Notes: generated by a model not told the origin, from the letters alone. A stretch of DNA of 64,000 bases from an uncultured Fibrobacteria bacterium (GCA_963716395.1 OY970309.1:2016001-2080000), one strand, 5' to 3'; numbered from the stretch's first letter, positions 1 to 64,000 are shown. Numbers and translations are program-made.

Positions 1-641
1 ACGTGCTTTGAATCGCCGGCGGCCACGCCTGCGAGGGAGCGATCCAGTTCCGGTACGCTGCCTTGGCCCAGCTCGACGCGGAACACCGGATGCTGGGGCA
101 ACGGCTGATCCGCGCCGTCGATTTGTATCGCTTCGTAGCGCGCCACCACCACATCGCCCACGCGGGCGGGGCGTTCCACCGGGGTTTCCTGGGCCGACTG
201 GCGGCGGAAATCCTGCAAACGCGCCTCGACGGCCGCATCTTCTGTAGGAGCGGGTTCCACCGGAATGTCGAAGCGGTACTCCTGAAGTTCCACGGGAGGA
301 TCCACCTCCAGCACGGCCTGCACATGGATGGGCTGGCCTTCCTGGTTTTCGAGTTTCTCGACCCGTCCCGGCACGATGGGCTCGACGCCGTGTTCCTTGC
401 AGGCTTCGCGCACGGCCGCGTCGACCACGGCCTCCAGCGACTCGGCCGAAATGGGTTCACGGAAACGGGAGATCACGACCTGCCGGGGAATATTGCCCGG
501 GCGAAATCCGTTCAGGCGTAATTCGCGGCTGTATTTCTTCACCTTTTCTTCGAAAACGCGATCCAGCCGGTCGCGCGGAATTTCGATGTCGAGCACGCGC
601 TCAGTGGCGTTGGGCTGGGTCACGGTGGCTTTCACGGACAT
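1..641 (-). CDS. tig: Trigger factor (5' part; runs off the window edge)
   Basis: Manual translation of the minus strand from ATG 641 gives MSVKATVTQPNATERVLDIEIPRDRLDRVFEEKVKKYSRELRLNGFRPGNIP, with the GFRxG ribosome-binding motif; AAGGA RBS upstream; directly downstream of tRNA-Leu, a common arrangement. Confidence 0.9.
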   Translation of the reverse strand, partial: MSVKATVTQPNATERVLDIEIPRDRLDRVFEEKVKKYSRELRLNGFRPGNIPRQVVISRFREPISAESLEAVVDAAVREACKEHGVEPIVPGRVEKLENQEGQPIHVQAVLEVDPPVELQEYRFDIPVEPAPTEDAAVEARLQDFRRQSAQETPVERPARVGDVVVARYEAIQIDGADQPLPQHPVFRVELGQGSVPELDRSLAGVAAGDSKH

Positions 642-709
642 ATCCTTTTCCTCGTTAGTTTTCTCGATAGTGATGGAGCTTGCCGGGTTCGGGTCGCAAA
701 GGGTTCGCC

Positions 710-795
710 TGCGAAAGGGGGGACTTGAACCCCCAACCGCCTTCCGGCGGGCTAGATCCTAAGTCTAGTGCGTCTGCCAATTCCGCCACTTTCGC
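710..795 (-). tRNA. tRNA-Leu, anticodon TAG (CCA not encoded)
   Basis: Reverse complement reads GCGAAAGTGGCGGAATTGGCAGACGCACTAGACTTAGGATCTAG...GGTTCAAGTCC...CTTTCGCA: acceptor stem, D-loop, CTTAGGA anticodon loop, long variable arm and TTC loop. Confidence 0.95.
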
Positions 796-897
796 GCGCC
801 GTCGCTTCGGCCGGCCGGGTGGGAGAATATAGAACTCAACTCCGGCGCGAATTCCGGCCGCATCGCCAAGCGCCCACTCCGCCGGGAGTCGATTTTT

Positions 898-2445
898 TCA
901 TCCGGCCGCATTCAAGGTGATCTCGTCGCCGTTCCGCCCGGAAAAGACGCGAAATTCCTCCAGGTTCGAATCTTCGTCCTCAACCAATTGGATTTTGGTT
1001 TTGTGCGACCGCTCCAGGTATTTGTAGGTGCGGCCCCGATCTTCGGTAAGCAAGTCGATCATTTCCGGGTTCAAGGCCATGGTGATTTCGGATTCGCCTT
1101 TTTTGGCGCGGAAGCGGCGCAACCACCGGTCGATCAGGGCCAAGACCGACTCGCGCGAAGGAATGTAGCCCGCGCCTTTGCAGGCGGGGCATTCCAGCGT
1201 CTGCTCCTGCACGGCGTCGGGGCGGATACGCTTGCGCGTGATTTCCATGAGGCCGAATTGCGACAGGGCCGTGAACGAGATCGGCGCCTTGTCCTGGCGG
1301 ATGGCTTTTTTGAATTCCTTGATCACGGATTCCTTGTCTTCGTCGGATTCCATGTCGATGAAGTCGACCACGATGAGACCGCCCAGATCGCGCAGGCGCA
1401 TCTGCTTCGCCACCTCCCAGGCCGCGTCGACGTTGGTTTCGACGATGTTCTTGGCCTGGCTCGATCCCCGCACCTTGCCGCCCGTGTTCACGTCGATGGC
1501 CGAGAGCGCTTCGGTGCGATCGATGAGCAGGTAGCCGCCGCGTTTCAGCGGCACCTTGCGGAAAAATGTTTTTTCGAGCTCGTCCTCGATCCCGAAGTGA
1601 TCGAACAGGGAGATGTCGCCGGTGTAGAGTTTGACCTTGCCGACTTTGTCGGGCGACAACACCTTGAGGTAGTTGACGACGGAACCGCATTCCTCCTTGT
1701 CGTCGATCCACACGGCGTCCACATCTTCGGAGAAATAATCGCGCAGAGTGGTTTCGCTCGAGTCGCTTTCTTTGTGCACCAGAACCGGCGCCTGCAGGGC
1801 CGCCGCGTTGCGCTTGCATTGCTCCCAACGGCCTTCGAGGATTTTCATCTGGGTGGCGAACTCGGCTTCGCTTTCGTTCAGGCCGTTGGTGCGCACGATG
1901 TAACCGCAATCGGGCGACTTGAGACGGCGGATCATGCGCTGTAGCGCGCGACGTTGCTGGGAATCGCGGGCGCGTTTGCTGACGCCGATGAAGTTCGATC
2001 CCGGCATGCACACCAGAAACGGGCCGGCAAAGGAGAGATGGGCCGTCAGGCGCGGGCCCTTGGTGCCGATAGCCTCTTTGGTGACCTGCACCAACACTTC
2101 CTGACCCACCGTGAGCAACTGATCGATGGGCTTGCCCGCATCGTCTTCGCGGGGAGGGGCGGCGCCTTCTTCACCCTCTTCGTCGTCGACGTCTTCGCCG
2201 ATCAAGGGGCTTCCCGCCACGTCTTCGACGTGCAGAAACCCCGACTTGTCCAGCCCCAGGTCCACAAAGGCGGCCTGCAAACCCGGCAGCACCGCGTTGA
2301 CCACTCCCTTGTAGACGTTGCCTACCAGCCGGGCCGAGTCGGGCCTTTCATAGAAAACTTCGCTGAGGCGGCCGTCTTCCAAAATGGCAATGCGCTTTTC
2401 ATAGGGCCGCACATTGATGAGAATTTCCCGCTTTTGGCGGGGCAT
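898..2445 (-). CDS. rng: Ribonuclease G/E family protein
   Basis: S1 domain (VGNVYKGVVNAVLPGLQAAFVDLG..SGFLHVED), catalytic AIDVNTG and LRDLGGLIVVDFIDM, Zn-link CPACKG. Start 2445 or 2466. Confidence 0.9.
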   Translation of the reverse strand: MPRQKREILINVRPYEKRIAILEDGRLSEVFYERPDSARLVGNVYKGVVNAVLPGLQAAFVDLGLDKSGFLHVEDVAGSPLIGEDVDDEEGEEGAAPPREDDAGKPIDQLLTVGQEVLVQVTKEAIGTKGPRLTAHLSFAGPFLVCMPGSNFIGVSKRARDSQQRRALQRMIRRLKSPDCGYIVRTNGLNESEAEFATQMKILEGRWEQCKRNAAALQAPVLVHKESDSSETTLRDYFSEDVDAVWIDDKEECGSVVNYLKVLSPDKVGKVKLYTGDISLFDHFGIEDELEKTFFRKVPLKRGGYLLIDRTEALSAIDVNTGGKVRGSSQAKNIVETNVDAAWEVAKQMRLRDLGGLIVVDFIDMESDEDKESVIKEFKKAIRQDKAPISFTALSQFGLMEITRKRIRPDAVQEQTLECPACKGAGYIPSRESVLALIDRWLRRFRAKKGESEITMALNPEMIDLLTEDRGRTYKYLERSHKTKIQLVEDEDSNLEEFRVFSGRNGDEITLNAAG

Positions 2446-2641
2446 GCCGCGATGGGGGTGTCCCATACAAGCCTTTCCGTTAGAGCAAAAGCCTTTCGCT
2501 TCGGGTTTTCATACCGAATCCGAAAGGAGTGAAGCAAAATCCAGATTGTGAAAATCATCTTGGTTCCACGCGTTCCGCCCGCGCGGAATCAACGTTGGTG
2601 AAACAGCAAGGTAACAAATGCGGCGCGTCCCGAAAAGCCGC

Positions 2642-5600
2642 CTAGAAGCGCATGGTGAATTCGCCGTGGATTTCGATGGAATGCACATACTCTTCGTTGG
2701 GCGTGTTGAAATATTGATCGTATTCGTATTGCAGCCAGAATTTTGCGTCGACGTTGTTGGTGAAGTTGTAATCGGCTTCGGGTTTGATCATGGCGGTAAA
2801 TTGGTTTTGCGATTCCGAGACCGTACCCAGATCTTCGATTTTGGAAAGCGTGTAATTGATGGCGCTGTTCACCGTCATGCGCAGGTTGTTGCGCAGCTTG
2901 ATGTAATAGCGCCAGAATTGAATGCCTTTCTGGGTTTCCAGATTCCAGGACAGGGTGGGGGCCAATCCCGCCGACAAGGTGGTTTTGGGCGAGACCAGGC
3001 TTGAGTCGTGCACGTACAACGACACCAGGGGCTGCTGATCGCCGAGATAGGTCAGCGGCTGGGCGAGGTCCGCGCTGGCGTCTTTGCCGTAGTCGACCTC
3101 GCGGGTATAGGCCCCGGTCAGCGAAACTTCGATGCGCACGTCGCTATTGGTGGTGGCGGTGACGCGCAGCAGCGGATTCAACTGATGCGTGATCTTGTCG
3201 ACATCGGGAGTCGGCGAATACACGCTGAAATCGGTTTCGTGGATGTAATTGTAATTCGTATAGGCCGTCATGGATCGCAGCGAATTCCGGAACACGGGCA
3301 GCTTGCTGGCGAAATCGCCGAAACTGCCCGAGACCGTATACTCGGGCCAGATGACGGTGGTGTCCGAAGGCTGGAATGAGCGGTACAGCGTGTATTGGTT
3401 GGAGTATTTGAGACTGCCGGAGAGATCCAGTTTCAAGGACGGCAGGGTGAATCCCGTTTCCAAATCCACGGTGCGGTTGACCAGATGGTTCATGGTGGTC
3501 TGGCCCAGGGCCGGGTCGGGGGAACTCAGGTAGTCGAAGAAACGCGGATCGGGTTCGCCGCGGAACAGCGTCATGAGGTTGGAGGGATCGTAGAGAAATC
3601 CCAGTTGATAGGCCATCAGGTTGTTCCAGGCGATGCCGTTGTTGCGCAGGTAGGCGTAGGTGAAGGCTTCGTTGTTGTATTTGTTCGAAACCGTGTAGGT
3701 GAGGTCGAGATTGCGCGGGCGGTAGGCGTCGAGTTTGTGGCTGAAGTCGCCGAGCGCCGACGACAACCCCTTCAGGCCGCTGCTGGCTGAGGCCAGGCTA
3801 CCCAGCAACGAGGTGGGGTTGACGCCCAGCGTGAGGCGCACGTCGTGATCGGCATTGGCGGAAAAATGCGAAGGCACCACCACGCCTTGGCCGAACACGT
3901 CGAGCTGGGGATCGACCCAGGTGTGCCGGTAATCCGAATTGAAACTGCCGCCGGCGGTGAGCCACGACAGGGGGTTGAGATTGAGGTCGCTGTGAAAGCT
4001 CTCATTGCGGTTGCGCTCGCGCGCCAGAATTCCGTACTCGCGGCCGTAATGGGTGGTGTCGACCAGAATGGAATCGGTGGGCGAGGTCTTTTCCCAATAG
4101 GTCTGCTTTTGCCCCGCATAGGATTGATCCCAATCGAATATCAGGTTGTGGGCGAACATCCCGTCGCAATGGCTGGGGTTGGGATCGAAAAAGCTTTCGC
4201 GTTCGAAACAGGTGTGATCCTGGTCGAAGGTGCGGTCGATATCGAGCCGGTAGCCGAAATCGAACACCGGCAGCGGCCGCCATTCCAGATCTACCCCGTG
4301 CGCCAAATCCACCGTGTACTGCGCCGGATACGACTGCACCAGATCGTCCACGGTGCGGGGCTTGGTGAGCGAGTAATCGCGTACGAAGGAATAATCGGCC
4401 AGCACCAGGTTCAGCTTCTCCGGCAGCGGGGTGACCGCTAGGTCGGACAAGGCGCTGGGCATGAATTTCCACTTGTCCGTGAACCCCAGGATTTTGAGCG
4501 CAGGGTTTTCTTTCGGTGACAGGTTGTAGCTCAGTTTGAATTTATAGTCGCGCGTCGTGGCTTCGGAGTAATACTGCGAGTTGTCGCTGGCGGAGTAGCG
4601 GTATTCCAGGCTGGGACGTTCGAACAGCGCACGCGTCCAGAAGTCCTTGGAGCTCATGGCTTTTGAGTAGCTGGTCGAGAACTGCTGATTGGAGACCTGG
4701 GTCTGGTACACGCGGGCGTAGCGGTTGTTCACGTCGTTCAGGCTGTCGCCCGGATTGTGGATGGAGGTAACCTGGCCATTGAACAAATCGCGCGAAATGT
4801 CGAGCAGGCCCGTGCCCTGCAAATTGATGTCGGAATATGGGACCACGAAGGGCCGATCCAGCGATCCCTGATACGACAGCGAAATGGGCAGGTTGACGGC
4901 CCAAGCGTCGGGCATGAATTTGTTGGCGAACAGCGAGACGTTGGAGTTGTAATCGATTTTGGTGTCGGCGTTGCCGCGGGTCACCTGCTGCTGCGTCAGC
5001 GTCATGAACTCGCCGTTGGTGTACTGCAAATTTCCCGACACATTGATGAAGTCGGCGAAGTTGAGTTGGATTTGGCTGCGAAGGGCCATGCCCGAGGCCT
5101 GGTTCACGCCGTTGAGATCCAAATCGTCCACCCAGATCTCCCCGTTCTGTTTTTCTGTCGCGCCCGAGTCGACGTAAATGACCAGGCGCATCCAGTTGAC
5201 TTGGGAGAGATTGGGATTGCCCACGACCGACACGGTCAGCGACGAATCGTTGCGCGCCGGGTTCCAGAGATTGTGACTTACCGGTCGGCCGTTGAAGGCG
5301 CGGTACAGGGGGTCGTTTTTAAGTCCGGTCAAATCATCCAGGTTGACCGTGAAGGAGTTCTGCGTCCAGAGCGCGCTTTGATCGGTGCCGGCCTGTTGCA
5401 AGGTGGTATCCATGTGCAGGCGCATTTCGTAGTAATCCACCGAATTGCCGTCGCCCCGATCGCGCCCCAATTGCAATCCGAAGCTCACGTGGTTCTGCCG
5501 CGGGTCATACAGCTTCGCGCTTTTCACCCAGTCCGAGTCGGGATGGATTTGCAGGCTGAGCCGGCTGTACTGGGTCAAATCTTTGGGATCGTTGGACAGC

Positions 5601-8600
5601 AGGCGCGTGGCCGCCACCGCCTCGCCGGCATGCAGGTTCTGGTAATGCAGCACCACGGCGATTTCGGGCAGCGGTTCGCCGGTGCTGGCGTCGACTTCAT
5701 GCGGCGTGTTCGGCGACTGGAAATAATTCGGCTGCTGCTGTTTGTTCACCACGTCGATCCGCAGCAAATTGCTGTCGGGCACGGTGGGGGGGACGTTGAT
5801 ATAGGTCGAGTCGCCCAAATCTCCGCTGCCGAACTGGTTGGAAGAGATTTCGAATCCCGTATTCTGCTGCCCTTCGAGCCAGGTGTTGCCCACGATATTC
5901 ACTTCGGCGAACAGCACTTCGGATTTGGCGACATGCGGCGGCAAATGGCCGAGCCACAGGCGCATGATCTTCACGTTGGCGAGAATGTTCTGTACGGTTT
6001 GGGAATTGGTGGGATCGATGGTGACCCCTCCGCCGTACAGGGGGATATCGTATTTGCGCCAACCGTTCGCCAACTCTTGGCAATAAAAGTTCGCCGTGCA
6101 GGCAGAGTCGAGCGGCATGCGGTAGCGCAGATAAATGTTGGTGGTATCGATCCCGCCGGAATGATCGAGGTCTTCGGTGTCAAAAGCAAAGCCCTGGGTG
6201 CCGGAATTGTTGTTCTCCGTGCCGTCGACGCCGTAGGGTTCTTCGGTGGCGCCGTCGGTGGGTACCGTGTAATCGTCGTGGTTCGGGTCCGAACCGGTTC
6301 TGGGCACGAAATAGCACGAAGGCTTGCATTCCCATTCCCCGCCGATTTCAGTGTAGCCGTTGGGTTTTTCACTACAAGAGCCATCGAGACCGCAATCATT
6401 AGTGCTGGTCGTTGCTCCGGGCAGAAGTTCCGATTCCAACATTCCATCGGGTTTGCCGTCAGGAGTTCCTCCCCCCGGGTTCGAGTTGTTGGGTGCATGG
6501 TTGGCTACAATACTGATGTCTTCCGAAATTTGACCCAAGTCGGCATACACGGTTCCACCTTGGCCCTGCACCACCACTTCCAAGGTGCGCTTGAGGCTTT
6601 GGTCGGTGAAGCCCTGGGTGAATCCGCGCATGACGCCGCCCCAAGAATTGCCCTGCAAGTTGTCGTTGGGCGTGAACTGGAATTTCAGCAAGGTCTGCTC
6701 GCGGCTGTTGGTATAGCTGTTGCCGGTATTGCCGTATATCTGGTAGTACTGTTCTTTGAAACTGCTATGCCAGATTAAATCGCCTTGATGGCGGTAATCC
6801 AAGGTGTCGTCGGGTTTTCCGTTGTCATCGTAAGCGGGTGGGGAGGCTTTGGACCAACTGTAGAGGGTGAGTGGCAGCGAAGATACGTTCTGGCTGAAAT
6901 CGAAATTGTCGATGTAGGCGCTGTTGCGCGTGTTGGGGTCGTAATAGCTTTGCGCCACTTCGAATTCGAAATCGGCTTTGGAGGGCGCGTCGGTGTGTAC
7001 CAGTGGAAACAAATTGGCGAAGTTCGTCATCCATTTGGGTTCGCCGGCCAATCTTGCGTTGAAGCCCAACAGCAATTGGCTGAAAGGTTCATGCCCCACT
7101 TCGGGTTGCTGTTGCGTGGTGGTCTGGCTTTTGAACAGGGCCGTGGCGCCCAGCAGGCTTTGATCGGAAATATTGTCGAGCTTATACTCCAGGCGGGTAC
7201 CCACCAGCACCTTGTCTTGAATCTGAAAGGCCGGGTTGCACTCGTAGCTGACGCTGATGGTGGCGTTGGGATCCAGCGCGCGCGGAGAGATTAAACTGAT
7301 TTGTCCGGTTTCATAGACGACGGAGTAATCCACGTCTTTCTGCAGCACGGTGGATCCGTTGAGCACCAATCTTTCGGTGCCGGGAGAGATGTCGAAGCAT
7401 TGCTGGCCGTTGGCCGAAAACGAATTTTCGCGCACGTTGAAGGTGCTTTGCCGCTGCTGCCCCACGACCTGGAAATTGCTGCTGCTGGAACCGTTTTGCA
7501 CGTCTTGAATGGTTTCGCTGTAGAACTTGACGTCGGGCGTGACCCGGCGCATGGGCTCCAGACAATTGCCGGGATCGCCGCCGGCCACGCCGTCGGTCAG
7601 ACAGGGGAGAATGAGAAAGCCGTTGGTGAAATCGAAGAGCAGGTTGTTGTCGACATCGAGTTTACCGGGTTGATTGAATTTCTCCAAGCCGAGGCGGCGC
7701 ACGTAGGTGATGCTGTCGCCGGGCGCTCCGGTCCGGCCCTCATTGTCGAGCACGCTCAGGTTGAAGGTGTTCACATTCTGCGGGGCCACGCGCGGAATGG
7801 CGTAGACGTTGCGCCACATCAGGCTGTCGAGCATGGGATCGTTTTTGTGGTCTTTGCTGTATATCAGAACCATGTCGCGGGTATCGGCGGTGGCTTCGCC
7901 CGTGGAGGTCTGAATGGGATCCCCCTGCCAGCGCACGGCCAAGGTGATTTCGCTATAGCCGCTGGGCACGGTCAACATGCGCAAATTGTCGTTGTAGATA
8001 AAATCGGTGCCTTCAACGGGCAGAGACACCCAGCGGCCGGTCACGCACAGATTCTTGTCTTTATTGCCTGAGGCGTCATAGGCGCAGGCCGTGGAGGTGT
8101 CGGTAACCTTATTAGTGCTTGATGCTATTTCGGTCGCGCCGAGCAGGCGATAGACATACATCGGCCGGCGATTCTGTCCGCCCTGCACATAGCCGTTGTA
8201 CGAGCCCGTCCAATTTGCGGGATTGCTGTAATCGGTGCGGTCGCTCAACTTGACCCAGAAGTGGCGATAGAAATCGATGGACTTATCGGCAATCGTGGTC
8301 TGGCTGGACTGGTTTCCGGGCCCGAAAGTTTGGACTTGCTGCGAGCCGCCTTCTTGCGAAGCGATGCCCGTGATTTCCAAATTGCCGAGCTTGAAACGCG
8401 CCTTAAGGCCGAACAAGCCCTGGTGGTTTTCGGTATAACCCGTTAGGTTGGTGCCGGTCAGGCTGAGCGACGTGTTGCCTGCTTCGACTTCCTGCACCAC
8501 GTCGTCTTCGAGCTCGTCGCCCTGGCCCTTGTACGAGACCTGCAATTGTTGCTTCAGATTGGTGTTGACCCCCTCTTCGCTGTTGATCTCCACGCTGATG

Positions 8601-9274
8601 AACCGGCCCACCGAACCTTTGACCGAAAACAGGGGCTGCTGATCCATATGCAAATCCGGAAACCAGGCGCTCGAAGCATAGGGCGCGCCCGAGCCGCTTT
8701 TGCGCGTGCCTTCGAGAATGAGTTTATATGATCCGTTGATGGTAAGCTTGGGTTGGTCGATGCCTACCAGCTTCATCCATTCCGGTACCTGAAAGGGGAG
8801 ATCGAACACGAAGGTGCCGGGCGTGCCTCCCGGCGACGCCTCCTCATGCCCCGCGAATTCGAGCAGCCAGCGCCGCCGCAGCAAGAGGTTGAACATGTCG
8901 GTGGAATAGTTGTTGAGCTCACGGTAATACGACTGCCACAAGGCGGTGGAGTCGGCGGTGGAATCGCCCGGCGGGCCGATGCGCACGTAATCGACGATTT
9001 CGACTTCGCGGGTGTCGAAGTTGACCACGTGTTTGCGCTTCAGGTATTTGCTGTTGATTTCCAGGAGGCCTTGCGGCGATTCGATGCCTTTGTTGGGTAA
9101 AAGGCCCTGGAGGGGGCGGGCGGCCTCGGGCACCGGCAAATAGTCGAGGCTTTCCTGATAAACGGCTTCGGCGCGCGACCAGAAAAACAGGCAACACCAA
9201 GAGAGGGCATGTAAAAACCATCCCGCCGGTGCCCCTAATCGTTCGCGGGTATGACTAGTCAAGTGTTGCCGCAA
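2642..9274 (-). CDS. sprA: SprA/Sov-like outer-membrane translocon of the type IX secretion system
   Basis: 2210 aa with a signal region; motifs YKGQGDELEDDVVQEVEAGNTSLSL, GLFGLKARFKLGNL, AYIDNFD, WGGVMRG, DLGQISED, DTEDLD and GEIWVDDL typical of SprA; C-terminal Phe. Confidence 0.85.
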   Translation of the reverse strand: MRQHLTSHTRERLGAPAGWFLHALSWCCLFFWSRAEAVYQESLDYLPVPEAARPLQGLLPNKGIESPQGLLEINSKYLKRKHVVNFDTREVEIVDYVRIGPPGDSTADSTALWQSYYRELNNYSTDMFNLLLRRRWLLEFAGHEEASPGGTPGTFVFDLPFQVPEWMKLVGIDQPKLTINGSYKLILEGTRKSGSGAPYASSAWFPDLHMDQQPLFSVKGSVGRFISVEINSEEGVNTNLKQQLQVSYKGQGDELEDDVVQEVEAGNTSLSLTGTNLTGYTENHQGLFGLKARFKLGNLEITGIASQEGGSQQVQTFGPGNQSSQTTIADKSIDFYRHFWVKLSDRTDYSNPANWTGSYNGYVQGGQNRRPMYVYRLLGATEIASSTNKVTDTSTACAYDASGNKDKNLCVTGRWVSLPVEGTDFIYNDNLRMLTVPSGYSEITLAVRWQGDPIQTSTGEATADTRDMVLIYSKDHKNDPMLDSLMWRNVYAIPRVAPQNVNTFNLSVLDNEGRTGAPGDSITYVRRLGLEKFNQPGKLDVDNNLLFDFTNGFLILPCLTDGVAGGDPGNCLEPMRRVTPDVKFYSETIQDVQNGSSSSNFQVVGQQRQSTFNVRENSFSANGQQCFDISPGTERLVLNGSTVLQKDVDYSVVYETGQISLISPRALDPNATISVSYECNPAFQIQDKVLVGTRLEYKLDNISDQSLLGATALFKSQTTTQQQPEVGHEPFSQLLLGFNARLAGEPKWMTNFANLFPLVHTDAPSKADFEFEVAQSYYDPNTRNSAYIDNFDFSQNVSSLPLTLYSWSKASPPAYDDNGKPDDTLDYRHQGDLIWHSSFKEQYYQIYGNTGNSYTNSREQTLLKFQFTPNDNLQGNSWGGVMRGFTQGFTDQSLKRTLEVVVQGQGGTVYADLGQISEDISIVANHAPNNSNPGGGTPDGKPDGMLESELLPGATTSTNDCGLDGSCSEKPNGYTEIGGEWECKPSCYFVPRTGSDPNHDDYTVPTDGATEEPYGVDGTENNNSGTQGFAFDTEDLDHSGGIDTTNIYLRYRMPLDSACTANFYCQELANGWRKYDIPLYGGGVTIDPTNSQTVQNILANVKIMRLWLGHLPPHVAKSEVLFAEVNIVGNTWLEGQQNTGFEISSNQFGSGDLGDSTYINVPPTVPDSNLLRIDVVNKQQQPNYFQSPNTPHEVDASTGEPLPEIAVVLHYQNLHAGEAVAATRLLSNDPKDLTQYSRLSLQIHPDSDWVKSAKLYDPRQNHVSFGLQLGRDRGDGNSVDYYEMRLHMDTTLQQAGTDQSALWTQNSFTVNLDDLTGLKNDPLYRAFNGRPVSHNLWNPARNDSSLTVSVVGNPNLSQVNWMRLVIYVDSGATEKQNGEIWVDDLDLNGVNQASGMALRSQIQLNFADFINVSGNLQYTNGEFMTLTQQQVTRGNADTKIDYNSNVSLFANKFMPDAWAVNLPISLSYQGSLDRPFVVPYSDINLQGTGLLDISRDLFNGQVTSIHNPGDSLNDVNNRYARVYQTQVSNQQFSTSYSKAMSSKDFWTRALFERPSLEYRYSASDNSQYYSEATTRDYKFKLSYNLSPKENPALKILGFTDKWKFMPSALSDLAVTPLPEKLNLVLADYSFVRDYSLTKPRTVDDLVQSYPAQYTVDLAHGVDLEWRPLPVFDFGYRLDIDRTFDQDHTCFERESFFDPNPSHCDGMFAHNLIFDWDQSYAGQKQTYWEKTSPTDSILVDTTHYGREYGILARERNRNESFHSDLNLNPLSWLTAGGSFNSDYRHTWVDPQLDVFGQGVVVPSHFSANADHDVRLTLGVNPTSLLGSLASASSGLKGLSSALGDFSHKLDAYRPRNLDLTYTVSNKYNNEAFTYAYLRNNGIAWNNLMAYQLGFLYDPSNLMTLFRGEPDPRFFDYLSSPDPALGQTTMNHLVNRTVDLETGFTLPSLKLDLSGSLKYSNQYTLYRSFQPSDTTVIWPEYTVSGSFGDFASKLPVFRNSLRSMTAYTNYNYIHETDFSVYSPTPDVDKITHQLNPLLRVTATTNSDVRIEVSLTGAYTREVDYGKDASADLAQPLTYLGDQQPLVSLYVHDSSLVSPKTTLSAGLAPTLSWNLETQKGIQFWRYYIKLRNNLRMTVNSAINYTLSKIEDLGTVSESQNQFTAMIKPEADYNFTNNVDAKFWLQYEYDQYFNTPNEEYVHSIEIHGEFTMRF

Positions 9275-9776
9275 ATTTCGTTCCTGTTCCGAATAAGACG
9301 GAACCTATGACGCCAGCCCTTTCAAAAATCGCTCAATTCAAAGGATTACTAGTATACGAAGAAGGTCCGGCCCTGGGCGTGAATCCTCGCTGCCAGACGC
9401 TTCCCGTCATCGTCGGAGCATGCGCGCGATTTCGCAGGCGAACAGGGCGATGAGGATCCCCTCAAGCAAATGGCCCACCGGGTTTTCATATTAATCCACA
9501 GCCGCCGTGTCCCACGTACCGCATCATGATGCTCAGCGCGTCGGCATTCAATTCAGACGCTTCGATTTCAGTGAAGCGCCCGGCCGATTCGTCGGCGTCG
9601 GGTATTCCCACCGCGGCTTTCGGCGGCCCCAAAAACGATTCCCGGGATTCGATCCACTGAAAAGCCGTAAGGGTCAGAACCGATTGGGGTGCTGTGGACA
9701 TGGCGGCAGAAAATAGATCCTGTCGAAGACCCTCTCTCCTTGTATTTTGCCCTTTCCCACGGGATATATTTACGCG

Positions 9777-10628
9777 ATGGACGCGCAGGAACAGTTGTTC
9801 GCCTGGTTGCAAGTGCGGCTTTCGCCGCCGGCCTGCGCTTGGCTGCGCGATCGCTGCGCGGCGTTGGCGCGCGGCGCGCCCGAGCGGGAATTCTTCTTGG
9901 CCTTCAGCCAGGCGGTTCGCCATGCCGGAAAAAACTTGCTGGCCTTGAACCCCGGCGAGCAACAGCAGGCCGCGGCCTTGCGCCCCGGGTGGGATTTGCG
10001 CGATTGGACGGCCGATCAGGCCGCGCGCGCCGCCCTGCTCTTGGCTTTGCCGCCCGGTTCCAAGACCGTGGCCGCGATTTTATCGCTGCATCAAAGCGCC
10101 GATCTGGGCGAGCATGTGGCCCTGGCGTGCGCGCTTTTTTTGCCGGCCGACGCCAAAGCCTTGATCCACATCGCCCGTGAAGCCATTCGCAGCAATATGC
10201 GCGACGTGTTCGCGGCCATTTCCCAGCGCAACCCGTATCCGGCCGAGCATTGCGACGACATCGCCTGGAACCAGATGGTGGCCAAATGCCTGTTCGTGGA
10301 TTTGCCGCTGCGAACCATCGCCGGGTTGGACCGTCGCGCCAATGCCGCCTTGGCGGCCATGCTCGTCGACCTGGCGGCCGAACGCCGCGCGGCGCATCGC
10401 AGCTTTTCGCCCGAAGCCTGGCGCTGCGTGGCGCCCTTCGCAAAGGACGCCGCGATCGCGGCCATGGAAAAAGCCCTGGACGGATCGCCGGCCGAGCGCC
10501 GCGGCGCGGCCTTGGGATTATGGGCGGCCGGCGCCGGTGGCCGCGAGGCCGTGGCGCGCAAAGCCGCCGACTTGCGCCCCGCGCTGGAAGCCGGAACCTT
10601 GAACTGGGAGAATTTTGATCATGTCTGA
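9777..10628 (+). CDS. eboA: EboA family protein
   Basis: WTADQAARAALLL, AREAIRSNMRDVFAAI, NPYPAEHCDDIAWNQMVAKCLF and ERRAAHR motifs; overlaps a downstream EboB-type TatD gene. Confidence 0.8.
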   Translation: MDAQEQLFAWLQVRLSPPACAWLRDRCAALARGAPEREFFLAFSQAVRHAGKNLLALNPGEQQQAAALRPGWDLRDWTADQAARAALLLALPPGSKTVAAILSLHQSADLGEHVALACALFLPADAKALIHIAREAIRSNMRDVFAAISQRNPYPAEHCDDIAWNQMVAKCLFVDLPLRTIAGLDRRANAALAAMLVDLAAERRAAHRSFSPEAWRCVAPFAKDAAIAAMEKALDGSPAERRGAALGLWAAGAGGREAVARKAADLRPALEAGTLNWENFDHV

Positions 10629-11538
10629 AGCCAAGCCCTTGCGCTGCATCGATCCGCATATCCACATGGTGTCGCGCACTACCGACGATTACGAGGCCAT
10701 GCGGGCCGGCGGGGTGGTGGCCGTGATCGAGCCCGCCTTCTGGGTCGGCCAGCCGCGCACCACGCCCGGCACCTTCATCGACTATTTCGCTTCGCTGCTG
10801 GGCTGGGAGCGCTTCCGCGCGGCGCAATTCGGCATTCGGCATTATTGCACCATCGGGCTCAACTCCAAAGAGGCCAACAATGAGCCGCTGGCCGAACAGG
10901 TGATGGATCTGTTGCCCCGCTTCGCGGGCAAAGAAGGCGTGGTGGCCATCGGCGAAATCGGCTATGACGAAATCACCGCGGCCGAGGAAAAATTCTTCCG
11001 GCGGCAATTGGAACTGGCTAAAGAACTCGACCTGCCCGTCATGATCCACACTCCGCATCGCGACAAGAAGCGCGGCACCTCGCGCAGCATGGATGTGATC
11101 GTGGAGCACGGCATCGCGCCGACGAAGGTGGTCATCGACCATAACAATGAAGAGACGTGCAAGGAGGTGCTGGATCGCGGCTTCTGGTGCGCCTTCACCA
11201 TTTACCCCAAAACCAAGATGGGGAATATGCGCATGGTCGGGCTGGCCAAAAAGTACGGCTCCGAACGCGTGATCGTCGACAGCAGCGCCGACTGGGGCAT
11301 CAGCGACCCGCAGGCGGTTCCCAAAACCGCCCTGCTCATGCTTGAACAGGGGGTTGCCCGCGCCGACGTGGAAAAAATCTGCTATGGTAACGCCCTGGCG
11401 GCTTACGGCCAGAGCGGGCAAATGCGCGAAAGCGACTGGCTCGACCCCGCGCGCGTCGATCGCTCGCAAGTGTTCGCAGGCAACAGCATTTTGCGCGGCG
11501 GCGGCGCCGCACCCGCCGACGAACGGGTGATCGAATAA
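10621..11538 (+). CDS. eboB: TatD-family metallohydrolase (EboB type)
   Basis: IDPHIHMVSRTTDDYEAM, EPAFWVGQPRT, AIGEIGYD, HTPHRDKKRG, IDHNNEE and DSSADWGISDP. Confidence 0.85.
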   Translation: MSEAKPLRCIDPHIHMVSRTTDDYEAMRAGGVVAVIEPAFWVGQPRTTPGTFIDYFASLLGWERFRAAQFGIRHYCTIGLNSKEANNEPLAEQVMDLLPRFAGKEGVVAIGEIGYDEITAAEEKFFRRQLELAKELDLPVMIHTPHRDKKRGTSRSMDVIVEHGIAPTKVVIDHNNEETCKEVLDRGFWCAFTIYPKTKMGNMRMVGLAKKYGSERVIVDSSADWGISDPQAVPKTALLMLEQGVARADVEKICYGNALAAYGQSGQMRESDWLDPARVDRSQVFAGNSILRGGGAAPADERVIE

Positions 11539-11589
11539 GCCGGCCCGGAGCGGCATCCCGCCCAGGTATCCTCTGAGTTACAGATGCGG

Positions 11590-11608
11590 CGGCCCCGATG
11601 CGGGGCCG
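11590..11608. terminator. GC-rich hairpin between convergent genes (possible bidirectional terminator)
   Basis: Perfect stem CGGCCCCG-ATG-CGGGGCCG between the eboB stop and the serine hydrolase stop; no clear U-tract. Confidence 0.35.
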
Positions 11609-11617
11609 ACCCGCGCG

Positions 11618-13552
11618 TCAAAACAAGTCGATGCCCGGCCAGGCGATACCGGCGTTTTTGACGTTCGTCATCATTTGATCCAACACGAAACTGAAATCCG
11701 TGTTGGGATTGGTGGTGTCGCGGCTGTTGGAGACTGAAATCATGATGAACCCGTCGCCGGTACGGTGCAGCATGGCGCTGGTGCCGTCGAGCCCGCCGTT
11801 ATGCCAGACGCTGCCGCCGCCGTCGTTCACCCAGCCGCACCCGTAATTCGAAGGATTGCCCGCCGTGTCCACCACGCCTTTGGGTGGGGTCATGGTCGTG
11901 TCCCAGTCGGCTTTGGTCAAGAGGTCGGCGGGTGAACCGACGCCGTCGTCATGCACCCCGAAACGGGCCAGGTCGACGGCCGACGCAATCCAGCCGCCAT
12001 GCGAATCCATGCGCGGAATGTTGTAGCCGTAGGGATTGCCGGGCGCGTAATACTTCACCTCGTGCAGGGCCGTATTGCGGTCGGCCAAGGTGCTGCCCGC
12101 GATTTCCATGTCGTGAATGCCGCAAGGCGCCAGCACATGGGCCTTGACCCAAGCGGCATAGCTTTGCCCGCCCAGCTTTTCCACGACGCGGCCGAGAAGG
12201 CAGAAGCCGAAATTCGCATAGCAATACACCTTGCCGGGCGGATTCACCAGCGGCAGATTGTTCATGGTCCAGGTGATGAGCTGGGCGTGATCCATGCTCG
12301 GGTTGGTGAACATGGGATCGATGGTGTCGGCCGTCGAACGCTTGCCCCGGCCCGACCAGCCGCCCGCGTCGTGGTTCAGCAGATTGCGCACCGTGATCTT
12401 CTTCATGTTTTGCGTGTAATTCGCGGGCGTGCCATAGGTGTTGTCCAAGATGGCGCCCGACCCGAATACCTTGTCGTCGAGCTTCAATTTGCCCATTTCC
12501 TTGAGCTTGAAAATGGCGGCCGAGGTGATGGTTTTGGTCACGCTCATGATGCGGAAATGGCTGTCGGCATGCGCGGGTTCGTGATTTTCTTTATCGGCCA
12601 TGCCGTAGGCCTTGGCGAACACCAACCGGCCGTTTCTGGCCACGGCCATGGAAATGGCGGGCGCCGAGGTGGTGCGCAGGACTTGGTTCACCACGCTGTC
12701 GATCTTGTCCAAATCCTTCTGGCTGTACGCGGGGTTGTCCCAAATCGCGGCGTAGCGATCCGAGCCGCTGACGGTGTAGCCGTCGACCTCGACGGGACGA
12801 TAACCCTGATAGAAGAAGTCGTCGAAATCGAGTTGGTAATCCGACGCCGACAGCCCGTGCTTGGCCTGCCAGGGAAGGCCCGATTGTCTATCCCAAATGG
12901 CGGCGTAAAAATCCTGGTTGCCGAGGCCGTAGCCGCTGACTTCGCGCAGGCGAAAACCTTTGTGCGTCAGCGAATCAAAGACATGCTGGTATTCCGAAGC
13001 GGTCAAGCCATGCCGCGCCTCGTACACCGGCCCGGCGCTCTTGTCCCAAATGGCCGCGTAGCAAACCGCATGGCCGCAGGCATAGCCGCTGACTTCGAGC
13101 AGCCGGTAGCCCTTGGTTTTGAGCGAGTCGAAAACGTGCTGGTATTGCGCCGCAGTCAAACCGTGGCGCGCATCCCAGGCGGCGCCGCCCGCGTGGTTCC
13201 AGATCGCGGCGTAATAATCCTGTCCCGCGACTTCGTAGCCGCTCACCCAAACCGGGCGATACCCCTTGGTTTTGAGCGAGTCGAATTCATGCTGGTATTG
13301 AGCCGAGGTGAGCCCATGCCGCGCCTGCCAGGCCGGGCCGCCCGATTGATCCCACAGCGCGGCGTAGCGCGCTTCGTTGCCGACGGCATAACCCGAAACG
13401 TCGACGAGGCGGTAACCTTTGGTTTTAAGCGAATCGAACACATGCTGATATTGCGCCGCGCTCAACCCGTGGCGCGCCACCCAGGCCGGAACGGCCTGCG
13501 CGGCCAAACAAGCACCCAGTACCAGACCAATCCATCGCGAAGAAACGGGCAT
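11618..13552 (-). CDS. Secreted serine hydrolase (beta-lactamase/PBP fold) with five N-terminal BTRD1 (polyglycine-hydrolase-like) repeats
   Basis: AAGGAG RBS and a signal peptide from ATG 13552; five ~49-aa repeats WxARHGLxAxxYQ..GYR..VSGY..YAAIW; catalytic SxxK (MSVTK), YxN (YANF) and WHNG. Confidence 0.85.
   Translation of the reverse strand: MPVSSRWIGLVLGACLAAQAVPAWVARHGLSAAQYQHVFDSLKTKGYRLVDVSGYAVGNEARYAALWDQSGGPAWQARHGLTSAQYQHEFDSLKTKGYRPVWVSGYEVAGQDYYAAIWNHAGGAAWDARHGLTAAQYQHVFDSLKTKGYRLLEVSGYACGHAVCYAAIWDKSAGPVYEARHGLTASEYQHVFDSLTHKGFRLREVSGYGLGNQDFYAAIWDRQSGLPWQAKHGLSASDYQLDFDDFFYQGYRPVEVDGYTVSGSDRYAAIWDNPAYSQKDLDKIDSVVNQVLRTTSAPAISMAVARNGRLVFAKAYGMADKENHEPAHADSHFRIMSVTKTITSAAIFKLKEMGKLKLDDKVFGSGAILDNTYGTPANYTQNMKKITVRNLLNHDAGGWSGRGKRSTADTIDPMFTNPSMDHAQLITWTMNNLPLVNPPGKVYCYANFGFCLLGRVVEKLGGQSYAAWVKAHVLAPCGIHDMEIAGSTLADRNTALHEVKYYAPGNPYGYNIPRMDSHGGWIASAVDLARFGVHDDGVGSPADLLTKADWDTTMTPPKGVVDTAGNPSNYGCGWVNDGGGSVWHNGGLDGTSAMLHRTGDGFIMISVSNSRDTTNPNTDFSFVLDQMMTNVKNAGIAWPGIDLF
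12740..13485 (-). repeat. Five tandem ~147-150 bp coding repeats (BTRD1 units)
   Basis: Repeated HGL(S/T)AxxYQ and FDSLKTKGYR blocks are visible in both protein and DNA. Confidence 0.75.
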
Positions 13553-13704
13553 AGCGACTCCTTTTGTGCGCATCGGTTTTGTCCCGAAGCCGATGGCGGG
13601 GCTTAGACGTCTCACTAAAGAGAATGGTGCCATATCGGCGGGCATAAGTTAGTACTTCGATTCCGCCGCTCCCGGGCGTGAAAGGCGAATGCGGGGTGGG
13701 GGAT

Positions 13705-16428
<2,724 letters not shown>

Positions 16429-16502
16429 GGCGCGATTCGCCGGGAAGGGATTAACGTCAAAGAGTACATTTTCACCATGCTGCGAAAAAATCCCCACGCG
16501 CC

Positions 16503-17285
16503 GTGATGCGCCCTTCCGCACCCTTATTGTGGCTGGGTTGGATGGTAGCGGCGGCCTGGATGCCGGCGCCGGCGCAATGGGCCACGCCGCCCTTGCTCAA
16601 ACCGGAAATCGAAGCCGAGCTGCCGCATGACACCGCCGCCTTCACCCAAGGGCTGTTGTGGTTGGACGGCAAGTTGTACGAAAGCACGGGATTGTACGGA
16701 CAATCCTCGCTGCGTGAATTGAATCCCGAAAACGGCGCCGTGATCCGCCGCCAACCCGTGGCGCCGCAATACTTTGCCGAAGGGCTGGCCCAATTCCGCG
16801 GCGAGCTGGTGCAACTCACCTGGAAAGCGGGGGTGGCTTTTCGCTATCCCATGAAGCGCTGGGATCGGCCGCCCGGCCGTTTCACCTATGACGGCGAAGG
16901 CTGGGGCCTCACCACCTTGGGGCAATCGCTATGGATGAGCAACGGGTCCGACACCTTGTACCGCCGCGATGCCGCCTTCCGCGTCACGGGCCGGTTGCCG
17001 GTCACCTTGATGGGCAGGCCGTTGACGCATCTCAATGAACTTGAGGGCGTGTCCGGAAAAATCCTGGCCAACGTGTGGTATTGCGATTCGATCTTCATCA
17101 TCGACCCGCGCGAAGGCCGGGTGCTGGCGGTGGTTGACGGCACGCCGCTGGTCCGGCGCAGCCGGCGGAAATCGCCGGATGCAGTGCTCAACGGCATCGC
17201 CTACAACCCCCGCACCAAGGTGTTTTTCATCACCGGCAAGGATTGGCCCGTGCTGTTCAAGGTGCGTCTTCCCTTCACTTTCTGA
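16503..17285 (+). CDS. Glutaminyl-peptide cyclotransferase
   Basis: PHDTAAFTQGL, LYESTGLYGQSSLR, FAEGL, GEGWGLT, LNELE, VLNGIAY and TGKDWP. Confidence 0.9.
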   Translation: MMRPSAPLLWLGWMVAAAWMPAPAQWATPPLLKPEIEAELPHDTAAFTQGLLWLDGKLYESTGLYGQSSLRELNPENGAVIRRQPVAPQYFAEGLAQFRGELVQLTWKAGVAFRYPMKRWDRPPGRFTYDGEGWGLTTLGQSLWMSNGSDTLYRRDAAFRVTGRLPVTLMGRPLTHLNELEGVSGKILANVWYCDSIFIIDPREGRVLAVVDGTPLVRRSRRKSPDAVLNGIAYNPRTKVFFITGKDWPVLFKVRLPFTF

Positions 17286-17294
17286 GGCCGCATC

Positions 17295-17792
17295 GTGCGG
17301 CCGACCGCCCCAATTTTCGGTGTCGCGGCGCTGGCGGTCGCCGCTGGATGGTGGTCGTGCCGGTCGGTCGAAACGCCTCCGCCCGACCCCGCCGCCGCGG
17401 CCTGTGCCCGAGTCGCCGCCCAGGCCTTTCCCGCGGTCGCCAATGCCGGCGCGAAGCGGAACGACTCCAACGCAACCGCCATGTTACCTGGGACCTTTTA
17501 CCGCATCGCTTTGCAGCCCAGCCCGACCCAACCCGGGCGATATCTGGGTTTCGTGCCTCTGGCCATCGATAGTGCGGGTACATACCGCCTGTTCCTCGAC
17601 GCGGCCTATCCCTTGGCGTTGCTGGATTCGGCCGGAAACCCGCTCAGGGCTTCGGTTTCGGAACAGGATTCGGGCGTGTGCGCCGCGATCGATGTTTTCT
17701 ATACCTTCGCGTTGGCAGCCGGTTCTTATCAGGTGCAAGTGGGAACCACCGACTCGACCCATGCTGGCTTCCTGGCCGAAGCCGTACCGTGA
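17295..17792 (+). CDS. Hypothetical lipoprotein
   Basis: Hydrophobic N-terminus ending in WWSC (lipobox-like); tightly packed in the operon. Confidence 0.55.
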   Translation: MRPTAPIFGVAALAVAAGWWSCRSVETPPPDPAAAACARVAAQAFPAVANAGAKRNDSNATAMLPGTFYRIALQPSPTQPGRYLGFVPLAIDSAGTYRLFLDAAYPLALLDSAGNPLRASVSEQDSGVCAAIDVFYTFALAAGSYQVQVGTTDSTHAGFLAEAVP

Positions 17793-18979
17793 GGCCGCGG
17801 TTGAGATTGCGGCGGTGGGGGGCGGTCGCACGGCGCCTCTTCTGTCCCTTAGGTCTCTCGTGCCTCCTGTGCCTCCTGGCCGCGGGCTGCCGGCCCGCCG
17901 CAGCGCCCCGGACCAAGGTGAAAACCGATCCCTTGCGCTGGGCCCGTTGCGTGACCTGGGTAGTGCGCGATTCTGTGACGCATCTAACGGTTTATCCGGC
18001 CTGGAAAGGCGACCCGTCGCCGCTGCGCTACGCCTTGATCCCGCGCGGTGCGGCCGGGGTCGCTCCCGGCGAAATCGCCCTGCCGGTGCCGGCGCGGCGC
18101 ATCGTCTGCCTGGCTTCGGTGCATGCGGGCTATCTGGCGGCCCTGGGGGACGAGGCGTCGATCGTGGCTGTGGGCGCGGCCGGGGATGTGTATGACAGCG
18201 CGTTGCGCGCCGCCGTGCGCGCCGGCCGCGTGGCCGCGGTGGGATCGGGGTCGCAGCTCAATGCCGAAGCCGTGCTGGCCTTGCATCCCGATTTGGTGCT
18301 GGCCAATGCCGTCGACGCAGCGGATTACGCGGCCTTGCAGCGTCTGCAGGCCGCAGGCATTCCGGTATGCGTGACCGCGGAGTGGATGGAGGATCACCCG
18401 CTGGCGCGGGCCGAATGGCTGCGTGTATTTGGGCGGCTGGTGGGCCGGGGCGGGCGGGCCGATTCGCTGTTCGCCGCCGAAGCGGCGGCCTATTTGTCGC
18501 TGGCGCGGCGCGGCGCCGAGGAGAAGAACCGGCCCACGGTGATCGTGGGCGCGCCTTTCCGCGACACCTGGTTTGTGCCCGGGGGGCGCAGCTTCATGGC
18601 CCGCTTTCTCTCCGACGCCGGAGCGGATTACCTTTGGCAGCATGACACCACGGCCGGCGGCGTGCCCTTGAGTCTGGAAGCGGTATTGGCGCGGGGCCGC
18701 AACGCCGCGTTTTGGCTCGAACCCGGCAATTGGCGCACCTTGCAGGACGGCCGGCGGCAAGATGCGCGTCTCGCGGTTTTTTCCGCCTTTCGGCGCGGGG
18801 CGGTGTACAACAATGATGCCCGCACGGCGCCCGCGGGCGGGAATGACTTTTGGGAGTCGGCTCCGGTGTATCCGCATCGGGTGCTGCGCGACCTGTTGGC
18901 GATTTTCCATCCCGCCGATTTTCCCGGCCCCCTGTTTTATTATCGCCGCCTGCCCGCGGGCGACGCGCATCACCCTTGA
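17789..18979 (+). CDS. ABC transporter substrate-binding lipoprotein (cobalamin/iron-siderophore, BtuF-like)
   Basis: LAAGC lipobox, PARRIVCL, NAEAVLALHPDLVL, EWMEDHPLARAEWL and GGNDFWESAPVYPHRVLRDL. Confidence 0.85.
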   Translation: MRPRLRLRRWGAVARRLFCPLGLSCLLCLLAAGCRPAAAPRTKVKTDPLRWARCVTWVVRDSVTHLTVYPAWKGDPSPLRYALIPRGAAGVAPGEIALPVPARRIVCLASVHAGYLAALGDEASIVAVGAAGDVYDSALRAAVRAGRVAAVGSGSQLNAEAVLALHPDLVLANAVDAADYAALQRLQAAGIPVCVTAEWMEDHPLARAEWLRVFGRLVGRGGRADSLFAAEAAAYLSLARRGAEEKNRPTVIVGAPFRDTWFVPGGRSFMARFLSDAGADYLWQHDTTAGGVPLSLEAVLARGRNAAFWLEPGNWRTLQDGRRQDARLAVFSAFRRGAVYNNDARTAPAGGNDFWESAPVYPHRVLRDLLAIFHPADFPGPLFYYRRLPAGDAHHP

Positions 18980-20019
18980 TGTCACCGCGTCTGCGCGAGC
19001 CGGTGGTATTTGCGCTGCTCGCCCTATCGGCCCTGCTCGCGTTTGCCGCCGATTGCGGGGCCGGACCCGCCGCGTTGTCGTGGAATGATATCCGTCACGT
19101 TTTTTCACCGGTTGTGACCGCGGGCGCGGGAACGGGCGCGGAAATTTTGCGCGACTTCCGCCTGCCCCGCGCCGTGGCCGCGTTGTGCGCCGGAGCCGGG
19201 CTCGGCCTTGCGGGCTTTTTGCTGCAAACCCAGTTCCGCAACCCCTTGGCCGGGCCGGCCGAGCTGGGCATCAGCTCGGGCGCCGGGCTGGGGGTAGCCG
19301 TTCTGTTACTGGTCGAGCCGCTGCTGCCCGCCGCCTGGGTGGCGGCGTTGGGCGCGTGGCCGCTGGCCGCCGCCGCGGCCGTAGGGGCCTGCGCCACCTT
19401 GCTCTTGCTGCTGCCTTTGGCGGCGCGGCTCTGGGACGCGGCGTCGCTGCTTTTGGCGGGCCTGATGTTGGCCAGCGCCTGCGGAGCCCTCGTCAGCCTT
19501 TTGCAATATTTCAGCGCGGCCGCGCCCTTGAAAACCTATGTGCTCTGGGGGATGGGCGGGCTGGGCGGCGTAACCTGGCCGCAAAATGGAGTGCTCGCGC
19601 TGTGCACGGCGGCGGGCACGCTGGCGGCCCTGCTTTTGTCGCGGCCGCTATACGCCTTTTTGCTGGGGGAAAACGCGGCCGCCGCCCTGGGTATTTCGGT
19701 GCGGCGCTTTCGCCTGGCGGTGCTCCTCGTGGCCGGACTTTTATCCGGAGCGGTTACGGCCTTTTGCGGACCCATCGCTTTCGTGGGTCTGGCCGTGCCC
19801 CATCTCGCGCGCGGCGTGTTGCGGCGATCCGATCCCAAAGCCGTGCAACCGGCTTGCGCCCTGCTGGGCGCCACGTTGCTTCTGGTCTGCGACGCTATCA
19901 GCCATTTTCCCGGGCAGGACGCGGTGCTGCCCATCAACGCCATCACCGCGTTGTTCGGCGCGCCCACGGTGCTGGTCATTCTTTTGCGGCGGCCCCGCTC
20001 GGCGGGTTCCGGAGCATGA
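18979..20019 (+). CDS. FecCD/BtuC-family ABC transporter permease
   Basis: FRLPRA, QTQFRNPLAGP..LGISSGAGLG, LGENAAAALGI and GPIAFVGLAVPHLAR. Confidence 0.9.
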   Translation: MSPRLREPVVFALLALSALLAFAADCGAGPAALSWNDIRHVFSPVVTAGAGTGAEILRDFRLPRAVAALCAGAGLGLAGFLLQTQFRNPLAGPAELGISSGAGLGVAVLLLVEPLLPAAWVAALGAWPLAAAAAVGACATLLLLLPLAARLWDAASLLLAGLMLASACGALVSLLQYFSAAAPLKTYVLWGMGGLGGVTWPQNGVLALCTAAGTLAALLLSRPLYAFLLGENAAAALGISVRRFRLAVLLVAGLLSGAVTAFCGPIAFVGLAVPHLARGVLRRSDPKAVQPACALLGATLLLVCDAISHFPGQDAVLPINAITALFGAPTVLVILLRRPRSAGSGA

Positions 20020-20807
20020 AGCCGACGGACTTGCTCGCCGCGCGCGCCCTGGCCGTGGGACATGGGCGGCCTTTGTTTCCTCCGGCGGATTTTTCCTTGC
20101 GAGCTGGCGAGCTGGTCGGCCTGCTCGGCCCCAACGGCGCGGGCAAAACCACCTGGCTGAAAACCTTGTCCGGTCTGCTGCCGCCCTGTGCGGGTGAAGT
20201 GCACCTGCGGGGCCGTCGCTTACGCGAACTTTCCGGACGCGAACGGGCCCAAAGCCTGGCTTTGCTTCTGGTCGACCCCGGATTGCCGCCGTTTCTGTCG
20301 GGATGGGAATTGGCGGCCCTGGGGCGCACGCCGCATCGCACCGGGCTGGGTTTTTCCACGCCCGCCGATCGCGCGGCGGTGCAGGCGGCCTTGGAACAGC
20401 TTCACTGCCTGCCTTGGGCCAATCGCCGCCTGGGGACGCTCAGCGATGGCGAGCGGCAGCGCCTGTGCTTGGCGCGCATCGTGGCGCAAGACGCACCCGC
20501 TCTGCTGCTCGACGAACCCACGGCGCATCTCGATTTTCCCGCCAAAGTCGAGGTGCTGCTCCTGCTGCGCGGGCTGGCGCGCCGCGAAGGCAAAGCCGTG
20601 CTGGCTTCCTTGCACGATCTGGATTTGGCACTGGGATTCTGCGACCGGTGCCTCATCCTCGCTCCCGATCGCGCGCCTTTTTGCGGCACCCCGGAAGCCG
20701 CGGCCGGCGGCCCATTGCGCGCGGCCTTTCCCGGCCTGCCGGATTTTTGGGATCCGCTTTGGCTACGCGCGCGGATGCCGGCCGACGCAGCCGAATCCTC
20801 CTCGTGA
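20016..20807 (+). CDS. ABC transporter ATP-binding protein
   Basis: Walker A GPNGAGKT, signature LSDGERQR, Walker B LLLDEPT and the H-loop. Confidence 0.9.
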   Translation: MKPTDLLAARALAVGHGRPLFPPADFSLRAGELVGLLGPNGAGKTTWLKTLSGLLPPCAGEVHLRGRRLRELSGRERAQSLALLLVDPGLPPFLSGWELAALGRTPHRTGLGFSTPADRAAVQAALEQLHCLPWANRRLGTLSDGERQRLCLARIVAQDAPALLLDEPTAHLDFPAKVEVLLLLRGLARREGKAVLASLHDLDLALGFCDRCLILAPDRAPFCGTPEAAAGGPLRAAFPGLPDFWDPLWLRARMPADAAESSS

Positions 20808-20837
20808 GGGATAGGGGTACCTCGAATAGAGGTACCC

Positions 20838-21656
20838 TTAAAATCGGCGCGAGCGAAAGTCCTCGATGTTCACGAAATTACCGCGTTGGCGGCGCTTCAT
20901 TTCACTGACGCGGTTCAGCTTTTCTTTCTCGTCGCGCGTCAGCGATTGCATGCCGTGGCGGCTGATCTTCTCCAGAATGGGATCGATGTCGACCATGGCG
21001 GCCCGCAGCTTTTCGCTTTCACGCTGGTCCCGGTTGCTGCGGCGGCGGTCTTGCAGGTCACGCCACAGCGCGACGGGGTTGAAACCCTGCACATTCCAGC
21101 GCAGAAACCCCCACGCGAACAGCGCGCCGCCCAGATGCGCGATATGCGCCACGTGATCGTTGGAGGTGATGAGCAGGAGTTCGACCGCGCCGATGATGAT
21201 GACGGCGTATTTGGCCGGCACCGGAAACAAGAAGAACATCAGGAAGGGCTGGTTGGGAAAGAAGCGCGCAAAAGCGACCATCAGCGCGAACAGCGCCCCC
21301 GAAGCGCCGATCACCAGCGAGGCGTCGCCGAGCAGGGCGTAGAATACCATGGAGCAGAGGCCGGCGAACACGCCCGACAGCAGGTAGAACCACCAGAACC
21401 GCCGTTCGCCCATGACTTGGGCCACGGGCACGCCGAACATCCACAGCATGAGCATGTTGAAGAGGATGTGCAGAAACGGCGGGTGGATGTCGTGCACGAA
21501 CATGTAGGTGACCAGCCGCCAGATCTCGAAGTGGTGTACGACGCGCAGGGGGTCGAGGCTCAGCCAGGGCAGCACCACCATGCCGCGCGTGACGAAGTCG
21601 AGCAGAAACACCGCGATGTTCGCGATGAGCAGAATGCGCACGGGGCGCGGCATCAT
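20838..21656 (-). CDS. Rhomboid family intramembrane serine protease
   Basis: WRLVTYMFVH, HILFNM, GASG catalytic Ser and AHLGG; C-terminal DPILEKISRHGMQSLT tail. Confidence 0.9.
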   Translation of the reverse strand: MMPRPVRILLIANIAVFLLDFVTRGMVVLPWLSLDPLRVVHHFEIWRLVTYMFVHDIHPPFLHILFNMLMLWMFGVPVAQVMGERRFWWFYLLSGVFAGLCSMVFYALLGDASLVIGASGALFALMVAFARFFPNQPFLMFFLFPVPAKYAVIIIGAVELLLITSNDHVAHIAHLGGALFAWGFLRWNVQGFNPVALWRDLQDRRRSNRDQRESEKLRAAMVDIDPILEKISRHGMQSLTRDEKEKLNRVSEMKRRQRGNFVNIEDFRSRRF

Positions 21657-21678
21657 CGATCCCACAAAAACTCCCGGA

Positions 21679-22173
21679 TCACGGCAATCGCTTTCCCTTC
21701 GACAATTTCCGGCGCAGGCGGGCTTCCACATGCGCCGGTACGAACTCCGAGATATTCCCACCCAGGGCCGCCAACTCACGCACAATGCTGGAAGCCAGAT
21801 AGGTGTACGGTTCCGATGGCATTAAGTACACGGTTTCGCAAAGCGGGTCGAGTTTTTTGTTCATCAGCGCCATCTGGAATTCGTATTCGAAATCGCTCAC
21901 GGCCCGCAGCCCGCGCAGCAGCACCTGCGCCTTGCGCTGGCGCAGACAATCGACCATCAGCCCCTGGTGGGCCAGCACCTCGACGTTTTTGAGATTGCGC
22001 GTGCATTGCCGCGTCATTTCCAGCCGTTCCCGGAGGGAGAACAGGGTGGTCTTGCGTGCGTTTACGGCCACCACCACATCGACGGCCGCGAACAAAGAGG
22101 CGGCGCGTCGAATGACGTCGAGATGCCCATTGGTAATAGGGTCGAAGGTGCCGGGATAAAGGGCTCGTGTCAC
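21679..22173 (-). CDS. coaD: Pantetheine-phosphate adenylyltransferase
   Basis: YPGTFDPITNGHLD, RGLRAVSDFEYE and SSIVRELA. Confidence 0.95.
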   Translation of the reverse strand: MTRALYPGTFDPITNGHLDVIRRAASLFAAVDVVVAVNARKTTLFSLRERLEMTRQCTRNLKNVEVLAHQGLMVDCLRQRKAQVLLRGLRAVSDFEYEFQMALMNKKLDPLCETVYLMPSEPYTYLASSIVRELAALGGNISEFVPAHVEARLRRKLSKGKRLP

Positions 22174-22205
22174 GCCAACTCCGGGTTTTATTGAGCAACA
22201 CTAAG

Positions 22206-22766
22206 CTAAAAATGCCCGGCGGCGAATAAGGCCAAAGATGACTCTCCATAGGCGTAAACTCGGGTCGCCGAATCCAGCCAGCCCGGCGGACGGCGCGAGG
22301 GAAATTGAATCAAGGCGGCGCCCTCTGGCGTCAGCAAAGGTGCGAGGACCGGCCACAAATCCGTAAATTCACGGGAAAACGGCGGGTCGGCAAAAACCAC
22401 CGCAAAGCGGCGCCCGGCGCGCGTGCAGTCGCGGCAAAATTCCATCGCCTCCTCGCGCCGACATTCCATGGATTCGGCGTCGGCGCCGCGTGCTTCCAGC
22501 CGCCCGCGGTTTTGCAACAGGGCGCGGAAGGCGTCGGGGTGGTTTTCGACCAAGACGATTTTGTGAAAGCCCCGGCTTACGGCTTCCAAGCCCACGGCGC
22601 CGGAGCCGGCGTAGAGGTCGAGAAACTCCCCGCTTTCGCTGCGCCCCCGCAGAATGTTGAATACCGCCTGTCGCACCTTGCCCGAGGTGGGGCGAGTGAG
22701 ATTTTTCCCCGACGGAGTTGTGAGCAAGGCGCCGCGAAATCGGCCGCCGGTTAAGGCAAGTGGCAT
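22206..22766 (-). CDS. rsmD: 16S rRNA (guanine(966)-N2)-methyltransferase
   Basis: TRPTSGKVRQAVFNIL, LDLYAGSGAVGLEAVSRG and FADPPF; usual rsmD-coaD synteny. Confidence 0.9.
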   Translation of the reverse strand: MPLALTGGRFRGALLTTPSGKNLTRPTSGKVRQAVFNILRGRSESGEFLDLYAGSGAVGLEAVSRGFHKIVLVENHPDAFRALLQNRGRLEARGADAESMECRREEAMEFCRDCTRAGRRFAVVFADPPFSREFTDLWPVLAPLLTPEGAALIQFPSRRPPGWLDSATRVYAYGESSLALFAAGHF

Positions 22767-22856
22767 GGTCTTAACGAAGAGGCGCGGCCGGAAGCCGCGC
22801 CGAAGAAATTAATCCCAAACAATTAATCCCAAACGGAGATGATCCGTGACGGACCA

Positions 22857-23777
22857 TTACTGCGCGTAAACCAGCAAGTCGAGGCTGGCCACCATGTGAT
22901 CGTCGCCGTGGGATTCGAGGGCCAGGCGCACCAGCCCCACGTCGCTTTGATCGGCATGCATCTTTTCCAGCAATTCCTGCAGATGGGAATAGTCGCATTG
23001 CGCTTCGGTGCGGTAGACCAGGCGTTTCAAGCCGTCGGCTTCGGTGGTTTTTTCCAGGCGCGGCGTCTGCACCGATACGCCCAGCGCCTGGGCGGTATGC
23101 GCAAAGCCTTGCAGGGCGGCGTTCAATTGGTTGCGGGCCACGACGTGATTGTCGATCAGGCTCGCGTCATCGGGGGTGTATTTCATTTTGACGAACAGCG
23201 AAAACTCGCGCGCCGTCTTGGCCGCCCCCACCGGCCGGCTGAACCCGGAACGGATTTCCGCGCCCGGGAACGCCGCAGCCAAAGCCGACTGGAACTTGGC
23301 GAGATCGCCTGGGGATTCGGACAGGCCATGCAGGTAAAACTCGTCGGGCGGCGTAAAGATGATTTGGGCAAAACCCACTTGCACCGGCGTGGCGTTTCCC
23401 AGGTCGCGCAACAACTTGGCGCCGGCGTCATTCTGATACGCGATGCGCTGTGAAGGCGCCAAATCGGCATAGGTGGGCGTCGACGACATGCCCGACAAAT
23501 CGGTTTGGGCCTGACGCACGATTTCTTCCACGGCGTCGGCGGTGATGGGCTTGGGCGTGGGCGTCGGAGCCGCCGCCGGATGGGCAGCCACGGTCGGCCG
23601 GGTTGGGTGGACCGTGGCCATGGTCGGGGATTTCGGCCGCGTCAGAAAGTAGGCCACGCCGGCAACGACCAGCACGACGGCGGCCCACACGGCCAGGCGT
23701 TTTCCCTTGCCGCCCGTTTCGACCAAGGTCATGGGCCGCTGCGCCTGCAGCGGCTTCAACAGGTTGATGCGAATCAT
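22857..23777 (-). CDS. PilN-like (possibly PilN/PilO-like) type IV pilus alignment protein
   Basis: Starts MIRINLL (PilM-binding INLL motif), then a TM helix and Pro-rich linker; immediately downstream of the pilM-like gene. Confidence 0.55.
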   Translation of the reverse strand: MIRINLLKPLQAQRPMTLVETGGKGKRLAVWAAVVLVVAGVAYFLTRPKSPTMATVHPTRPTVAAHPAAAPTPTPKPITADAVEEIVRQAQTDLSGMSSTPTYADLAPSQRIAYQNDAGAKLLRDLGNATPVQVGFAQIIFTPPDEFYLHGLSESPGDLAKFQSALAAAFPGAEIRSGFSRPVGAAKTAREFSLFVKMKYTPDDASLIDNHVVARNQLNAALQGFAHTAQALGVSVQTPRLEKTTEADGLKRLVYRTEAQCDYSHLQELLEKMHADQSDVGLVRLALESHGDDHMVASLDLLVYAQ

Positions 23778-23781
23778 GGTT

Positions 23782-24723
23782 TCAGCAATCTCCTCCGCGC
23801 CGTAAGGCCAGCCCCACTACGCCCGCGCATTGCGGACCCGAGGGGATCAGGCGCGCGCTTTGCTCGGGCTCGAGCGCGAAGGCGGCCTCTTTGAAGGCGT
23901 TGAGCGGCACCAAGGGTACGGGTAGATTCGCCGCCAGCAATTCGCGGAATTCGGCGTCGAGGGCGAGGTCGCCGCATACCACCACGGTTTCGACCTCGCT
24001 CCAGGCGCTTTGGGCGGCCTCGAAACGCAAACGGATTTCCTGCACCAAATCCAGCAGGCGATCGGTTTTCGCCTGGCCGCTCAAATCCAAAAGGCCTGCG
24101 TCGACAGACGAAGTGTCGCTGCCGAAAAACAATCCGTGCTGGGCGCGCACGCAGGTCAGCGCGTGTACGTCGGCTTTGATCAGCAAGGCCCGCCCTTCTT
24201 GCATTTCCGGGTAATTGGCCTCGAAGGCGTTTACGAGGGCGAAGGCGTCGACATCAAGCACGACCAGAGGATACCCGGTGGATTCGATCCAGCGCCGCAG
24301 GCGTTCGACTTCGCTGTGGCGGTAAGCCGCCACCAAATAGAGCCGGCCGTTTTCGGCCGCGTTCGGTCCGATGGCCTGGTAGTCCATGAGATAGTCTTTC
24401 AGGGGACGCGCCAGGTATTGCTCCATGTCCCATTGCAGGGCGTCGAGCACATTTTCTTCGCCTTCGGGTATTTCCACGAGGCGCAGCACCGCATGTTCCG
24501 AAGGCACGGCGGCCACCAAATCGACCTGTGCGCTGTCGACGTATTGGGTCAGGGTTTCGCGCAATTGTTGGGAGAGATACTCGTCGTTGCCCCATTGGGA
24601 AATGTCGAGCGGTTTCACCGCCACCATGGCGATTTGATTTTCGAGCGGCAGAAATTCGACCAGTTTCAGATACGCCGGACTCGCTTCCACCGCGATGATG
24701 GAACGCGTCAGATTTTTTGCCAT
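23782..24723 (-). CDS. pilM: Type IV pilus assembly protein PilM (actin-like)
   Basis: DMEQYL..PL.DYLMDYQ, VLDVDAFALVNAFEANY, VVVCGDLA and VVGLALR. Confidence 0.75.
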   Translation of the reverse strand: MAKNLTRSIIAVEASPAYLKLVEFLPLENQIAMVAVKPLDISQWGNDEYLSQQLRETLTQYVDSAQVDLVAAVPSEHAVLRLVEIPEGEENVLDALQWDMEQYLARPLKDYLMDYQAIGPNAAENGRLYLVAAYRHSEVERLRRWIESTGYPLVVLDVDAFALVNAFEANYPEMQEGRALLIKADVHALTCVRAQHGLFFGSDTSSVDAGLLDLSGQAKTDRLLDLVQEIRLRFEAAQSAWSEVETVVVCGDLALDAEFRELLAANLPVPLVPLNAFKEAAFALEPEQSARLIPSGPQCAGVVGLALRRGGDC

Positions 24724-24749
24724 GGGCCAAGTATACTATTTTGGATTTT

Positions 24750-25295
24750 TCAGCTTCCAGCAGGATTTTTTCCGGGGGACGTCGTGTCCGGAGCGACGCA
24801 AACCATGCCCCGAAAGCCCGCCAGTTTTTTTGGACCGATGCCTTTCACCCGCTGCAAATCCTCGATGCGGTGAAAAGGCCCGATTTTACGACGGTAAGCC
24901 AGGATGGCCCGGGCCGTGGCCGGGCCCACTCCCGGCAGGTTTTGCAAGGCTTGGGCGTCGGCGGAGTTGAGATCCACAGGTTCGGCCGAAGTCTTTTCCG
25001 AAGGCTCTTTTTTCACGCTTCGATCCGTTCCCTTCTTCGCCCCAGCCGCGGTGGAAACTCGTTGCGGCCAATGTTCGCTCCAACCGCCGGGGTCGGGGCA
25101 GCCAAAAGCGGTGGAGTCTTGGCGGCGCGCCGCAATCACCCATTGATGCAGCGAATCCCAGTCGTGCACCGGACCCAGGCGCACTCCGGAACGCTCCCAG
25201 GCCCGCATGCCGAATCCCGAACCCAGCACACAGATCAAGGTCAAGCAGGCGGTTTTTTCCGTCGGTGTCAAGGCGGGTAAGCGCAGGTGCAGCAT
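24750..25295 (-). CDS. comEA: ComEA-family helix-hairpin-helix DNA-binding protein
   Basis: VDLNSADAQALQNLPGVGPATARAILAYR..GPF..IEDLQRVKGIGPKKL; N-terminal TM segment. Confidence 0.85.
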   Translation of the reverse strand: MLHLRLPALTPTEKTACLTLICVLGSGFGMRAWERSGVRLGPVHDWDSLHQWVIAARRQDSTAFGCPDPGGWSEHWPQRVSTAAGAKKGTDRSVKKEPSEKTSAEPVDLNSADAQALQNLPGVGPATARAILAYRRKIGPFHRIEDLQRVKGIGPKKLAGFRGMVCVAPDTTSPGKNPAGS

Positions 25296-25613
25296 GTCCG
25301 CAACGTAATCCCCGGCTGGTCGACAAGGCGTGCGCGGTGTCACGTCGTTTCTCCCCGGTTTTCAGGTGCAATTTGGTGGTGGCGGTTTTCGGCCCCGGGC
25401 CGCGGCCATTTTTATCCGGGCCGAGTTGCCTGTCCAAGGGACGGATTTGCCGCAAAAAACCGGATCATTTTGATTCTCTTGCAGCCGCTAGGCCGCCGCG
25501 GAATGCGAATCATTTCAGTTATTCGCTGGAAAACGAAGAGGCTGACACGATTTTACAAGATTTTTAAGTACGAAGGTGGGGGAATTCGTTACACTACTCT
25601 TGCCACTCCACCT

Positions 25614-27461
25614 ATGCATTCCACCCACCATCGCTTTCACATTCCGGTCATGGGTACCGGCTTTACCATCGATACGGCGCTGAAAGTGGCGCGTTTCGGC
25701 ATCAGCTCGGTGGTGTCTTTGGTCGACGACGTTTTGATCGAACGCGTACGCAAGCACTATTGTCGCGAAAACGGGCGGGCTTACGAGGCCATACCCCAAA
25801 GCCACCCCGACGCGCGCGCGGCGCGTATTACCGCCTATCTCGATCTGGTGCAGGATTTGGTCGACGCCCAAATAGAAGCCTTGCGCCGCATGGCTTTCGC
25901 GCCCGGTAACGATAAAAGCAAATATTTCGAATTGCTGCCGCCGACTTCACCCGTGCGTGGGCGATACGAGCTGTGGCGCGCCGCGTCCCCGGCCGAAAAA
26001 ACCGGGCTCGAACCCGAGCTCAATGACGCCATTTTGCCCGGGTCGATCGATGCCAACATCATGACCAAGCTCGATCGCCTGCCCTTCGGCCGCGACGGCA
26101 AGCCGCTTTCCCCCGAGTTCAGCGACGCCAAGGCCGCGTTGCGCGGGTTCGCCCAGTCCAAGGTGCGGGGTAGCATGGTGTTCAGCGCCGGCATCAACCC
26201 CACCTTGTACGGCAGTCTCGAACGCTTCGCCGATTTCTACCGGCGCGAAGACGGCGCGCCCCGCAAGGGCGTCATCCTCAAGGTTTCCGACTACCGCTCG
26301 TGCATGGTGCAGGGCCGCTTTCTGGCCCGCAAGGGCATTGAAGTCCGCGAGTTCCGTATCGAGTCGGCTCTGAATTGCGGCGGGCATGCCTTTGCTTCCG
26401 ACGGATTTCTCATGGGTCCGATATTGCAAGAGTTCATCGACAACCGCGAGCGATTTCCCGATATGTTCGAACCGCTCCTTGAGACTTATTACCAGAAGCG
26501 CAGCTGGAGCTTTCCCGCCTCCGGGCGGCGCCGCCGCATCGCCGTGACCGCGCAGGGCGGCATCGGCAACCACGATGAAATGCGGCGTTTGCTTGAAGTC
26601 TATGAACTCGACGCCGTGGGCTGGGCCAGCCCGTTTTTGCTCGTGCCCGAGGTCACCGCGCTCGACGCGGGCACGCGCGGGCAACTGGCGGCGGCGCGCG
26701 AAGTAGACCTTTATCAAAGCGAAGCCTCGCCTTTGGGCATTCTGTTCAACAACTTGCGCGGCTCGACATCGGAGCAATGGACGCTCCGGCAAATCGATCG
26801 CGGCAAACCCGGGTCGCCCTGCCCCAAGGGCTATCTCGTGTCGAATACCGAGTTCACCGAAAAACCCATTTGCACCGCGTCCAAGGAATATCAGGGGTTG
26901 AAGCTGAAATCGTTGGGCTATGCGACTCCACCGCCGGCCGATTGCGGCGATCCGGCCGTGCGCCAGGTGTATTCCAAGCAATGCATTTGCGATCAACTGG
27001 GCAACGGCGCTTTGATCGAGCAGGGGGAAATGGCCGCGCAGCAGCCGGTGTCGGTATGTCCCGGGCCGAACATCGCCTATTTCGACCGCTTGTACACGTT
27101 GCGCGAAATGGTCAGTCACATCTATGGTACGGGGGCGGATTTGACGCCGCGCGGGCGGCCCCACATGTTCGCCAAAGATTTGCTCTTGTACGTCGATTAT
27201 TTTGAAAAGCTCTGCCATCGGCACTTGGCCTCCGGCGATCCGGAGCTCGGATATTTGAAGGTGTTCAAGGAAAATCTCGAAGCCGGCATGGATTATTACC
27301 GGCCGCGGTTGCGCCAGGGCGGTTTTGCCGGGGAAAATTTCCACTCGCTGGCCGCGGAAATCGCCACCCAATCCTTGCGGATGCGAGATTTGTGGTCGGC
27401 GCTGGAAGCGCCTCCCGAGACCGAATCCACCGCCGTGCCGCGCGCCGCCGTTTTGGGATAA
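25614..27461 (+). CDS. Conserved hypothetical protein, possible FMN-dependent TIM-barrel oxidoreductase with Cys motifs
   Basis: HRFHIPVMG, FSAG, ESALNCGGHAF, TAQGGIG and GWASPFL resemble nitronate-monooxygenase-like barrel motifs; Cys cluster CPK..ICTAS..CICDQL..CPGP. Confidence 0.65.
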   Translation: MHSTHHRFHIPVMGTGFTIDTALKVARFGISSVVSLVDDVLIERVRKHYCRENGRAYEAIPQSHPDARAARITAYLDLVQDLVDAQIEALRRMAFAPGNDKSKYFELLPPTSPVRGRYELWRAASPAEKTGLEPELNDAILPGSIDANIMTKLDRLPFGRDGKPLSPEFSDAKAALRGFAQSKVRGSMVFSAGINPTLYGSLERFADFYRREDGAPRKGVILKVSDYRSCMVQGRFLARKGIEVREFRIESALNCGGHAFASDGFLMGPILQEFIDNRERFPDMFEPLLETYYQKRSWSFPASGRRRRIAVTAQGGIGNHDEMRRLLEVYELDAVGWASPFLLVPEVTALDAGTRGQLAAAREVDLYQSEASPLGILFNNLRGSTSEQWTLRQIDRGKPGSPCPKGYLVSNTEFTEKPICTASKEYQGLKLKSLGYATPPPADCGDPAVRQVYSKQCICDQLGNGALIEQGEMAAQQPVSVCPGPNIAYFDRLYTLREMVSHIYGTGADLTPRGRPHMFAKDLLLYVDYFEKLCHRHLASGDPELGYLKVFKENLEAGMDYYRPRLRQGGFAGENFHSLAAEIATQSLRMRDLWSALEAPPETESTAVPRAAVLG

Positions 27462-27515
27462 TTGCCGCAGCGGGCCGCGCCGCTTGCGGTTCGCAACTCT
27501 GGGCCGGGAGGTCCG

Positions 27516-28007
27516 GTGAAAAACCTCGCACAACAACTGGCCTTTTACCAAGCCTATCACCGCACGCGGGGATGCAAGGCTACCCATTTCATCGGTGTGC
27601 CTCTCGTCACGTTTTCCATATTAATCCCCCTGGGCTGGCTGGGCGTTTCCGTGGGGTCGTATCGGCTCACCTTGGCGGTTGGCTTCGTGGCCGCCACCTT
27701 GCTGTATTACTTCGCGCTCGACCTCGTCTTGGCCGTTCTCATGACGGCCGTGATGATTCCCCTGACCTGGGCCGCGGACCGGGTGTCGCTTTGGCCCCGG
27801 GGGCGTGGCGCATTGATTTTTCTTCTCGCCTTCGTCGTCGGCTGGATATTCCAACTCGTGGGCCATGCCATCGAAGGCCGACGTCCCGCCTTGCTGACGA
27901 ATTTCCGCCAGGCGGTATTCACCGCGCCGTTGTTTCTGATGGCCGAAGTCCTGTTTGCATTGGGCTGGCGGAAAGACTTGCGGGAGCGAGCGGCCAAATG
28001 GGAATAG
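27516..28007 (+). CDS. Mpo1-like / DUF962 membrane protein
   Basis: YQAYHR..HFIGVPL, GWIFQLVGHAIEGRRPALL and APLFLMAE. Confidence 0.85.
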   Translation: MKNLAQQLAFYQAYHRTRGCKATHFIGVPLVTFSILIPLGWLGVSVGSYRLTLAVGFVAATLLYYFALDLVLAVLMTAVMIPLTWAADRVSLWPRGRGALIFLLAFVVGWIFQLVGHAIEGRRPALLTNFRQAVFTAPLFLMAEVLFALGWRKDLRERAAKWE

Positions 28008-28320
28008 TGTCGGCACGCAAGGGAGCGCTCCGCTCCAGAAGGTTTTGCCGCAGGACGCAAACCTGCGAAGCGGCGCACCGCCCCGGGTTCGCCGAAGTAC
28101 GGCAAGTTACCGAAAAGGGTGAATATTATTGAGTTGATTTTTCTATCGAAGAAGTTCAACTTCAGCGAAGCCAAATGGCTTTTATCCGGCTGATTCCATT
28201 TCTCTTCGGCCAGACACAATTTGCTTTCAAACTGGGTATTTTTTCCGCACCTGGGATCTTAAAAAAACTGTAGGTTCTTACTAAAAATTGAACCGAACCA
28301 AAATCCAATAAAGGTGTTTC

Positions 28321-30813
28321 ATGCTTAATAATTTCGACGCGCGGGGAAAAATCGGCTTTTGCATGGCGTCGGGATTTTTTTTGTTTTCCGCCGGATTGGC
28401 CGCGGCCCAGGTGGCGCAGACGATCACCTTGCCGGCCAAAGTGCGCGACATGCACGAATGCATCAATGAAGATGCGACCAGTTATGCCGATGGCCAGCCT
28501 TCGGATTGCAGCGCCCTCAATGCCAATCCGGATTTCGAGCATTTCGGCACCTGTAATGACACCGGTTACGTAGCGCCAACGATTTCCACCGCGGGGGATC
28601 TGGGCGACAGCACGGTCTTCGCCATGGACAACCGCACCCCGGTCAAGACCGCCAAATTGATCAGCTCTTCGGGGGGCCACCCCTGTTATACCAGTGTCGC
28701 CAATTTCGATACCTGGTTCAACGATCGCACCGATCCGACCCATCCCGGAAGCGCCCAAGACATCAATCGGCCCTTCATCACCAATCTGACTTTCAACTAT
28801 GACGCGGCCACCGGCCAGTATGAATTCCTGGGGAACTCGAACAACTATTTCCCTTTGGACTCCGTCGCTTTCAATCCCGGGACGGCTTTGTATAAAACCC
28901 AAGCCATCCCCGGTGATAATCCCCAAACTTTCGGAGACCTGCAAGAGCGCGCCACCGCGCCTTACAACACCACCGACTATGCGCACGATTTCGGTTTTAC
29001 CACGGAATTCCACCGATACTTCACCTATTTGCAGGGGACCAACCAAGTGTTCACCTTCACCGGAGACGACGATGTGTGGGTGTTCATCAACGGCAAACTG
29101 GCCATCGATCTGGGCGGTGTTCACGCCTCGGAATCGCAATCGGTGAATCTGGACAACATCAGCACCCAGTTCGGAATGGTGAATAACCAGAGTTACATCC
29201 TGGATTTCTTTTTGGCGGAACGGCATTCCACGGGCTCGGATTGCCAAATCACCACCAGCCTGGCGCTGCGGGCCACTCCGCAGGTGGGCATCCCCAGCGC
29301 CGACCCCACCAATCCGAATGGTGGAGCTGTCGTGTTCACCACCCCCAGCCAAGTCGTTACGCTTTCCGATACCACCCAAGGGGCTGTGATTTGGTACACC
29401 ACCGACGGGTCGGCGCCGGATACCCTGAGTCCCAATACCCATCGGTACACCGGACCCATTACGCTCACCGCGACCACCACGTTGAATGCCATCGCGACCA
29501 AATCGGGGTCCAGTAACAGCCCGGTCCTCACCCAGGTCTATACCCGGCAAATTTTAGGGCCCTCCACCCTGGAAATCCTGGACGGAAACGGAAATCCCCT
29601 TACCGTGGGGTATCTCTCCAATCTGAATACCGCCTATGCAATTCGCCTGACCACCCAAGCCGGTGTGGACACGGTCGTCTTATCGGCCCAAACCAGAGTA
29701 AGCCATGACGTCGAATCCGCGCTGTCCGTCTTCAATCCTACCCGAGCGAACGGAGCGCAGGTTTTCACCGACCCGATCCCTTTGCATTTGGGGGTGGCAG
29801 CCGTCAGCGGCGACGGACAAACCGAAGCCGCGGAGTATGATACCCTCACGGTTTCCTGGCAAAATCCCTTGAACCCGGCGGATCATCCCACGGCTTCCAT
29901 TCCAATTCGTCCCGCGCCCCAACAAGCCACGGCTGTTTTCAGTGCCAGCGCCACAGGCTCGCCGGCCACAACGACCTTCGTCGGCACGGAAGCGACTCTT
30001 TATTTCGTGGTGCAGGATGAACCTTTGCCGGCCAATCTGACCGCTACGGCGAAAATCATTACGGTCCCTTCACCCGATGCCGTGGCCCATCAGCCGGATA
30101 CGCTCATCGTACCCCTGGTGTGCGCCCATGGGACCTGCATCGGCGCCATTCCCACCGCCATCGCAGGCCCGTCGAATCCCGCGAATGCCACCCTGGAAGT
30201 GTGGGGAGGGGATCAGGTGCAAGGCGTGTACATCGATCCGATGGATGGGGATTCCGCCCATGCCGCGGCCCAATTCGGCAATGCCCCCCCGGTGCTCAAC
30301 GGGGTGGTGGTGGTCGATCGACTTTTGCCGGCCCCCAAAGGGGTGATCGTGCAGGGTCCGATTTCCGACCCGATTGTGATTCGCGGCGGCATTAGTTCGG
30401 TGACGCGGCTCACCAACGATTCGGCGAGCGTAACCGGGGGAACCTGTATTTATAACTGCGCTCCCAACGTCGTGGCGAATGCCGATCCGACGCATACTCC
30501 GGCCTTCGTGTTCAAGGTGTTGTCGCCCTTCAGTTTTTCCGCCGATATCTTTGATCACTTGGGCGAATTCGTAAACAAATCGCAGGGCACGGTGGACAGC
30601 AGTCTCTGGAATACGTTGCCGCGCCAAGGCGATTCGGTGGTGGTGATGATGAATATCATTCCCGTGTCCAAAAATGGACAACAATTCGGAACCGGGGTTT
30701 ATATCATCAAGTCCACCATCACCACCCAGGCCGGCACCGACCCCGCCAACCAAAGCCACATCACCGCCGCCACCAAGGAGTTCATCTCCAATTTCGGGTA
30801 TATCCGGCCGTGA
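28321..30813 (+). CDS. Fibro-slime (PA14) domain secreted protein with an FN3-associated/chitobiase-C domain
   Basis: Signal peptide; NPDFE, YFPLD, HDFGFTTEFH, FTFTGDDDVWVFINGKLAIDLGGVH, FFLAERH; IWYTTDGSAP; C-terminal IFDHLGEFV..GVYI..FGYIRP tail. Confidence 0.85.
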   Translation: MLNNFDARGKIGFCMASGFFLFSAGLAAAQVAQTITLPAKVRDMHECINEDATSYADGQPSDCSALNANPDFEHFGTCNDTGYVAPTISTAGDLGDSTVFAMDNRTPVKTAKLISSSGGHPCYTSVANFDTWFNDRTDPTHPGSAQDINRPFITNLTFNYDAATGQYEFLGNSNNYFPLDSVAFNPGTALYKTQAIPGDNPQTFGDLQERATAPYNTTDYAHDFGFTTEFHRYFTYLQGTNQVFTFTGDDDVWVFINGKLAIDLGGVHASESQSVNLDNISTQFGMVNNQSYILDFFLAERHSTGSDCQITTSLALRATPQVGIPSADPTNPNGGAVVFTTPSQVVTLSDTTQGAVIWYTTDGSAPDTLSPNTHRYTGPITLTATTTLNAIATKSGSSNSPVLTQVYTRQILGPSTLEILDGNGNPLTVGYLSNLNTAYAIRLTTQAGVDTVVLSAQTRVSHDVESALSVFNPTRANGAQVFTDPIPLHLGVAAVSGDGQTEAAEYDTLTVSWQNPLNPADHPTASIPIRPAPQQATAVFSASATGSPATTTFVGTEATLYFVVQDEPLPANLTATAKIITVPSPDAVAHQPDTLIVPLVCAHGTCIGAIPTAIAGPSNPANATLEVWGGDQVQGVYIDPMDGDSAHAAAQFGNAPPVLNGVVVVDRLLPAPKGVIVQGPISDPIVIRGGISSVTRLTNDSASVTGGTCIYNCAPNVVANADPTHTPAFVFKVLSPFSFSADIFDHLGEFVNKSQGTVDSSLWNTLPRQGDSVVVMMNIIPVSKNGQQFGTGVYIIKSTITTQAGTDPANQSHITAATKEFISNFGYIRP

Positions 30814-30838
30814 AGAACAGGGTTGCGGAAACGGGCCG

Positions 30839-32473
30839 CTACACCGCGAGGGCGGCTTTTACCAGGTGATAGAACAAAGGCGCGGGCCGGCGCAAATTGC
30901 TCGTGAGTTCCGGGTGGAATTGGCAGCCCATGAAATATTTGTGGCCCGGTAATTCCAACACCTGCATGATGTTTTCCTGCGGATGCTTGCCGGAAAACAA
31001 CAGGCCCTTTTCCGACAGGGCACGGATATAATCCGGGTTCACCTCGTAGCGGTGGCGGAAACGCTCGCGGATGAGGGTGCGGCCGCCGTAAATTTCGCTG
31101 GCCCGGCTGCCGGGAAGTAATTCCACGTCATGACCGCCCAGGCGCATGGTGCCGCCTTTTTGCGACACATGGCGCTGCCCCGGTAGAATATCGATGACCG
31201 GATGTTCGACCGTGACGCCGTCTTCGCGCACCTCGGTGGTATTGGCGCCGGGCAGGCCGCACACATTGCGGGCGAACTCCACCACGGCCAATTGCATGCC
31301 ATAGCAGATGCCGAGATAGGGAAGGTTTTTTTCGCGCGCGAATTGCACGACGCGGATTTTGCCTTCGATGCCGCGACTGCCGAAGCCGCCGGGCACGATG
31401 ATGCCGTCGGCCCCCGCCAAGGCTTCAGCCGCGTCTTCGACGCTGCGGATTTTCGCGGTGTCGACCCATTGGATATCCGGGCGCACGTCGAGATGGGCGC
31501 CCGCGTGGGTGACCGCCGCGGCCACCGAGGCGTAGGAATCTTCCAGCGCGGTGTATTTGCCGCACAGGGCGATGGACACGGTGCGCGTGGGGTTGACGAG
31601 ATTTTTCTTGATGTTGTGGACCCAGGTCTCCCATTGGCGGGTGTCGGGCGGCGAATAGATGTCGAGCGCCGAATGCAGAATGGCCGGCAGGCCTTCGCGC
31701 TCGTAGATGAGGGGGATCTCGTACACGGTTTCCACATCGGGCCCGGAGATCACGTGGCTGGCGGGGATGTTGCAGTACGAGGCGATTTTCTCCTTGATGG
31801 GCGGAATCAGCAATTCGGGGCAGCGGCCGATCACCACGTTGGGCTCGATGCCTTTTTCGTTGAGCATGCGCACCGACATCTGCGTCGGCTTGCTTTTTTG
31901 TTCATGCACGCCTTCGGGCACGGGCACATAGGTGAGATGGATGTAGATGACGTTTTCTTCGCCCACGTCGCGCCGCAACTGGCGAATGGCTTCGAGGTAA
32001 AACTGGTTTTCCAAGTCGCCCACCGTGCCGCCCACTTCGATCAGCAGCACGTCGGCGTTTTCGGTTTTGGCGATGTCGAAGAACCAGGCCTTGATGCTGT
32101 CGGTGACATGCGGAATGAATTGCACGGTTTTGCCGAGATAGTCGCCGCGCCGCTCTTTGTCGAGAATATTCTTGAAAACCTTGCCCATGGTGAGGTTCCA
32201 GGAGAACTTGGTGGTGATGTCCATGAAGCGTTCGTAATGGCCGAAATCCATGTCGACTTCGCCGCCGTCATCGAGCACGAATACCTCGCCGTGCTCCACC
32301 GGATTCATGGTGCCGGGATCGGTGTTGAGATATCCGTCGCATTTCACCGGCACCACCTTGAGCCGCCCCGAAATCAGGTTGCCGATGGAGGCCGCCGCAA
32401 TGCCCTTGCCCAGGCCCGACAGCACGCCGCCCGTGACCACGATGTATTTGCAGCCCGGCTTCCGGTTCTTCAT
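30839..32473 (-). CDS. pyrG: CTP synthase
   Basis: VTGGVLSGLGKG, DPGTMNPVEHGEVFV, KSKPTQ, GFGSRG, GICYGMQ, ERFRHRYEVN and QFHPE. Confidence 0.95.
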   Translation of the reverse strand: MKNRKPGCKYIVVTGGVLSGLGKGIAAASIGNLISGRLKVVPVKCDGYLNTDPGTMNPVEHGEVFVLDDGGEVDMDFGHYERFMDITTKFSWNLTMGKVFKNILDKERRGDYLGKTVQFIPHVTDSIKAWFFDIAKTENADVLLIEVGGTVGDLENQFYLEAIRQLRRDVGEENVIYIHLTYVPVPEGVHEQKSKPTQMSVRMLNEKGIEPNVVIGRCPELLIPPIKEKIASYCNIPASHVISGPDVETVYEIPLIYEREGLPAILHSALDIYSPPDTRQWETWVHNIKKNLVNPTRTVSIALCGKYTALEDSYASVAAAVTHAGAHLDVRPDIQWVDTAKIRSVEDAAEALAGADGIIVPGGFGSRGIEGKIRVVQFAREKNLPYLGICYGMQLAVVEFARNVCGLPGANTTEVREDGVTVEHPVIDILPGQRHVSQKGGTMRLGGHDVELLPGSRASEIYGGRTLIRERFRHRYEVNPDYIRALSEKGLLFSGKHPQENIMQVLELPGHKYFMGCQFHPELTSNLRRPAPLFYHLVKAALAV

Positions 32474-33198
32474 GCCGCCGCTCCTGCGCCGATGGCCGCC
32501 AAGAGCTCGGCCGCGATGAGGAGATCCGCGGGCACGTCCACCGGCGCGCCGGCGGGCGCCGCGTGGACGCAGACGGGGGCGAGATCGGGAGCGCGCAGCA
32601 ATTCGTGGGATTCGGAGAGTTCCCGGGCCGAGGGAAAGCGCGCCGCGTAACGTCGGAGATACGCGGCCGAATATCCGTAGGCGCCGAGTTGCAGGCGGGA
32701 AAGCGGGGCCGGATACATCGGTCTGACCCGGTAAACATCCACCAGGAAGCCCTCGGGATCGAGGGCGGCTTTGACCCGGTTCGGATTGGCCCGATCTTCC
32801 GCCGACGGGGCACGGGAATCCACCAGGAGATGCACCCATTCCGGGTGATCTTGCAGGGCCGCGCACAGGCGGCGCAACCCTCCGGGGGGAAAGACCGGCT
32901 CGTCGCCTTGCAGGTTCACGATCAAATCGGCGGAGAGGGCCGCGAGATTCCGGGCGATGCGTTCGGTGCCGTTGGCCGCAACGCCGCCCAGCACGCTGCG
33001 AAAACCGTATAAGTCCGCGATGGCGGCAATTTCAGGTGAATCGGTTACACATATCACATCGGAAAAGCAGCCGGCTTCCGCCGCGCGCTCCAGGGTATGG
33101 GCGATGAGGGGTTTGCCGTTCAGCGGATGCAGCAGTTTGCGCGGGAAACGCGTCGACTCCAGGCGGGCCGGAACCGCGCAGACAACATCGGGGCCCAT
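32470..33198 (-). CDS. kdsB: 3-deoxy-manno-octulosonate cytidylyltransferase
   Basis: PARLESTRFPRKLL, NGTERIA, VNLQGDEP and VDVPADL; kdsB-pyrG synteny. Confidence 0.85.
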   Translation of the reverse strand: MGPDVVCAVPARLESTRFPRKLLHPLNGKPLIAHTLERAAEAGCFSDVICVTDSPEIAAIADLYGFRSVLGGVAANGTERIARNLAALSADLIVNLQGDEPVFPPGGLRRLCAALQDHPEWVHLLVDSRAPSAEDRANPNRVKAALDPEGFLVDVYRVRPMYPAPLSRLQLGAYGYSAAYLRRYAARFPSARELSESHELLRAPDLAPVCVHAAPAGAPVDVPADLLIAAELLAAIGAGAAA

Positions 33199-33202
33199 GG
33201 AA

Positions 33203-33493
33203 TCAACCCCCGATTACCTTGGGAATGGAGAAATGCTCAAGATTGGTTTCCGGGGCGTTGCGCAGGGCCGCGGCTTTGGACAGCATGGGCTGTTCGACGT
33301 CGGGACGCAGCGGACGCGGGGCTTCGTCGACCGCCATCATCGGTTCCACGTTTTCGAGTTTCAGTTGCTTCAAGACGTCGAGGTACCCGAGCAATTGCTC
33401 CAGCGAACCGCGCATCCGCTCCAATTCCTCCGCCGAGAATTCCAGGCGGGACAGCTTGGCCATTTTCAGGATTTCGTCTTTTTCCACACGCAT
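33203..33493 (-). CDS. gatC: Asp/Glu-tRNA amidotransferase subunit C
   Basis: AKLSRLEFS.EELERM..LEQLLGY..L..VEP..LRPD..ALRNAP..FSIPKVI. Confidence 0.9.
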   Translation of the reverse strand: MRVEKDEILKMAKLSRLEFSAEELERMRGSLEQLLGYLDVLKQLKLENVEPMMAVDEAPRPLRPDVEQPMLSKAAALRNAPETNLEHFSIPKVIGG

Positions 33494-33584
33494 GCACGCC
33501 TCCGTTACAAACGGGAGAATGCCGGTCCGGAATAGCTGAAAGCGGGATTCCGGGCCGGAATTCCCCTGTGCCCGGACTTCAAAG

Positions 33585-35873
33585 TTAATCCATGATCTCG
33601 AGCTTCGCGAATTTGAGCACGAGGGTGCGGCGTATGTGGTCTTCGAACAGTATATCGACCCGCGCCGATTCGCCCGTGCCTTCGGTGCGCAACACTTTGC
33701 CGATGCCGAATTTGGCATGGCGCACGCGCTGGCCGGGGTGGTGCTCCACTGCGTCTTGGTTCAAATCTTCGTAGCGGGGCATGGGGTCGGGTTCGGCCGG
33801 CCGGCGGCGGACGTCCATTGCGCCGAAGTGGGATTTGGGCGCGGTGTAGGTATGCGCGGTTTCGAGAAATTGTTTGTCGATCTCGCGCAAAAACCGCGAC
33901 CCAAAGGCGTCTTGATAGCCGCCGTAGCGCCGCCGGCGGCGCGCGTAGCTGAGCGACAGGTCGCGTTCGGCGCGCGTGGCGGCCACGTAGAAAAGCCGGC
34001 GCTCCTCTTCGGCGTCGCCGTCCTCATCATGCAGCAGGGGAAACAGACCCTCTTCCAAACCCGTGACGAACACACGGGGAAATTCCAGGCCTTTGGCGCT
34101 GTGCACGGTCATGAGCACCACGGCTTCCTGCTGCGCCTTGAGCGCATCGGAATCGGAGACAAGGGCGATTTCCTGCAAGAACCCTTCCAGCGGCGTGGCG
34201 GCTTGGGGTTCCCCGTCTTGCGGCTCGGATTCGCCCGCATTTTTCTCGGCCTGGCGCTCGGTGAAATCGGCCGCCGCCGACACCAACTCCTCGACGTTGG
34301 CCAAGCGGTCGAGCGCCTCGTCGGTGCCGTCGTCTTCGAACGCGGCTTTGACCCCCGAGCGCGCCAAGACCTGCGCTACGAGATCGGAAAGCGCCACCGC
34401 CGGATCGGCGGCGCGGGCGCGCATCTCGGCCAGCAGCGCGTGGAAATCTTTCATCTTGTGGGCCGCCGCGTTGGCCACCCCGGCTTCGGCGGCATGCGGC
34501 AGCGCTTCGGTCAGCGGCAGGCCGTGGGCCGAAGCGAAGTCCTGCAAGAGTTCCAGCGAGCGGTCGCCGATGCCGCGTTTGGGCGTGTGGATGGCACGCG
34601 TGAACGATACGTCGTCGCGCGGATTTACCAGCAGGCGCAGATAGGCGAGCAAATCCTTCACCTCTCTGCGTTCGTAAAAGCGGATGCCGCCCACGATGAG
34701 GTAGGGAATCTGTCGCCGCCGCAATTCGTCTTCGAGCACGCGCGACTGCGCGTTGGTGCGGTAGAACACCGCGGTTTCACCGGGGCGGAAGCGATCGTCG
34801 CTTTGCACGCGGCGCGCCACCCAGGCCGCTTCGGCGATTTCGTCGTCGAGTTCGACCAAGGTGATCTTGTCGCCGGGCGGATTGTCGGTCCACAAGGTTT
34901 TTTCCATGCGGTCGCGATTGCGGCGTATCACCGATCCCGCCACGGCGAGAATGTTGGCGGTGGAGCGGTAGTTGCGTTCGAGTTTGGTGACCTTGGCGTC
35001 GGGATAATCCTTGCGAAAGCTGAGAATGTTCTGGATGTCGGCGCCGCGCCAGCCATAGATGCTTTGATCATCGTCGCCCACCACCACCAGATTGCGGTGC
35101 GGCCCGAGCAACAGTTGAATCAGTTGATATTGCGCCTTGTTGGTGTCTTGATACTCGTCGATGAGCACGTAGCGGAACGAAGCTGCCACCACCTGCCGCA
35201 CTTCGGGAAAGCCTTTCAAAAGGCGGATGGAAAGGAAGATGAGATCGTCGAAATCCATGGCGTCCTGCTTTTGCAGATCGTCCTGGTAGCGACGATACAG
35301 GTCGACCATGCGTTCCTCGTAGCGATCGCCGGCCGCGCGCCGGCCGGCTTCTTCGGGGCCCATTCCCTGGTTTTTGCAGCGGCTGACGAAATGCCGCACC
35401 GCGTCCACCGAAAAGCGCGCGTCGTTTTCCAGATGTTCGGCCTGCAACAATTTTTTGAATTGGCGCTTTTGATCGTCGACGTCATAGATGGTGAAATGCG
35501 AGGTGTATTGCAATCGCTCGGCGTGGAAGCGCAGGAGACGCGCGCACACCGAGTGAAAAGTTCCCATCCAGCGCAAGGGCGCGTCGTAACCCAGCAGGCC
35601 GGCCACGCGCTCGCGCATTTCACGCGCCGCTTTGTTGGTGAAGGTTACGGCCAGGATTTCATGCGGCCGGTAGCGGTGTTCGCGCAAGAGGTGGGCGATT
35701 TTGTAGGTCAGCGCGCGCGTCTTGCCGCTGCCGGCCCCGGCCAGAATCAGTTGCGGGCCGGGCGTGTGCAGCACGGCTTCGAGCTGTTCGGGATTGAGAA
35801 GTTGGCGCAGGGCTTCGGCGTTTAATTCCGGAACGGAGGCATAATGCGCTTCAAGGGCTTCCACCAAGGGCAA
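33585..35873 (-). CDS. uvrD: UvrD/PcrA ATP-dependent DNA helicase
   Basis: LNPEQ, AGAGSGKT, TFTNKAAREM, DEYQD, VGDDDQSIYGWRGA, NYRST, TVHSAKGLEF, EERRLFYVAATRA and a C-terminal Tudor-like domain. Confidence 0.95.
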   Translation of the reverse strand: MPLVEALEAHYASVPELNAEALRQLLNPEQLEAVLHTPGPQLILAGAGSGKTRALTYKIAHLLREHRYRPHEILAVTFTNKAAREMRERVAGLLGYDAPLRWMGTFHSVCARLLRFHAERLQYTSHFTIYDVDDQKRQFKKLLQAEHLENDARFSVDAVRHFVSRCKNQGMGPEEAGRRAAGDRYEERMVDLYRRYQDDLQKQDAMDFDDLIFLSIRLLKGFPEVRQVVAASFRYVLIDEYQDTNKAQYQLIQLLLGPHRNLVVVGDDDQSIYGWRGADIQNILSFRKDYPDAKVTKLERNYRSTANILAVAGSVIRRNRDRMEKTLWTDNPPGDKITLVELDDEIAEAAWVARRVQSDDRFRPGETAVFYRTNAQSRVLEDELRRRQIPYLIVGGIRFYERREVKDLLAYLRLLVNPRDDVSFTRAIHTPKRGIGDRSLELLQDFASAHGLPLTEALPHAAEAGVANAAAHKMKDFHALLAEMRARAADPAVALSDLVAQVLARSGVKAAFEDDGTDEALDRLANVEELVSAAADFTERQAEKNAGESEPQDGEPQAATPLEGFLQEIALVSDSDALKAQQEAVVLMTVHSAKGLEFPRVFVTGLEEGLFPLLHDEDGDAEEERRLFYVAATRAERDLSLSYARRRRRYGGYQDAFGSRFLREIDKQFLETAHTYTAPKSHFGAMDVRRRPAEPDPMPRYEDLNQDAVEHHPGQRVRHAKFGIGKVLRTEGTGESARVDILFEDHIRRTLVLKFAKLEIMD

Positions 35874-35952
35874 GATAAAAAGAGATGTCGTCCGTCGAAG
35901 GCGCAGAGTGCGCTGCGCTCGATTGGTTCGACAGTCTCACCAACCTCGCGCC

Positions 35953-36035
35953 CTCGGCCGGTGAGCTTGGTTCCCGAGCCAGTCGAGGGATGTCGAACCG
36001 GTCGAAGCGGTTGAAAGGCATCACTCAGCGGCGGA
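35953..36035. repeat. Dispersed palindromic (REP-like) repeat, copy 1
   Basis: CTCGGCCGGTGAGCT..GTCGAACCGGTCGAAGCGG; related copies near 43190, 57320, 59265 and 61950. Confidence 0.65.
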
Positions 36036-36246
36036 ATCACGGCGGTACCGGCCCGCACGACACGGGCACGGTTCTCATCCACCGGTGCAGTTATTTCTTC
36101 TCCCCTGCATGCAAAAGCACGCTCACCGGCGAGCGAAGATCCACGCCGCCGCTGTGGCCCGCAACCGCGGCAACGCGTTTTCAGCCCGCCTCAGACGCTA
36201 CGCGCACCGGAATGGTAACCTGGCTGATACATACACGGCTGGCAAC

Positions 36247-36501
36247 TTAGTACAGCTTGGGCCGCTGTATCGGTTCGCCCCCGAGGGCGACAATGAGGCC
36301 CCAGGCCAGCATGCCGGCGCCGAAGCCGATCACGCCGAAGGGCAAAAGGCGATGCAGCAACAAGCCCAGGCCGCAGCCCATCACGGTGCATCCCGGGATC
36401 ACCAGCAGAAACGCTGCGGTGCGCGGGCCTTGCCAAATCCAGTATTTGATCATTTCGGGATCCTTCCCGACGTCATACGGTTGGGCGGTTCGAGTCGTCA
36501 T
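36247..36501 (-). CDS. Small hypothetical membrane protein
   Basis: Two hydrophobic segments; its ATG overlaps the PadR stop and has a GGA RBS. Confidence 0.6.
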   Translation of the reverse strand: MTTRTAQPYDVGKDPEMIKYWIWQGPRTAAFLLVIPGCTVMGCGLGLLLHRLLPFGVIGFGAGMLAWGLIVALGGEPIQRPKLY

Positions 36502-37157
36502 TTTATTTCCTTTCTCTCGGGAGTTTTCTTGATGACGGAATGAATCGATTGACGCTCCACCAAAATCGCGTGGCGGGCGTTTTTCCAGATGCGGGTCAGG
36601 CCGCCGGCGTCGCGCCGGAGATCGCGCAACAAGCGTTCGCAAAAGCGGCATTCGGCCCGGGTCATGGCTTCAAAGTATTCGCCTTCGATGGAAAACAAGC
36701 GCGGCAATTTCAGATCGCGCAGTTGCCGCCGCGCCTGCGCGCAGCCGGTGAGCGTCTCTTGCAACCGGCGGATTCGCGCGGCCAGCAGATCCACCACCTC
36801 TTCGGGAGAAAGCACGGGCATGAGGCTCAACGCGGCTTCGAATTGCGGGAACTCTTTGACCGGAAGTCCGAGCAGATCGCGCATCCAGGCCAGCATGAAG
36901 ACCTCGCCCTGCGGCGTGATTTTATACACGGTTTTTTCCGGGCGTTTGCCGTCGCGGCCCGTGCCCGCGGCGCGCACGTAGCCGTCGCGTTCGAGGGAGG
37001 AGATCACGGCGTACAGCGAGCCGTAATTGAGGCGGACGCTCTTTTCCTTGCCGCGCTCTTTCAGGGTGGCCGCCAATTCGTAGGGATGGCGGCTCTTTTC
37101 GAACAGGTGGGTGAGCACCGCCAACCCCAAGGGACTCACGGCGCGTTTTGATTCCAT
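36498..37157 (-). CDS. PadR family transcriptional regulator
   Basis: HPYEL, LNYGSLYAVI..LERDG and RPEKTVYKITPQG. Confidence 0.9.
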   Translation of the reverse strand: MESKRAVSPLGLAVLTHLFEKSRHPYELAATLKERGKEKSVRLNYGSLYAVISSLERDGYVRAAGTGRDGKRPEKTVYKITPQGEVFMLAWMRDLLGLPVKEFPQFEAALSLMPVLSPEEVVDLLAARIRRLQETLTGCAQARRQLRDLKLPRLFSIEGEYFEAMTRAECRFCERLLRDLRRDAGGLTRIWKNARHAILVERQSIHSVIKKTPERKEIK

Positions 37158-37370
37158 TTATAATAATCCTTATCAAATACTCTGAATAGAATATATGATA
37201 CAAAATATGTGCCTGTTGGCCAAGGCCGGCGGCCTCGCCGTGTGGCCGGGAGCGAACATCAGGGAAAGCGATGGGGTGATAGCGGTAAAACGAAAGGGTT
37301 GAAGAGGAGCATGGGACGGAAACGGTATTCGCCTGGTTGTGCAAGGCGTCGGTGAATTACCCTTCCTGGC

Positions 37371-38312
37371 ATGATTGCCTTAAAACCAAAAATCCTCAGC
37401 CGCCAAACTGGGCTGCTTTTCTATGGCCTGACTCCGCCCAAGCTTCAAACCGATCCCGAAAAAATGGCCGCTATCGCAGCCAGGCATGCGGCGCGGCTGC
37501 GCCCCGAAACATTGGGCTTTGCCTTGGACGGCCTGGTGCTTTACGATTTGCAAGACGAGTCCGCACGCACCGATCAGCCCCGACCTTTCCCGTTTTTGCA
37601 GACCGTGCCGCCCGAAGCTTATGCGCGCGACTTTTTGCGCGATTTGCCCATTCCCAAAATCATTTACCAAGGGGTGGGCAAGCATAGCCCCGCGTCGCTG
37701 GAAGGTTGGCTGCGCCAGGCAGCGTCTGCGGCTGAGGCTGTCGTCTTTGTAGGTTCACCCTCCAAGCATCAGATCCAGAGCATGAACTTGCGCGAAGCCT
37801 ATGCCTGGAAGCAAGCGGTGGCACCGGATTGGACCTTGGGCGGCATTGCCATTCCCGAACGGCATGCGCGCAAAGGCGATGAGCATGAACGCGTTTTCGC
37901 CAAGATGCGGCAAGGTTGCCGCTTCTTCGTCACCCAATGCGTCTATAGCGTGGAGCCGGCCAAGGATTTTCTATCGGACTATGCCTATGGCGTCGAAGCG
38001 GCAGGCCTGAAACCCGTGCCGCTCATTTTCACCTTGACGCCTTGCGGTTCCACCAAGAGCTTGCAATTCATGGAGTGGCTGGGAATCGCCATTCCCCGCT
38101 GGCTCAAAAACGATTTGAACCATACTCGAGACATTATGCGCCAATCGTTGGACGCTTGCTTGGCCATCGCCAAGGAGTTGCAAGCCTTCGCCGCCGCCAA
38201 AGGCTTGCCCATCGGCTTCAATATCGAAAGCGTCGCTATCCGCAAAGAGGAAATAGAGGCCTCCATGGAATTAGTGGCGTCGGTGCGGCGATTGCAAACC
38301 GGCAGGGATTGA
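37371..38312 (+). CDS. Methylenetetrahydrofolate reductase-like protein
   Basis: YGLTPPK, DGLVLYDLQDE, LGGIAIPERH, GCRFFVTQCVY and FMEWLGIAIP. Confidence 0.75.
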   Translation: MIALKPKILSRQTGLLFYGLTPPKLQTDPEKMAAIAARHAARLRPETLGFALDGLVLYDLQDESARTDQPRPFPFLQTVPPEAYARDFLRDLPIPKIIYQGVGKHSPASLEGWLRQAASAAEAVVFVGSPSKHQIQSMNLREAYAWKQAVAPDWTLGGIAIPERHARKGDEHERVFAKMRQGCRFFVTQCVYSVEPAKDFLSDYAYGVEAAGLKPVPLIFTLTPCGSTKSLQFMEWLGIAIPRWLKNDLNHTRDIMRQSLDACLAIAKELQAFAAAKGLPIGFNIESVAIRKEEIEASMELVASVRRLQTGRD

Positions 38313-38409
38313 AGCCCGGCCGGGCCAGCATGGAGGCTTCGCCGGCCGTACCCTATATGTTACTACCGGCCTGCGACGCGCCTCTTCCGGCCTTCGTCGC
38401 TGCTCAGGT

Positions 38410-38700
38410 TGAGTGGTGCCGAGGCCATCCCGGAACCCAAAGGTTACCTATGCGCCCAGGTCGGCTCCTGCAACCTGCATGCCGCCCGCCGGTTCCGCGC
38501 AGGCGCGCCGCCCCCGAAGCCAACGCAAGGCCGGGGAAATGCCGTCCCGGTTTATCTTATGGCGAACTTTCCCTGTGGATGTGGTTTGTCCGCGCTGTGG
38601 CGGAAGGCCGCGGCGGATGGTTCTGGTAAAGACGAAGGAGCCGATAGCGGCCTTGCTCTCCTGCATGAATTTGCCGACGGGGCTGCCGAAGGCGGGGGAG
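38410..38700 (+). pseudogene. Probable decayed 3' remnant of an IS91-like (Y2) transposase
   Basis: Translation FILWRTFPVDVVCPRCGGRPRRMVLVKTKEPIAALLSCMNLPT resembles the C-terminal F.vD.l.CP.CGg.m....i..il..l.lp segment of IS91-family transposases. Confidence 0.4.
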
Positions 38701-38725
38701 TCGCCGTTATGCTTCCATGGCGTCG

Positions 38726-39286
38726 CTACCTCCGCTCCAGAAACCCTCTTCCGGCCAGGACCGCCGGCATGGCTTTTTCGATGCGAGCGATCCGCGTCGC
38801 AGACTGCTTCGCGGCGCCGAAGTGATACAGATATCCCCTCTGGCGCCCGGGCGTCAGCGCCTCGAAGGCGCGCCGGAAGTGCGGATCTTTTCGGAACTTC
38901 TCCTTCAGTTCCTCAGGAACTGGAGGCACCGAGGTCCTCTTCGCGGCCTTCAATCCGGCCATCTCTGCCGCCATCGCCTCGCGCACATAGGTTTTGATCA
39001 TGGCCGTCTTCGCGACGATCTCCGTAACGCCGGCGAACTTCATCACCCGCCCCGCCTGAATCTGCCCGAGCCGCACCAGCACTTTATCCGGATCTTTCAA
39101 TAACGCGCCCTGAAAGAACCCGAGCGCGCGATCTTCTTTGAAGCCCTGAAGAATGACCACGTTCTTGCCATCGAGCGTATAGCAGGGCTTCCCCCACTTG
39201 CACTCTTCCTTCAGATCAAACTCCGCCAGGATTTTGCGCAACGCTGCGATCTCAGCCCGCCAACGTTCGCGATATGCCATCTCCAA
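38726..39286 (-). CDS. YdeI/OmpD-associated (DUF1801) family protein
   Basis: LKEECKWGKPCYT, FFQGALLKDP and FEALTPGRQRGYLYHF..AKQSATR..RIEK. Confidence 0.85.
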   Translation of the reverse strand: MEMAYRERWRAEIAALRKILAEFDLKEECKWGKPCYTLDGKNVVILQGFKEDRALGFFQGALLKDPDKVLVRLGQIQAGRVMKFAGVTEIVAKTAMIKTYVREAMAAEMAGLKAAKRTSVPPVPEELKEKFRKDPHFRRAFEALTPGRQRGYLYHFGAAKQSATRIARIEKAMPAVLAGRGFLERR

Positions 39287-39738
39287 GCCGTACCTCCTCT
39301 GCGATGGAGAATTGTCAGGGGCGGAAGGCCGCCGCGCGCATACGGGTGAAGATCCACCGCATGCCCGCCGCCCGATATTTGCCCGCGAATTTCCTCACGG
39401 TTGCCGCCGGCCTCGAGTGAAAAAGAATCCTGTTTTGCCGGAACAGAACACCTCTCAAAACCTAGACAAAAGCCTTCGGATACCCACCGCGAGACCGTCT
39501 GCTTGATACCGCGGTCTGCGTCGCAGCCATCGGAACGGCTTCGTGGCCGTCCTCCAACGGCCTTCGCCGCCGCTCCGAGCGATGCTGAAATGAATGCGAT
39601 CTCGCGTGAATGGGCGACTTGAACTTGGGAGCTAGAGTTATTGTTGGAAAAGGGGTTTCGATGTACCATTGCGGCCGGGTATTCCCGCACGGCGCCGTTT
39701 CGGCGTCGATAAGAATCCGGATTCCTAAAGGGGCCAAC

Positions 39739-42700
39739 ATGCGGGTAATGGGATCGATTTTTTCCTGCGCGGTGTTATTAAGTATTGCCGAAGCGACCCA
39801 ATACACGGTGACGCCGGGTGCGGTGACGGCCACCGCGTCCCCCTTGCGCACGGGTCGCGTAACGGGAACCGTGCTTCCCATCTGGAATTCCCCGGCCATC
39901 TATGCGGAAATGAAACGCGGTTTGCAGGAGCAGGGATTCCGGTTGTTCCGTTTCCCCAACGGAAGTACCTCCAACCAATACCACTGGAACGGAGCGGGTT
40001 CCTATGACTCGGTTGGCATTTGGCACCCTTCTTCCGATTCCGTGGCGCCGGGTTTCACTTCCAATACCCTATACCGGGGCACCACCAAAAGCAATTACGG
40101 ATCGGTTTTCTATTCGAACCTGACCGATGGCGTCGATTCCACCCTTTGGTGGAGCGATCCGCTGGCCGCCTCCGACGCGTGGGTGGCCTTGGACCTCGTC
40201 AACGCCACGACGGTGGATTCGGTGCAAATCGTGTGGGGGACTTTGCGCCCTGACAGCGTGGCCGTCGGAGCCGTGACGACTTCGGGATGGAATGCCTATG
40301 GTTCTCCCGACGCGGCGTTTTCGCAGCGCGCCCTCGCGGCGGTAACGGGAGCCGTCACCACTTTGCATTTGGACCCGGGGTCCATGCGGTTTTTGGCCCT
40401 ACGCCCACTCGGCATCGGGGCGGACGGAGTGCAAATCGGGGAAATCCGCGCCTGGTCGAATGGAGTTTTGGTCACCTCGAATGTGGCTGATCAGGCCAAG
40501 CAAACCCAAGCCTGGGCGATGTCGGCGCATCCCGGAAACCAGCGGACCAACGATTACAGCGGTACGGGAACGCCCAATTGGACTTTCGCCCTGTTCATGA
40601 ATTACCTCGACTCGCTTCCGGGATCCGAGGCCATGATTTGTGTGAACTATGGCACCGGCACGCCGGAAGAAGCCGCCGCCTGGGTCCGTTACGCCAATAT
40701 CGATCAACACATGGGCATACGCTTTTGGCAGGTCGGCAATGAAATGAACGGGGATTGGGAAGAGGGCGGGCCGGTGACGGCGAAGGAATACGCCCGCAAA
40801 TTCCTGGCGTATGCCAAGGCCATGAAGGCCGTCGACCCTTCGATTTGGGTGCTGGGCCCCACGCTGTCCACCTATGATTTTTCCGGAACAGGCAGCGCCG
40901 ACCTGGATGGAAACACTTGGACCGAGGAGTTCTTGCGCTTGGTGGGCGGGGCGGAAGTGGCCGATGGTATGCGCTATCTCGACGGTTTCGATTTTCACGC
41001 TTACCCCTATTACACTACGGCCGCTCCGACGCCGGATGCCATGCTCGCCGCCCTGCGCGGTCTCGGACCCAATCTCGACACCTTGGCCGCCATGTTGTCT
41101 CGTAACCTACAGGATCCGGGCTCGCGGTGGATCTCCCTTTCGGAATTCAACGCCTCGGTGATCAGTATGGATCTCACCATGCGTCCCGAAAACTCCACCG
41201 GCATGGCCATGATGCTGGCGCAACTGGTGCAAAAATTCGGCGGACAGGCGATGTCGATTGACTGGGAATCCTACGGCGCCACGAGCGGAAATCCCGACGG
41301 TAGCGCGGGTGGTACCTACGGAACGCTTTCCCTGTTCGTGCCGCCGCGCTCCGACGCGGGTTCGTCCATCGACCTCGCGCCCAATGCGCCTTACTGGGGC
41401 AATTGGATGGTTTCCAAAGTTTGGGCCATCGATTCGGCGCAACCCTTGGCCACTACCGTAACCGGCGGAACCTTGTTGGAGTCGCATGCCCTGACCAATG
41501 GCGCGGACACCGCGTATCTGTTCCTGAACATGTCGGCCGTTCCCTGCACGACGACGGTGACGCCTACGTTGGCGCGGGGTTGGATTTATTCGTTCTCCTC
41601 GCAGCAATACAGTTGGAACGGTTCTACTTCGGAAGCTTACGCCGCGCCCAATTCCGGACCTTCGTCGCGGCCGGTTCCGGCTGCGTGGGACGGAAAGTTG
41701 ATCGTCCCGGGTTTCGGAATGACGGTGTTGCGGACCAACGCCTCCCTTCCCGCTCCTTCCGCCGACCAGGTGGTGCAATTGGCGGTGAACAACAAGAACC
41801 TGGAATTCGGCGACACCTTGCTGATCTCGGGGACGGTGATACGCGCGCCCGGCGCTCCGGCGCCGAAGGCGCAACTCGGCGACTCGGTCTTGGAACTCGC
41901 CGCCAGCGACGGCGCTTGGGATGGTCCGCAGGAAGCCTTCGTCGCGAGGATTCCCGTGGACAATTTGGGAGCAGGCATGCGCTGGCTGCGATTGGGAAAT
42001 TCCGATTCGATCCAAATCAACATTACCGGCAAAGCGCGACCTACAGTATGGATCGATCAATTCGAGGACCAAAACCCGGCTTCCGACCAGCCCTCCAAGG
42101 CGCCTTGGACGGCGTATGCCGCCGGAGGCCTGCCCTCCACCCTGACGCTTTCCTTTCCCGTTCGGGCGGGAATGGGTCACGCCATGCAAGCCGCCGCCAG
42201 TATGACCCAGCCGGTCGATCTCGGTTACACCGTTTATGTCGAGGCGGGCCTGAACCTCGACAGCAACCTGGTGGATTCGTCCATTGGCATCCAATTCGAT
42301 TATGCGAGTTGGCATTCCAACGGAGGAACCTTCAATCTCCAAATCGCCACCGACACGGTGAAGAACTACGACGATTACCTCATCGCCTTGCCGGCCACGG
42401 ATTCCGTTTGGCGCACGATGAAACTGAAGTGGAGCGCATTCCAGCAACAAGGTTGGGGCGGCGTCCTAACCGGGCCGCTGCTGGCCCGCCAAGTCAACCG
42501 GCTGAACTTCCGCGCCATCGGCGAAGGCAACGCCACGTTTTGGATCGACAATATCGCCCTGCTTTCGTCTTCCGGGGATTCGATATCGGGAATCCAACCT
42601 GGAAAAACTACGCGCGCCGCGTGGTCCATAACGCCGCATGGATCCCAATGGGCATTCAATTTGCCCGCCGGCGCCACCGTGCGCCTCGTTGGACTCAATG

Positions 42701-42834
42701 GAAGTTTGCTGGGTCGTTTCGAAGCTCGCCGCGCGGGAGTGGTGCTGTATCAACCCCGGCATTCCGGAATCGTATACGCCGTGGTGGAAATCGAAGGAAA
42801 GCGGAACGTGAGATTGTTGCCAAACCTTCGTTAA
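39739..42834 (+). CDS. Secreted clan GH-A glycoside hydrolase (GH44/GH51-like) with a discoidin-like insert, a C-terminal CBM-like domain and a sorting-type tail
   Basis: Signal peptide; FRFPNGS..YHW, VNYGTGTPEEAAAWVRYAN, WQVGNE (acid/base), DFHAYP, SEFN (nucleophile); C-terminal W..F.Q.GWG..FWIDNI CBM11/CIA30-like domain. Confidence 0.7.
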   Translation: MRVMGSIFSCAVLLSIAEATQYTVTPGAVTATASPLRTGRVTGTVLPIWNSPAIYAEMKRGLQEQGFRLFRFPNGSTSNQYHWNGAGSYDSVGIWHPSSDSVAPGFTSNTLYRGTTKSNYGSVFYSNLTDGVDSTLWWSDPLAASDAWVALDLVNATTVDSVQIVWGTLRPDSVAVGAVTTSGWNAYGSPDAAFSQRALAAVTGAVTTLHLDPGSMRFLALRPLGIGADGVQIGEIRAWSNGVLVTSNVADQAKQTQAWAMSAHPGNQRTNDYSGTGTPNWTFALFMNYLDSLPGSEAMICVNYGTGTPEEAAAWVRYANIDQHMGIRFWQVGNEMNGDWEEGGPVTAKEYARKFLAYAKAMKAVDPSIWVLGPTLSTYDFSGTGSADLDGNTWTEEFLRLVGGAEVADGMRYLDGFDFHAYPYYTTAAPTPDAMLAALRGLGPNLDTLAAMLSRNLQDPGSRWISLSEFNASVISMDLTMRPENSTGMAMMLAQLVQKFGGQAMSIDWESYGATSGNPDGSAGGTYGTLSLFVPPRSDAGSSIDLAPNAPYWGNWMVSKVWAIDSAQPLATTVTGGTLLESHALTNGADTAYLFLNMSAVPCTTTVTPTLARGWIYSFSSQQYSWNGSTSEAYAAPNSGPSSRPVPAAWDGKLIVPGFGMTVLRTNASLPAPSADQVVQLAVNNKNLEFGDTLLISGTVIRAPGAPAPKAQLGDSVLELAASDGAWDGPQEAFVARIPVDNLGAGMRWLRLGNSDSIQINITGKARPTVWIDQFEDQNPASDQPSKAPWTAYAAGGLPSTLTLSFPVRAGMGHAMQAAASMTQPVDLGYTVYVEAGLNLDSNLVDSSIGIQFDYASWHSNGGTFNLQIATDTVKNYDDYLIALPATDSVWRTMKLKWSAFQQQGWGGVLTGPLLARQVNRLNFRAIGEGNATFWIDNIALLSSSGDSISGIQPGKTTRAAWSITPHGSQWAFNLPAGATVRLVGLNGSLLGRFEARRAGVVLYQPRHSGIVYAVVEIEGKRNVRLLPNLR

Positions 42835-43185
42835 AATGCATCCGGGGCATTCTTGAAATCAGGGATTCAAATGCGTGTTAACACCCGCTTCACCTGGTTA
42901 TTCGGAATGGTTCGGCGATTCGGTTTCCGGCTCCGCTGAGCTCAAAGAAATACCCGCCATTTCCCAGCCGGCGCATCGGCACCGCGACGACGCCCCCGGA
43001 GCCGTCGACATTTTTTCCCGCTAGTTTGTTTCCGTGCAAATCGAATATTCCGGCTTGCCCCGAATATGAAAAAATCGAAATTGTTGCGGAACGAAATAAA
43101 TTTTCACCATTCCCCTGATCTTCCTAACGCTGTTAGCGGTTACTTCAAATAGTCGGCCGATGGGCACTTAATTCAGTTGCTCCCG

Positions 43186-43290
43186 CTCGGCCGGCGAGCT
43201 TGTCACATCAATCGAAGGGCATCAGCCGTGCACGCTCGGCCGGTGAGCCTGTCGAACCGGTCAAAGCGTATCAGCCCGCGGCGGAGTGAA
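43186..43290. repeat. Dispersed palindromic (REP-like) repeat, copy 2
   Basis: CTCGGCCGGCGAGCTTGTC..TCGAAGGGCATCAGCCGTGCACGCTCGGCCGGTGAGCCTGTCGAACCGGTC..CCGCGGCGGA. Confidence 0.65.
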
Positions 43291-43730
43291 GCAGCTCTTT
43301 TTGCAGAACGCTTTTCAAGGTTCTGTGAACAGGGAATTCGGCGCATGCACTCGGTGCGCAGTACGGTTGCGATAAATTTGATTTTGAACCTCCCTTTTGG
43401 ATTACGCCGCCCATCTTCCATTGTGCCTTCCGTCATCCGAAATAACACCAATCGCTGCCCGCTGCCGTCCAAGGCTCATCGTGGAAACTTCGGCGGCGCT
43501 TTCAGCCAATCGAAAATCACGCCTGCTAGATTCCGCGCAGGTGGAGCGGTGGGGGCTTAAGCCAAGGACTGGCCGGAGTAGCGGGATGGAAAAAGCCATT
43601 ACCCTACGTATGGGAAGGGTGTGCTGTTTCTAGGGGTGAAGTGAGAGACGATTCTTAGGGCAAAAAGTGGGATAAAGCCTGGGCTAGGGACAATCGGCCC
43701 GATTCGAAACTTTTGCTTTACCCATGCGCT

Positions 43731-43745
43731 TGTTCGTATCGAACA
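43731..43745. promoter_or_regulatory. Inverted repeat upstream of abiEi (candidate autoregulatory operator)
   Basis: Perfect TGTTCG-TAT-CGAACA palindrome ~30 bp before the abiEi start; AbiEi proteins are known to bind promoter inverted repeats. Confidence 0.35.
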
Positions 43746-43776
43746 TAGTTACACGAATTGTTGTTCATTTCGAAGA

Positions 43777-44379
43777 ATGAGCCAATTGCAGGACACTGTC
43801 CTGTTTTTGAAAAGGCATGGTCCATGCCGGACACGGGAAATTGAAGCCGCGGGATATCGGCGCCAGGATCTGCAATACCTGATCAAATCAGGAAAGGTTG
43901 AGCGTTTGGGCCGTGGCATTTACCAAGTGGCCAAGGCTGACGTCCTGACCAATCCAAGTTTTGCAGAATTGTTTTTGCGATCGCCACAGGTGGTCCTCTG
44001 TCTGCTATCGGCGCTCCATTTTCATGAACTGACAACTCAGCTTCCGCACGAAGTTTGGGTGGCGGTGAGAATGAATTCTCGGGCTCCTAAGCTGAATTAT
44101 CCACCGCTTCGGGTTGCGCACTTTTCCGGACCTGCATTCACGAAAGGTGTTGAATTCCATAAGGCGGATGGTATTTCCATCAGGGTTTATAGTGTGGCTA
44201 AAACCGTGGCCGACCTTTTCAAAATGAGAAACAAGGTGGGATTGGATATAGCCATGGAAGCATTGCGCGAAGCGCTCAGGACGAGAAAGACCACCCGCGC
44301 GGAAATAATCAAGATGGCCAAGGTCTGCCGGATGGAAAGGATCATGCGTCCGTACCTGGAAATGGAGGCCGCGATTTGA
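43777..44379 (+). CDS. abiEi: Type IV toxin-antitoxin AbiEi antitoxin
   Basis: N-terminal wHTH (GKVERLGRGIY), CLLSALHFHELTTQLPHEVWVA and YSVAKTVADLFKMRNKVGLDIAMEALR. Confidence 0.85.
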   Translation: MSQLQDTVLFLKRHGPCRTREIEAAGYRRQDLQYLIKSGKVERLGRGIYQVAKADVLTNPSFAELFLRSPQVVLCLLSALHFHELTTQLPHEVWVAVRMNSRAPKLNYPPLRVAHFSGPAFTKGVEFHKADGISIRVYSVAKTVADLFKMRNKVGLDIAMEALREALRTRKTTRAEIIKMAKVCRMERIMRPYLEMEAAI

Positions 44380-45245
44380 GCGATATGGCGCCTTCCGTGG
44401 CGCAGCGACTCCTGAATTTCAGCAAAGGCAATAACGAAGGATATAACTTCATTCTTGTCCGCTACGGTGTGGAGCGCCTGCTCTATCGGATATCCCAGCC
44501 GCCCACTGGCCAGAAGTTTGTTTTGAAGGGGGCGAGCCTTTTCTTAGTGTGCTTTGGGCATGCTTTTCGAACTACACGCGATGTGGACTTGCTGGGCATG
44601 GGTTCCTGGGACTTGGAGACGATATCGAAAATCTTCCGCGCATTATGCATGATCGATACGCTGGGCGTAGACGGATTGCTCTTCCAATCGAAAACGGTTC
44701 TGGTGAGTCGAATCAAAGAGGATCAAGACTATGAAGGCGTGCGCGTGCTTTTGCGCGCCTTGCTGGGGAAAACACACATCGATTTACAAGTTGATGTCGG
44801 GTTCGGAGATGCAATTACACCCGAAGCGGAGCGTGTCCATTTCCCAACCTTACTAGATGGACCGGCCCCTTTCCTTTTGGCTTATCCTCCATACACCGCA
44901 ATCGCCGAAAAATTCCAGGCTATGGTTGGTCTCGACATGGCGAATTCGAGAATGAAAGATTTCTACGACATTTGCGTGCTATTCCGTTCCCTTACTTTGG
45001 ATCCTGAAATTCTGGCAACGGCTGCGCAACGAACCTTTGCGCGTCGTAACATGCCCCTGCCTGGAGAAATGCCCACGGCGCTTACGCGAAATTTTTCCGA
45101 GGATCCGATGAAACAGGCCCAGTGGAATGCTTTTGTCAAAAAGAATCGGCTGACCTTGCCCATGGGTGACTTGACGGAAGTGGTCGAAGAATTGCGCATG
45201 CGCTTTGAACCGATAATGCAAATTCTGGAGTCATGGCGGGGCTGA
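44376..45245 (+). CDS. abiEii: AbiEii/AbiGii nucleotidyltransferase toxin
   Basis: ERLLYRIS, FVLKGA, RTTRDVDLL, VDVGFGD, IAEKFQAM and NSRMKDFYD; 4-bp overlap with abiEi. Confidence 0.9.
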   Translation: MSDMAPSVAQRLLNFSKGNNEGYNFILVRYGVERLLYRISQPPTGQKFVLKGASLFLVCFGHAFRTTRDVDLLGMGSWDLETISKIFRALCMIDTLGVDGLLFQSKTVLVSRIKEDQDYEGVRVLLRALLGKTHIDLQVDVGFGDAITPEAERVHFPTLLDGPAPFLLAYPPYTAIAEKFQAMVGLDMANSRMKDFYDICVLFRSLTLDPEILATAAQRTFARRNMPLPGEMPTALTRNFSEDPMKQAQWNAFVKKNRLTLPMGDLTEVVEELRMRFEPIMQILESWRG

Positions 45246-45815
45246 AATGTTGCGCGCTTCGTCACTTACAAACTGTCTGTACCCCGTTTAGCGAGACATC
45301 GTCACCTTCGCCCTCGCTCCGGTCGATGACGAGGTAAACGTGGCCCTGGGCGAAGTCTTTGGCGATTCGGATCCCACCCACTCGACCGTGCCCCCGACGG
45401 CGACCTCGGGTTCGCCTCCCGTCGGTTCCGCCTAGGCACGCCGATGCGGATGCCATGCGAAACCGCTGCGTTCCCGAAGCCTAAAGGTTACCCATGCGCC
45501 CAAATCGGTGCATTCAACTTGCATGCTTCTCGGCTTCGATGGATTGCGTTGATGAAGACGTAGGAAACGATTCAGGTCATACTGAACGATATGTCCGTCG
45601 CGGGCGAACCCGCGGGTCCACCCGCGGCGACAAAACCCAAATCGCGCGAATTCAAGCGCAAGCGCTTGATTGGGCGGCGAAAGTTAAAACACGGGCTTTG
45701 ATGAACCCCGCAAATTCTGAGCGTTGTAATTGTGTGAGATATGTATCTATAATTCGGATGCGTAAAAAAAGTCCTGGCGCTACTTTAAAACTAAAGCATG
45801 AACGGAGTCGTGAAA

Positions 45816-48800
45816 ATGCTACGAAAATCAATCGTTAATGCTGCAAACGGTTTGTTTTTATCGAAATTAGCGGGGGGGGGGATGAGGCGCTATCGTCATC
45901 GTCGCCGTTATTCTCTCGCCTAAACCATTCGCGCTTTCTAAAACCTTTCGCCTTCCTTCTGGGGCTAATTCTGTTGCCGGCAGCCGGAGTTCAGGCTCAG
46001 TCCTGCTTGGATGGGTATTCGCTTTATTCGGATGTTCAAACCGTTTTGGGCGACCGGGATAGCCTTGCCTCGGGCAATGCGGGCTCCAACGGATACCTGG
46101 AACTCGGCATAGATGGTAAAAGCCACGGGGACTTCGTAGCCAAAGGCAACATACTGCTTAAGGACAGGTCCACGGTATTCGCAAATGTAGCAGCGGGGGG
46201 GTCGGTAACCGTCGGCTCAGGAGCGGTCATCACCGGAACCCTGGTCCAAAACGCCTCCGTGCCTACGTGTGCACTTCCGCAAATAACCGTGACCCCGGGA
46301 GCAGGTGATATCAATGTTTACAACGGAACCACGGAGGAGTTGGCGCCGGGCGCCTATCGTAACGTCCAAGTGTATGGCAATGGCCGCCTGAAACTCAGTG
46401 ACGGCGTATATCGGTTCAATTCTTTGCAGACCTATGCCGATGGCCAATTCGAGTTCGACCCGGGATCCGGCAATATCGAAGTGCTGGTCGCCAACTCGCT
46501 TGCCATCGGTGACCGCACCCAATTCAATTTCACCGGCAACGCGCTGCCTGAACAGGTGAAGTTTCACAGCCAACAGACGAGCGACCTGACCATTGGTACC
46601 GATATTCAGTTCCAGGGCACTTTGGTGGCGCCTCTGGCCACGGTCAAGGCGTATTCACGCACGGTTTTTCACGGGGCGGTTTATGCCAAAACCATCAGTT
46701 TTGAACCGGACGTGAAGGTCTTTTACGAGCCGCTGACTCCCACCACCGTAATGATCTCCAGCCCCATGAGCGGCACGAGCACCAATGATTCCGTGATTCA
46801 GGTGACCTGGGCGGTTTCGGGGACGATGCAAGTGGTGCAAACCACCGATACCCTGACCCATTTCGGCATCAATACGATCAAGCGTTGCTTTGGATCGGTA
46901 TGCGACTCCATCGTCGTTTATTTGGATTCTGTCGAAATTCCCACGCCCAAGGTCGATTTTCGCTATTGCGCCGACCGGTATTTGATCTATTCCCAGCAGA
47001 CGTCCCAACTGGGAGAAGGCGTGCAAACCGTGGGGGGCGACGTGGGATCGGCCAACCAAGTGAACCTGGGGCAACAAGCCGAGATTTGGGGCTCGCTTGT
47101 TTCGAGTCACACCGCCAGCTTGGAGACAAACGCCGTGGTGAAAGGCATGGCGATAGTGGGCGATTCGATAACCCTGGATAGTGGTGCCCAGGTGGTGGAT
47201 AGTATCATCGAACATGCGGTCGGTTTGCAGGCCTGCCCCATTCCCACCTTGCCGAAGATTTCTTATGGGACCGGCAGCCTGGTCATTCCGCCCGGGCCTC
47301 AGCAAAACTTGGCTCCGGGAAAGTATGGAGATGTCCTGACCACTTCCGGGGCCACTTTGCATCTTAGTTCCGGCTCCTATAATTTTCAAAGCCTACGCCT
47401 GGACAGTTTGGCGGCACTAACCGTCGATCTTACCAATGGGCCCATTCAGATCAATGTGGAGGAGTATTTGAGCATTGGCCGGGAGGCCGAAATAGATGAA
47501 GTCGCCGGCGACACCAGTGAATTGATTACCATCTATACGAATCAAAGTGACACCGTGCGCATTCAATCTTTTGCCGGTGTGAGTGGAATCATCGTGGCGC
47601 CCTATGCACCCATTTTGGTGGGTGATAGCGTGGAAGTGGTGGGGCGTTTGTATCGGAAAAGACGTGATCCTTTCTGCGGGTGACATGGTCTACATGCAAC
47701 AGGTGCCCGACTCGTCGGCTTTTCCGCCTGCGCCCTCCATTCCGATAGTCACGGACACGATTCGGACATTTTGACTCCCTGTTTAGCCAGGTCACCCCGG
47801 GCCAGAAATCGCCGATCTGGCATCAAAGCGATCCTTACACCTATTCAAAAGCAGCCTATGGGGCCATTGGCGATGGCGAGCGACAATTTGCGCAAAAGAT
47901 GCATATGGGCTGGTATGAAATTTACGGTAATCAGGGCACGGATAGAACGGGAACCCGAACACCTTGATCACCTCCTTGCTTCCGGCCGTAGATCCTCCGC
48001 CCGGCGAGAATATCGTTCGAAAAGTGGCCACCATAGAGGCCAGAAACGATGCCTATGAATACGGCGCGAAACAATTCGGGGAAGATTTGGAGGACTTCGC
48101 CTGGGCCGATGCCGGCTGGTATGTGTGGCCGTTTAAAGGGTGCTGGGTGGATATCCCTTATCCTTGCATACGCAGATGGCGCTTTCGCATTTGCCATCAA
48201 AGGTTGCCCGGAATATGCGTACGGCCCAAGCCCAGCTTCCGCTTCCACCAGCCGCAAGCGGACGAAATGGTAGCGGCGGACAGAATGCAGATTCTGGATG
48301 CAATTCATCGCGACAAGTGCGCCGGCCGTTCCGGTAAGACAATCTGGGAAATCGGCAATGAACCCAATCTATTCCCCTATATCTTGCCGCAAGACTATGC
48401 CGATCTGGTGCGGGCTTATTACACGCTCATCAAGCAGGCCGACCCCCATGCCGCCGTGGCCTTCGGCTCGCTTTTCGACGTCGATTTCATGAAACAAGAT
48501 GCGAGGGACGCCCTGAACACCATGGCCACTACGGCTATTTTCACTGCAGGAGTCGCCGGAGCGGTGGTACTGAGTCCGCTTGTGGGTATCCTGACAGGAA
48601 TCGTTCTTAACGACGTGCGCGATGAGATGCGTGATAATATTTTCTTCCGCTACACTACGCGCGATTACTTTTCCCTGGTTTTGGCCAACCTCGACCCGAG
48701 CATCAAGCCTGAGGCCATTTCCGTGCATTACTACCCCTTTGACATTGAGGGCCGTTCTACGTCAGACGAGATAAAATCGCATATTGCCAATACCTCGGGC

Positions 48801-49222
48801 TGGCTTTCGTCTGATTTATACCGGAATCGCAGCCAATACGATCCGGTGGTCATTACCGAGACGGGAAATATCAACTGGAAACTCAATGACGAGACCGACG
48901 GTCCTGCCTAGAATGGTTGACATTCTCGATGGCGTGAAAAGGGGCATGTACCTCGGGGAAGCCAACGTGAATTACAATGCGCTGGTACTTTGGTACAAAC
49001 CGCTCACAGTCGACCCCAAATTCAATGGTTTGATCAAGCATTCCGTTTGTCGGCATCGACAACCCGCCGTTCACGAGGTTTATCAATGATGCGAAAACTG
49101 ATGTAAATGACGTTCAAGGATTTATCAATCTCAATGGATGGCCCTCTTTTTGTGGCGACATCAACAGTCTCGGCTTAGAATACTACCGAAGAATCAATGG
49201 AGTTGAATGTGGTGCGCCTTAA
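45816..49222 (+). pseudogene. Large secreted protein (two beta-helix-like N-terminal domains plus a GH-A-like catalytic domain), read through several single-base frameshifts (real or sequencing errors)
   Basis: GGAG RBS and ATG 45816, a G10 tract, signal peptide ..FAFLLGLILLPAAGVQA; two homologous domains (LAPGxY..V....L.LS.G.Y.F.SL..G..VAP.A); then IWEIGNEPN, LIKQADP, SVHYYP and ITETG; ends CGDINSLGLEYYRRINGVECGAP*. Frame breaks near 45880, 47655, 47765, 47950, 48895 and 49050. Confidence 0.6.
45872..45881 (+). repeat. Poly-G (G10) tract in the 5' coding region; candidate phase-variation switch
   Basis: With G10 the ATG 45816 frame stops after MRRYRHRRRYSLA; G11 or G8 would fuse it to the long signal-peptide frame. 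Confidence 0.55.
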
Positions 49223-49709
49223 TACTGCATTCGTGTTCGCGTTTTCCTTATGCCTCTTTGGATGCGGTTTGTTTTCCGATTCTTCCTACGAAGAAGACGT
49301 TTTAAACGATAGAAGTATTGTGGACGAAATTATCAAGGCCAATCCGGTATTGGATTCTGCTGTACAAGCCGGTCATTACTTTCTGCCCTACAGTAGCGAA
49401 TCCGGTCGAATTACTGGAAATTTGGATTTAAGCGATTTAGGGCTCAACGACAGCAATTTTTATTTTCCTAAAAGCATTAATGATTTTAAAATCGTCAATC
49501 AGGTTAATCTTATCGGTAACGACTTTACCGATTTGCCACAAGGTATACACCAAAAAAAATGGGATGTCGTATTGGTTTTGGGCAACAAAATGTGCAATCC
49601 TAGCCAAGAAACAATCGATTATTTGGATAGTTTGATGAAAGGTTTTCCCGGTGGTTACTGGCGCGACTCCCAGCACTGCAGCGATTCCATTCCGGCGCCC
49701 TCGCCATGA
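49197..49709 (+). CDS. LRR lipoprotein, array copy 1 (intact)
   Basis: Lipobox CLFGC; LRR-like GNLDLSDLGL, VNLIGNDFTDLP and VLVLGNKMC; C-terminal WRDSQHC cap; overlaps the stop of the upstream gene (true start may be GTG 49209). Confidence 0.75.
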   Translation: MELNVVRLNTAFVFAFSLCLFGCGLFSDSSYEEDVLNDRSIVDEIIKANPVLDSAVQAGHYFLPYSSESGRITGNLDLSDLGLNDSNFYFPKSINDFKIVNQVNLIGNDFTDLPQGIHQKKWDVVLVLGNKMCNPSQETIDYLDSLMKGFPGGYWRDSQHCSDSIPAPSP

Positions 49710-49869
49710 AATGAAAAAAAATTCAGGAGGTGATTTTCTGCCTGGGCATTTTATCACAACGAAACCATCCGGGCGGTTTATTGCCTCCGGCTTTCTCCTG
49801 TCTTGTTCGGGTATCCAAACTTTTGCGGTGACATGAACAGTCTCGGCTTGGAATACTACCGAAGAATCA

Positions 49870-50386
49870 ATGGAGGTGCTTGTGTTGCGCCTTAATATTT
49901 TGTTGGTTTGTTTGATAACATTGTTTATCTACGGATGCGGGTTTCTATTTGGAGATTCTTACGAGGAGGACAAAAATAATGACTGGAAAATCGTACGTGA
50001 AATAATTGCGGCCAATCCCGTGCTCAGTTCTGCAATTGATTCCGGCCACTACTTTTTGCCGACAGATGCAGAGTATGGCAGGATTACTGGAGAATTAAAT
50101 CTAGGTGGTTTGGGATTAAATGACAGCAATTTTTATTTTCCCGCAAGTATTCGTAATTTCAGAATAGTGAAATCCTGTTAATCTAGCCAACAATCAATTC
50201 ACAGACTTACCGAGAGGTACCCGAAATAAGAATTGGAATTGCCGTCTTAGTTATGGGCAAACAAAATATGCAACCCTAGCCAGGCAACGATCGATTATTT
50301 GGATAGTATTGATGAAAGGATCACCAGGAGGTTACTGGCGCGACTCCCAGCACTGCAACGATTCCATTCCGGCGCCCTCGCCATGA
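49870..50386 (+). pseudogene. LRR lipoprotein, array copy 2 (about four single-base insertions)
   Basis: Lipobox IYGC; ELNLGGLGL; removing the extra bases restores VKSVNLANNQFTDLP..VLVMGNKICNPSQ..GGYWRDSQHCNDSIPAPSP*. Confidence 0.7.
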
Positions 50387-50543
50387 AATGAAAAAATCAG
50401 GAGGTGATTTTCTGCCTGGGCATTTTATCACAACGAAACCATCCGGGCGGTTTATTGCCTCCGGCTTTCCCTTGTCTTGTTCGGGTATCCAAACTTTTGC
50501 GGTGACATGAACAGTCTCGGCTTGGAATACTACCGAAGAATCA

Positions 50544-51058
50544 ATGGAGGTGCTTGTGTTGCGCCTTAAATAATTTGTTGGTTTGTTTGATAACATTGTT
50601 TATCTACGGATGCGGGTTTCTATTTGGAGATTCTTACGAGGAGGATAAAAATAATGACTGGAAAATCGTGCGTGAAATAATCACGGCCAATCCCGTGCTC
50701 GGATTCTGCAATTGATTCCGGCCATTACTTTTTGCCGACAGATGCAGAATATGGCCGGATTACTGGAGAATTGGATTTGAGTGGATTGGGACTTAGTGAT
50801 AGTGATTTTTATTTCCCTAAAAGCATTCAAAATTTCAGAATCGTCAAATCTGTTAATTTATCTCGTAATAATTTCACAGAGTTGCCATTAGGTACCAGGC
50901 TTAAAAGCTGGTTGTCGGTTTTGGTATTAGGGAATAAAATGTGCAACCCCAGTACAGAAACGGTGGCGTACTTGGATACCTTAATGAAGGGATTTGGTGG
51001 GCCCTATTGGCGAGACTCCCAGCGCTGTAATGATTCTATACCGGCGGCAGTCCCATGA
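50544..51058 (+). pseudogene. LRR lipoprotein, array copy 3 (insertions in the 5' part)
   Basis: 5' end nearly identical to copy 2; ORF 50732-51058 reads ELDLSGLGL..VNLSRNNFTELP..VLGNKMC..WRDSQRC. Confidence 0.7.
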
Positions 51059-51219
51059 TTGAGGCCAAAAGTTAGGCGGTGGTTCTGTGCTAGGGAAATC
51101 AGGTTCTCTGACAAAGTCTTGTCGGCATTTTTCCCCCTTGATGGCCCTAGCGTTCTACGGATGGTCCTCATTTTGCGGTGACATGAACAGTCTCGGCTTG
51201 GAATACTACCGAAGAATCA

Positions 51220-51736
51220 ATGGAGTTGATTGCGGTGCGCCTTAATATTTTGTTGGTTTGTTTGATAACATTGTTTATCTACGGATGCGGGTTTCTATTT
51301 GGAGATTCTTACGAGGAGGACAAAAATAATGACTGGAAAATCGTGCGTGAAATAATTACGGCCAATCCCGTGCTCAGATCTGCCAATTGATTCCGGCCAT
51401 TACTTTTTGCCGACGGATGCCGAGTATGGCCGGATTACTGGAGATTGGATTTAGATGGTTTGGGATTAAATGACACCAATTTTCATTTTCCCGCGAGTAT
51501 TCGTAATTTCAAGATCGTTAAATTCCTTAGTTTATGCCGCTAACGAATTCTACAGACTACCGTAAGGCACAAGAGACAAAAAATGGGAGAGTCGTGGTGC
51601 CTTGGTTCAACAATATTTGCAACCCAAGTCTGAAACGGTGACGTATTTGGATAAAATGATGGAGGGATTTCCGGGTGGTCCCTATTGGCGCGATACCCAG
51701 CACTGTAGTGATTCCACTCCGGCGCCCTCGCCATGA
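51220..51736 (+). pseudogene. LRR lipoprotein, array copy 4 (several indels)
   Basis: Same signal/lipobox DNA as copies 2-3; LDLDGLGLNDTNFHFPASIRNFKIVK; ends WRDTQHCSDSTPAPSP*. Confidence 0.65.
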
Positions 51737-52064
51737 AATGAAAAAATCAGGGGGGTGATTTTCTGCCTGGGCATTTTATCACAACGAAACTATCCGGGCG
51801 GTTTTTTGCCTCCGGCTTTCTCCTGTCTTGTTCGGGTATCCAAACTTTTGCGGTGACATGAACAGTCTCGGCTTGGAATACTACCGAAGAATTAATGGAG
51901 TTGAATGTGGTGGATCTGAATCGGGGTGAACCTTATCTTCGATACCCACCGGAATCTTTGAAGTCGGAACAGAAGGCGTTGAGGCGGGATGATTTGGACG
52001 GCAGTAAGAAATGGGTGCTTCAAAAACCGGCTGAAACAGGAATCAAAAAATCCGGGAGGTTGAT

Positions 52065-53201
52065 ATGTACAAGACTGTTACGGTGATACTTTGGTTGTTG
52101 GCGGCAATCGTGCATGGGCAATCGGTGTGGACTATGGAGAATCCATTGCCGACCCTAAAACAACCGATCTCCCTCACCTATGGAGACTCCCAATTCGTGA
52201 TGGTGGGTGAGGATAGCGTCGTGCTTACCTCTCCGGATGGATTAAACTGGACGCTTGGGAATTCGGGTACATTTTTTGCTCTGAACTCGGTGGTATGGGG
52301 TGGTTCCCAATTCGTTGCCGTGGGGATAGGAGGATACATTTTCACCTCGCCGGACGCCATTAGTTGGACATTCAGGACATCAGGGACACTTCTCTTGCTG
52401 AATGCCGTCGCCTTTGGTGGCAATCGTTTCGTGGCCGTTTCGCAAAGCGGCGCCATCCTCAGCTCGCCGGACGGCGTCACCTGGACGCCTGGCAATTCGG
52501 GAATATCGACCGCCTTGTATTCCATTACTTACGGCGATTCCCAATTCGTGGCCGCGGGGCAAGGCGGCGCCATCCTCACCTCGCCGGACGGCGCCACCTG
52601 GACATCCAGGAGCTCAGGTACTGCATCTATTCTTTATTGCATCACCTATGGCGGCTCCCAGTTCCTGGCCGCGGGGCAAGGCGGCACCATCCTCACTTCA
52701 CCGGACGGCATCAACTGGACGCCTAAGAATTCGGGCACGACGGTCGACTTGAACGCAGCCACCTATGGCGGCGCCCAGTTCGTAGCCGTCGGCAATGGCG
52801 GCACCATTCTCACCTCGCCCGACGGCGTCAACTGGAAGACCGTGATACTCGAAACGGGGGGGGGGTTGTCTGCAGTCGCATTCGGCAATTCGAAGTATGT
52901 GGTTTTCGACGGTTTAAATTTGCTGTTTTCGACCCCAGACGGCGCTGGCGCCATTGTCGGCTCGGTGGCCCGCGGCATTTCGCTGCGCCTGACTTCTTCC
53001 GATCTCTTCGCTTCGTATCCAAGGTTTTCCGGCCAGTCCGTGCACGCAGGCATATTTACCGCCAGTGGAAACAAGGTGATGGAGGCTTGGGGCCGAGGCG
53101 ACGGAATCTCTCTGTCCATCGGCGGCTTGGCCAATGGCGTTTATTCACTGGATGTCGTGTGCGGTAAGGAGCGGGCCAGTAGCAGGTTTGTGAAGCGTTA
53201 G
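52065..53201 (+). CDS. Secreted beta-propeller repeat protein (BNR/YCF48-like) with a T9SS-type C-terminal domain
   Basis: GGGAGG RBS, signal peptide, six ~39-aa repeats (FVAVG.GG.ILTSPDG.NWT) and C-terminal LANGVYSL..RFVKR. Confidence 0.8.
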   Translation: MYKTVTVILWLLAAIVHGQSVWTMENPLPTLKQPISLTYGDSQFVMVGEDSVVLTSPDGLNWTLGNSGTFFALNSVVWGGSQFVAVGIGGYIFTSPDAISWTFRTSGTLLLLNAVAFGGNRFVAVSQSGAILSSPDGVTWTPGNSGISTALYSITYGDSQFVAAGQGGAILTSPDGATWTSRSSGTASILYCITYGGSQFLAAGQGGTILTSPDGINWTPKNSGTTVDLNAATYGGAQFVAVGNGGTILTSPDGVNWKTVILETGGGLSAVAFGNSKYVVFDGLNLLFSTPDGAGAIVGSVARGISLRLTSSDLFASYPRFSGQSVHAGIFTASGNKVMEAWGRGDGISLSIGGLANGVYSLDVVCGKERASSRFVKR

Positions 53202-53234
53202 GCTGAGTCTTGCGGGAATTAAGCCGGAATCAAA

Positions 53235-53474
53235 TTGCCGATATTAAAATTAATGGTGCCTTTAGTTTCTCTTCAAAATCAGTTCGCTGAAACTGTTCGA
53301 CCAATTTGGAAATTGAATCATCAGCTTTCGCAATCAAATATCAAGTTGATTTTGAGCAAAGAGAAGCTTCTCCCCCTCATCTCCGGCAAACTCTCCGTCG
53401 AAAATCTCGACATCCAATTCCCGCCCAGCATGCGCGAGAAAATTGTGCCCCAGACCTTGGCACAAATAGCGTAA
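53235..53474 (+). pseudogene. hsdS: 3' fragment of a type I restriction-modification specificity subunit (HsdS)
   Basis: VP..LQNQFAETVRPI..L..KEKLLPLISGKLSVENLDIQFPP matches the conserved HsdS C-terminal helix; the 5' part is missing. Confidence 0.6.
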
Positions 53475-53537
53475 ACCGCTGGTTATGGCAGTAAAACCGA
53501 TTTTGTCCCAAAAATGGCGCTTTATTGCGATTAACAT

Positions 53538-53561
53538 TGGTATATACTATGGTATATGCCA
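53538..53561. promoter_or_regulatory. vapBC operator-like inverted repeat
   Basis: TGGTATATAC-TATG-GTATATGCCA (one mismatch) directly before the vapB RBS. Confidence 0.55.
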
Positions 53562-53571
53562 CGGAGGGAAA

Positions 53572-53808
53572 ATGACCATTGCAAAACTGTTTATGAACGG
53601 AAGAAGCCAGGCCATCCGGTTGCCCAAGGAATTCCGGTTTGAAAACGAGGAAGAAATCATGATTAAGCGCATGGGCGAAATAGTGTTGCTCATTCCCAAA
53701 AACAAATGGGAGGACATTCTCGTCCAGGCGTTGGAATCCTTTCCCCGCGACGTCGCCTTCGAGCGCCTCGACAACGACCCCGGCCGTGAGCGCGACATTG
53801 CGATATGA
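53572..53808 (+). CDS. vapB: VapB antitoxin (AbrB/MazE/SpoVT DNA-binding domain)
   Basis: AKLFMNGRSQAIRLPKEFRF; GGAGGG RBS; overlaps vapC. Confidence 0.9.
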   Translation: MTIAKLFMNGRSQAIRLPKEFRFENEEEIMIKRMGEIVLLIPKNKWEDILVQALESFPRDVAFERLDNDPGRERDIAI

Positions 53809-54206
53809 AATATCTCCTCGACACCGACATTTGCATTTACGTGCTCAAGCACCGATACCTGCGCTTGGTGGAAAAGCTGCGGCGGGTGGGCATTGAAAAT
53901 GTCGGCGTGACGACCATCACATTGGCCGAATTGGAATACGGTGTTGCCAACAGCCAAAAGCCGGCGGAAACCACGGCCCGGCTTTATGAATTCCTCGCGC
54001 CCTTCTCATTTCTTGATTTCGACGCGGATTCGGCGCGCCACTATGGCGGAATACGCAAGACACTGAAGGATCAAGGGCGGCCGATTGGCCCCATGGATAT
54101 TTTAATCGCCTCCGTGGCATTGGCCCATGACCGGGTGCTGGTCACCAACAATATCGGGGAATTCACGCGGGTGCCGGGCTTGAAAATCGAAAATTGGGCG
54201 GCTTGA
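53805..54206 (+). CDS. vapC: VapC PIN-domain toxin
   Basis: YLLDTDICI, ITLAELEYG, IGPMDILIA and LVTNNIGEFTRVPGLKIENW. Confidence 0.92.
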   Translation: MKYLLDTDICIYVLKHRYLRLVEKLRRVGIENVGVTTITLAELEYGVANSQKPAETTARLYEFLAPFSFLDFDADSARHYGGIRKTLKDQGRPIGPMDILIASVALAHDRVLVTNNIGEFTRVPGLKIENWAA

Positions 54207-54218
54207 AGGGGAACGGGC

Positions 54219-54395
54219 ATGCCCAATTTCATTTCCGAAGACGAGATCGAAAAGGCTTTGCTGACCAAGCTGAAACGCGATTTCGGATTTGAACTGCTCA
54301 ATTGCCATACCTCCGATGCCGAAGACCTCAACGACAAGTCGGGGCGCAAAAACAAAAGCGAGGTGGTTTTCGCGGAAAGGCAGGCGCTAAAATCA
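54219..54395 (+). pseudogene. hsdR: 5' fragment of a type I restriction endonuclease subunit R (HsdR)
   Basis: MPNFISEDEIEKALL..L....G.ELLNC......LNDKSGR..KSEVV is a typical HsdR N-terminus; similarity ends after ~55 codons. Confidence 0.6.
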
Positions 54396-54405
54396 ACCTG
54401 TACTC

Positions 54406-55099
54406 TCAATTCCCTTTCCAATGCACGTGATAAAGGTCATGCCGCCTGTCCTTCAGGTTGCGCACCGTGCCGTTGAAGCGGGCCGTGATCAAGGTTTCGG
54501 GCCGGATATCGGCGATGGCCACCGTTTCCACGTTCGGCGTGGTATCGGCCGCGATACCGTCGCGGGCGAAGGGAAAGTCGCACGGCGTCAGGATGCAGCT
54601 TTGGGCATATTGAATGTCCATGTTCGCCACATTGGGAAGATTGCCGACATTCCCCGACATCACCACATAGATTTGGTTTTCCACCGCCCGGGCCTGGCAG
54701 CAATAACGCACCCGCAAATAGCTTTGTCGCTCGTCGGTGCAAAAGGGCACGAAGAGAATGAGGATGCCTTCATCCGTCAGATGCCGCACCAATTCCGGGA
54801 ACTCGGAGTCGTAGCAAACCAACACCCCGATGGGTCCGCAATCGGTTTGAATGGCGTTCAGGAAATTGCCGCCTTCGACATTCCACCAAAAAGCCTCGCT
54901 TATCGGCGATGGCGATGACGAATTGCCCGGCGGGGAAATGGTTGATTTGGCCGATGACGGCTCCGATTTCATAGCCTTTCATTCCGCTATCCGCGTAAGC
55001 CTTGGTGGTCAAATCACAAATAGCCTGGGCATCGGCCATCACTGCGTTGCGGACAATGATCTTGTCTTTGGAATTCGCGAAGCGGAAAGAGGAAGTCAT
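54406..55099 (-). pseudogene. Internally deleted GNAT + carbon-nitrogen hydrolase gene
   Basis: N-terminal GNAT start (IIVRNA..D..AI..L..KAY..GQINHFPAGQFV) joined out of frame to a nitrilase C-terminal part (IGVLVCYDSEFPE, RVRYCCQARAVENQ, DTTPNVET). Confidence 0.7.
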
Positions 55100-55273
55100 A
55101 GAGGGAATCCCGGCTTAAAGGAAAAGTCGCCGAATCTAAAACGTTCGGAAAGACCAAAAATAAGTCAACGGGCATGCGCGCCAACGTGGGTTTTCGTCTC
55201 CGCTCCCGGTAATGACGAAGTGAACGCGATCCGGAGCGAAGGCTGCGGCGGATTGCTCGGACGAAGGTGGATT

Positions 55274-57225
55274 TCAGGGCAAAGGAGAAGTCATCCGATG
55301 GCCGTGAAGGTCCATCCACTCTAGGTTTCCGTTGTCGTCGAAGCGCGGAAATTCGAGGGCGCCCCGCTTGAGAAAGAAGCGCGCCAAGGGTTGCGCGCGT
55401 GGTCGACGCTCTCCCGCGATGACGGCCCCCGCCACGCCGAAGGCGTTCTGAATCACGAAGGGTCGGGTCTCGCGACTGGCCAGGGTAACCTGGAAAGAAC
55501 GTGGCCCGCTTCCCGCGACGGGGATTTGGGACAACACGGTATCGGCGAGAGCGTCCAGCAGCGAAAATGTTCCTGGAGGCAATCCGGATACCGACACGGT
55601 AGATGTGGTCTTTACCGAGTCGGTATTGGTCACCACCACCACCAGGGAGCTGTCTTGATCCACGAAGCCCCAGGCCTTCGCCCGGCCGGAGGCGCGGAGG
55701 GGTGAAACCTTGGCGGCGGAATCGGCGTCAGGATGGGGGCGTAACTTCAGGAGTTTGCCGCGTTCCGCGCTGGTCAGAAGGGCCGTGGGGGGGACAATCC
55801 AACAGGTGGGGATGGCGTTGGATTTTAAGCTGTCCAAAGCGGCGTCGGTCACGAAGTACCCGAAAGGAGCATGCATCCAGGCGGTGTCAACCGCCGCGGG
55901 AAGGTTCAAGATGCCGCCCTGGTTTTCGACGGCGCGGAGCATGGTGTCGGAGTAAAAGAAGCCGGGGCCGTATACCCGTTTCGGAATGTGCGCCCAGAGG
56001 CGGCGTGACTCCGGGTCGGGCGCTGTCGACCTCGTCGTTGTAACCGTACTGGAACGCTTGGGCGGCGCGCCGGACATTGCCGTTGCGGCCGGCGACATGG
56101 GCGAAGCCGACCAGGAACCATTCCGTGTTGTATTCCGAGGCGGTGTCGCGCAGCGGAATGTTCGCCAAGGTCAGCCCGGAGGTGAAGTAATCGTCCACGA
56201 TGTTCAGCTTCGCGCCCAAGGGCATGGAGGGTTCCCAGGCGCAGTAGGTGCCGAAGATTCCGATGAGGGATCCCGGACTGTAAATGGGGCGCAGGTTGTC
56301 GCATTGCATCTCGATCCCGAAATACCAATCGCTGGGGATTGGGCAGCAGCTTGAAGTAGCGCCGGAAATCGACGCCCATCCATCGTCGCTGCGGGACGTT
56401 CCAAGCGCATTGGGCCTGGATCGAGCGGCTCCTGTCCGGTGTAGAGCTTGATCCGGAGGGCCGTCTTGGGAGTAGAAGTGGGCCCAGGAATCGTCCCAGA
56501 AGTCGGCCCATCGGGAGGCGAGGTTCTGGTTGATGTAGGCGGCCTGTGCGGCGACGGTAGCTTCCCGGAACGGTGATTCCGGTGGAGTCTTCGAAAGCCC
56601 GGATGACGCGGGGACTGAAGTCGATCTGGTTCGCCATATATCCCGGCATTCCATCCACGTAGTCGGCGGCGGCGAGACCCACCATGTGGGTGGCCTGGCA
56701 CAACCGCGCTACGCGCTCGGCGGCCCAGTCGCCCCAGACGCAGGTTGGCATCCCCTCGGGGCAGTCGGCGGCGGGCATGGGTTGGGCCGGCGAGATCCAG
56801 CCATAGTCGGAACTCGATCCCAGCGGGGCGACGTACTGTCCGGAGGCGTTCACCGGGGTCAGGCTGTCGTGGGCGTATTCCCAATAGGTGTAGGCGATCC
56901 AGGCGGGATCGGTGTTCAAAATGGCGACGCTGGCAGGCAACGTGGTGTCGCCCCAGCGGTTGGAGCCCGCCCAGGAAACCGCGCTCATCACGGGGGCTAC
57001 GCCTTGGGAGGCCAACTTATCGGCGCTCGCCCGCATGTCGGAAAACTGGGAACTGTCGGCTTTGTCCCAGAAGAGTTGCTTACCCCACTGGGCGTTACCC
57101 ATGCCCCAGGGAATGTCGTAAATCTGGCTTTCGTTCGGAGGCTGGTCGGGGTTTGGAGCCGCAGCTTGGAGGGAGGCGGACAATGCCGTTATGGGAATTA
57201 TGCATCGCAGCAGGCGTTTGATCAC
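55274..57225 (-). pseudogene. Secreted hypothetical protein (possible glycoside-hydrolase-like), split by several frameshifts
   Basis: GGAG RBS, GTG 57225 and signal peptide KRLLRCIIPITALSASLQA; protein-like segments continue across ORFs 55906-57570, 55887-56654 and 55274-56098. Confidence 0.5.
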
Positions 57226-57315
57226 GATGGCTCCATGGTGCGGGGATGAACGCCCCTGAATCCGCATTTTACCAAAAGCGGTGAAGGAGGGTACAGAATT
57301 ACCGCTGCCGGCCCT

Positions 57316-57400
57316 CTCGGCCGGTGCGCTTGGTTCCCGAGCGTGTCGAGGGTTGTCGAACCGGTCGAACCGGACGAAGGGCATTAGTTTGCGGCGGATT
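57316..57400. repeat. Dispersed palindromic (REP-like) repeat, copy 3
   Basis: CTCGGCCGGTGCGCTTGGTTCCCGAGC..GTCGAGGG..GTCGAACCGGTCGAA, closest to copy 1. Confidence 0.65.
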
Positions 57401-57462
57401 GAGATAATTCTGCGCGCTTTCGCCGACCCGGAACATTTTCCCTGCGGTAGATTATCCCCAAG

Positions 57463-58920
57463 ATGATTCAGAACCACAGACTTCAACGCTTTTCCTGGAG
57501 GCGATGGCCGCAAGTCGCCGCGTTGATTTGCGCCTGCGCCCTCCCCATCCGGGCCGCGGATAGTTTGCAATGCCTTCCCCTTTCCATTTCCACGAATTAC
57601 AAGTTCTCCGAGCCGATTTTATTCCGCGAATTGCCGACGGAACGAGGGACTTTTTTGGTGGGTGAACTCGGTGGGGATGTTTATTCGCTGACGCCCTCGG
57701 CCGGGAGCTATGTACTGGATTTGTTCGGCCACGTACCTGTGAGTCACGTCTATTCCACCTACGGCCTTCTGGGGCTGGCTTTCCACCCCGATTTCAAGAA
57801 CAACCACAAGTATTACGTGTATTACATGCAGGCCGCCGGGTTGGCGGTTTTGGAAGAGCGAACGACAGACTCCACCTATAAGAAGGACGCCGGAACCGCG
57901 CGGACTCTTTTCACGGTTTCCCTCGCGAATACTTCCGGGCATTTCGGCGGCGACCTGCACTTCGGTCAAGACGGCTATCTCTATCTCGGATTGGGGGACG
58001 ACGGGAGTCCCAACGTGTACAGCGGAAACGCCCAAAGCTTGCAAGTATTGCTGGGAAAAATGCTGCGTATCGATGTTGACAATAAGCAAGGCAACCTGGA
58101 ATACGCCATCCCTTCCGACAATCCCTTTTACGGTGATCCCGATACGACGGTGCGCCAGGAAATTTTCGCTTATGGTTTGAGAAATCCGTGGCGATGGAGC
58201 TTCGACCCCTTGAATGGAAAGTTAATGGCGGGCGACGTCGGGGGGTATGTTCAAGAAGAAGTCGATATCGTGCAAAATGGACGGAATTACGGTTGGAATA
58301 TCATGGAGGGAAATACCTGCCTCAACCTGAATGATGAATTAACTCCCCTTGCTACCTGCGATACCACCGGCCTGACGCCGCCCATCGCCACCGTGGACCA
58401 TGTCCCCATCGCCGCCCCCCAATGGATCTCCACCATTATCGGCGGATACGTTTATCGCGGAAACCCGGCTTCGCGATTTTACGGCACTTACTTTTTCGGA
58501 GATCACGTTTACGTCAAGCTATATGCGCTAAGCGGAGGCGTGGTTTCCGAAGTCGGCAAGGCGCCCACCGCGATGTCGGCTTTTGGCACCGATTCCGCGG
58601 GCAATATTTACATGGTCGGCTACGGCAACGGAATCATTTATAAACTGGAAAACCCGGATTTCCAAACCTCCGTCCGACAATCCCAACCCGCTCTCCAGTC
58701 CCGGGTATTAAGCCGCATCGGCGGGAAGTGGTGGTTCAATTCGGACACATTTCCCGGGTTGGAGGAATTCCATGTCGTGGACATGCAAGGGAAAGACCGC
58801 CTTTTTTTAAACCGCGAAAAATTGTCCCAGGGCTATGCTGCGGATCTTCCCGCCGGCATCTACGCGATTATGGGCCAAGAAAAAGGCCGACGCCAATCCT
58901 TCCTCATTTTGCTGCAATAA
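57463..58920 (+). CDS. PQQ-dependent glucose/sorbosone dehydrogenase family protein with a T9SS-type tail
   Basis: GLLGLAFHPDF, HFGGDLHFGQDGYLYLGLGD, LLGKMLRIDVD, YGLRNPWRWSFD, NYGW and IIGGYVYRG; C-terminal LPAGIY. Confidence 0.88.
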   Translation: MIQNHRLQRFSWRRWPQVAALICACALPIRAADSLQCLPLSISTNYKFSEPILFRELPTERGTFLVGELGGDVYSLTPSAGSYVLDLFGHVPVSHVYSTYGLLGLAFHPDFKNNHKYYVYYMQAAGLAVLEERTTDSTYKKDAGTARTLFTVSLANTSGHFGGDLHFGQDGYLYLGLGDDGSPNVYSGNAQSLQVLLGKMLRIDVDNKQGNLEYAIPSDNPFYGDPDTTVRQEIFAYGLRNPWRWSFDPLNGKLMAGDVGGYVQEEVDIVQNGRNYGWNIMEGNTCLNLNDELTPLATCDTTGLTPPIATVDHVPIAAPQWISTIIGGYVYRGNPASRFYGTYFFGDHVYVKLYALSGGVVSEVGKAPTAMSAFGTDSAGNIYMVGYGNGIIYKLENPDFQTSVRQSQPALQSRVLSRIGGKWWFNSDTFPGLEEFHVVDMQGKDRLFLNREKLSQGYAADLPAGIYAIMGQEKGRRQSFLILLQ

Positions 58921-59261
58921 AAGTTGAGTTACCGGCCTGGGTCGGAAGCGCGGGATATCGAATTTCATTGGCAAATCCAAACCCATTTTCAACCGGCAAA
59001 CCACTTGCTCGGCCCAATCTATCCTGCCCGCCTCTTTGAAGTTGAAGACCCCCCGACGCGACGGGCGTCAGGGTTTGCTTGACTTCCATCCCCCGCGGGC
59101 ACGGCAAAAGTTTTTCATCACAACACAATTGTTGCGGTCGACGAAGCCGAAACCTTTGCTGACGCCGATGGGCATGGAGGTAGCATGCGCGTTCACCACG
59201 CCGGGCTTGTTTCGGGGCAAGATAAAAAGAGGTTACTTCGTCGAGTTCAACCGCGCCCATT

Positions 59262-59422
59262 CGGCTGGGTGAGCTAGTCGCAACGGTCGAAGGGCATCAG
59301 CCGTGCCCACTCGGCCGGTGGGCCTGTCGAACCGGTCGAAGCGGTTCGATCCGCGGCAGATTGAAACGGCACTATGTGAGATCGCTTTTAGTTTTTCCGC
59401 GCCGAGTGACTTCGGCGCAGGC
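59262..59422. repeat. Dispersed palindromic repeat, copy 4 (extended)
   Basis: Has the core CGGCCGGTGGGCCTGTCGAACCGGTCGAA and a ~65-bp tail (GATTGAAACGG..GAGATCGCTTTTA..TTTCCGCGCCGAGTGACTTCGG.GCAGGC) shared with 61998-62062. Confidence 0.7.
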
Positions 59423-59806
59423 ACGGATTGGCCGGAGTATCCGGACTAGTCGGCATGTTGGGTCACCGGCACGCTATCCTGCGGCGGAAGGATGCGGTGT
59501 GTCTTGGGTTGAATCGGATGGAGATGCTGCGAGTGGAAAATGGAATGCGGGCGGGGGAAAACGGCGTGTGGGGCTGGAATCGAGGGGATTTGGACGGGAA
59601 GACTGGGGCTGGGGAAGGTGGCCACGGATGGAAAACAAGGTTCGATTTATCTGCGCTAATTGTTCGCCACGGGGACGAAACAATATGGAATTCTCCCATT
59701 AGGCGGAAAGAATAACTTCCCAGAAATGGCCGGGCTAAGGAGAAGGGGATGGCGTCCTTTCGATCGGAATTGATACAATAACCCCGCGCTGGGGCGTGGG
59801 GGAAAG

Positions 59807-61055
59807 TTGACGCGAACGAATCAACGTCGGAAGAAGGAAGAGGACGCTTCCGAGGTTCGGCCAGCGATCTCCCCTCCGATGACGGAATGGGATCGTGAAT
59901 TTCTGTTGGGAATACTCGACAACATTCCCGATTCCATTTTCGTAAAAGACGCCGAAGGCCGATATCTCATCAGCAATCGCGCCCATCTCCGACCTTTGGG
60001 AAAAAAGAACTGCGCAGAAATAATCGGTAAAACGGTGTACGAGCTTTTCCCAAAACTCTTCGCCCAGGGTTTCGATCGCGACGACAAAGAGGTCATGCAA
60101 TCCGGTGAAAGCCTATTGGGCCGGGAAGAACTCCTGTTGGACAAATCGGGCCGGCAGCGATGGATGTCGACCAGCAAAATTCCCATCAAAAACATCCGGG
60201 GCAAGATCTTGCGCATGGTGGGAATCAGCCGCGACATTACCGAAATCAAGCGTTACGAGGAATCCCTTCACCAAGCCAACGAACGCATGGAAAGGGAATT
60301 GGCCGCCGCGCGCCGAGTGCAGATTGGATTGATACCCACCAATACCCCGGACATCCCCGGCATTCGATTGCACGGTTTTTACCAACCGGCCTTGGAAGTG
60401 GGAGGAGACTACCTCGATTATTTCCCCACGCCCGATGGAAGATGGGTGCTTGTCATCGCCGACGTATGCGGCAAAGGCGTGGCGGCGGCCTTGCACATGG
60501 CCATGTTGCGAGGGGCGTTTCGGGGCGAAGCCGTTGTATCCAATGGGGCGAAGGACCTGTTGGATCGGGTCAATCGGATTTTGGGACCTATTTTGAGTCC
60601 CACCACCTTCATCACCGCCTTGTGTTTGGTGGTGGAACCCGATGGACGCCGAATGCGGTACGCCCGGGCCGGACACCCTCCCATGCTGGAGATCCCCCGT
60701 GGCGCGCGTCCTGAAAATATTGTCTTGTCAGGGCGCCGCGATGGGCCTTTTCCCCACGGCTTCCGAATTCAAGGCGCAACTTCAGGAAATGGAAATGGAG
60801 TTGCGGCCGGGGAATCGGTACTTCTTATTCACGGATGGTTTGATTGAAACCCTTAACCGGAAAAAAGAAACCTTTGGAATGCAGCGGCTGTCATCGGTAT
60901 TGGCGCGCGGATTCCGCCAGGGTCCGGATGAAATCATTCGTCGGGTGGTGTCCGAAGCCCGTCGTTTCCGTGATGCGGCCCCCATTTCCGACGATCTCAC
61001 CTTATTGGCCTTGGAATCGTTGGCCCGACCCAACGCAAAGACAGCTTCACGGTAA
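59807..61055 (+). pseudogene. PAS + SpoIIE/PP2C phosphatase (RsbU-like), one frameshift near 60730
   Basis: PAS (LDNIPDSIFVKD..GISRDITE), EVGGDYLD, IADVCGKG and ARAGHPP, then in another frame LFTDGLIE..DDLTLL. Confidence 0.75.
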
Positions 61056-61306
61056 TCCACGCCTCTTACCGATCGGGGAGGCTGCGTCCGGATATCAGGC
61101 CGAACCGCGGTTGGGCATGGGAACTCAGTCCGGGAAACTCGAAGGTAACCGTACCCCTGGTGTTATGAATCCATACTTCACCCGCAAAGCGGTTCGTCCG
61201 GGACTTTCCCCGAAGAAGATTTTGGACGGAATTGAATTGAATGCCGGAAGAGGCTCCGAGTCGCAACCTGCCGGCCACTTTCAATTGCACGGCGAACAAA
61301 CCGCCG

Positions 61307-61882
61307 TCATAGCTTCACCAGGCGCTCTTCATACGGATCGCCGATGCGGCGCGAAGCTTCCTCGGGTCCCAACCCCTGGTTTGGTAGCGGCTGATGGTGG
61401 AACGGATATTGTCGACGGAGAAACGCGCGTCGGTTTCCAGCCCTTCGCTTTGGATCAACTTTTTGAGATACCGTTTTTGATCGTCGACATCGTAAATGGT
61501 GAAATGCGAGGAGTAGCCTGGGCGCCCGGCGTGGAAGCGGAGCAGGCGGGCGCAAATGGAGTGAAAGGTTCCCATCCACCGCAACGGAGCTTCGTATCCC
61601 AGCAGTTTGTCCACGCGCTTGCGCATTTCCCGCGCGGCCTTGTTGGTAAAGGTCACGGCGAGGATTTCATGGGCGTGGTAGCGGTGCTCTTTGATGAGAT
61701 AGGCGATTTTATAGGTGAGTACCCGGGTCTTGCCGCTACCGGCCCCCGCCAGAATTAGTTGCGGGCTGGGCGTGTGCAGCACGGCTTCGAGCTGTTCGGG
61801 GTTGAGAAGTTGGCGCAGGGGCTTCGGCGTTTAATTCCGGGACGGTGGCATAACGCGCTTCAAGACCTTCCACCAAGGGCAA
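61307..61882 (-). pseudogene. uvrD: Second, truncated and diverged 5' copy of uvrD
   Basis: QLILAGAGSGKTRVLTYKIA..TFTNKAAREM..GTFHSICARLLR; DNA 61305-61935 aligns by eye with ~35290-35925 including the upstream region; stops after ~190 codons, with indels. Confidence 0.85.
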
Positions 61883-61944
61883 GATAAAAGAGATGCCGTC
61901 CGTCGAAAGCGCAGAGCGCGCTGCATTCGGCTGGTTCAGCCGCG

Positions 61945-62065
61945 GACATCCGGCCGGGTGAGGCTAGTCGCATCGGTCGAAGGACGCCAGCCGCGGCGGA
62001 TTGAAACGGAACTATATGAGATCGCTTTTAACGTTTCCGCGCCGAGTGACTTCGGTGCAGGCGCT
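61945..62065. repeat. Dispersed palindromic repeat, copy 5 (extended)
   Basis: CGGCCGGGTGAGGCTAGTCGCATCGGTCGAAGG..CCGCGGCGGATTGAAACGG.., matching 59262-59422. Confidence 0.7.
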
Positions 62066-62262
62066 GGGTGCGTCACAGGGCCGCGGAGTGTGGCATTTGA
62101 TCCTTTGAGCACACCGAAAATCACCTCCGAGAAGATGGGGGGACTCGGATGCGGAAAACCACTAATCCAAGCCTATCAACGCGAGGGTGGAAGATGAGGA
62201 AACAGCAAGGAATTTCAGATGGAATAGAGATCCTCGATTTGCCGAAACGCAAGTAAGTAGGA

Positions 62263-63618
62263 TCAGTTCCCCTTAATGATTTTTTCCTCCCCACTTTCAT
62301 GTCCATCAATGCTTGCCCGGCAGAGATAAACACCGGCACTCGCGCGTTTCGCGTTCCAAACGGCCGCGTGTGTGCCGGCGGGCATGATACCATTGACGAT
62401 CTCGGCGATTTCCCGGCCTTGCACATCGACGATACTCATGCGCACGCGACCGGCACTCTGCAAGGCATAACCGATAACCATCCCGCCGTTGGATAAAGCG
62501 TAATTGACCGTGAAAATGGATTTTGCTTTCGGATGGCCGGCATCATTCAAGGTCGGTGTCGTGTTACTGCCGTACCCTGCGGCGACAATATTTGTCTGCA
62601 CGGAGTCGTCAATCGAATCCGGTGGATTGCCGCTTACAATGGCACCTTCGAAAAAGGTTCCGTCGCCGCCGGAACTGCCGTCACCGCCCGTTCCCAGTTC
62701 TATGCCGCCTTCCTTCCGCATGGGGCTGTAGCCGCCGGAGGGACGTGCTCCATCCCACTTCGTGCCCAGGGAACCGGACTGCGCGTCGCCGCCCTTGAGC
62801 GTGAAATGATTCCCGGAAGGACCTTTGAGCATAGTCGTAACATAATTGGCCGTCACCGGCGTGTTACTTTGCACCGTACCGGTGCTTTGACTTCCGGCAT
62901 AGACGCCATTTTCCAGATCCGCCAGCACCCAGGGGCCATTGCCGGTGCCCTGGGACCAATTCGGGACATTTCCCCAGTTGATCGTCTCCATGGTGCCGGT
63001 GCCGTCGTCATTGCCGGAGGTCTCTACATTCCCGAAATCGAAGCAGCAGCGATTGTTGTAATACTTTCCATCCACCACCATGTACATCGCCTCCGCCTGG
63101 TCGCCGGTCGCCACTCCTTGGGTTTTGTCATTCCGATACGAGTTGCCTCCTCCCCCGCCGCCATCGGGAAGCACGTGGACACCATAAACCGTATGTCCGC
63201 CCAGGACGATCTTGGCGGCCGTCGCGTTCGTTCCCGTGCCTCCGTTCGGCAGATGCAGCACCGGCGGAGAAACCGGGAGATCATTGCCGTTCGGGGACTG
63301 ATCGTAGATCTTCGCGATGATTCCCGTCGTGGCGGTTAAGAACGAGTCCTGCGCGGCGGCATTGGCGACGCCGCCGGGAGTCAGAACACCGATATCTTTT
63401 GTTTGGTTGTCCGACTGGCGCTTTACCTGGTAAAGGGGGCCGCTATACGAACTGTAAAGGGCTCGTACGGTGCTGTACGCGCCAACGCACGGCGTTCCCC
63501 CGGCGGCATAAATATCGCACGGACCTTTCGCGGCATAGATTTTTTCCCGCGCCGCCCCAACGCCTAAAATGATCAAAAGCGCAACGCGGAAACAGTTCCG
63601 TAAGCCGAATCTTTGCAT
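62263..63618 (-). CDS. Alpha-L-arabinofuranosidase B (GH54) catalytic-domain protein with a T9SS/FlgD-like C-terminal domain
   Basis: GPCDIYAAGGTPCVGAYSTVRALY, YNNRCCFDFGNVE, GTMETI, ADLENG, MRKEGGIELGTGGD and GTFFEG; C-terminal DVQGREI..W....SAGVY. Confidence 0.9.
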   Translation of the reverse strand: MQRFGLRNCFRVALLIILGVGAAREKIYAAKGPCDIYAAGGTPCVGAYSTVRALYSSYSGPLYQVKRQSDNQTKDIGVLTPGGVANAAAQDSFLTATTGIIAKIYDQSPNGNDLPVSPPVLHLPNGGTGTNATAAKIVLGGHTVYGVHVLPDGGGGGGNSYRNDKTQGVATGDQAEAMYMVVDGKYYNNRCCFDFGNVETSGNDDGTGTMETINWGNVPNWSQGTGNGPWVLADLENGVYAGSQSTGTVQSNTPVTANYVTTMLKGPSGNHFTLKGGDAQSGSLGTKWDGARPSGGYSPMRKEGGIELGTGGDGSSGGDGTFFEGAIVSGNPPDSIDDSVQTNIVAAGYGSNTTPTLNDAGHPKAKSIFTVNYALSNGGMVIGYALQSAGRVRMSIVDVQGREIAEIVNGIMPAGTHAAVWNAKRASAGVYLCRASIDGHESGEEKIIKGN

Positions 63619-64000
63619 AAATGGTCTTCCTCTTCTTTTCCTTTGAAGATTGGTCTCTGCCTAGTCTTGCGAGCGACGCGACGCAAGATATCCCTTACAT
63701 AGGTTTCATAATATCGCGCAGAAGTGTCCATCCGGGGGGCTTCATGCAATGAGTACGGGAGTTCCTGCGCTTTCGTGATCGGTGTTTCAGCGCCGGCCCT
63801 ATGAAAAAAAGTGCCTTTTGAACAATTGGGCGAAGAAATTTTGGAGCAAAAGTGAAGTATCAGGCGGTAGAGATGGGGCGTGGGGTATAAATTGAGAGAC
63901 TGGGACAGACGATTGGACGTTGGCTCGAAGAGAGATTTTCGGATAAGGAGTTCGAATTGACTTTTAACATCCGAAAAAAATTAAACGGTTCAATCGCAGT

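Follow-up and report, generated by a model that had tools for sequence, protein, structure and literature searches.

Polymorphic toxin systems already include named LRR immunity proteins (Imm-LRR) and polyimmunity loci, and their carbohydrate toxins, in the available part of the survey, are FlgJ-like glycohydrolases and an aldo-keto reductase only (Zhang et al. 2012, PMC3482391). In the T6SS of V. cholerae, arrays of immunity genes are found 3′ of the effector, where old genes are kept and recombination has shaped the arrays; according to the accessible portion of that study, resident effectors are displaced by incoming effector-immunity modules, and the arrays consist of unrelated families brought in by horizontal transfer (Kirchberger et al. 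2017, PMC5361080). For Fibrobacterota, a full-text literature search for polymorphic toxins led to an RNase toxin only, within the parts of the articles that it returned. Plant PGIPs carry ~10 LRRs and act as inhibitors of a different organism's GH28 beta-helix enzymes; in these and other LRR inhibitors the concave face binds the glycoside hydrolase and the variable residues are located on the LRR strands.

Here we describe a locus in a window of 64,000 nucleotides (the whole stretch of DNA analysed) from an uncultured Fibrobacteria bacterium, all its parts from 45798 to 53201 lying on the + strand. An initial annotation had proposed a secreted GH-A-like effector followed by an array of LRR lipoproteins acting as its inhibitors. 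The large secreted protein gene extends from 45798 to 49222, as judged by Pfam and orthologue comparison, with a start codon at 45798 or 45816. The ~1130 codons attributed to it, ending at 49222, were retained as a length by homology but not as an open frame: the assembly carries six frame breaks (a G10 run and five frame changes), and ORF pieces of 569, 315 and 101 aa are listed. Its layout comprises a signal-peptide-like extended N-terminus (judged by eye), two beta-helix modules up to ~47650 (DUF7305, 1.1e-14, and pAdhesive_15, 7.3e-08, in Pfam) and the GH-A-like barrel domain from ~47773 to 49222. The G10 homopolymer (45872–45881), identified by reading the sequence and its three-frame translation, leaves the start codon and the initial ~25 codons in a different frame from the remainder of the gene; the run does not occur in the intact 1139-aa orthologue of the Fibrobacterota MAG G031 and sits within a 17-nt stretch present in the window and missing from G031. 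The other frame changes are located in the linker and GH-like domain (47650–49040; near 47653, 47770, 47944, 48894 and 49036) and were read from tblastn against two intact orthologues and from pairwise DNA alignment with G031. Compared to the G031 orthologue, the gene runs through frames 2, 3, 1, 3, 1 and 2, with 78% identity in the N-terminal part and 61% in the GH part.

Repeat-family and alignment analysis confirmed the four units noticed initially at ~675 bp, with start-to-start distances of 673–676 bp, as well as a fifth partial unit, the terminal stub. Each unit does begin with a copy of the large gene's last ~25 codons: the five tail copies (49148–49222, 49821–49895, 50496–50570, 51171–51245 and 51846–51920), aligned over 76 columns, show pairwise identities of 84–100%. 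The original tail (49148–49222) carries these codons together with the start of lipoprotein copy 1. It encodes a Cys...Cys element conserved throughout the GH family, a structural part of the GH fold which is also found in paralogues without lipoprotein. The following copies are preceded by spacers, as delimited by repeat families (D2/D3 for the first) and alignment: spacer (49717–49820) and tail stub 2 form the segment 49717–49895, spacer and stub 3 occupy 50391–50570, and a divergent spacer, with ~53% identity to the others, precedes stub 4 in 51067–51245. The terminal spacer and stub 5 (51742–51920), identified by comparison with G031, are homologous to the G031 intergenic region 3′ of its single lipoprotein, and a remnant lipoprotein start remains at 51895, inside the stub region.

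Copy 1 (49197–49709), an ORF of 170 aa without frame events, is the sole intact lipoprotein of the array and is 69–72% identical to its orthologues. Its ATG at 49197 is located 26 nt upstream of the large gene's stop (49220–49222), in agreement with the overlap first reported. As for the four lipoprotein copies, all four units are present but copies 2–4 are frameshifted. Copy 2 (49870–50386) has four +1 frameshifts (50170, 50240, 50259 and 50308) and shares 67% identity with copy 1 if its translation is continued across the breaks with X in their place; copy 3 (50544–51058) has two, near 50566 and 50701, with a single open frame after ~codon 50; copy 4 (51220–51736) has five, in addition to an in-frame stop at 51563. 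At the protein level the copies are 60–78% identical, and the units are mosaic, copies 2–4 sharing 95–96% in the 5′ third and 66–73% in the LRR part. Tandem diverged paralogues of one family are therefore found beside the candidate toxin, and an immunity role is one that we infer for them. The AT-richness noticed at first was also confirmed, with 43% GC in the array against 54% in the large gene, 57% in the next gene and 60% in the genome.

Breaks are very dense in 47.6–51.8 kb (~17, corresponding to 16 frame changes and one stop), whereas elsewhere in the window unbroken ORFs reach 2210 aa. This crowding would favour an array produced by misassembly of one gene. Nevertheless, the units differ by 27–34% in their LRR parts and so do not represent one gene whose reads were collapsed or duplicated; moreover, the independent metagenome contig L023 holds two intact copies and a fragment, and the terminal stub is common to the window and G031. 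We consider such an artefact very improbable. Concerning the breaks themselves, real lesions have a slightly better than even chance and consensus errors a slightly less than even one. If they are real, the effector would be decaying and an immunity gene retained, copy 1 alone being intact. That the candidate effector and 3 of the 4 lipoprotein copies read as broken in this assembly counts against the effector reading.

The tail, lipoprotein and GH piece were found by tblastn at a single locus of the 3.75-Mb genome, with no other match. Using tblastn against orthologues, the stubs match only the enzyme's last 25–45 residues, and the spacers upstream, with 32–36% identity to the enzyme gene, are unrelated to it. 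No displaced toxin C-terminal domain with its immunity gene, as in Rhs/CDI-type orphans, was found in the array units. The short 3′ stubs do not call for toxin displacement: a degenerate tail stub is already present 3′ of the single lipoprotein of G031. With this stub, the 675-bp unit can be explained by unequal crossover between ancestral direct repeats. In the ancestor, a copy of the enzyme 3′ tail would have stood on either side of the lipoprotein gene; unequal crossover between these direct repeats would then grow or shrink the array by 675-bp steps, and gene conversion would homogenise unit ends as the LRR contact region diversifies.

Intact orthologous loci were detected in two Fibrobacterota MAGs (G031 and G017) and two metagenome contigs (L023 and L024). 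The pair is linked elsewhere, as the initial annotation anticipated: in 4/4 of these other lipoprotein loci the lipoprotein gene overlaps the 3′ end of an intact large-gene orthologue (1139 aa in G031, 837 aa in G017), so that overlapping frames occur in 5/5 loci including the window. Gene order is constant, with the large gene, one or at least two lipoproteins and, where the contig extends far enough, a beta-propeller gene. Array length varies among relatives, as was also foreseen (1, 1, 1, at least 2, and 4 in the window), L023 carrying a stub besides its two intact lipoproteins and fragment. In all five loci, AT content is higher in the lipoprotein genes than in the genes around them. The lipoprotein is present in 3 of 296 Fibrobacterota genomes and in 0 of 11 of the same genus, and its family amounts to 10 proteins among 5.8 billion clusters; the GH piece was matched in 14 of the 31 genomes of one bacterial family (f1).

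The third gene (52065–53201, ORF and repeat family D1) is intact and encodes a 378-aa beta-propeller protein with blade repeats of 117 nt (39 aa). It is 72% identical to an equal-length neighbour in G031, and homologues follow the lipoprotein in G017 and L024. This conserved gene is unneeded and unexplained by a two-component toxin/immunity model. AbiE and VapBC modules flank the low-GC island that holds the cluster, and a GH44-like enzyme is encoded nearby (39610–42834).

As judged from sequence and modelling, the C-terminal domain of the large protein is a diverged barrel of GH-A type, and its catalytic motifs are invariant, in line with the first assignment. The AF2 model (pLDDT 76.9, pTM 0.80) is a (beta/alpha)8 barrel, and Foldseek against PDB gave 27 matches at E<=0.001, the best of which are all GH53, GH5, PslG, GH30 or GH128 barrels, although with modest TM-scores (0.25–0.5). 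All 12 aligned sequences carry GNEPN, H.YP and TE.GN without variation, and both GNEPN and TE.GN were found in the window's reading frames. GNEPN (domain residues 204–208) follows strand 199–203, as expected for an Asn-Glu acid/base, and TE.GN (379–383) is located within strand 376–381, as expected for the nucleophile, which places the catalytic glutamates at 206 and 380. No Pfam match was obtained at E<=0.01 with the window piece nor at E<=0.1 with two full-length orthologues, and no PDB sequence match at E<=1. These three sequences fail the gathering cut-off of 21 for PF11790 (Glyco_hydro_cc), which we take to be the Pfam counterpart of GH128; it is passed by 4 of 6 distant paralogues (21.6–29.2 bits). 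Three insertions are specific to the subfamily: a Cys-rich four-strand element, a hydrophobic, membrane-span-like helical hairpin and a docking helix. The GH-like domain is present in 8/8 distinct orthologues (47–77% identical), where only the helix and the hydrophobic insertion are hypervariable; a C-terminal domain differing in kind between strains, indicative of cassette exchange, was not seen among these 8.

The lipoprotein is a 3-repeat LRR protein, and the LRR assignment made initially stands. Positions 72–135 of the family profile gave 2439 matches at E<=0.001, many to multi-repeat proteins (best E=4e-26); with the AF2 model of copy 1 (pLDDT 80.6), the top Foldseek matches are all LRR proteins (best E 0.035), and all Atlas feature and structure matches are LRR as well. 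These matches agree with tandem LxxLxLxxN-type repeats in a curved solenoid; no Pfam LRR match was found for the window lipoprotein at E<=0.01. In 11/11 lipoprotein sequences, an invariant C23 with near-invariant G22 and G24 follows a hydrophobic stretch, a putative lipobox by alignment.

Prediction of the enzyme-lipoprotein complex gave a score of 0.75 (runs 0.75, 0.82 and 0.60), the best of three controls being 0.00. Of 80 solved complexes, 58 reach the mark used, as do 2 of 110 mismatched pairs, counts which are only a rough guide here given the custom alignments. At least 81% of contacts are common to the runs, and partner pLDDT is at least 83. The model supports binding of the lipoprotein to the GH enzyme: the product of the small overlapping downstream gene (5/5 loci) is predicted in silico to bind the candidate toxin domain (0.75 versus 0.00). 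The predicted contacts place the LRR concave face on the subfamily-specific C-terminal helix just before the conserved tail. This docking helix is an insertion confined to the enzyme subfamily having the lipoprotein. On the catalytic face, the loops that follow strands 1, 2 and 8 also make confident contacts, with N62 and D432 (both near-invariant) among them, and no confident contact involves the catalytic glutamates (206 and 380), which leaves active-site docking and inhibition unsupported by the model. The docking of a copy on the GH domain, as proposed initially, was thus upheld against controls, its position at the active site was not. Variability is higher at the interface than elsewhere, both for the enzyme (0.51 versus 0.34, p=0.0016) and for the lipoprotein (0.58 versus 0.40, p=0.0007), a difference that is not specific to an arms race since surface residues generally vary more than buried ones. 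On these sequence and model data, both predicted interfaces are hypervariable.

That the contact centres on the C-terminal helix, not on catalytic residues, would also suit a lipoprotein acting as an outer-membrane anchor or assembly partner which holds the glycanase at the cell surface via this helix, the array being a paralogue expansion. By analogy, such docking may resemble cohesin-dockerin pairing and cooperate with the propeller protein; the conserved third gene, the GH44-like enzyme close by and the frequency of related secreted glycanases lacking the lipoprotein in family f1 (14/31 genomes) are in agreement with it, as is the occurrence of the N-terminal module on subtilase-type secreted enzymes. 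However, four would-be anchors stand against one tail-bearing enzyme in the genome, the contact surfaces are hypervariable in both proteins, a feature that a housekeeping dock would not usually show, and the contacts take in the catalytic-face loops with N62 and D432. The patchy distribution of the cluster (3/296 genomes, 0/11 in the genus) and its low-GC location between AbiE and VapBC also argue against an anchor, which we regard as rather unlikely.

Tandem arrays of diversified LRR lipoproteins occur in other bacteria, and the copies could be a variable surface family involved in phage or predator evasion or adhesion, adjacent to the enzyme gene by operon convenience. The complex would then be a false pass, as for the 2/110 mismatched pairs under a rough calibration. 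Strict linkage with overlapping frames in 5/5 loci, restriction of the docking helix to the lipoprotein-bearing subfamily and controls all at 0.00 make this improbable.

The N-terminal module recurs, with 51% identity over 349 aa (E=4e-116), in an RHS/YD-shell protein of the same genome (2515 aa), which ends with a Tlde1 toxin domain in Pfam. Downstream of the RHS-Tlde1 gene lie a lipoprotein-like ORF, also AT-rich, and orphan RHS fragments. As subtilase-type proteins (P0165 and P0166) also begin with the module, it may serve generally at the surface or as a stalk, not as a toxin-trafficking domain. The genome encodes both TssC and SprA.

We favour, at about even confidence, an effector accompanied by a poly-immunity array of the homogeneous type, formed when an ancestral direct repeat underwent unequal crossover. 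Anatomy, linkage, folds and variability come from the sequence, and binding from in silico prediction only. According to this reading, a rare, horizontally mobile Fibrobacterota cluster would encode a Sec-exported multidomain protein combining two beta-helix modules and a GH-A-clan barrel, and an overlapping LRR lipoprotein gene probably translationally coupled to it. The lipoprotein would grip the enzyme by its concave face, on the docking helix and catalytic-face loops, as the cognate inhibitor or immunity protein of a glycanase used in antagonism; here we infer inhibition, toxicity, target and delivery route. To our knowledge, no GH-A barrel is known as an antibacterial toxin.

Compared to the GH-A clan (PF11790, GH5, GH53, GH39/PslG), the domain shares the (beta/alpha)8 fold, the NEP acid/base motif after strand 4 and the Glu nucleophile on strand 7, and is set apart by its three subfamily-specific insertions and lack of Pfam match. 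With polymorphic toxin systems, as far as the available part of the survey describes them, the locus shares a large secreted multidomain protein, a small partner gene directly downstream, tandem partner paralogues and an LRR immunity class (PMC3482391); its N-terminal module is moreover common to a real RHS-Tlde1 toxin. The pairing, initially thought undescribed, therefore joins known concepts, LRR immunity and poly-immunity, to a GH-A-type barrel that is absent from the carbohydrate toxin domains listed in that part (PMC3482391). In contrast to these systems, the C-terminal domain is unswapped between strains (orthologues 47–77% identical), the cluster has a third conserved gene and, unlike Rhs/CDI orphans, the units carry only ~25–30 toxin codons instead of displaced toxin domains. 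The locus resembles the V. cholerae T6SS arrays, in the accessible part of their description (PMC5361080), by candidate immunity genes amassed 3′ of a candidate effector, by the apparent keeping of older copies and by a probable part of recombination in forming the array, whereas its members are paralogues of one family in a fixed 675-bp unit, as unequal crossover between flanking direct repeats would yield; the large protein has a signal-peptide-like N-terminus, seen by eye. Finally, there is no sequence relationship to plant PGIPs past the repeat itself, and the window encodes a 3-repeat bacterial lipoprotein together with its own GH-A-type partner, yet both have in common variable residues on the LRR strands and the binding, here predicted, of a glycoside hydrolase by the LRR concave face.

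The LRR lipoprotein array occupies positions 49148-51920 and is composed of four head-to-tail units of 673-676 bp each, followed by a fifth partial unit. At the head of every unit stands a 76-column copy of the ~25 codons that close the upstream secreted-protein gene (45798..49222, + strand, the enzyme gene hereafter). These tail copies are 84-100% identical and contain the start codon of the ~170-codon lipoprotein gene (starts at 49197, 49870, 50544 and 51220 for copies 1-4). No second occurrence of the tail, the lipoprotein gene or the GH-like piece was found in the genome, a single contig of 3.75 Mb whose bases 2016001-2080000 make up the window. With 43% GC, the array lies below the enzyme gene (54%), the gene that follows (57%) and the genome as a whole (60%). 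The anatomy described in the initial annotation, namely four units and a partial fifth, tail copies and low GC, is therefore correct. By tblastn, two of the stubs stretch to 35-45 residues with 53-57% identity to the enzyme; longer enzyme stubs were nevertheless rejected since, by eye, the sequence upstream of the GW motif is unlike the enzyme. A structured RNA in the tail was also rejected, the five copies giving z = +0.58, -1.42, -2.18, +1.08 and +0.46 with no common fold.

The lipoprotein is rare, with 10 clusters among 5.8 billion and four representatives at E<=1e-30 among 1.84 billion. Among 296 species genomes of Fibrobacterota it occurs in three, and none of the 11 from the window's own genus has it. 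In all other loci carrying it, its gene overlaps the 3′ end of an intact enzyme-gene orthologue. Two of these loci are in Fibrobacterota MAGs, where an enzyme gene of 1139 aa (G031) or 837 aa (G017) is followed by one lipoprotein gene and then by the propeller gene. The two others are metagenome contigs whose end cuts the enzyme gene: L024 carries one lipoprotein gene and then the propeller gene, and L023 two intact lipoprotein genes, a fragment and a tail stub, after which the contig ends. The linkage of the two genes, for which a search had been proposed together with variation in array length, was thus observed in all four loci, and the array length varies between loci. An assembly artefact was rejected as the origin of the array, given these other loci with the same pair and, in L023, the two intact copies with fragment and stub. 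Conservation within the cluster extends to a third protein, the propeller. In the window its gene (52065..53201, +, 378 aa) includes, at 52174-52836, a 117-nt unit present five times, in register and 63-72% identical; these units are the propeller blades, with an SPDG..W motif in each. Past the propeller gene of G031 (L021:5681-5887) lies part of a second GH-like gene, ~70 residues from the region surrounding the GNEPN motif. Across 42 residues this fragment has 79% identity with the protein of the window, and it contains a TGA; it suggests further rearrangement at this locus.

The enzyme gene of the window does not form the single ~1130-codon frame of the initial annotation, the ORFs being pieces of 569, 315 and 101 aa. 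Compared with the intact 1139-aa orthologue, it is read in frames 2, 3, 1, 3, 1 and 2, with changes near 47653, 47770, 47944, 48894 and 49036. A G10 run at 45872-45881, not present in G031, parts the start codon from the body of the gene; a gain of one G or a loss of two would unite the frames, and phase variation at this tract or miscalling of the homopolymer could each account for it. For the lipoprotein genes, frameshift-aware alignment and three-frame reading showed no frame event in copy 1 (49197-49709), four +1 shifts in copy 2, two shifts in copy 3, and five shifts and one stop in copy 4. The locus thus carries about 17 disruptions within 6 kb (16 frame changes and one stop). Since the window elsewhere has unbroken long ORFs (2210, 1074 and 914 aa), and no break affects the AbiE, VapBC and propeller genes on either side, the breaks are confined to this locus. 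On the window's branch, the GH and N-terminal parts of the enzyme have a dN/dS of 0.24 and 0.17, similar in ratio to intact orthologues (0.34/0.22 and 0.14/0.14), without excess amino-acid change. Relaxed selection on the gene was therefore rejected, with no sign of long decay: either the breaks arose recently or the consensus of this variable locus is wrong at these sites. We lean slightly towards real breaks. A frameshift shared by copies 3 and 4 was discarded as proof of real mutation, since the shift sites, 157 and 165 nt past the start codons, are ~8 nt apart in register and their sequences differ.

How the array may have grown is suggested by the single-copy locus of G031. A degenerate tail copy and a remnant start are already present in its intergenic region past the lipoprotein gene, a region which aligns over its full length with the terminal stub region of the window. 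Direct repeats thus flanked the lipoprotein gene in the common ancestor, and unequal crossover between them would give a unit of exactly 675 bp. The units are mosaic: identity among copies 2-4 is 95-96% over the first third but 66-73% over the LRR part, and at the 3′ end copy 1 shares 98% identity with copy 2. This is the pattern expected if gene conversion acted at the unit ends and diversification in mid-unit. Integrase- or tRNA-linked cassette capture was rejected, as the 36-60 kb stretch contains no tRNA and a scan of 14 flanking ORFs revealed no recombinase.

The N-terminal half of the enzyme matches DUF7305 and pAdhesive_15, both beta-helix families. Pfam gave no match to the 315-aa GH piece of the window at E<=0.01 and no family covering the C-terminal domain of two full-length orthologues at E<=0.1, and the GH family profile had no match among PDB chains at E<=1. 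Four of six remote paralogues in the same bacterial family scored above the Glyco_hydro_cc cut-off. The GNEPN, H.YP and TE.GN motifs are invariant in the 12 aligned sequences. For the (beta/alpha)8 barrel that AF2 models for the C-terminal domain (pLDDT 76.9), the 27 significant matches in the PDB are to GH-A-type enzymes, and Atlas leads concur. The tail pattern C..N..G..Y..R..G..C is also kept in paralogues without lipoprotein, and the tail belongs to the enzyme fold and is not a recombination tag. Three insertions characterise the lipoprotein-linked subfamily: a Cys-rich four-strand element, a hydrophobic helical hairpin and a helix directly before the tail. The hairpin (domain residues ~255-310, window ~48540-48640) is missing from paralogues without lipoprotein; its 19-residue hydropathy is at membrane-span level (1.5-2.4) in all eight distinct members. 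Among 453 windows ranked by variability, the hydrophobic insertion is first and the helix window 39th.

The lipoprotein has a hydrophobic leader followed by an invariant Cys, an N-terminal helical cap and three LRRs. Complex prediction with the G031 enzyme domain and its own lipoprotein gave a score of 0.75 (runs 0.75, 0.82 and 0.60), with none of the three controls scoring above 0.00. The score mark was attained by 58 of 80 solved complexes and by 2 of 110 mismatched pairs, a calibration which is only rough with the self-made alignments used. The runs share at least 81% of contacts, with a partner pLDDT of at least 83. These predictions support binding of the lipoprotein by the enzyme domain. 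On the lipoprotein, the predicted contacts involve LRR strands and the concave face (residues 59-80, 102-107, 123-129 and 149-153). On the enzyme, they involve the inserted helix (domain residues 459-476) and loops after strands 1, 2 and 8; among the loop residues are N62 and D432, both near-invariant and located on the catalytic face. No catalytic glutamate is among the confident contacts. Variability is higher at the interface than in the rest for both enzyme (0.51 versus 0.34, p=0.0016) and lipoprotein (0.58 versus 0.40, p=0.0007), an effect of which surface exposure alone could explain part. The main rival to an effector and its inhibitor is a docking pair without antagonism, which accounts for the C-terminal contact and for the third gene but leaves the array and the hypervariable contact surfaces unexplained. 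We regard it as rather improbable; if true, it would represent a new way for fibre-degrading bacteria to mount glycanases on their surface. Under either reading, the predicted binding is open to direct test.

The sole other protein of the genome with the N-terminal module is a 2515-aa RHS/YD-shell (teneurin-like) protein with a C-terminal Tlde1 toxin domain, encoded in a polymorphic toxin locus of classical type (G000:C1:847219-861000, L027:720-15211). Downstream of its gene lie a lipoprotein-like ORF of 190 aa, three orphan C-terminal pieces of RHS genes (624, 339 and 385 aa) and small ORFs, of which one carries a second Tlde1 domain and another DUF4431; the AT content of the ORF past the toxin is on par with that of the LRR genes. 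The module shared with this toxin would favour an antagonistic context, although it also heads subtilase-type proteins, which counts against it. A T6SS sheath gene (VipB/TssC) is found at G000:C1:3317771-3318673, and the 2210-aa ORF (2642-9274, -) matches SprA_N of the T9SS translocon (94.7 bits). With both present in the genome, more than one delivery route is possible. An AbiEi/AbiEii pair (43777-45245) and a MazE-like/PIN VapBC-type pair (53485-54206) bracket the cluster. The 43-54.3 kb stretch looks like an acquired island because of its low GC (about 50% versus about 60% for the genome); no integrase was found for it. At its edge, a CN_hydrolase ORF (54406-54972, -) matches only profile positions 130-255 of 256 and looks 5′-truncated. 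Directly upstream of the island lies the gene of a 1074-aa protein with a GH44-like domain (39610-42834, +).

Taken together, we consider the most likely reading, with about an even chance of being right, to be a glycanase that resembles an effector, a cognate LRR lipoprotein as its inhibitor, and a poly-immunity array of homogeneous type. More tentatively, the system may represent an undescribed class of antagonistic effectors in Fibrobacterota, in which a Sec-exported GH-A-type glycanase with a membrane-span-like hairpin would be neutralised by a three-repeat LRR lipoprotein binding an exosite. Specificity would be fixed by the hypervariable helix encoded directly upstream of the gene junction, and the conserved 75-nt junction would serve as a recombination handle building and reshuffling immunity cassettes. 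If true, the GH-A barrel would be a new toxin fold among bacterial effector/immunity pairs, and a very small LRR inhibitor would join the known set. Enzyme and lipoprotein, of about 500 and 150 residues, would form a compact natural pair whose contact surfaces co-vary, and the array would display its own growth mechanism, unequal crossover at a repeat made of the toxin's 3′ end. No description of bacterial effector/immunity pairs of such kind in Fibrobacterota was found in the literature searched. LRR immunity proteins and poly-immunity loci are already named concepts in the account of polymorphic toxin systems (PMC3482391). Immunity arrays growing 3′ of effectors are likewise known from Vibrio cholerae (PMC5361080). 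The novelty of the present locus lies in its GH-A-type domain, the very small LRR protein, the exosite-like docking helix, a repeat derived from 3′ sequence of the toxin itself, and its phylum.
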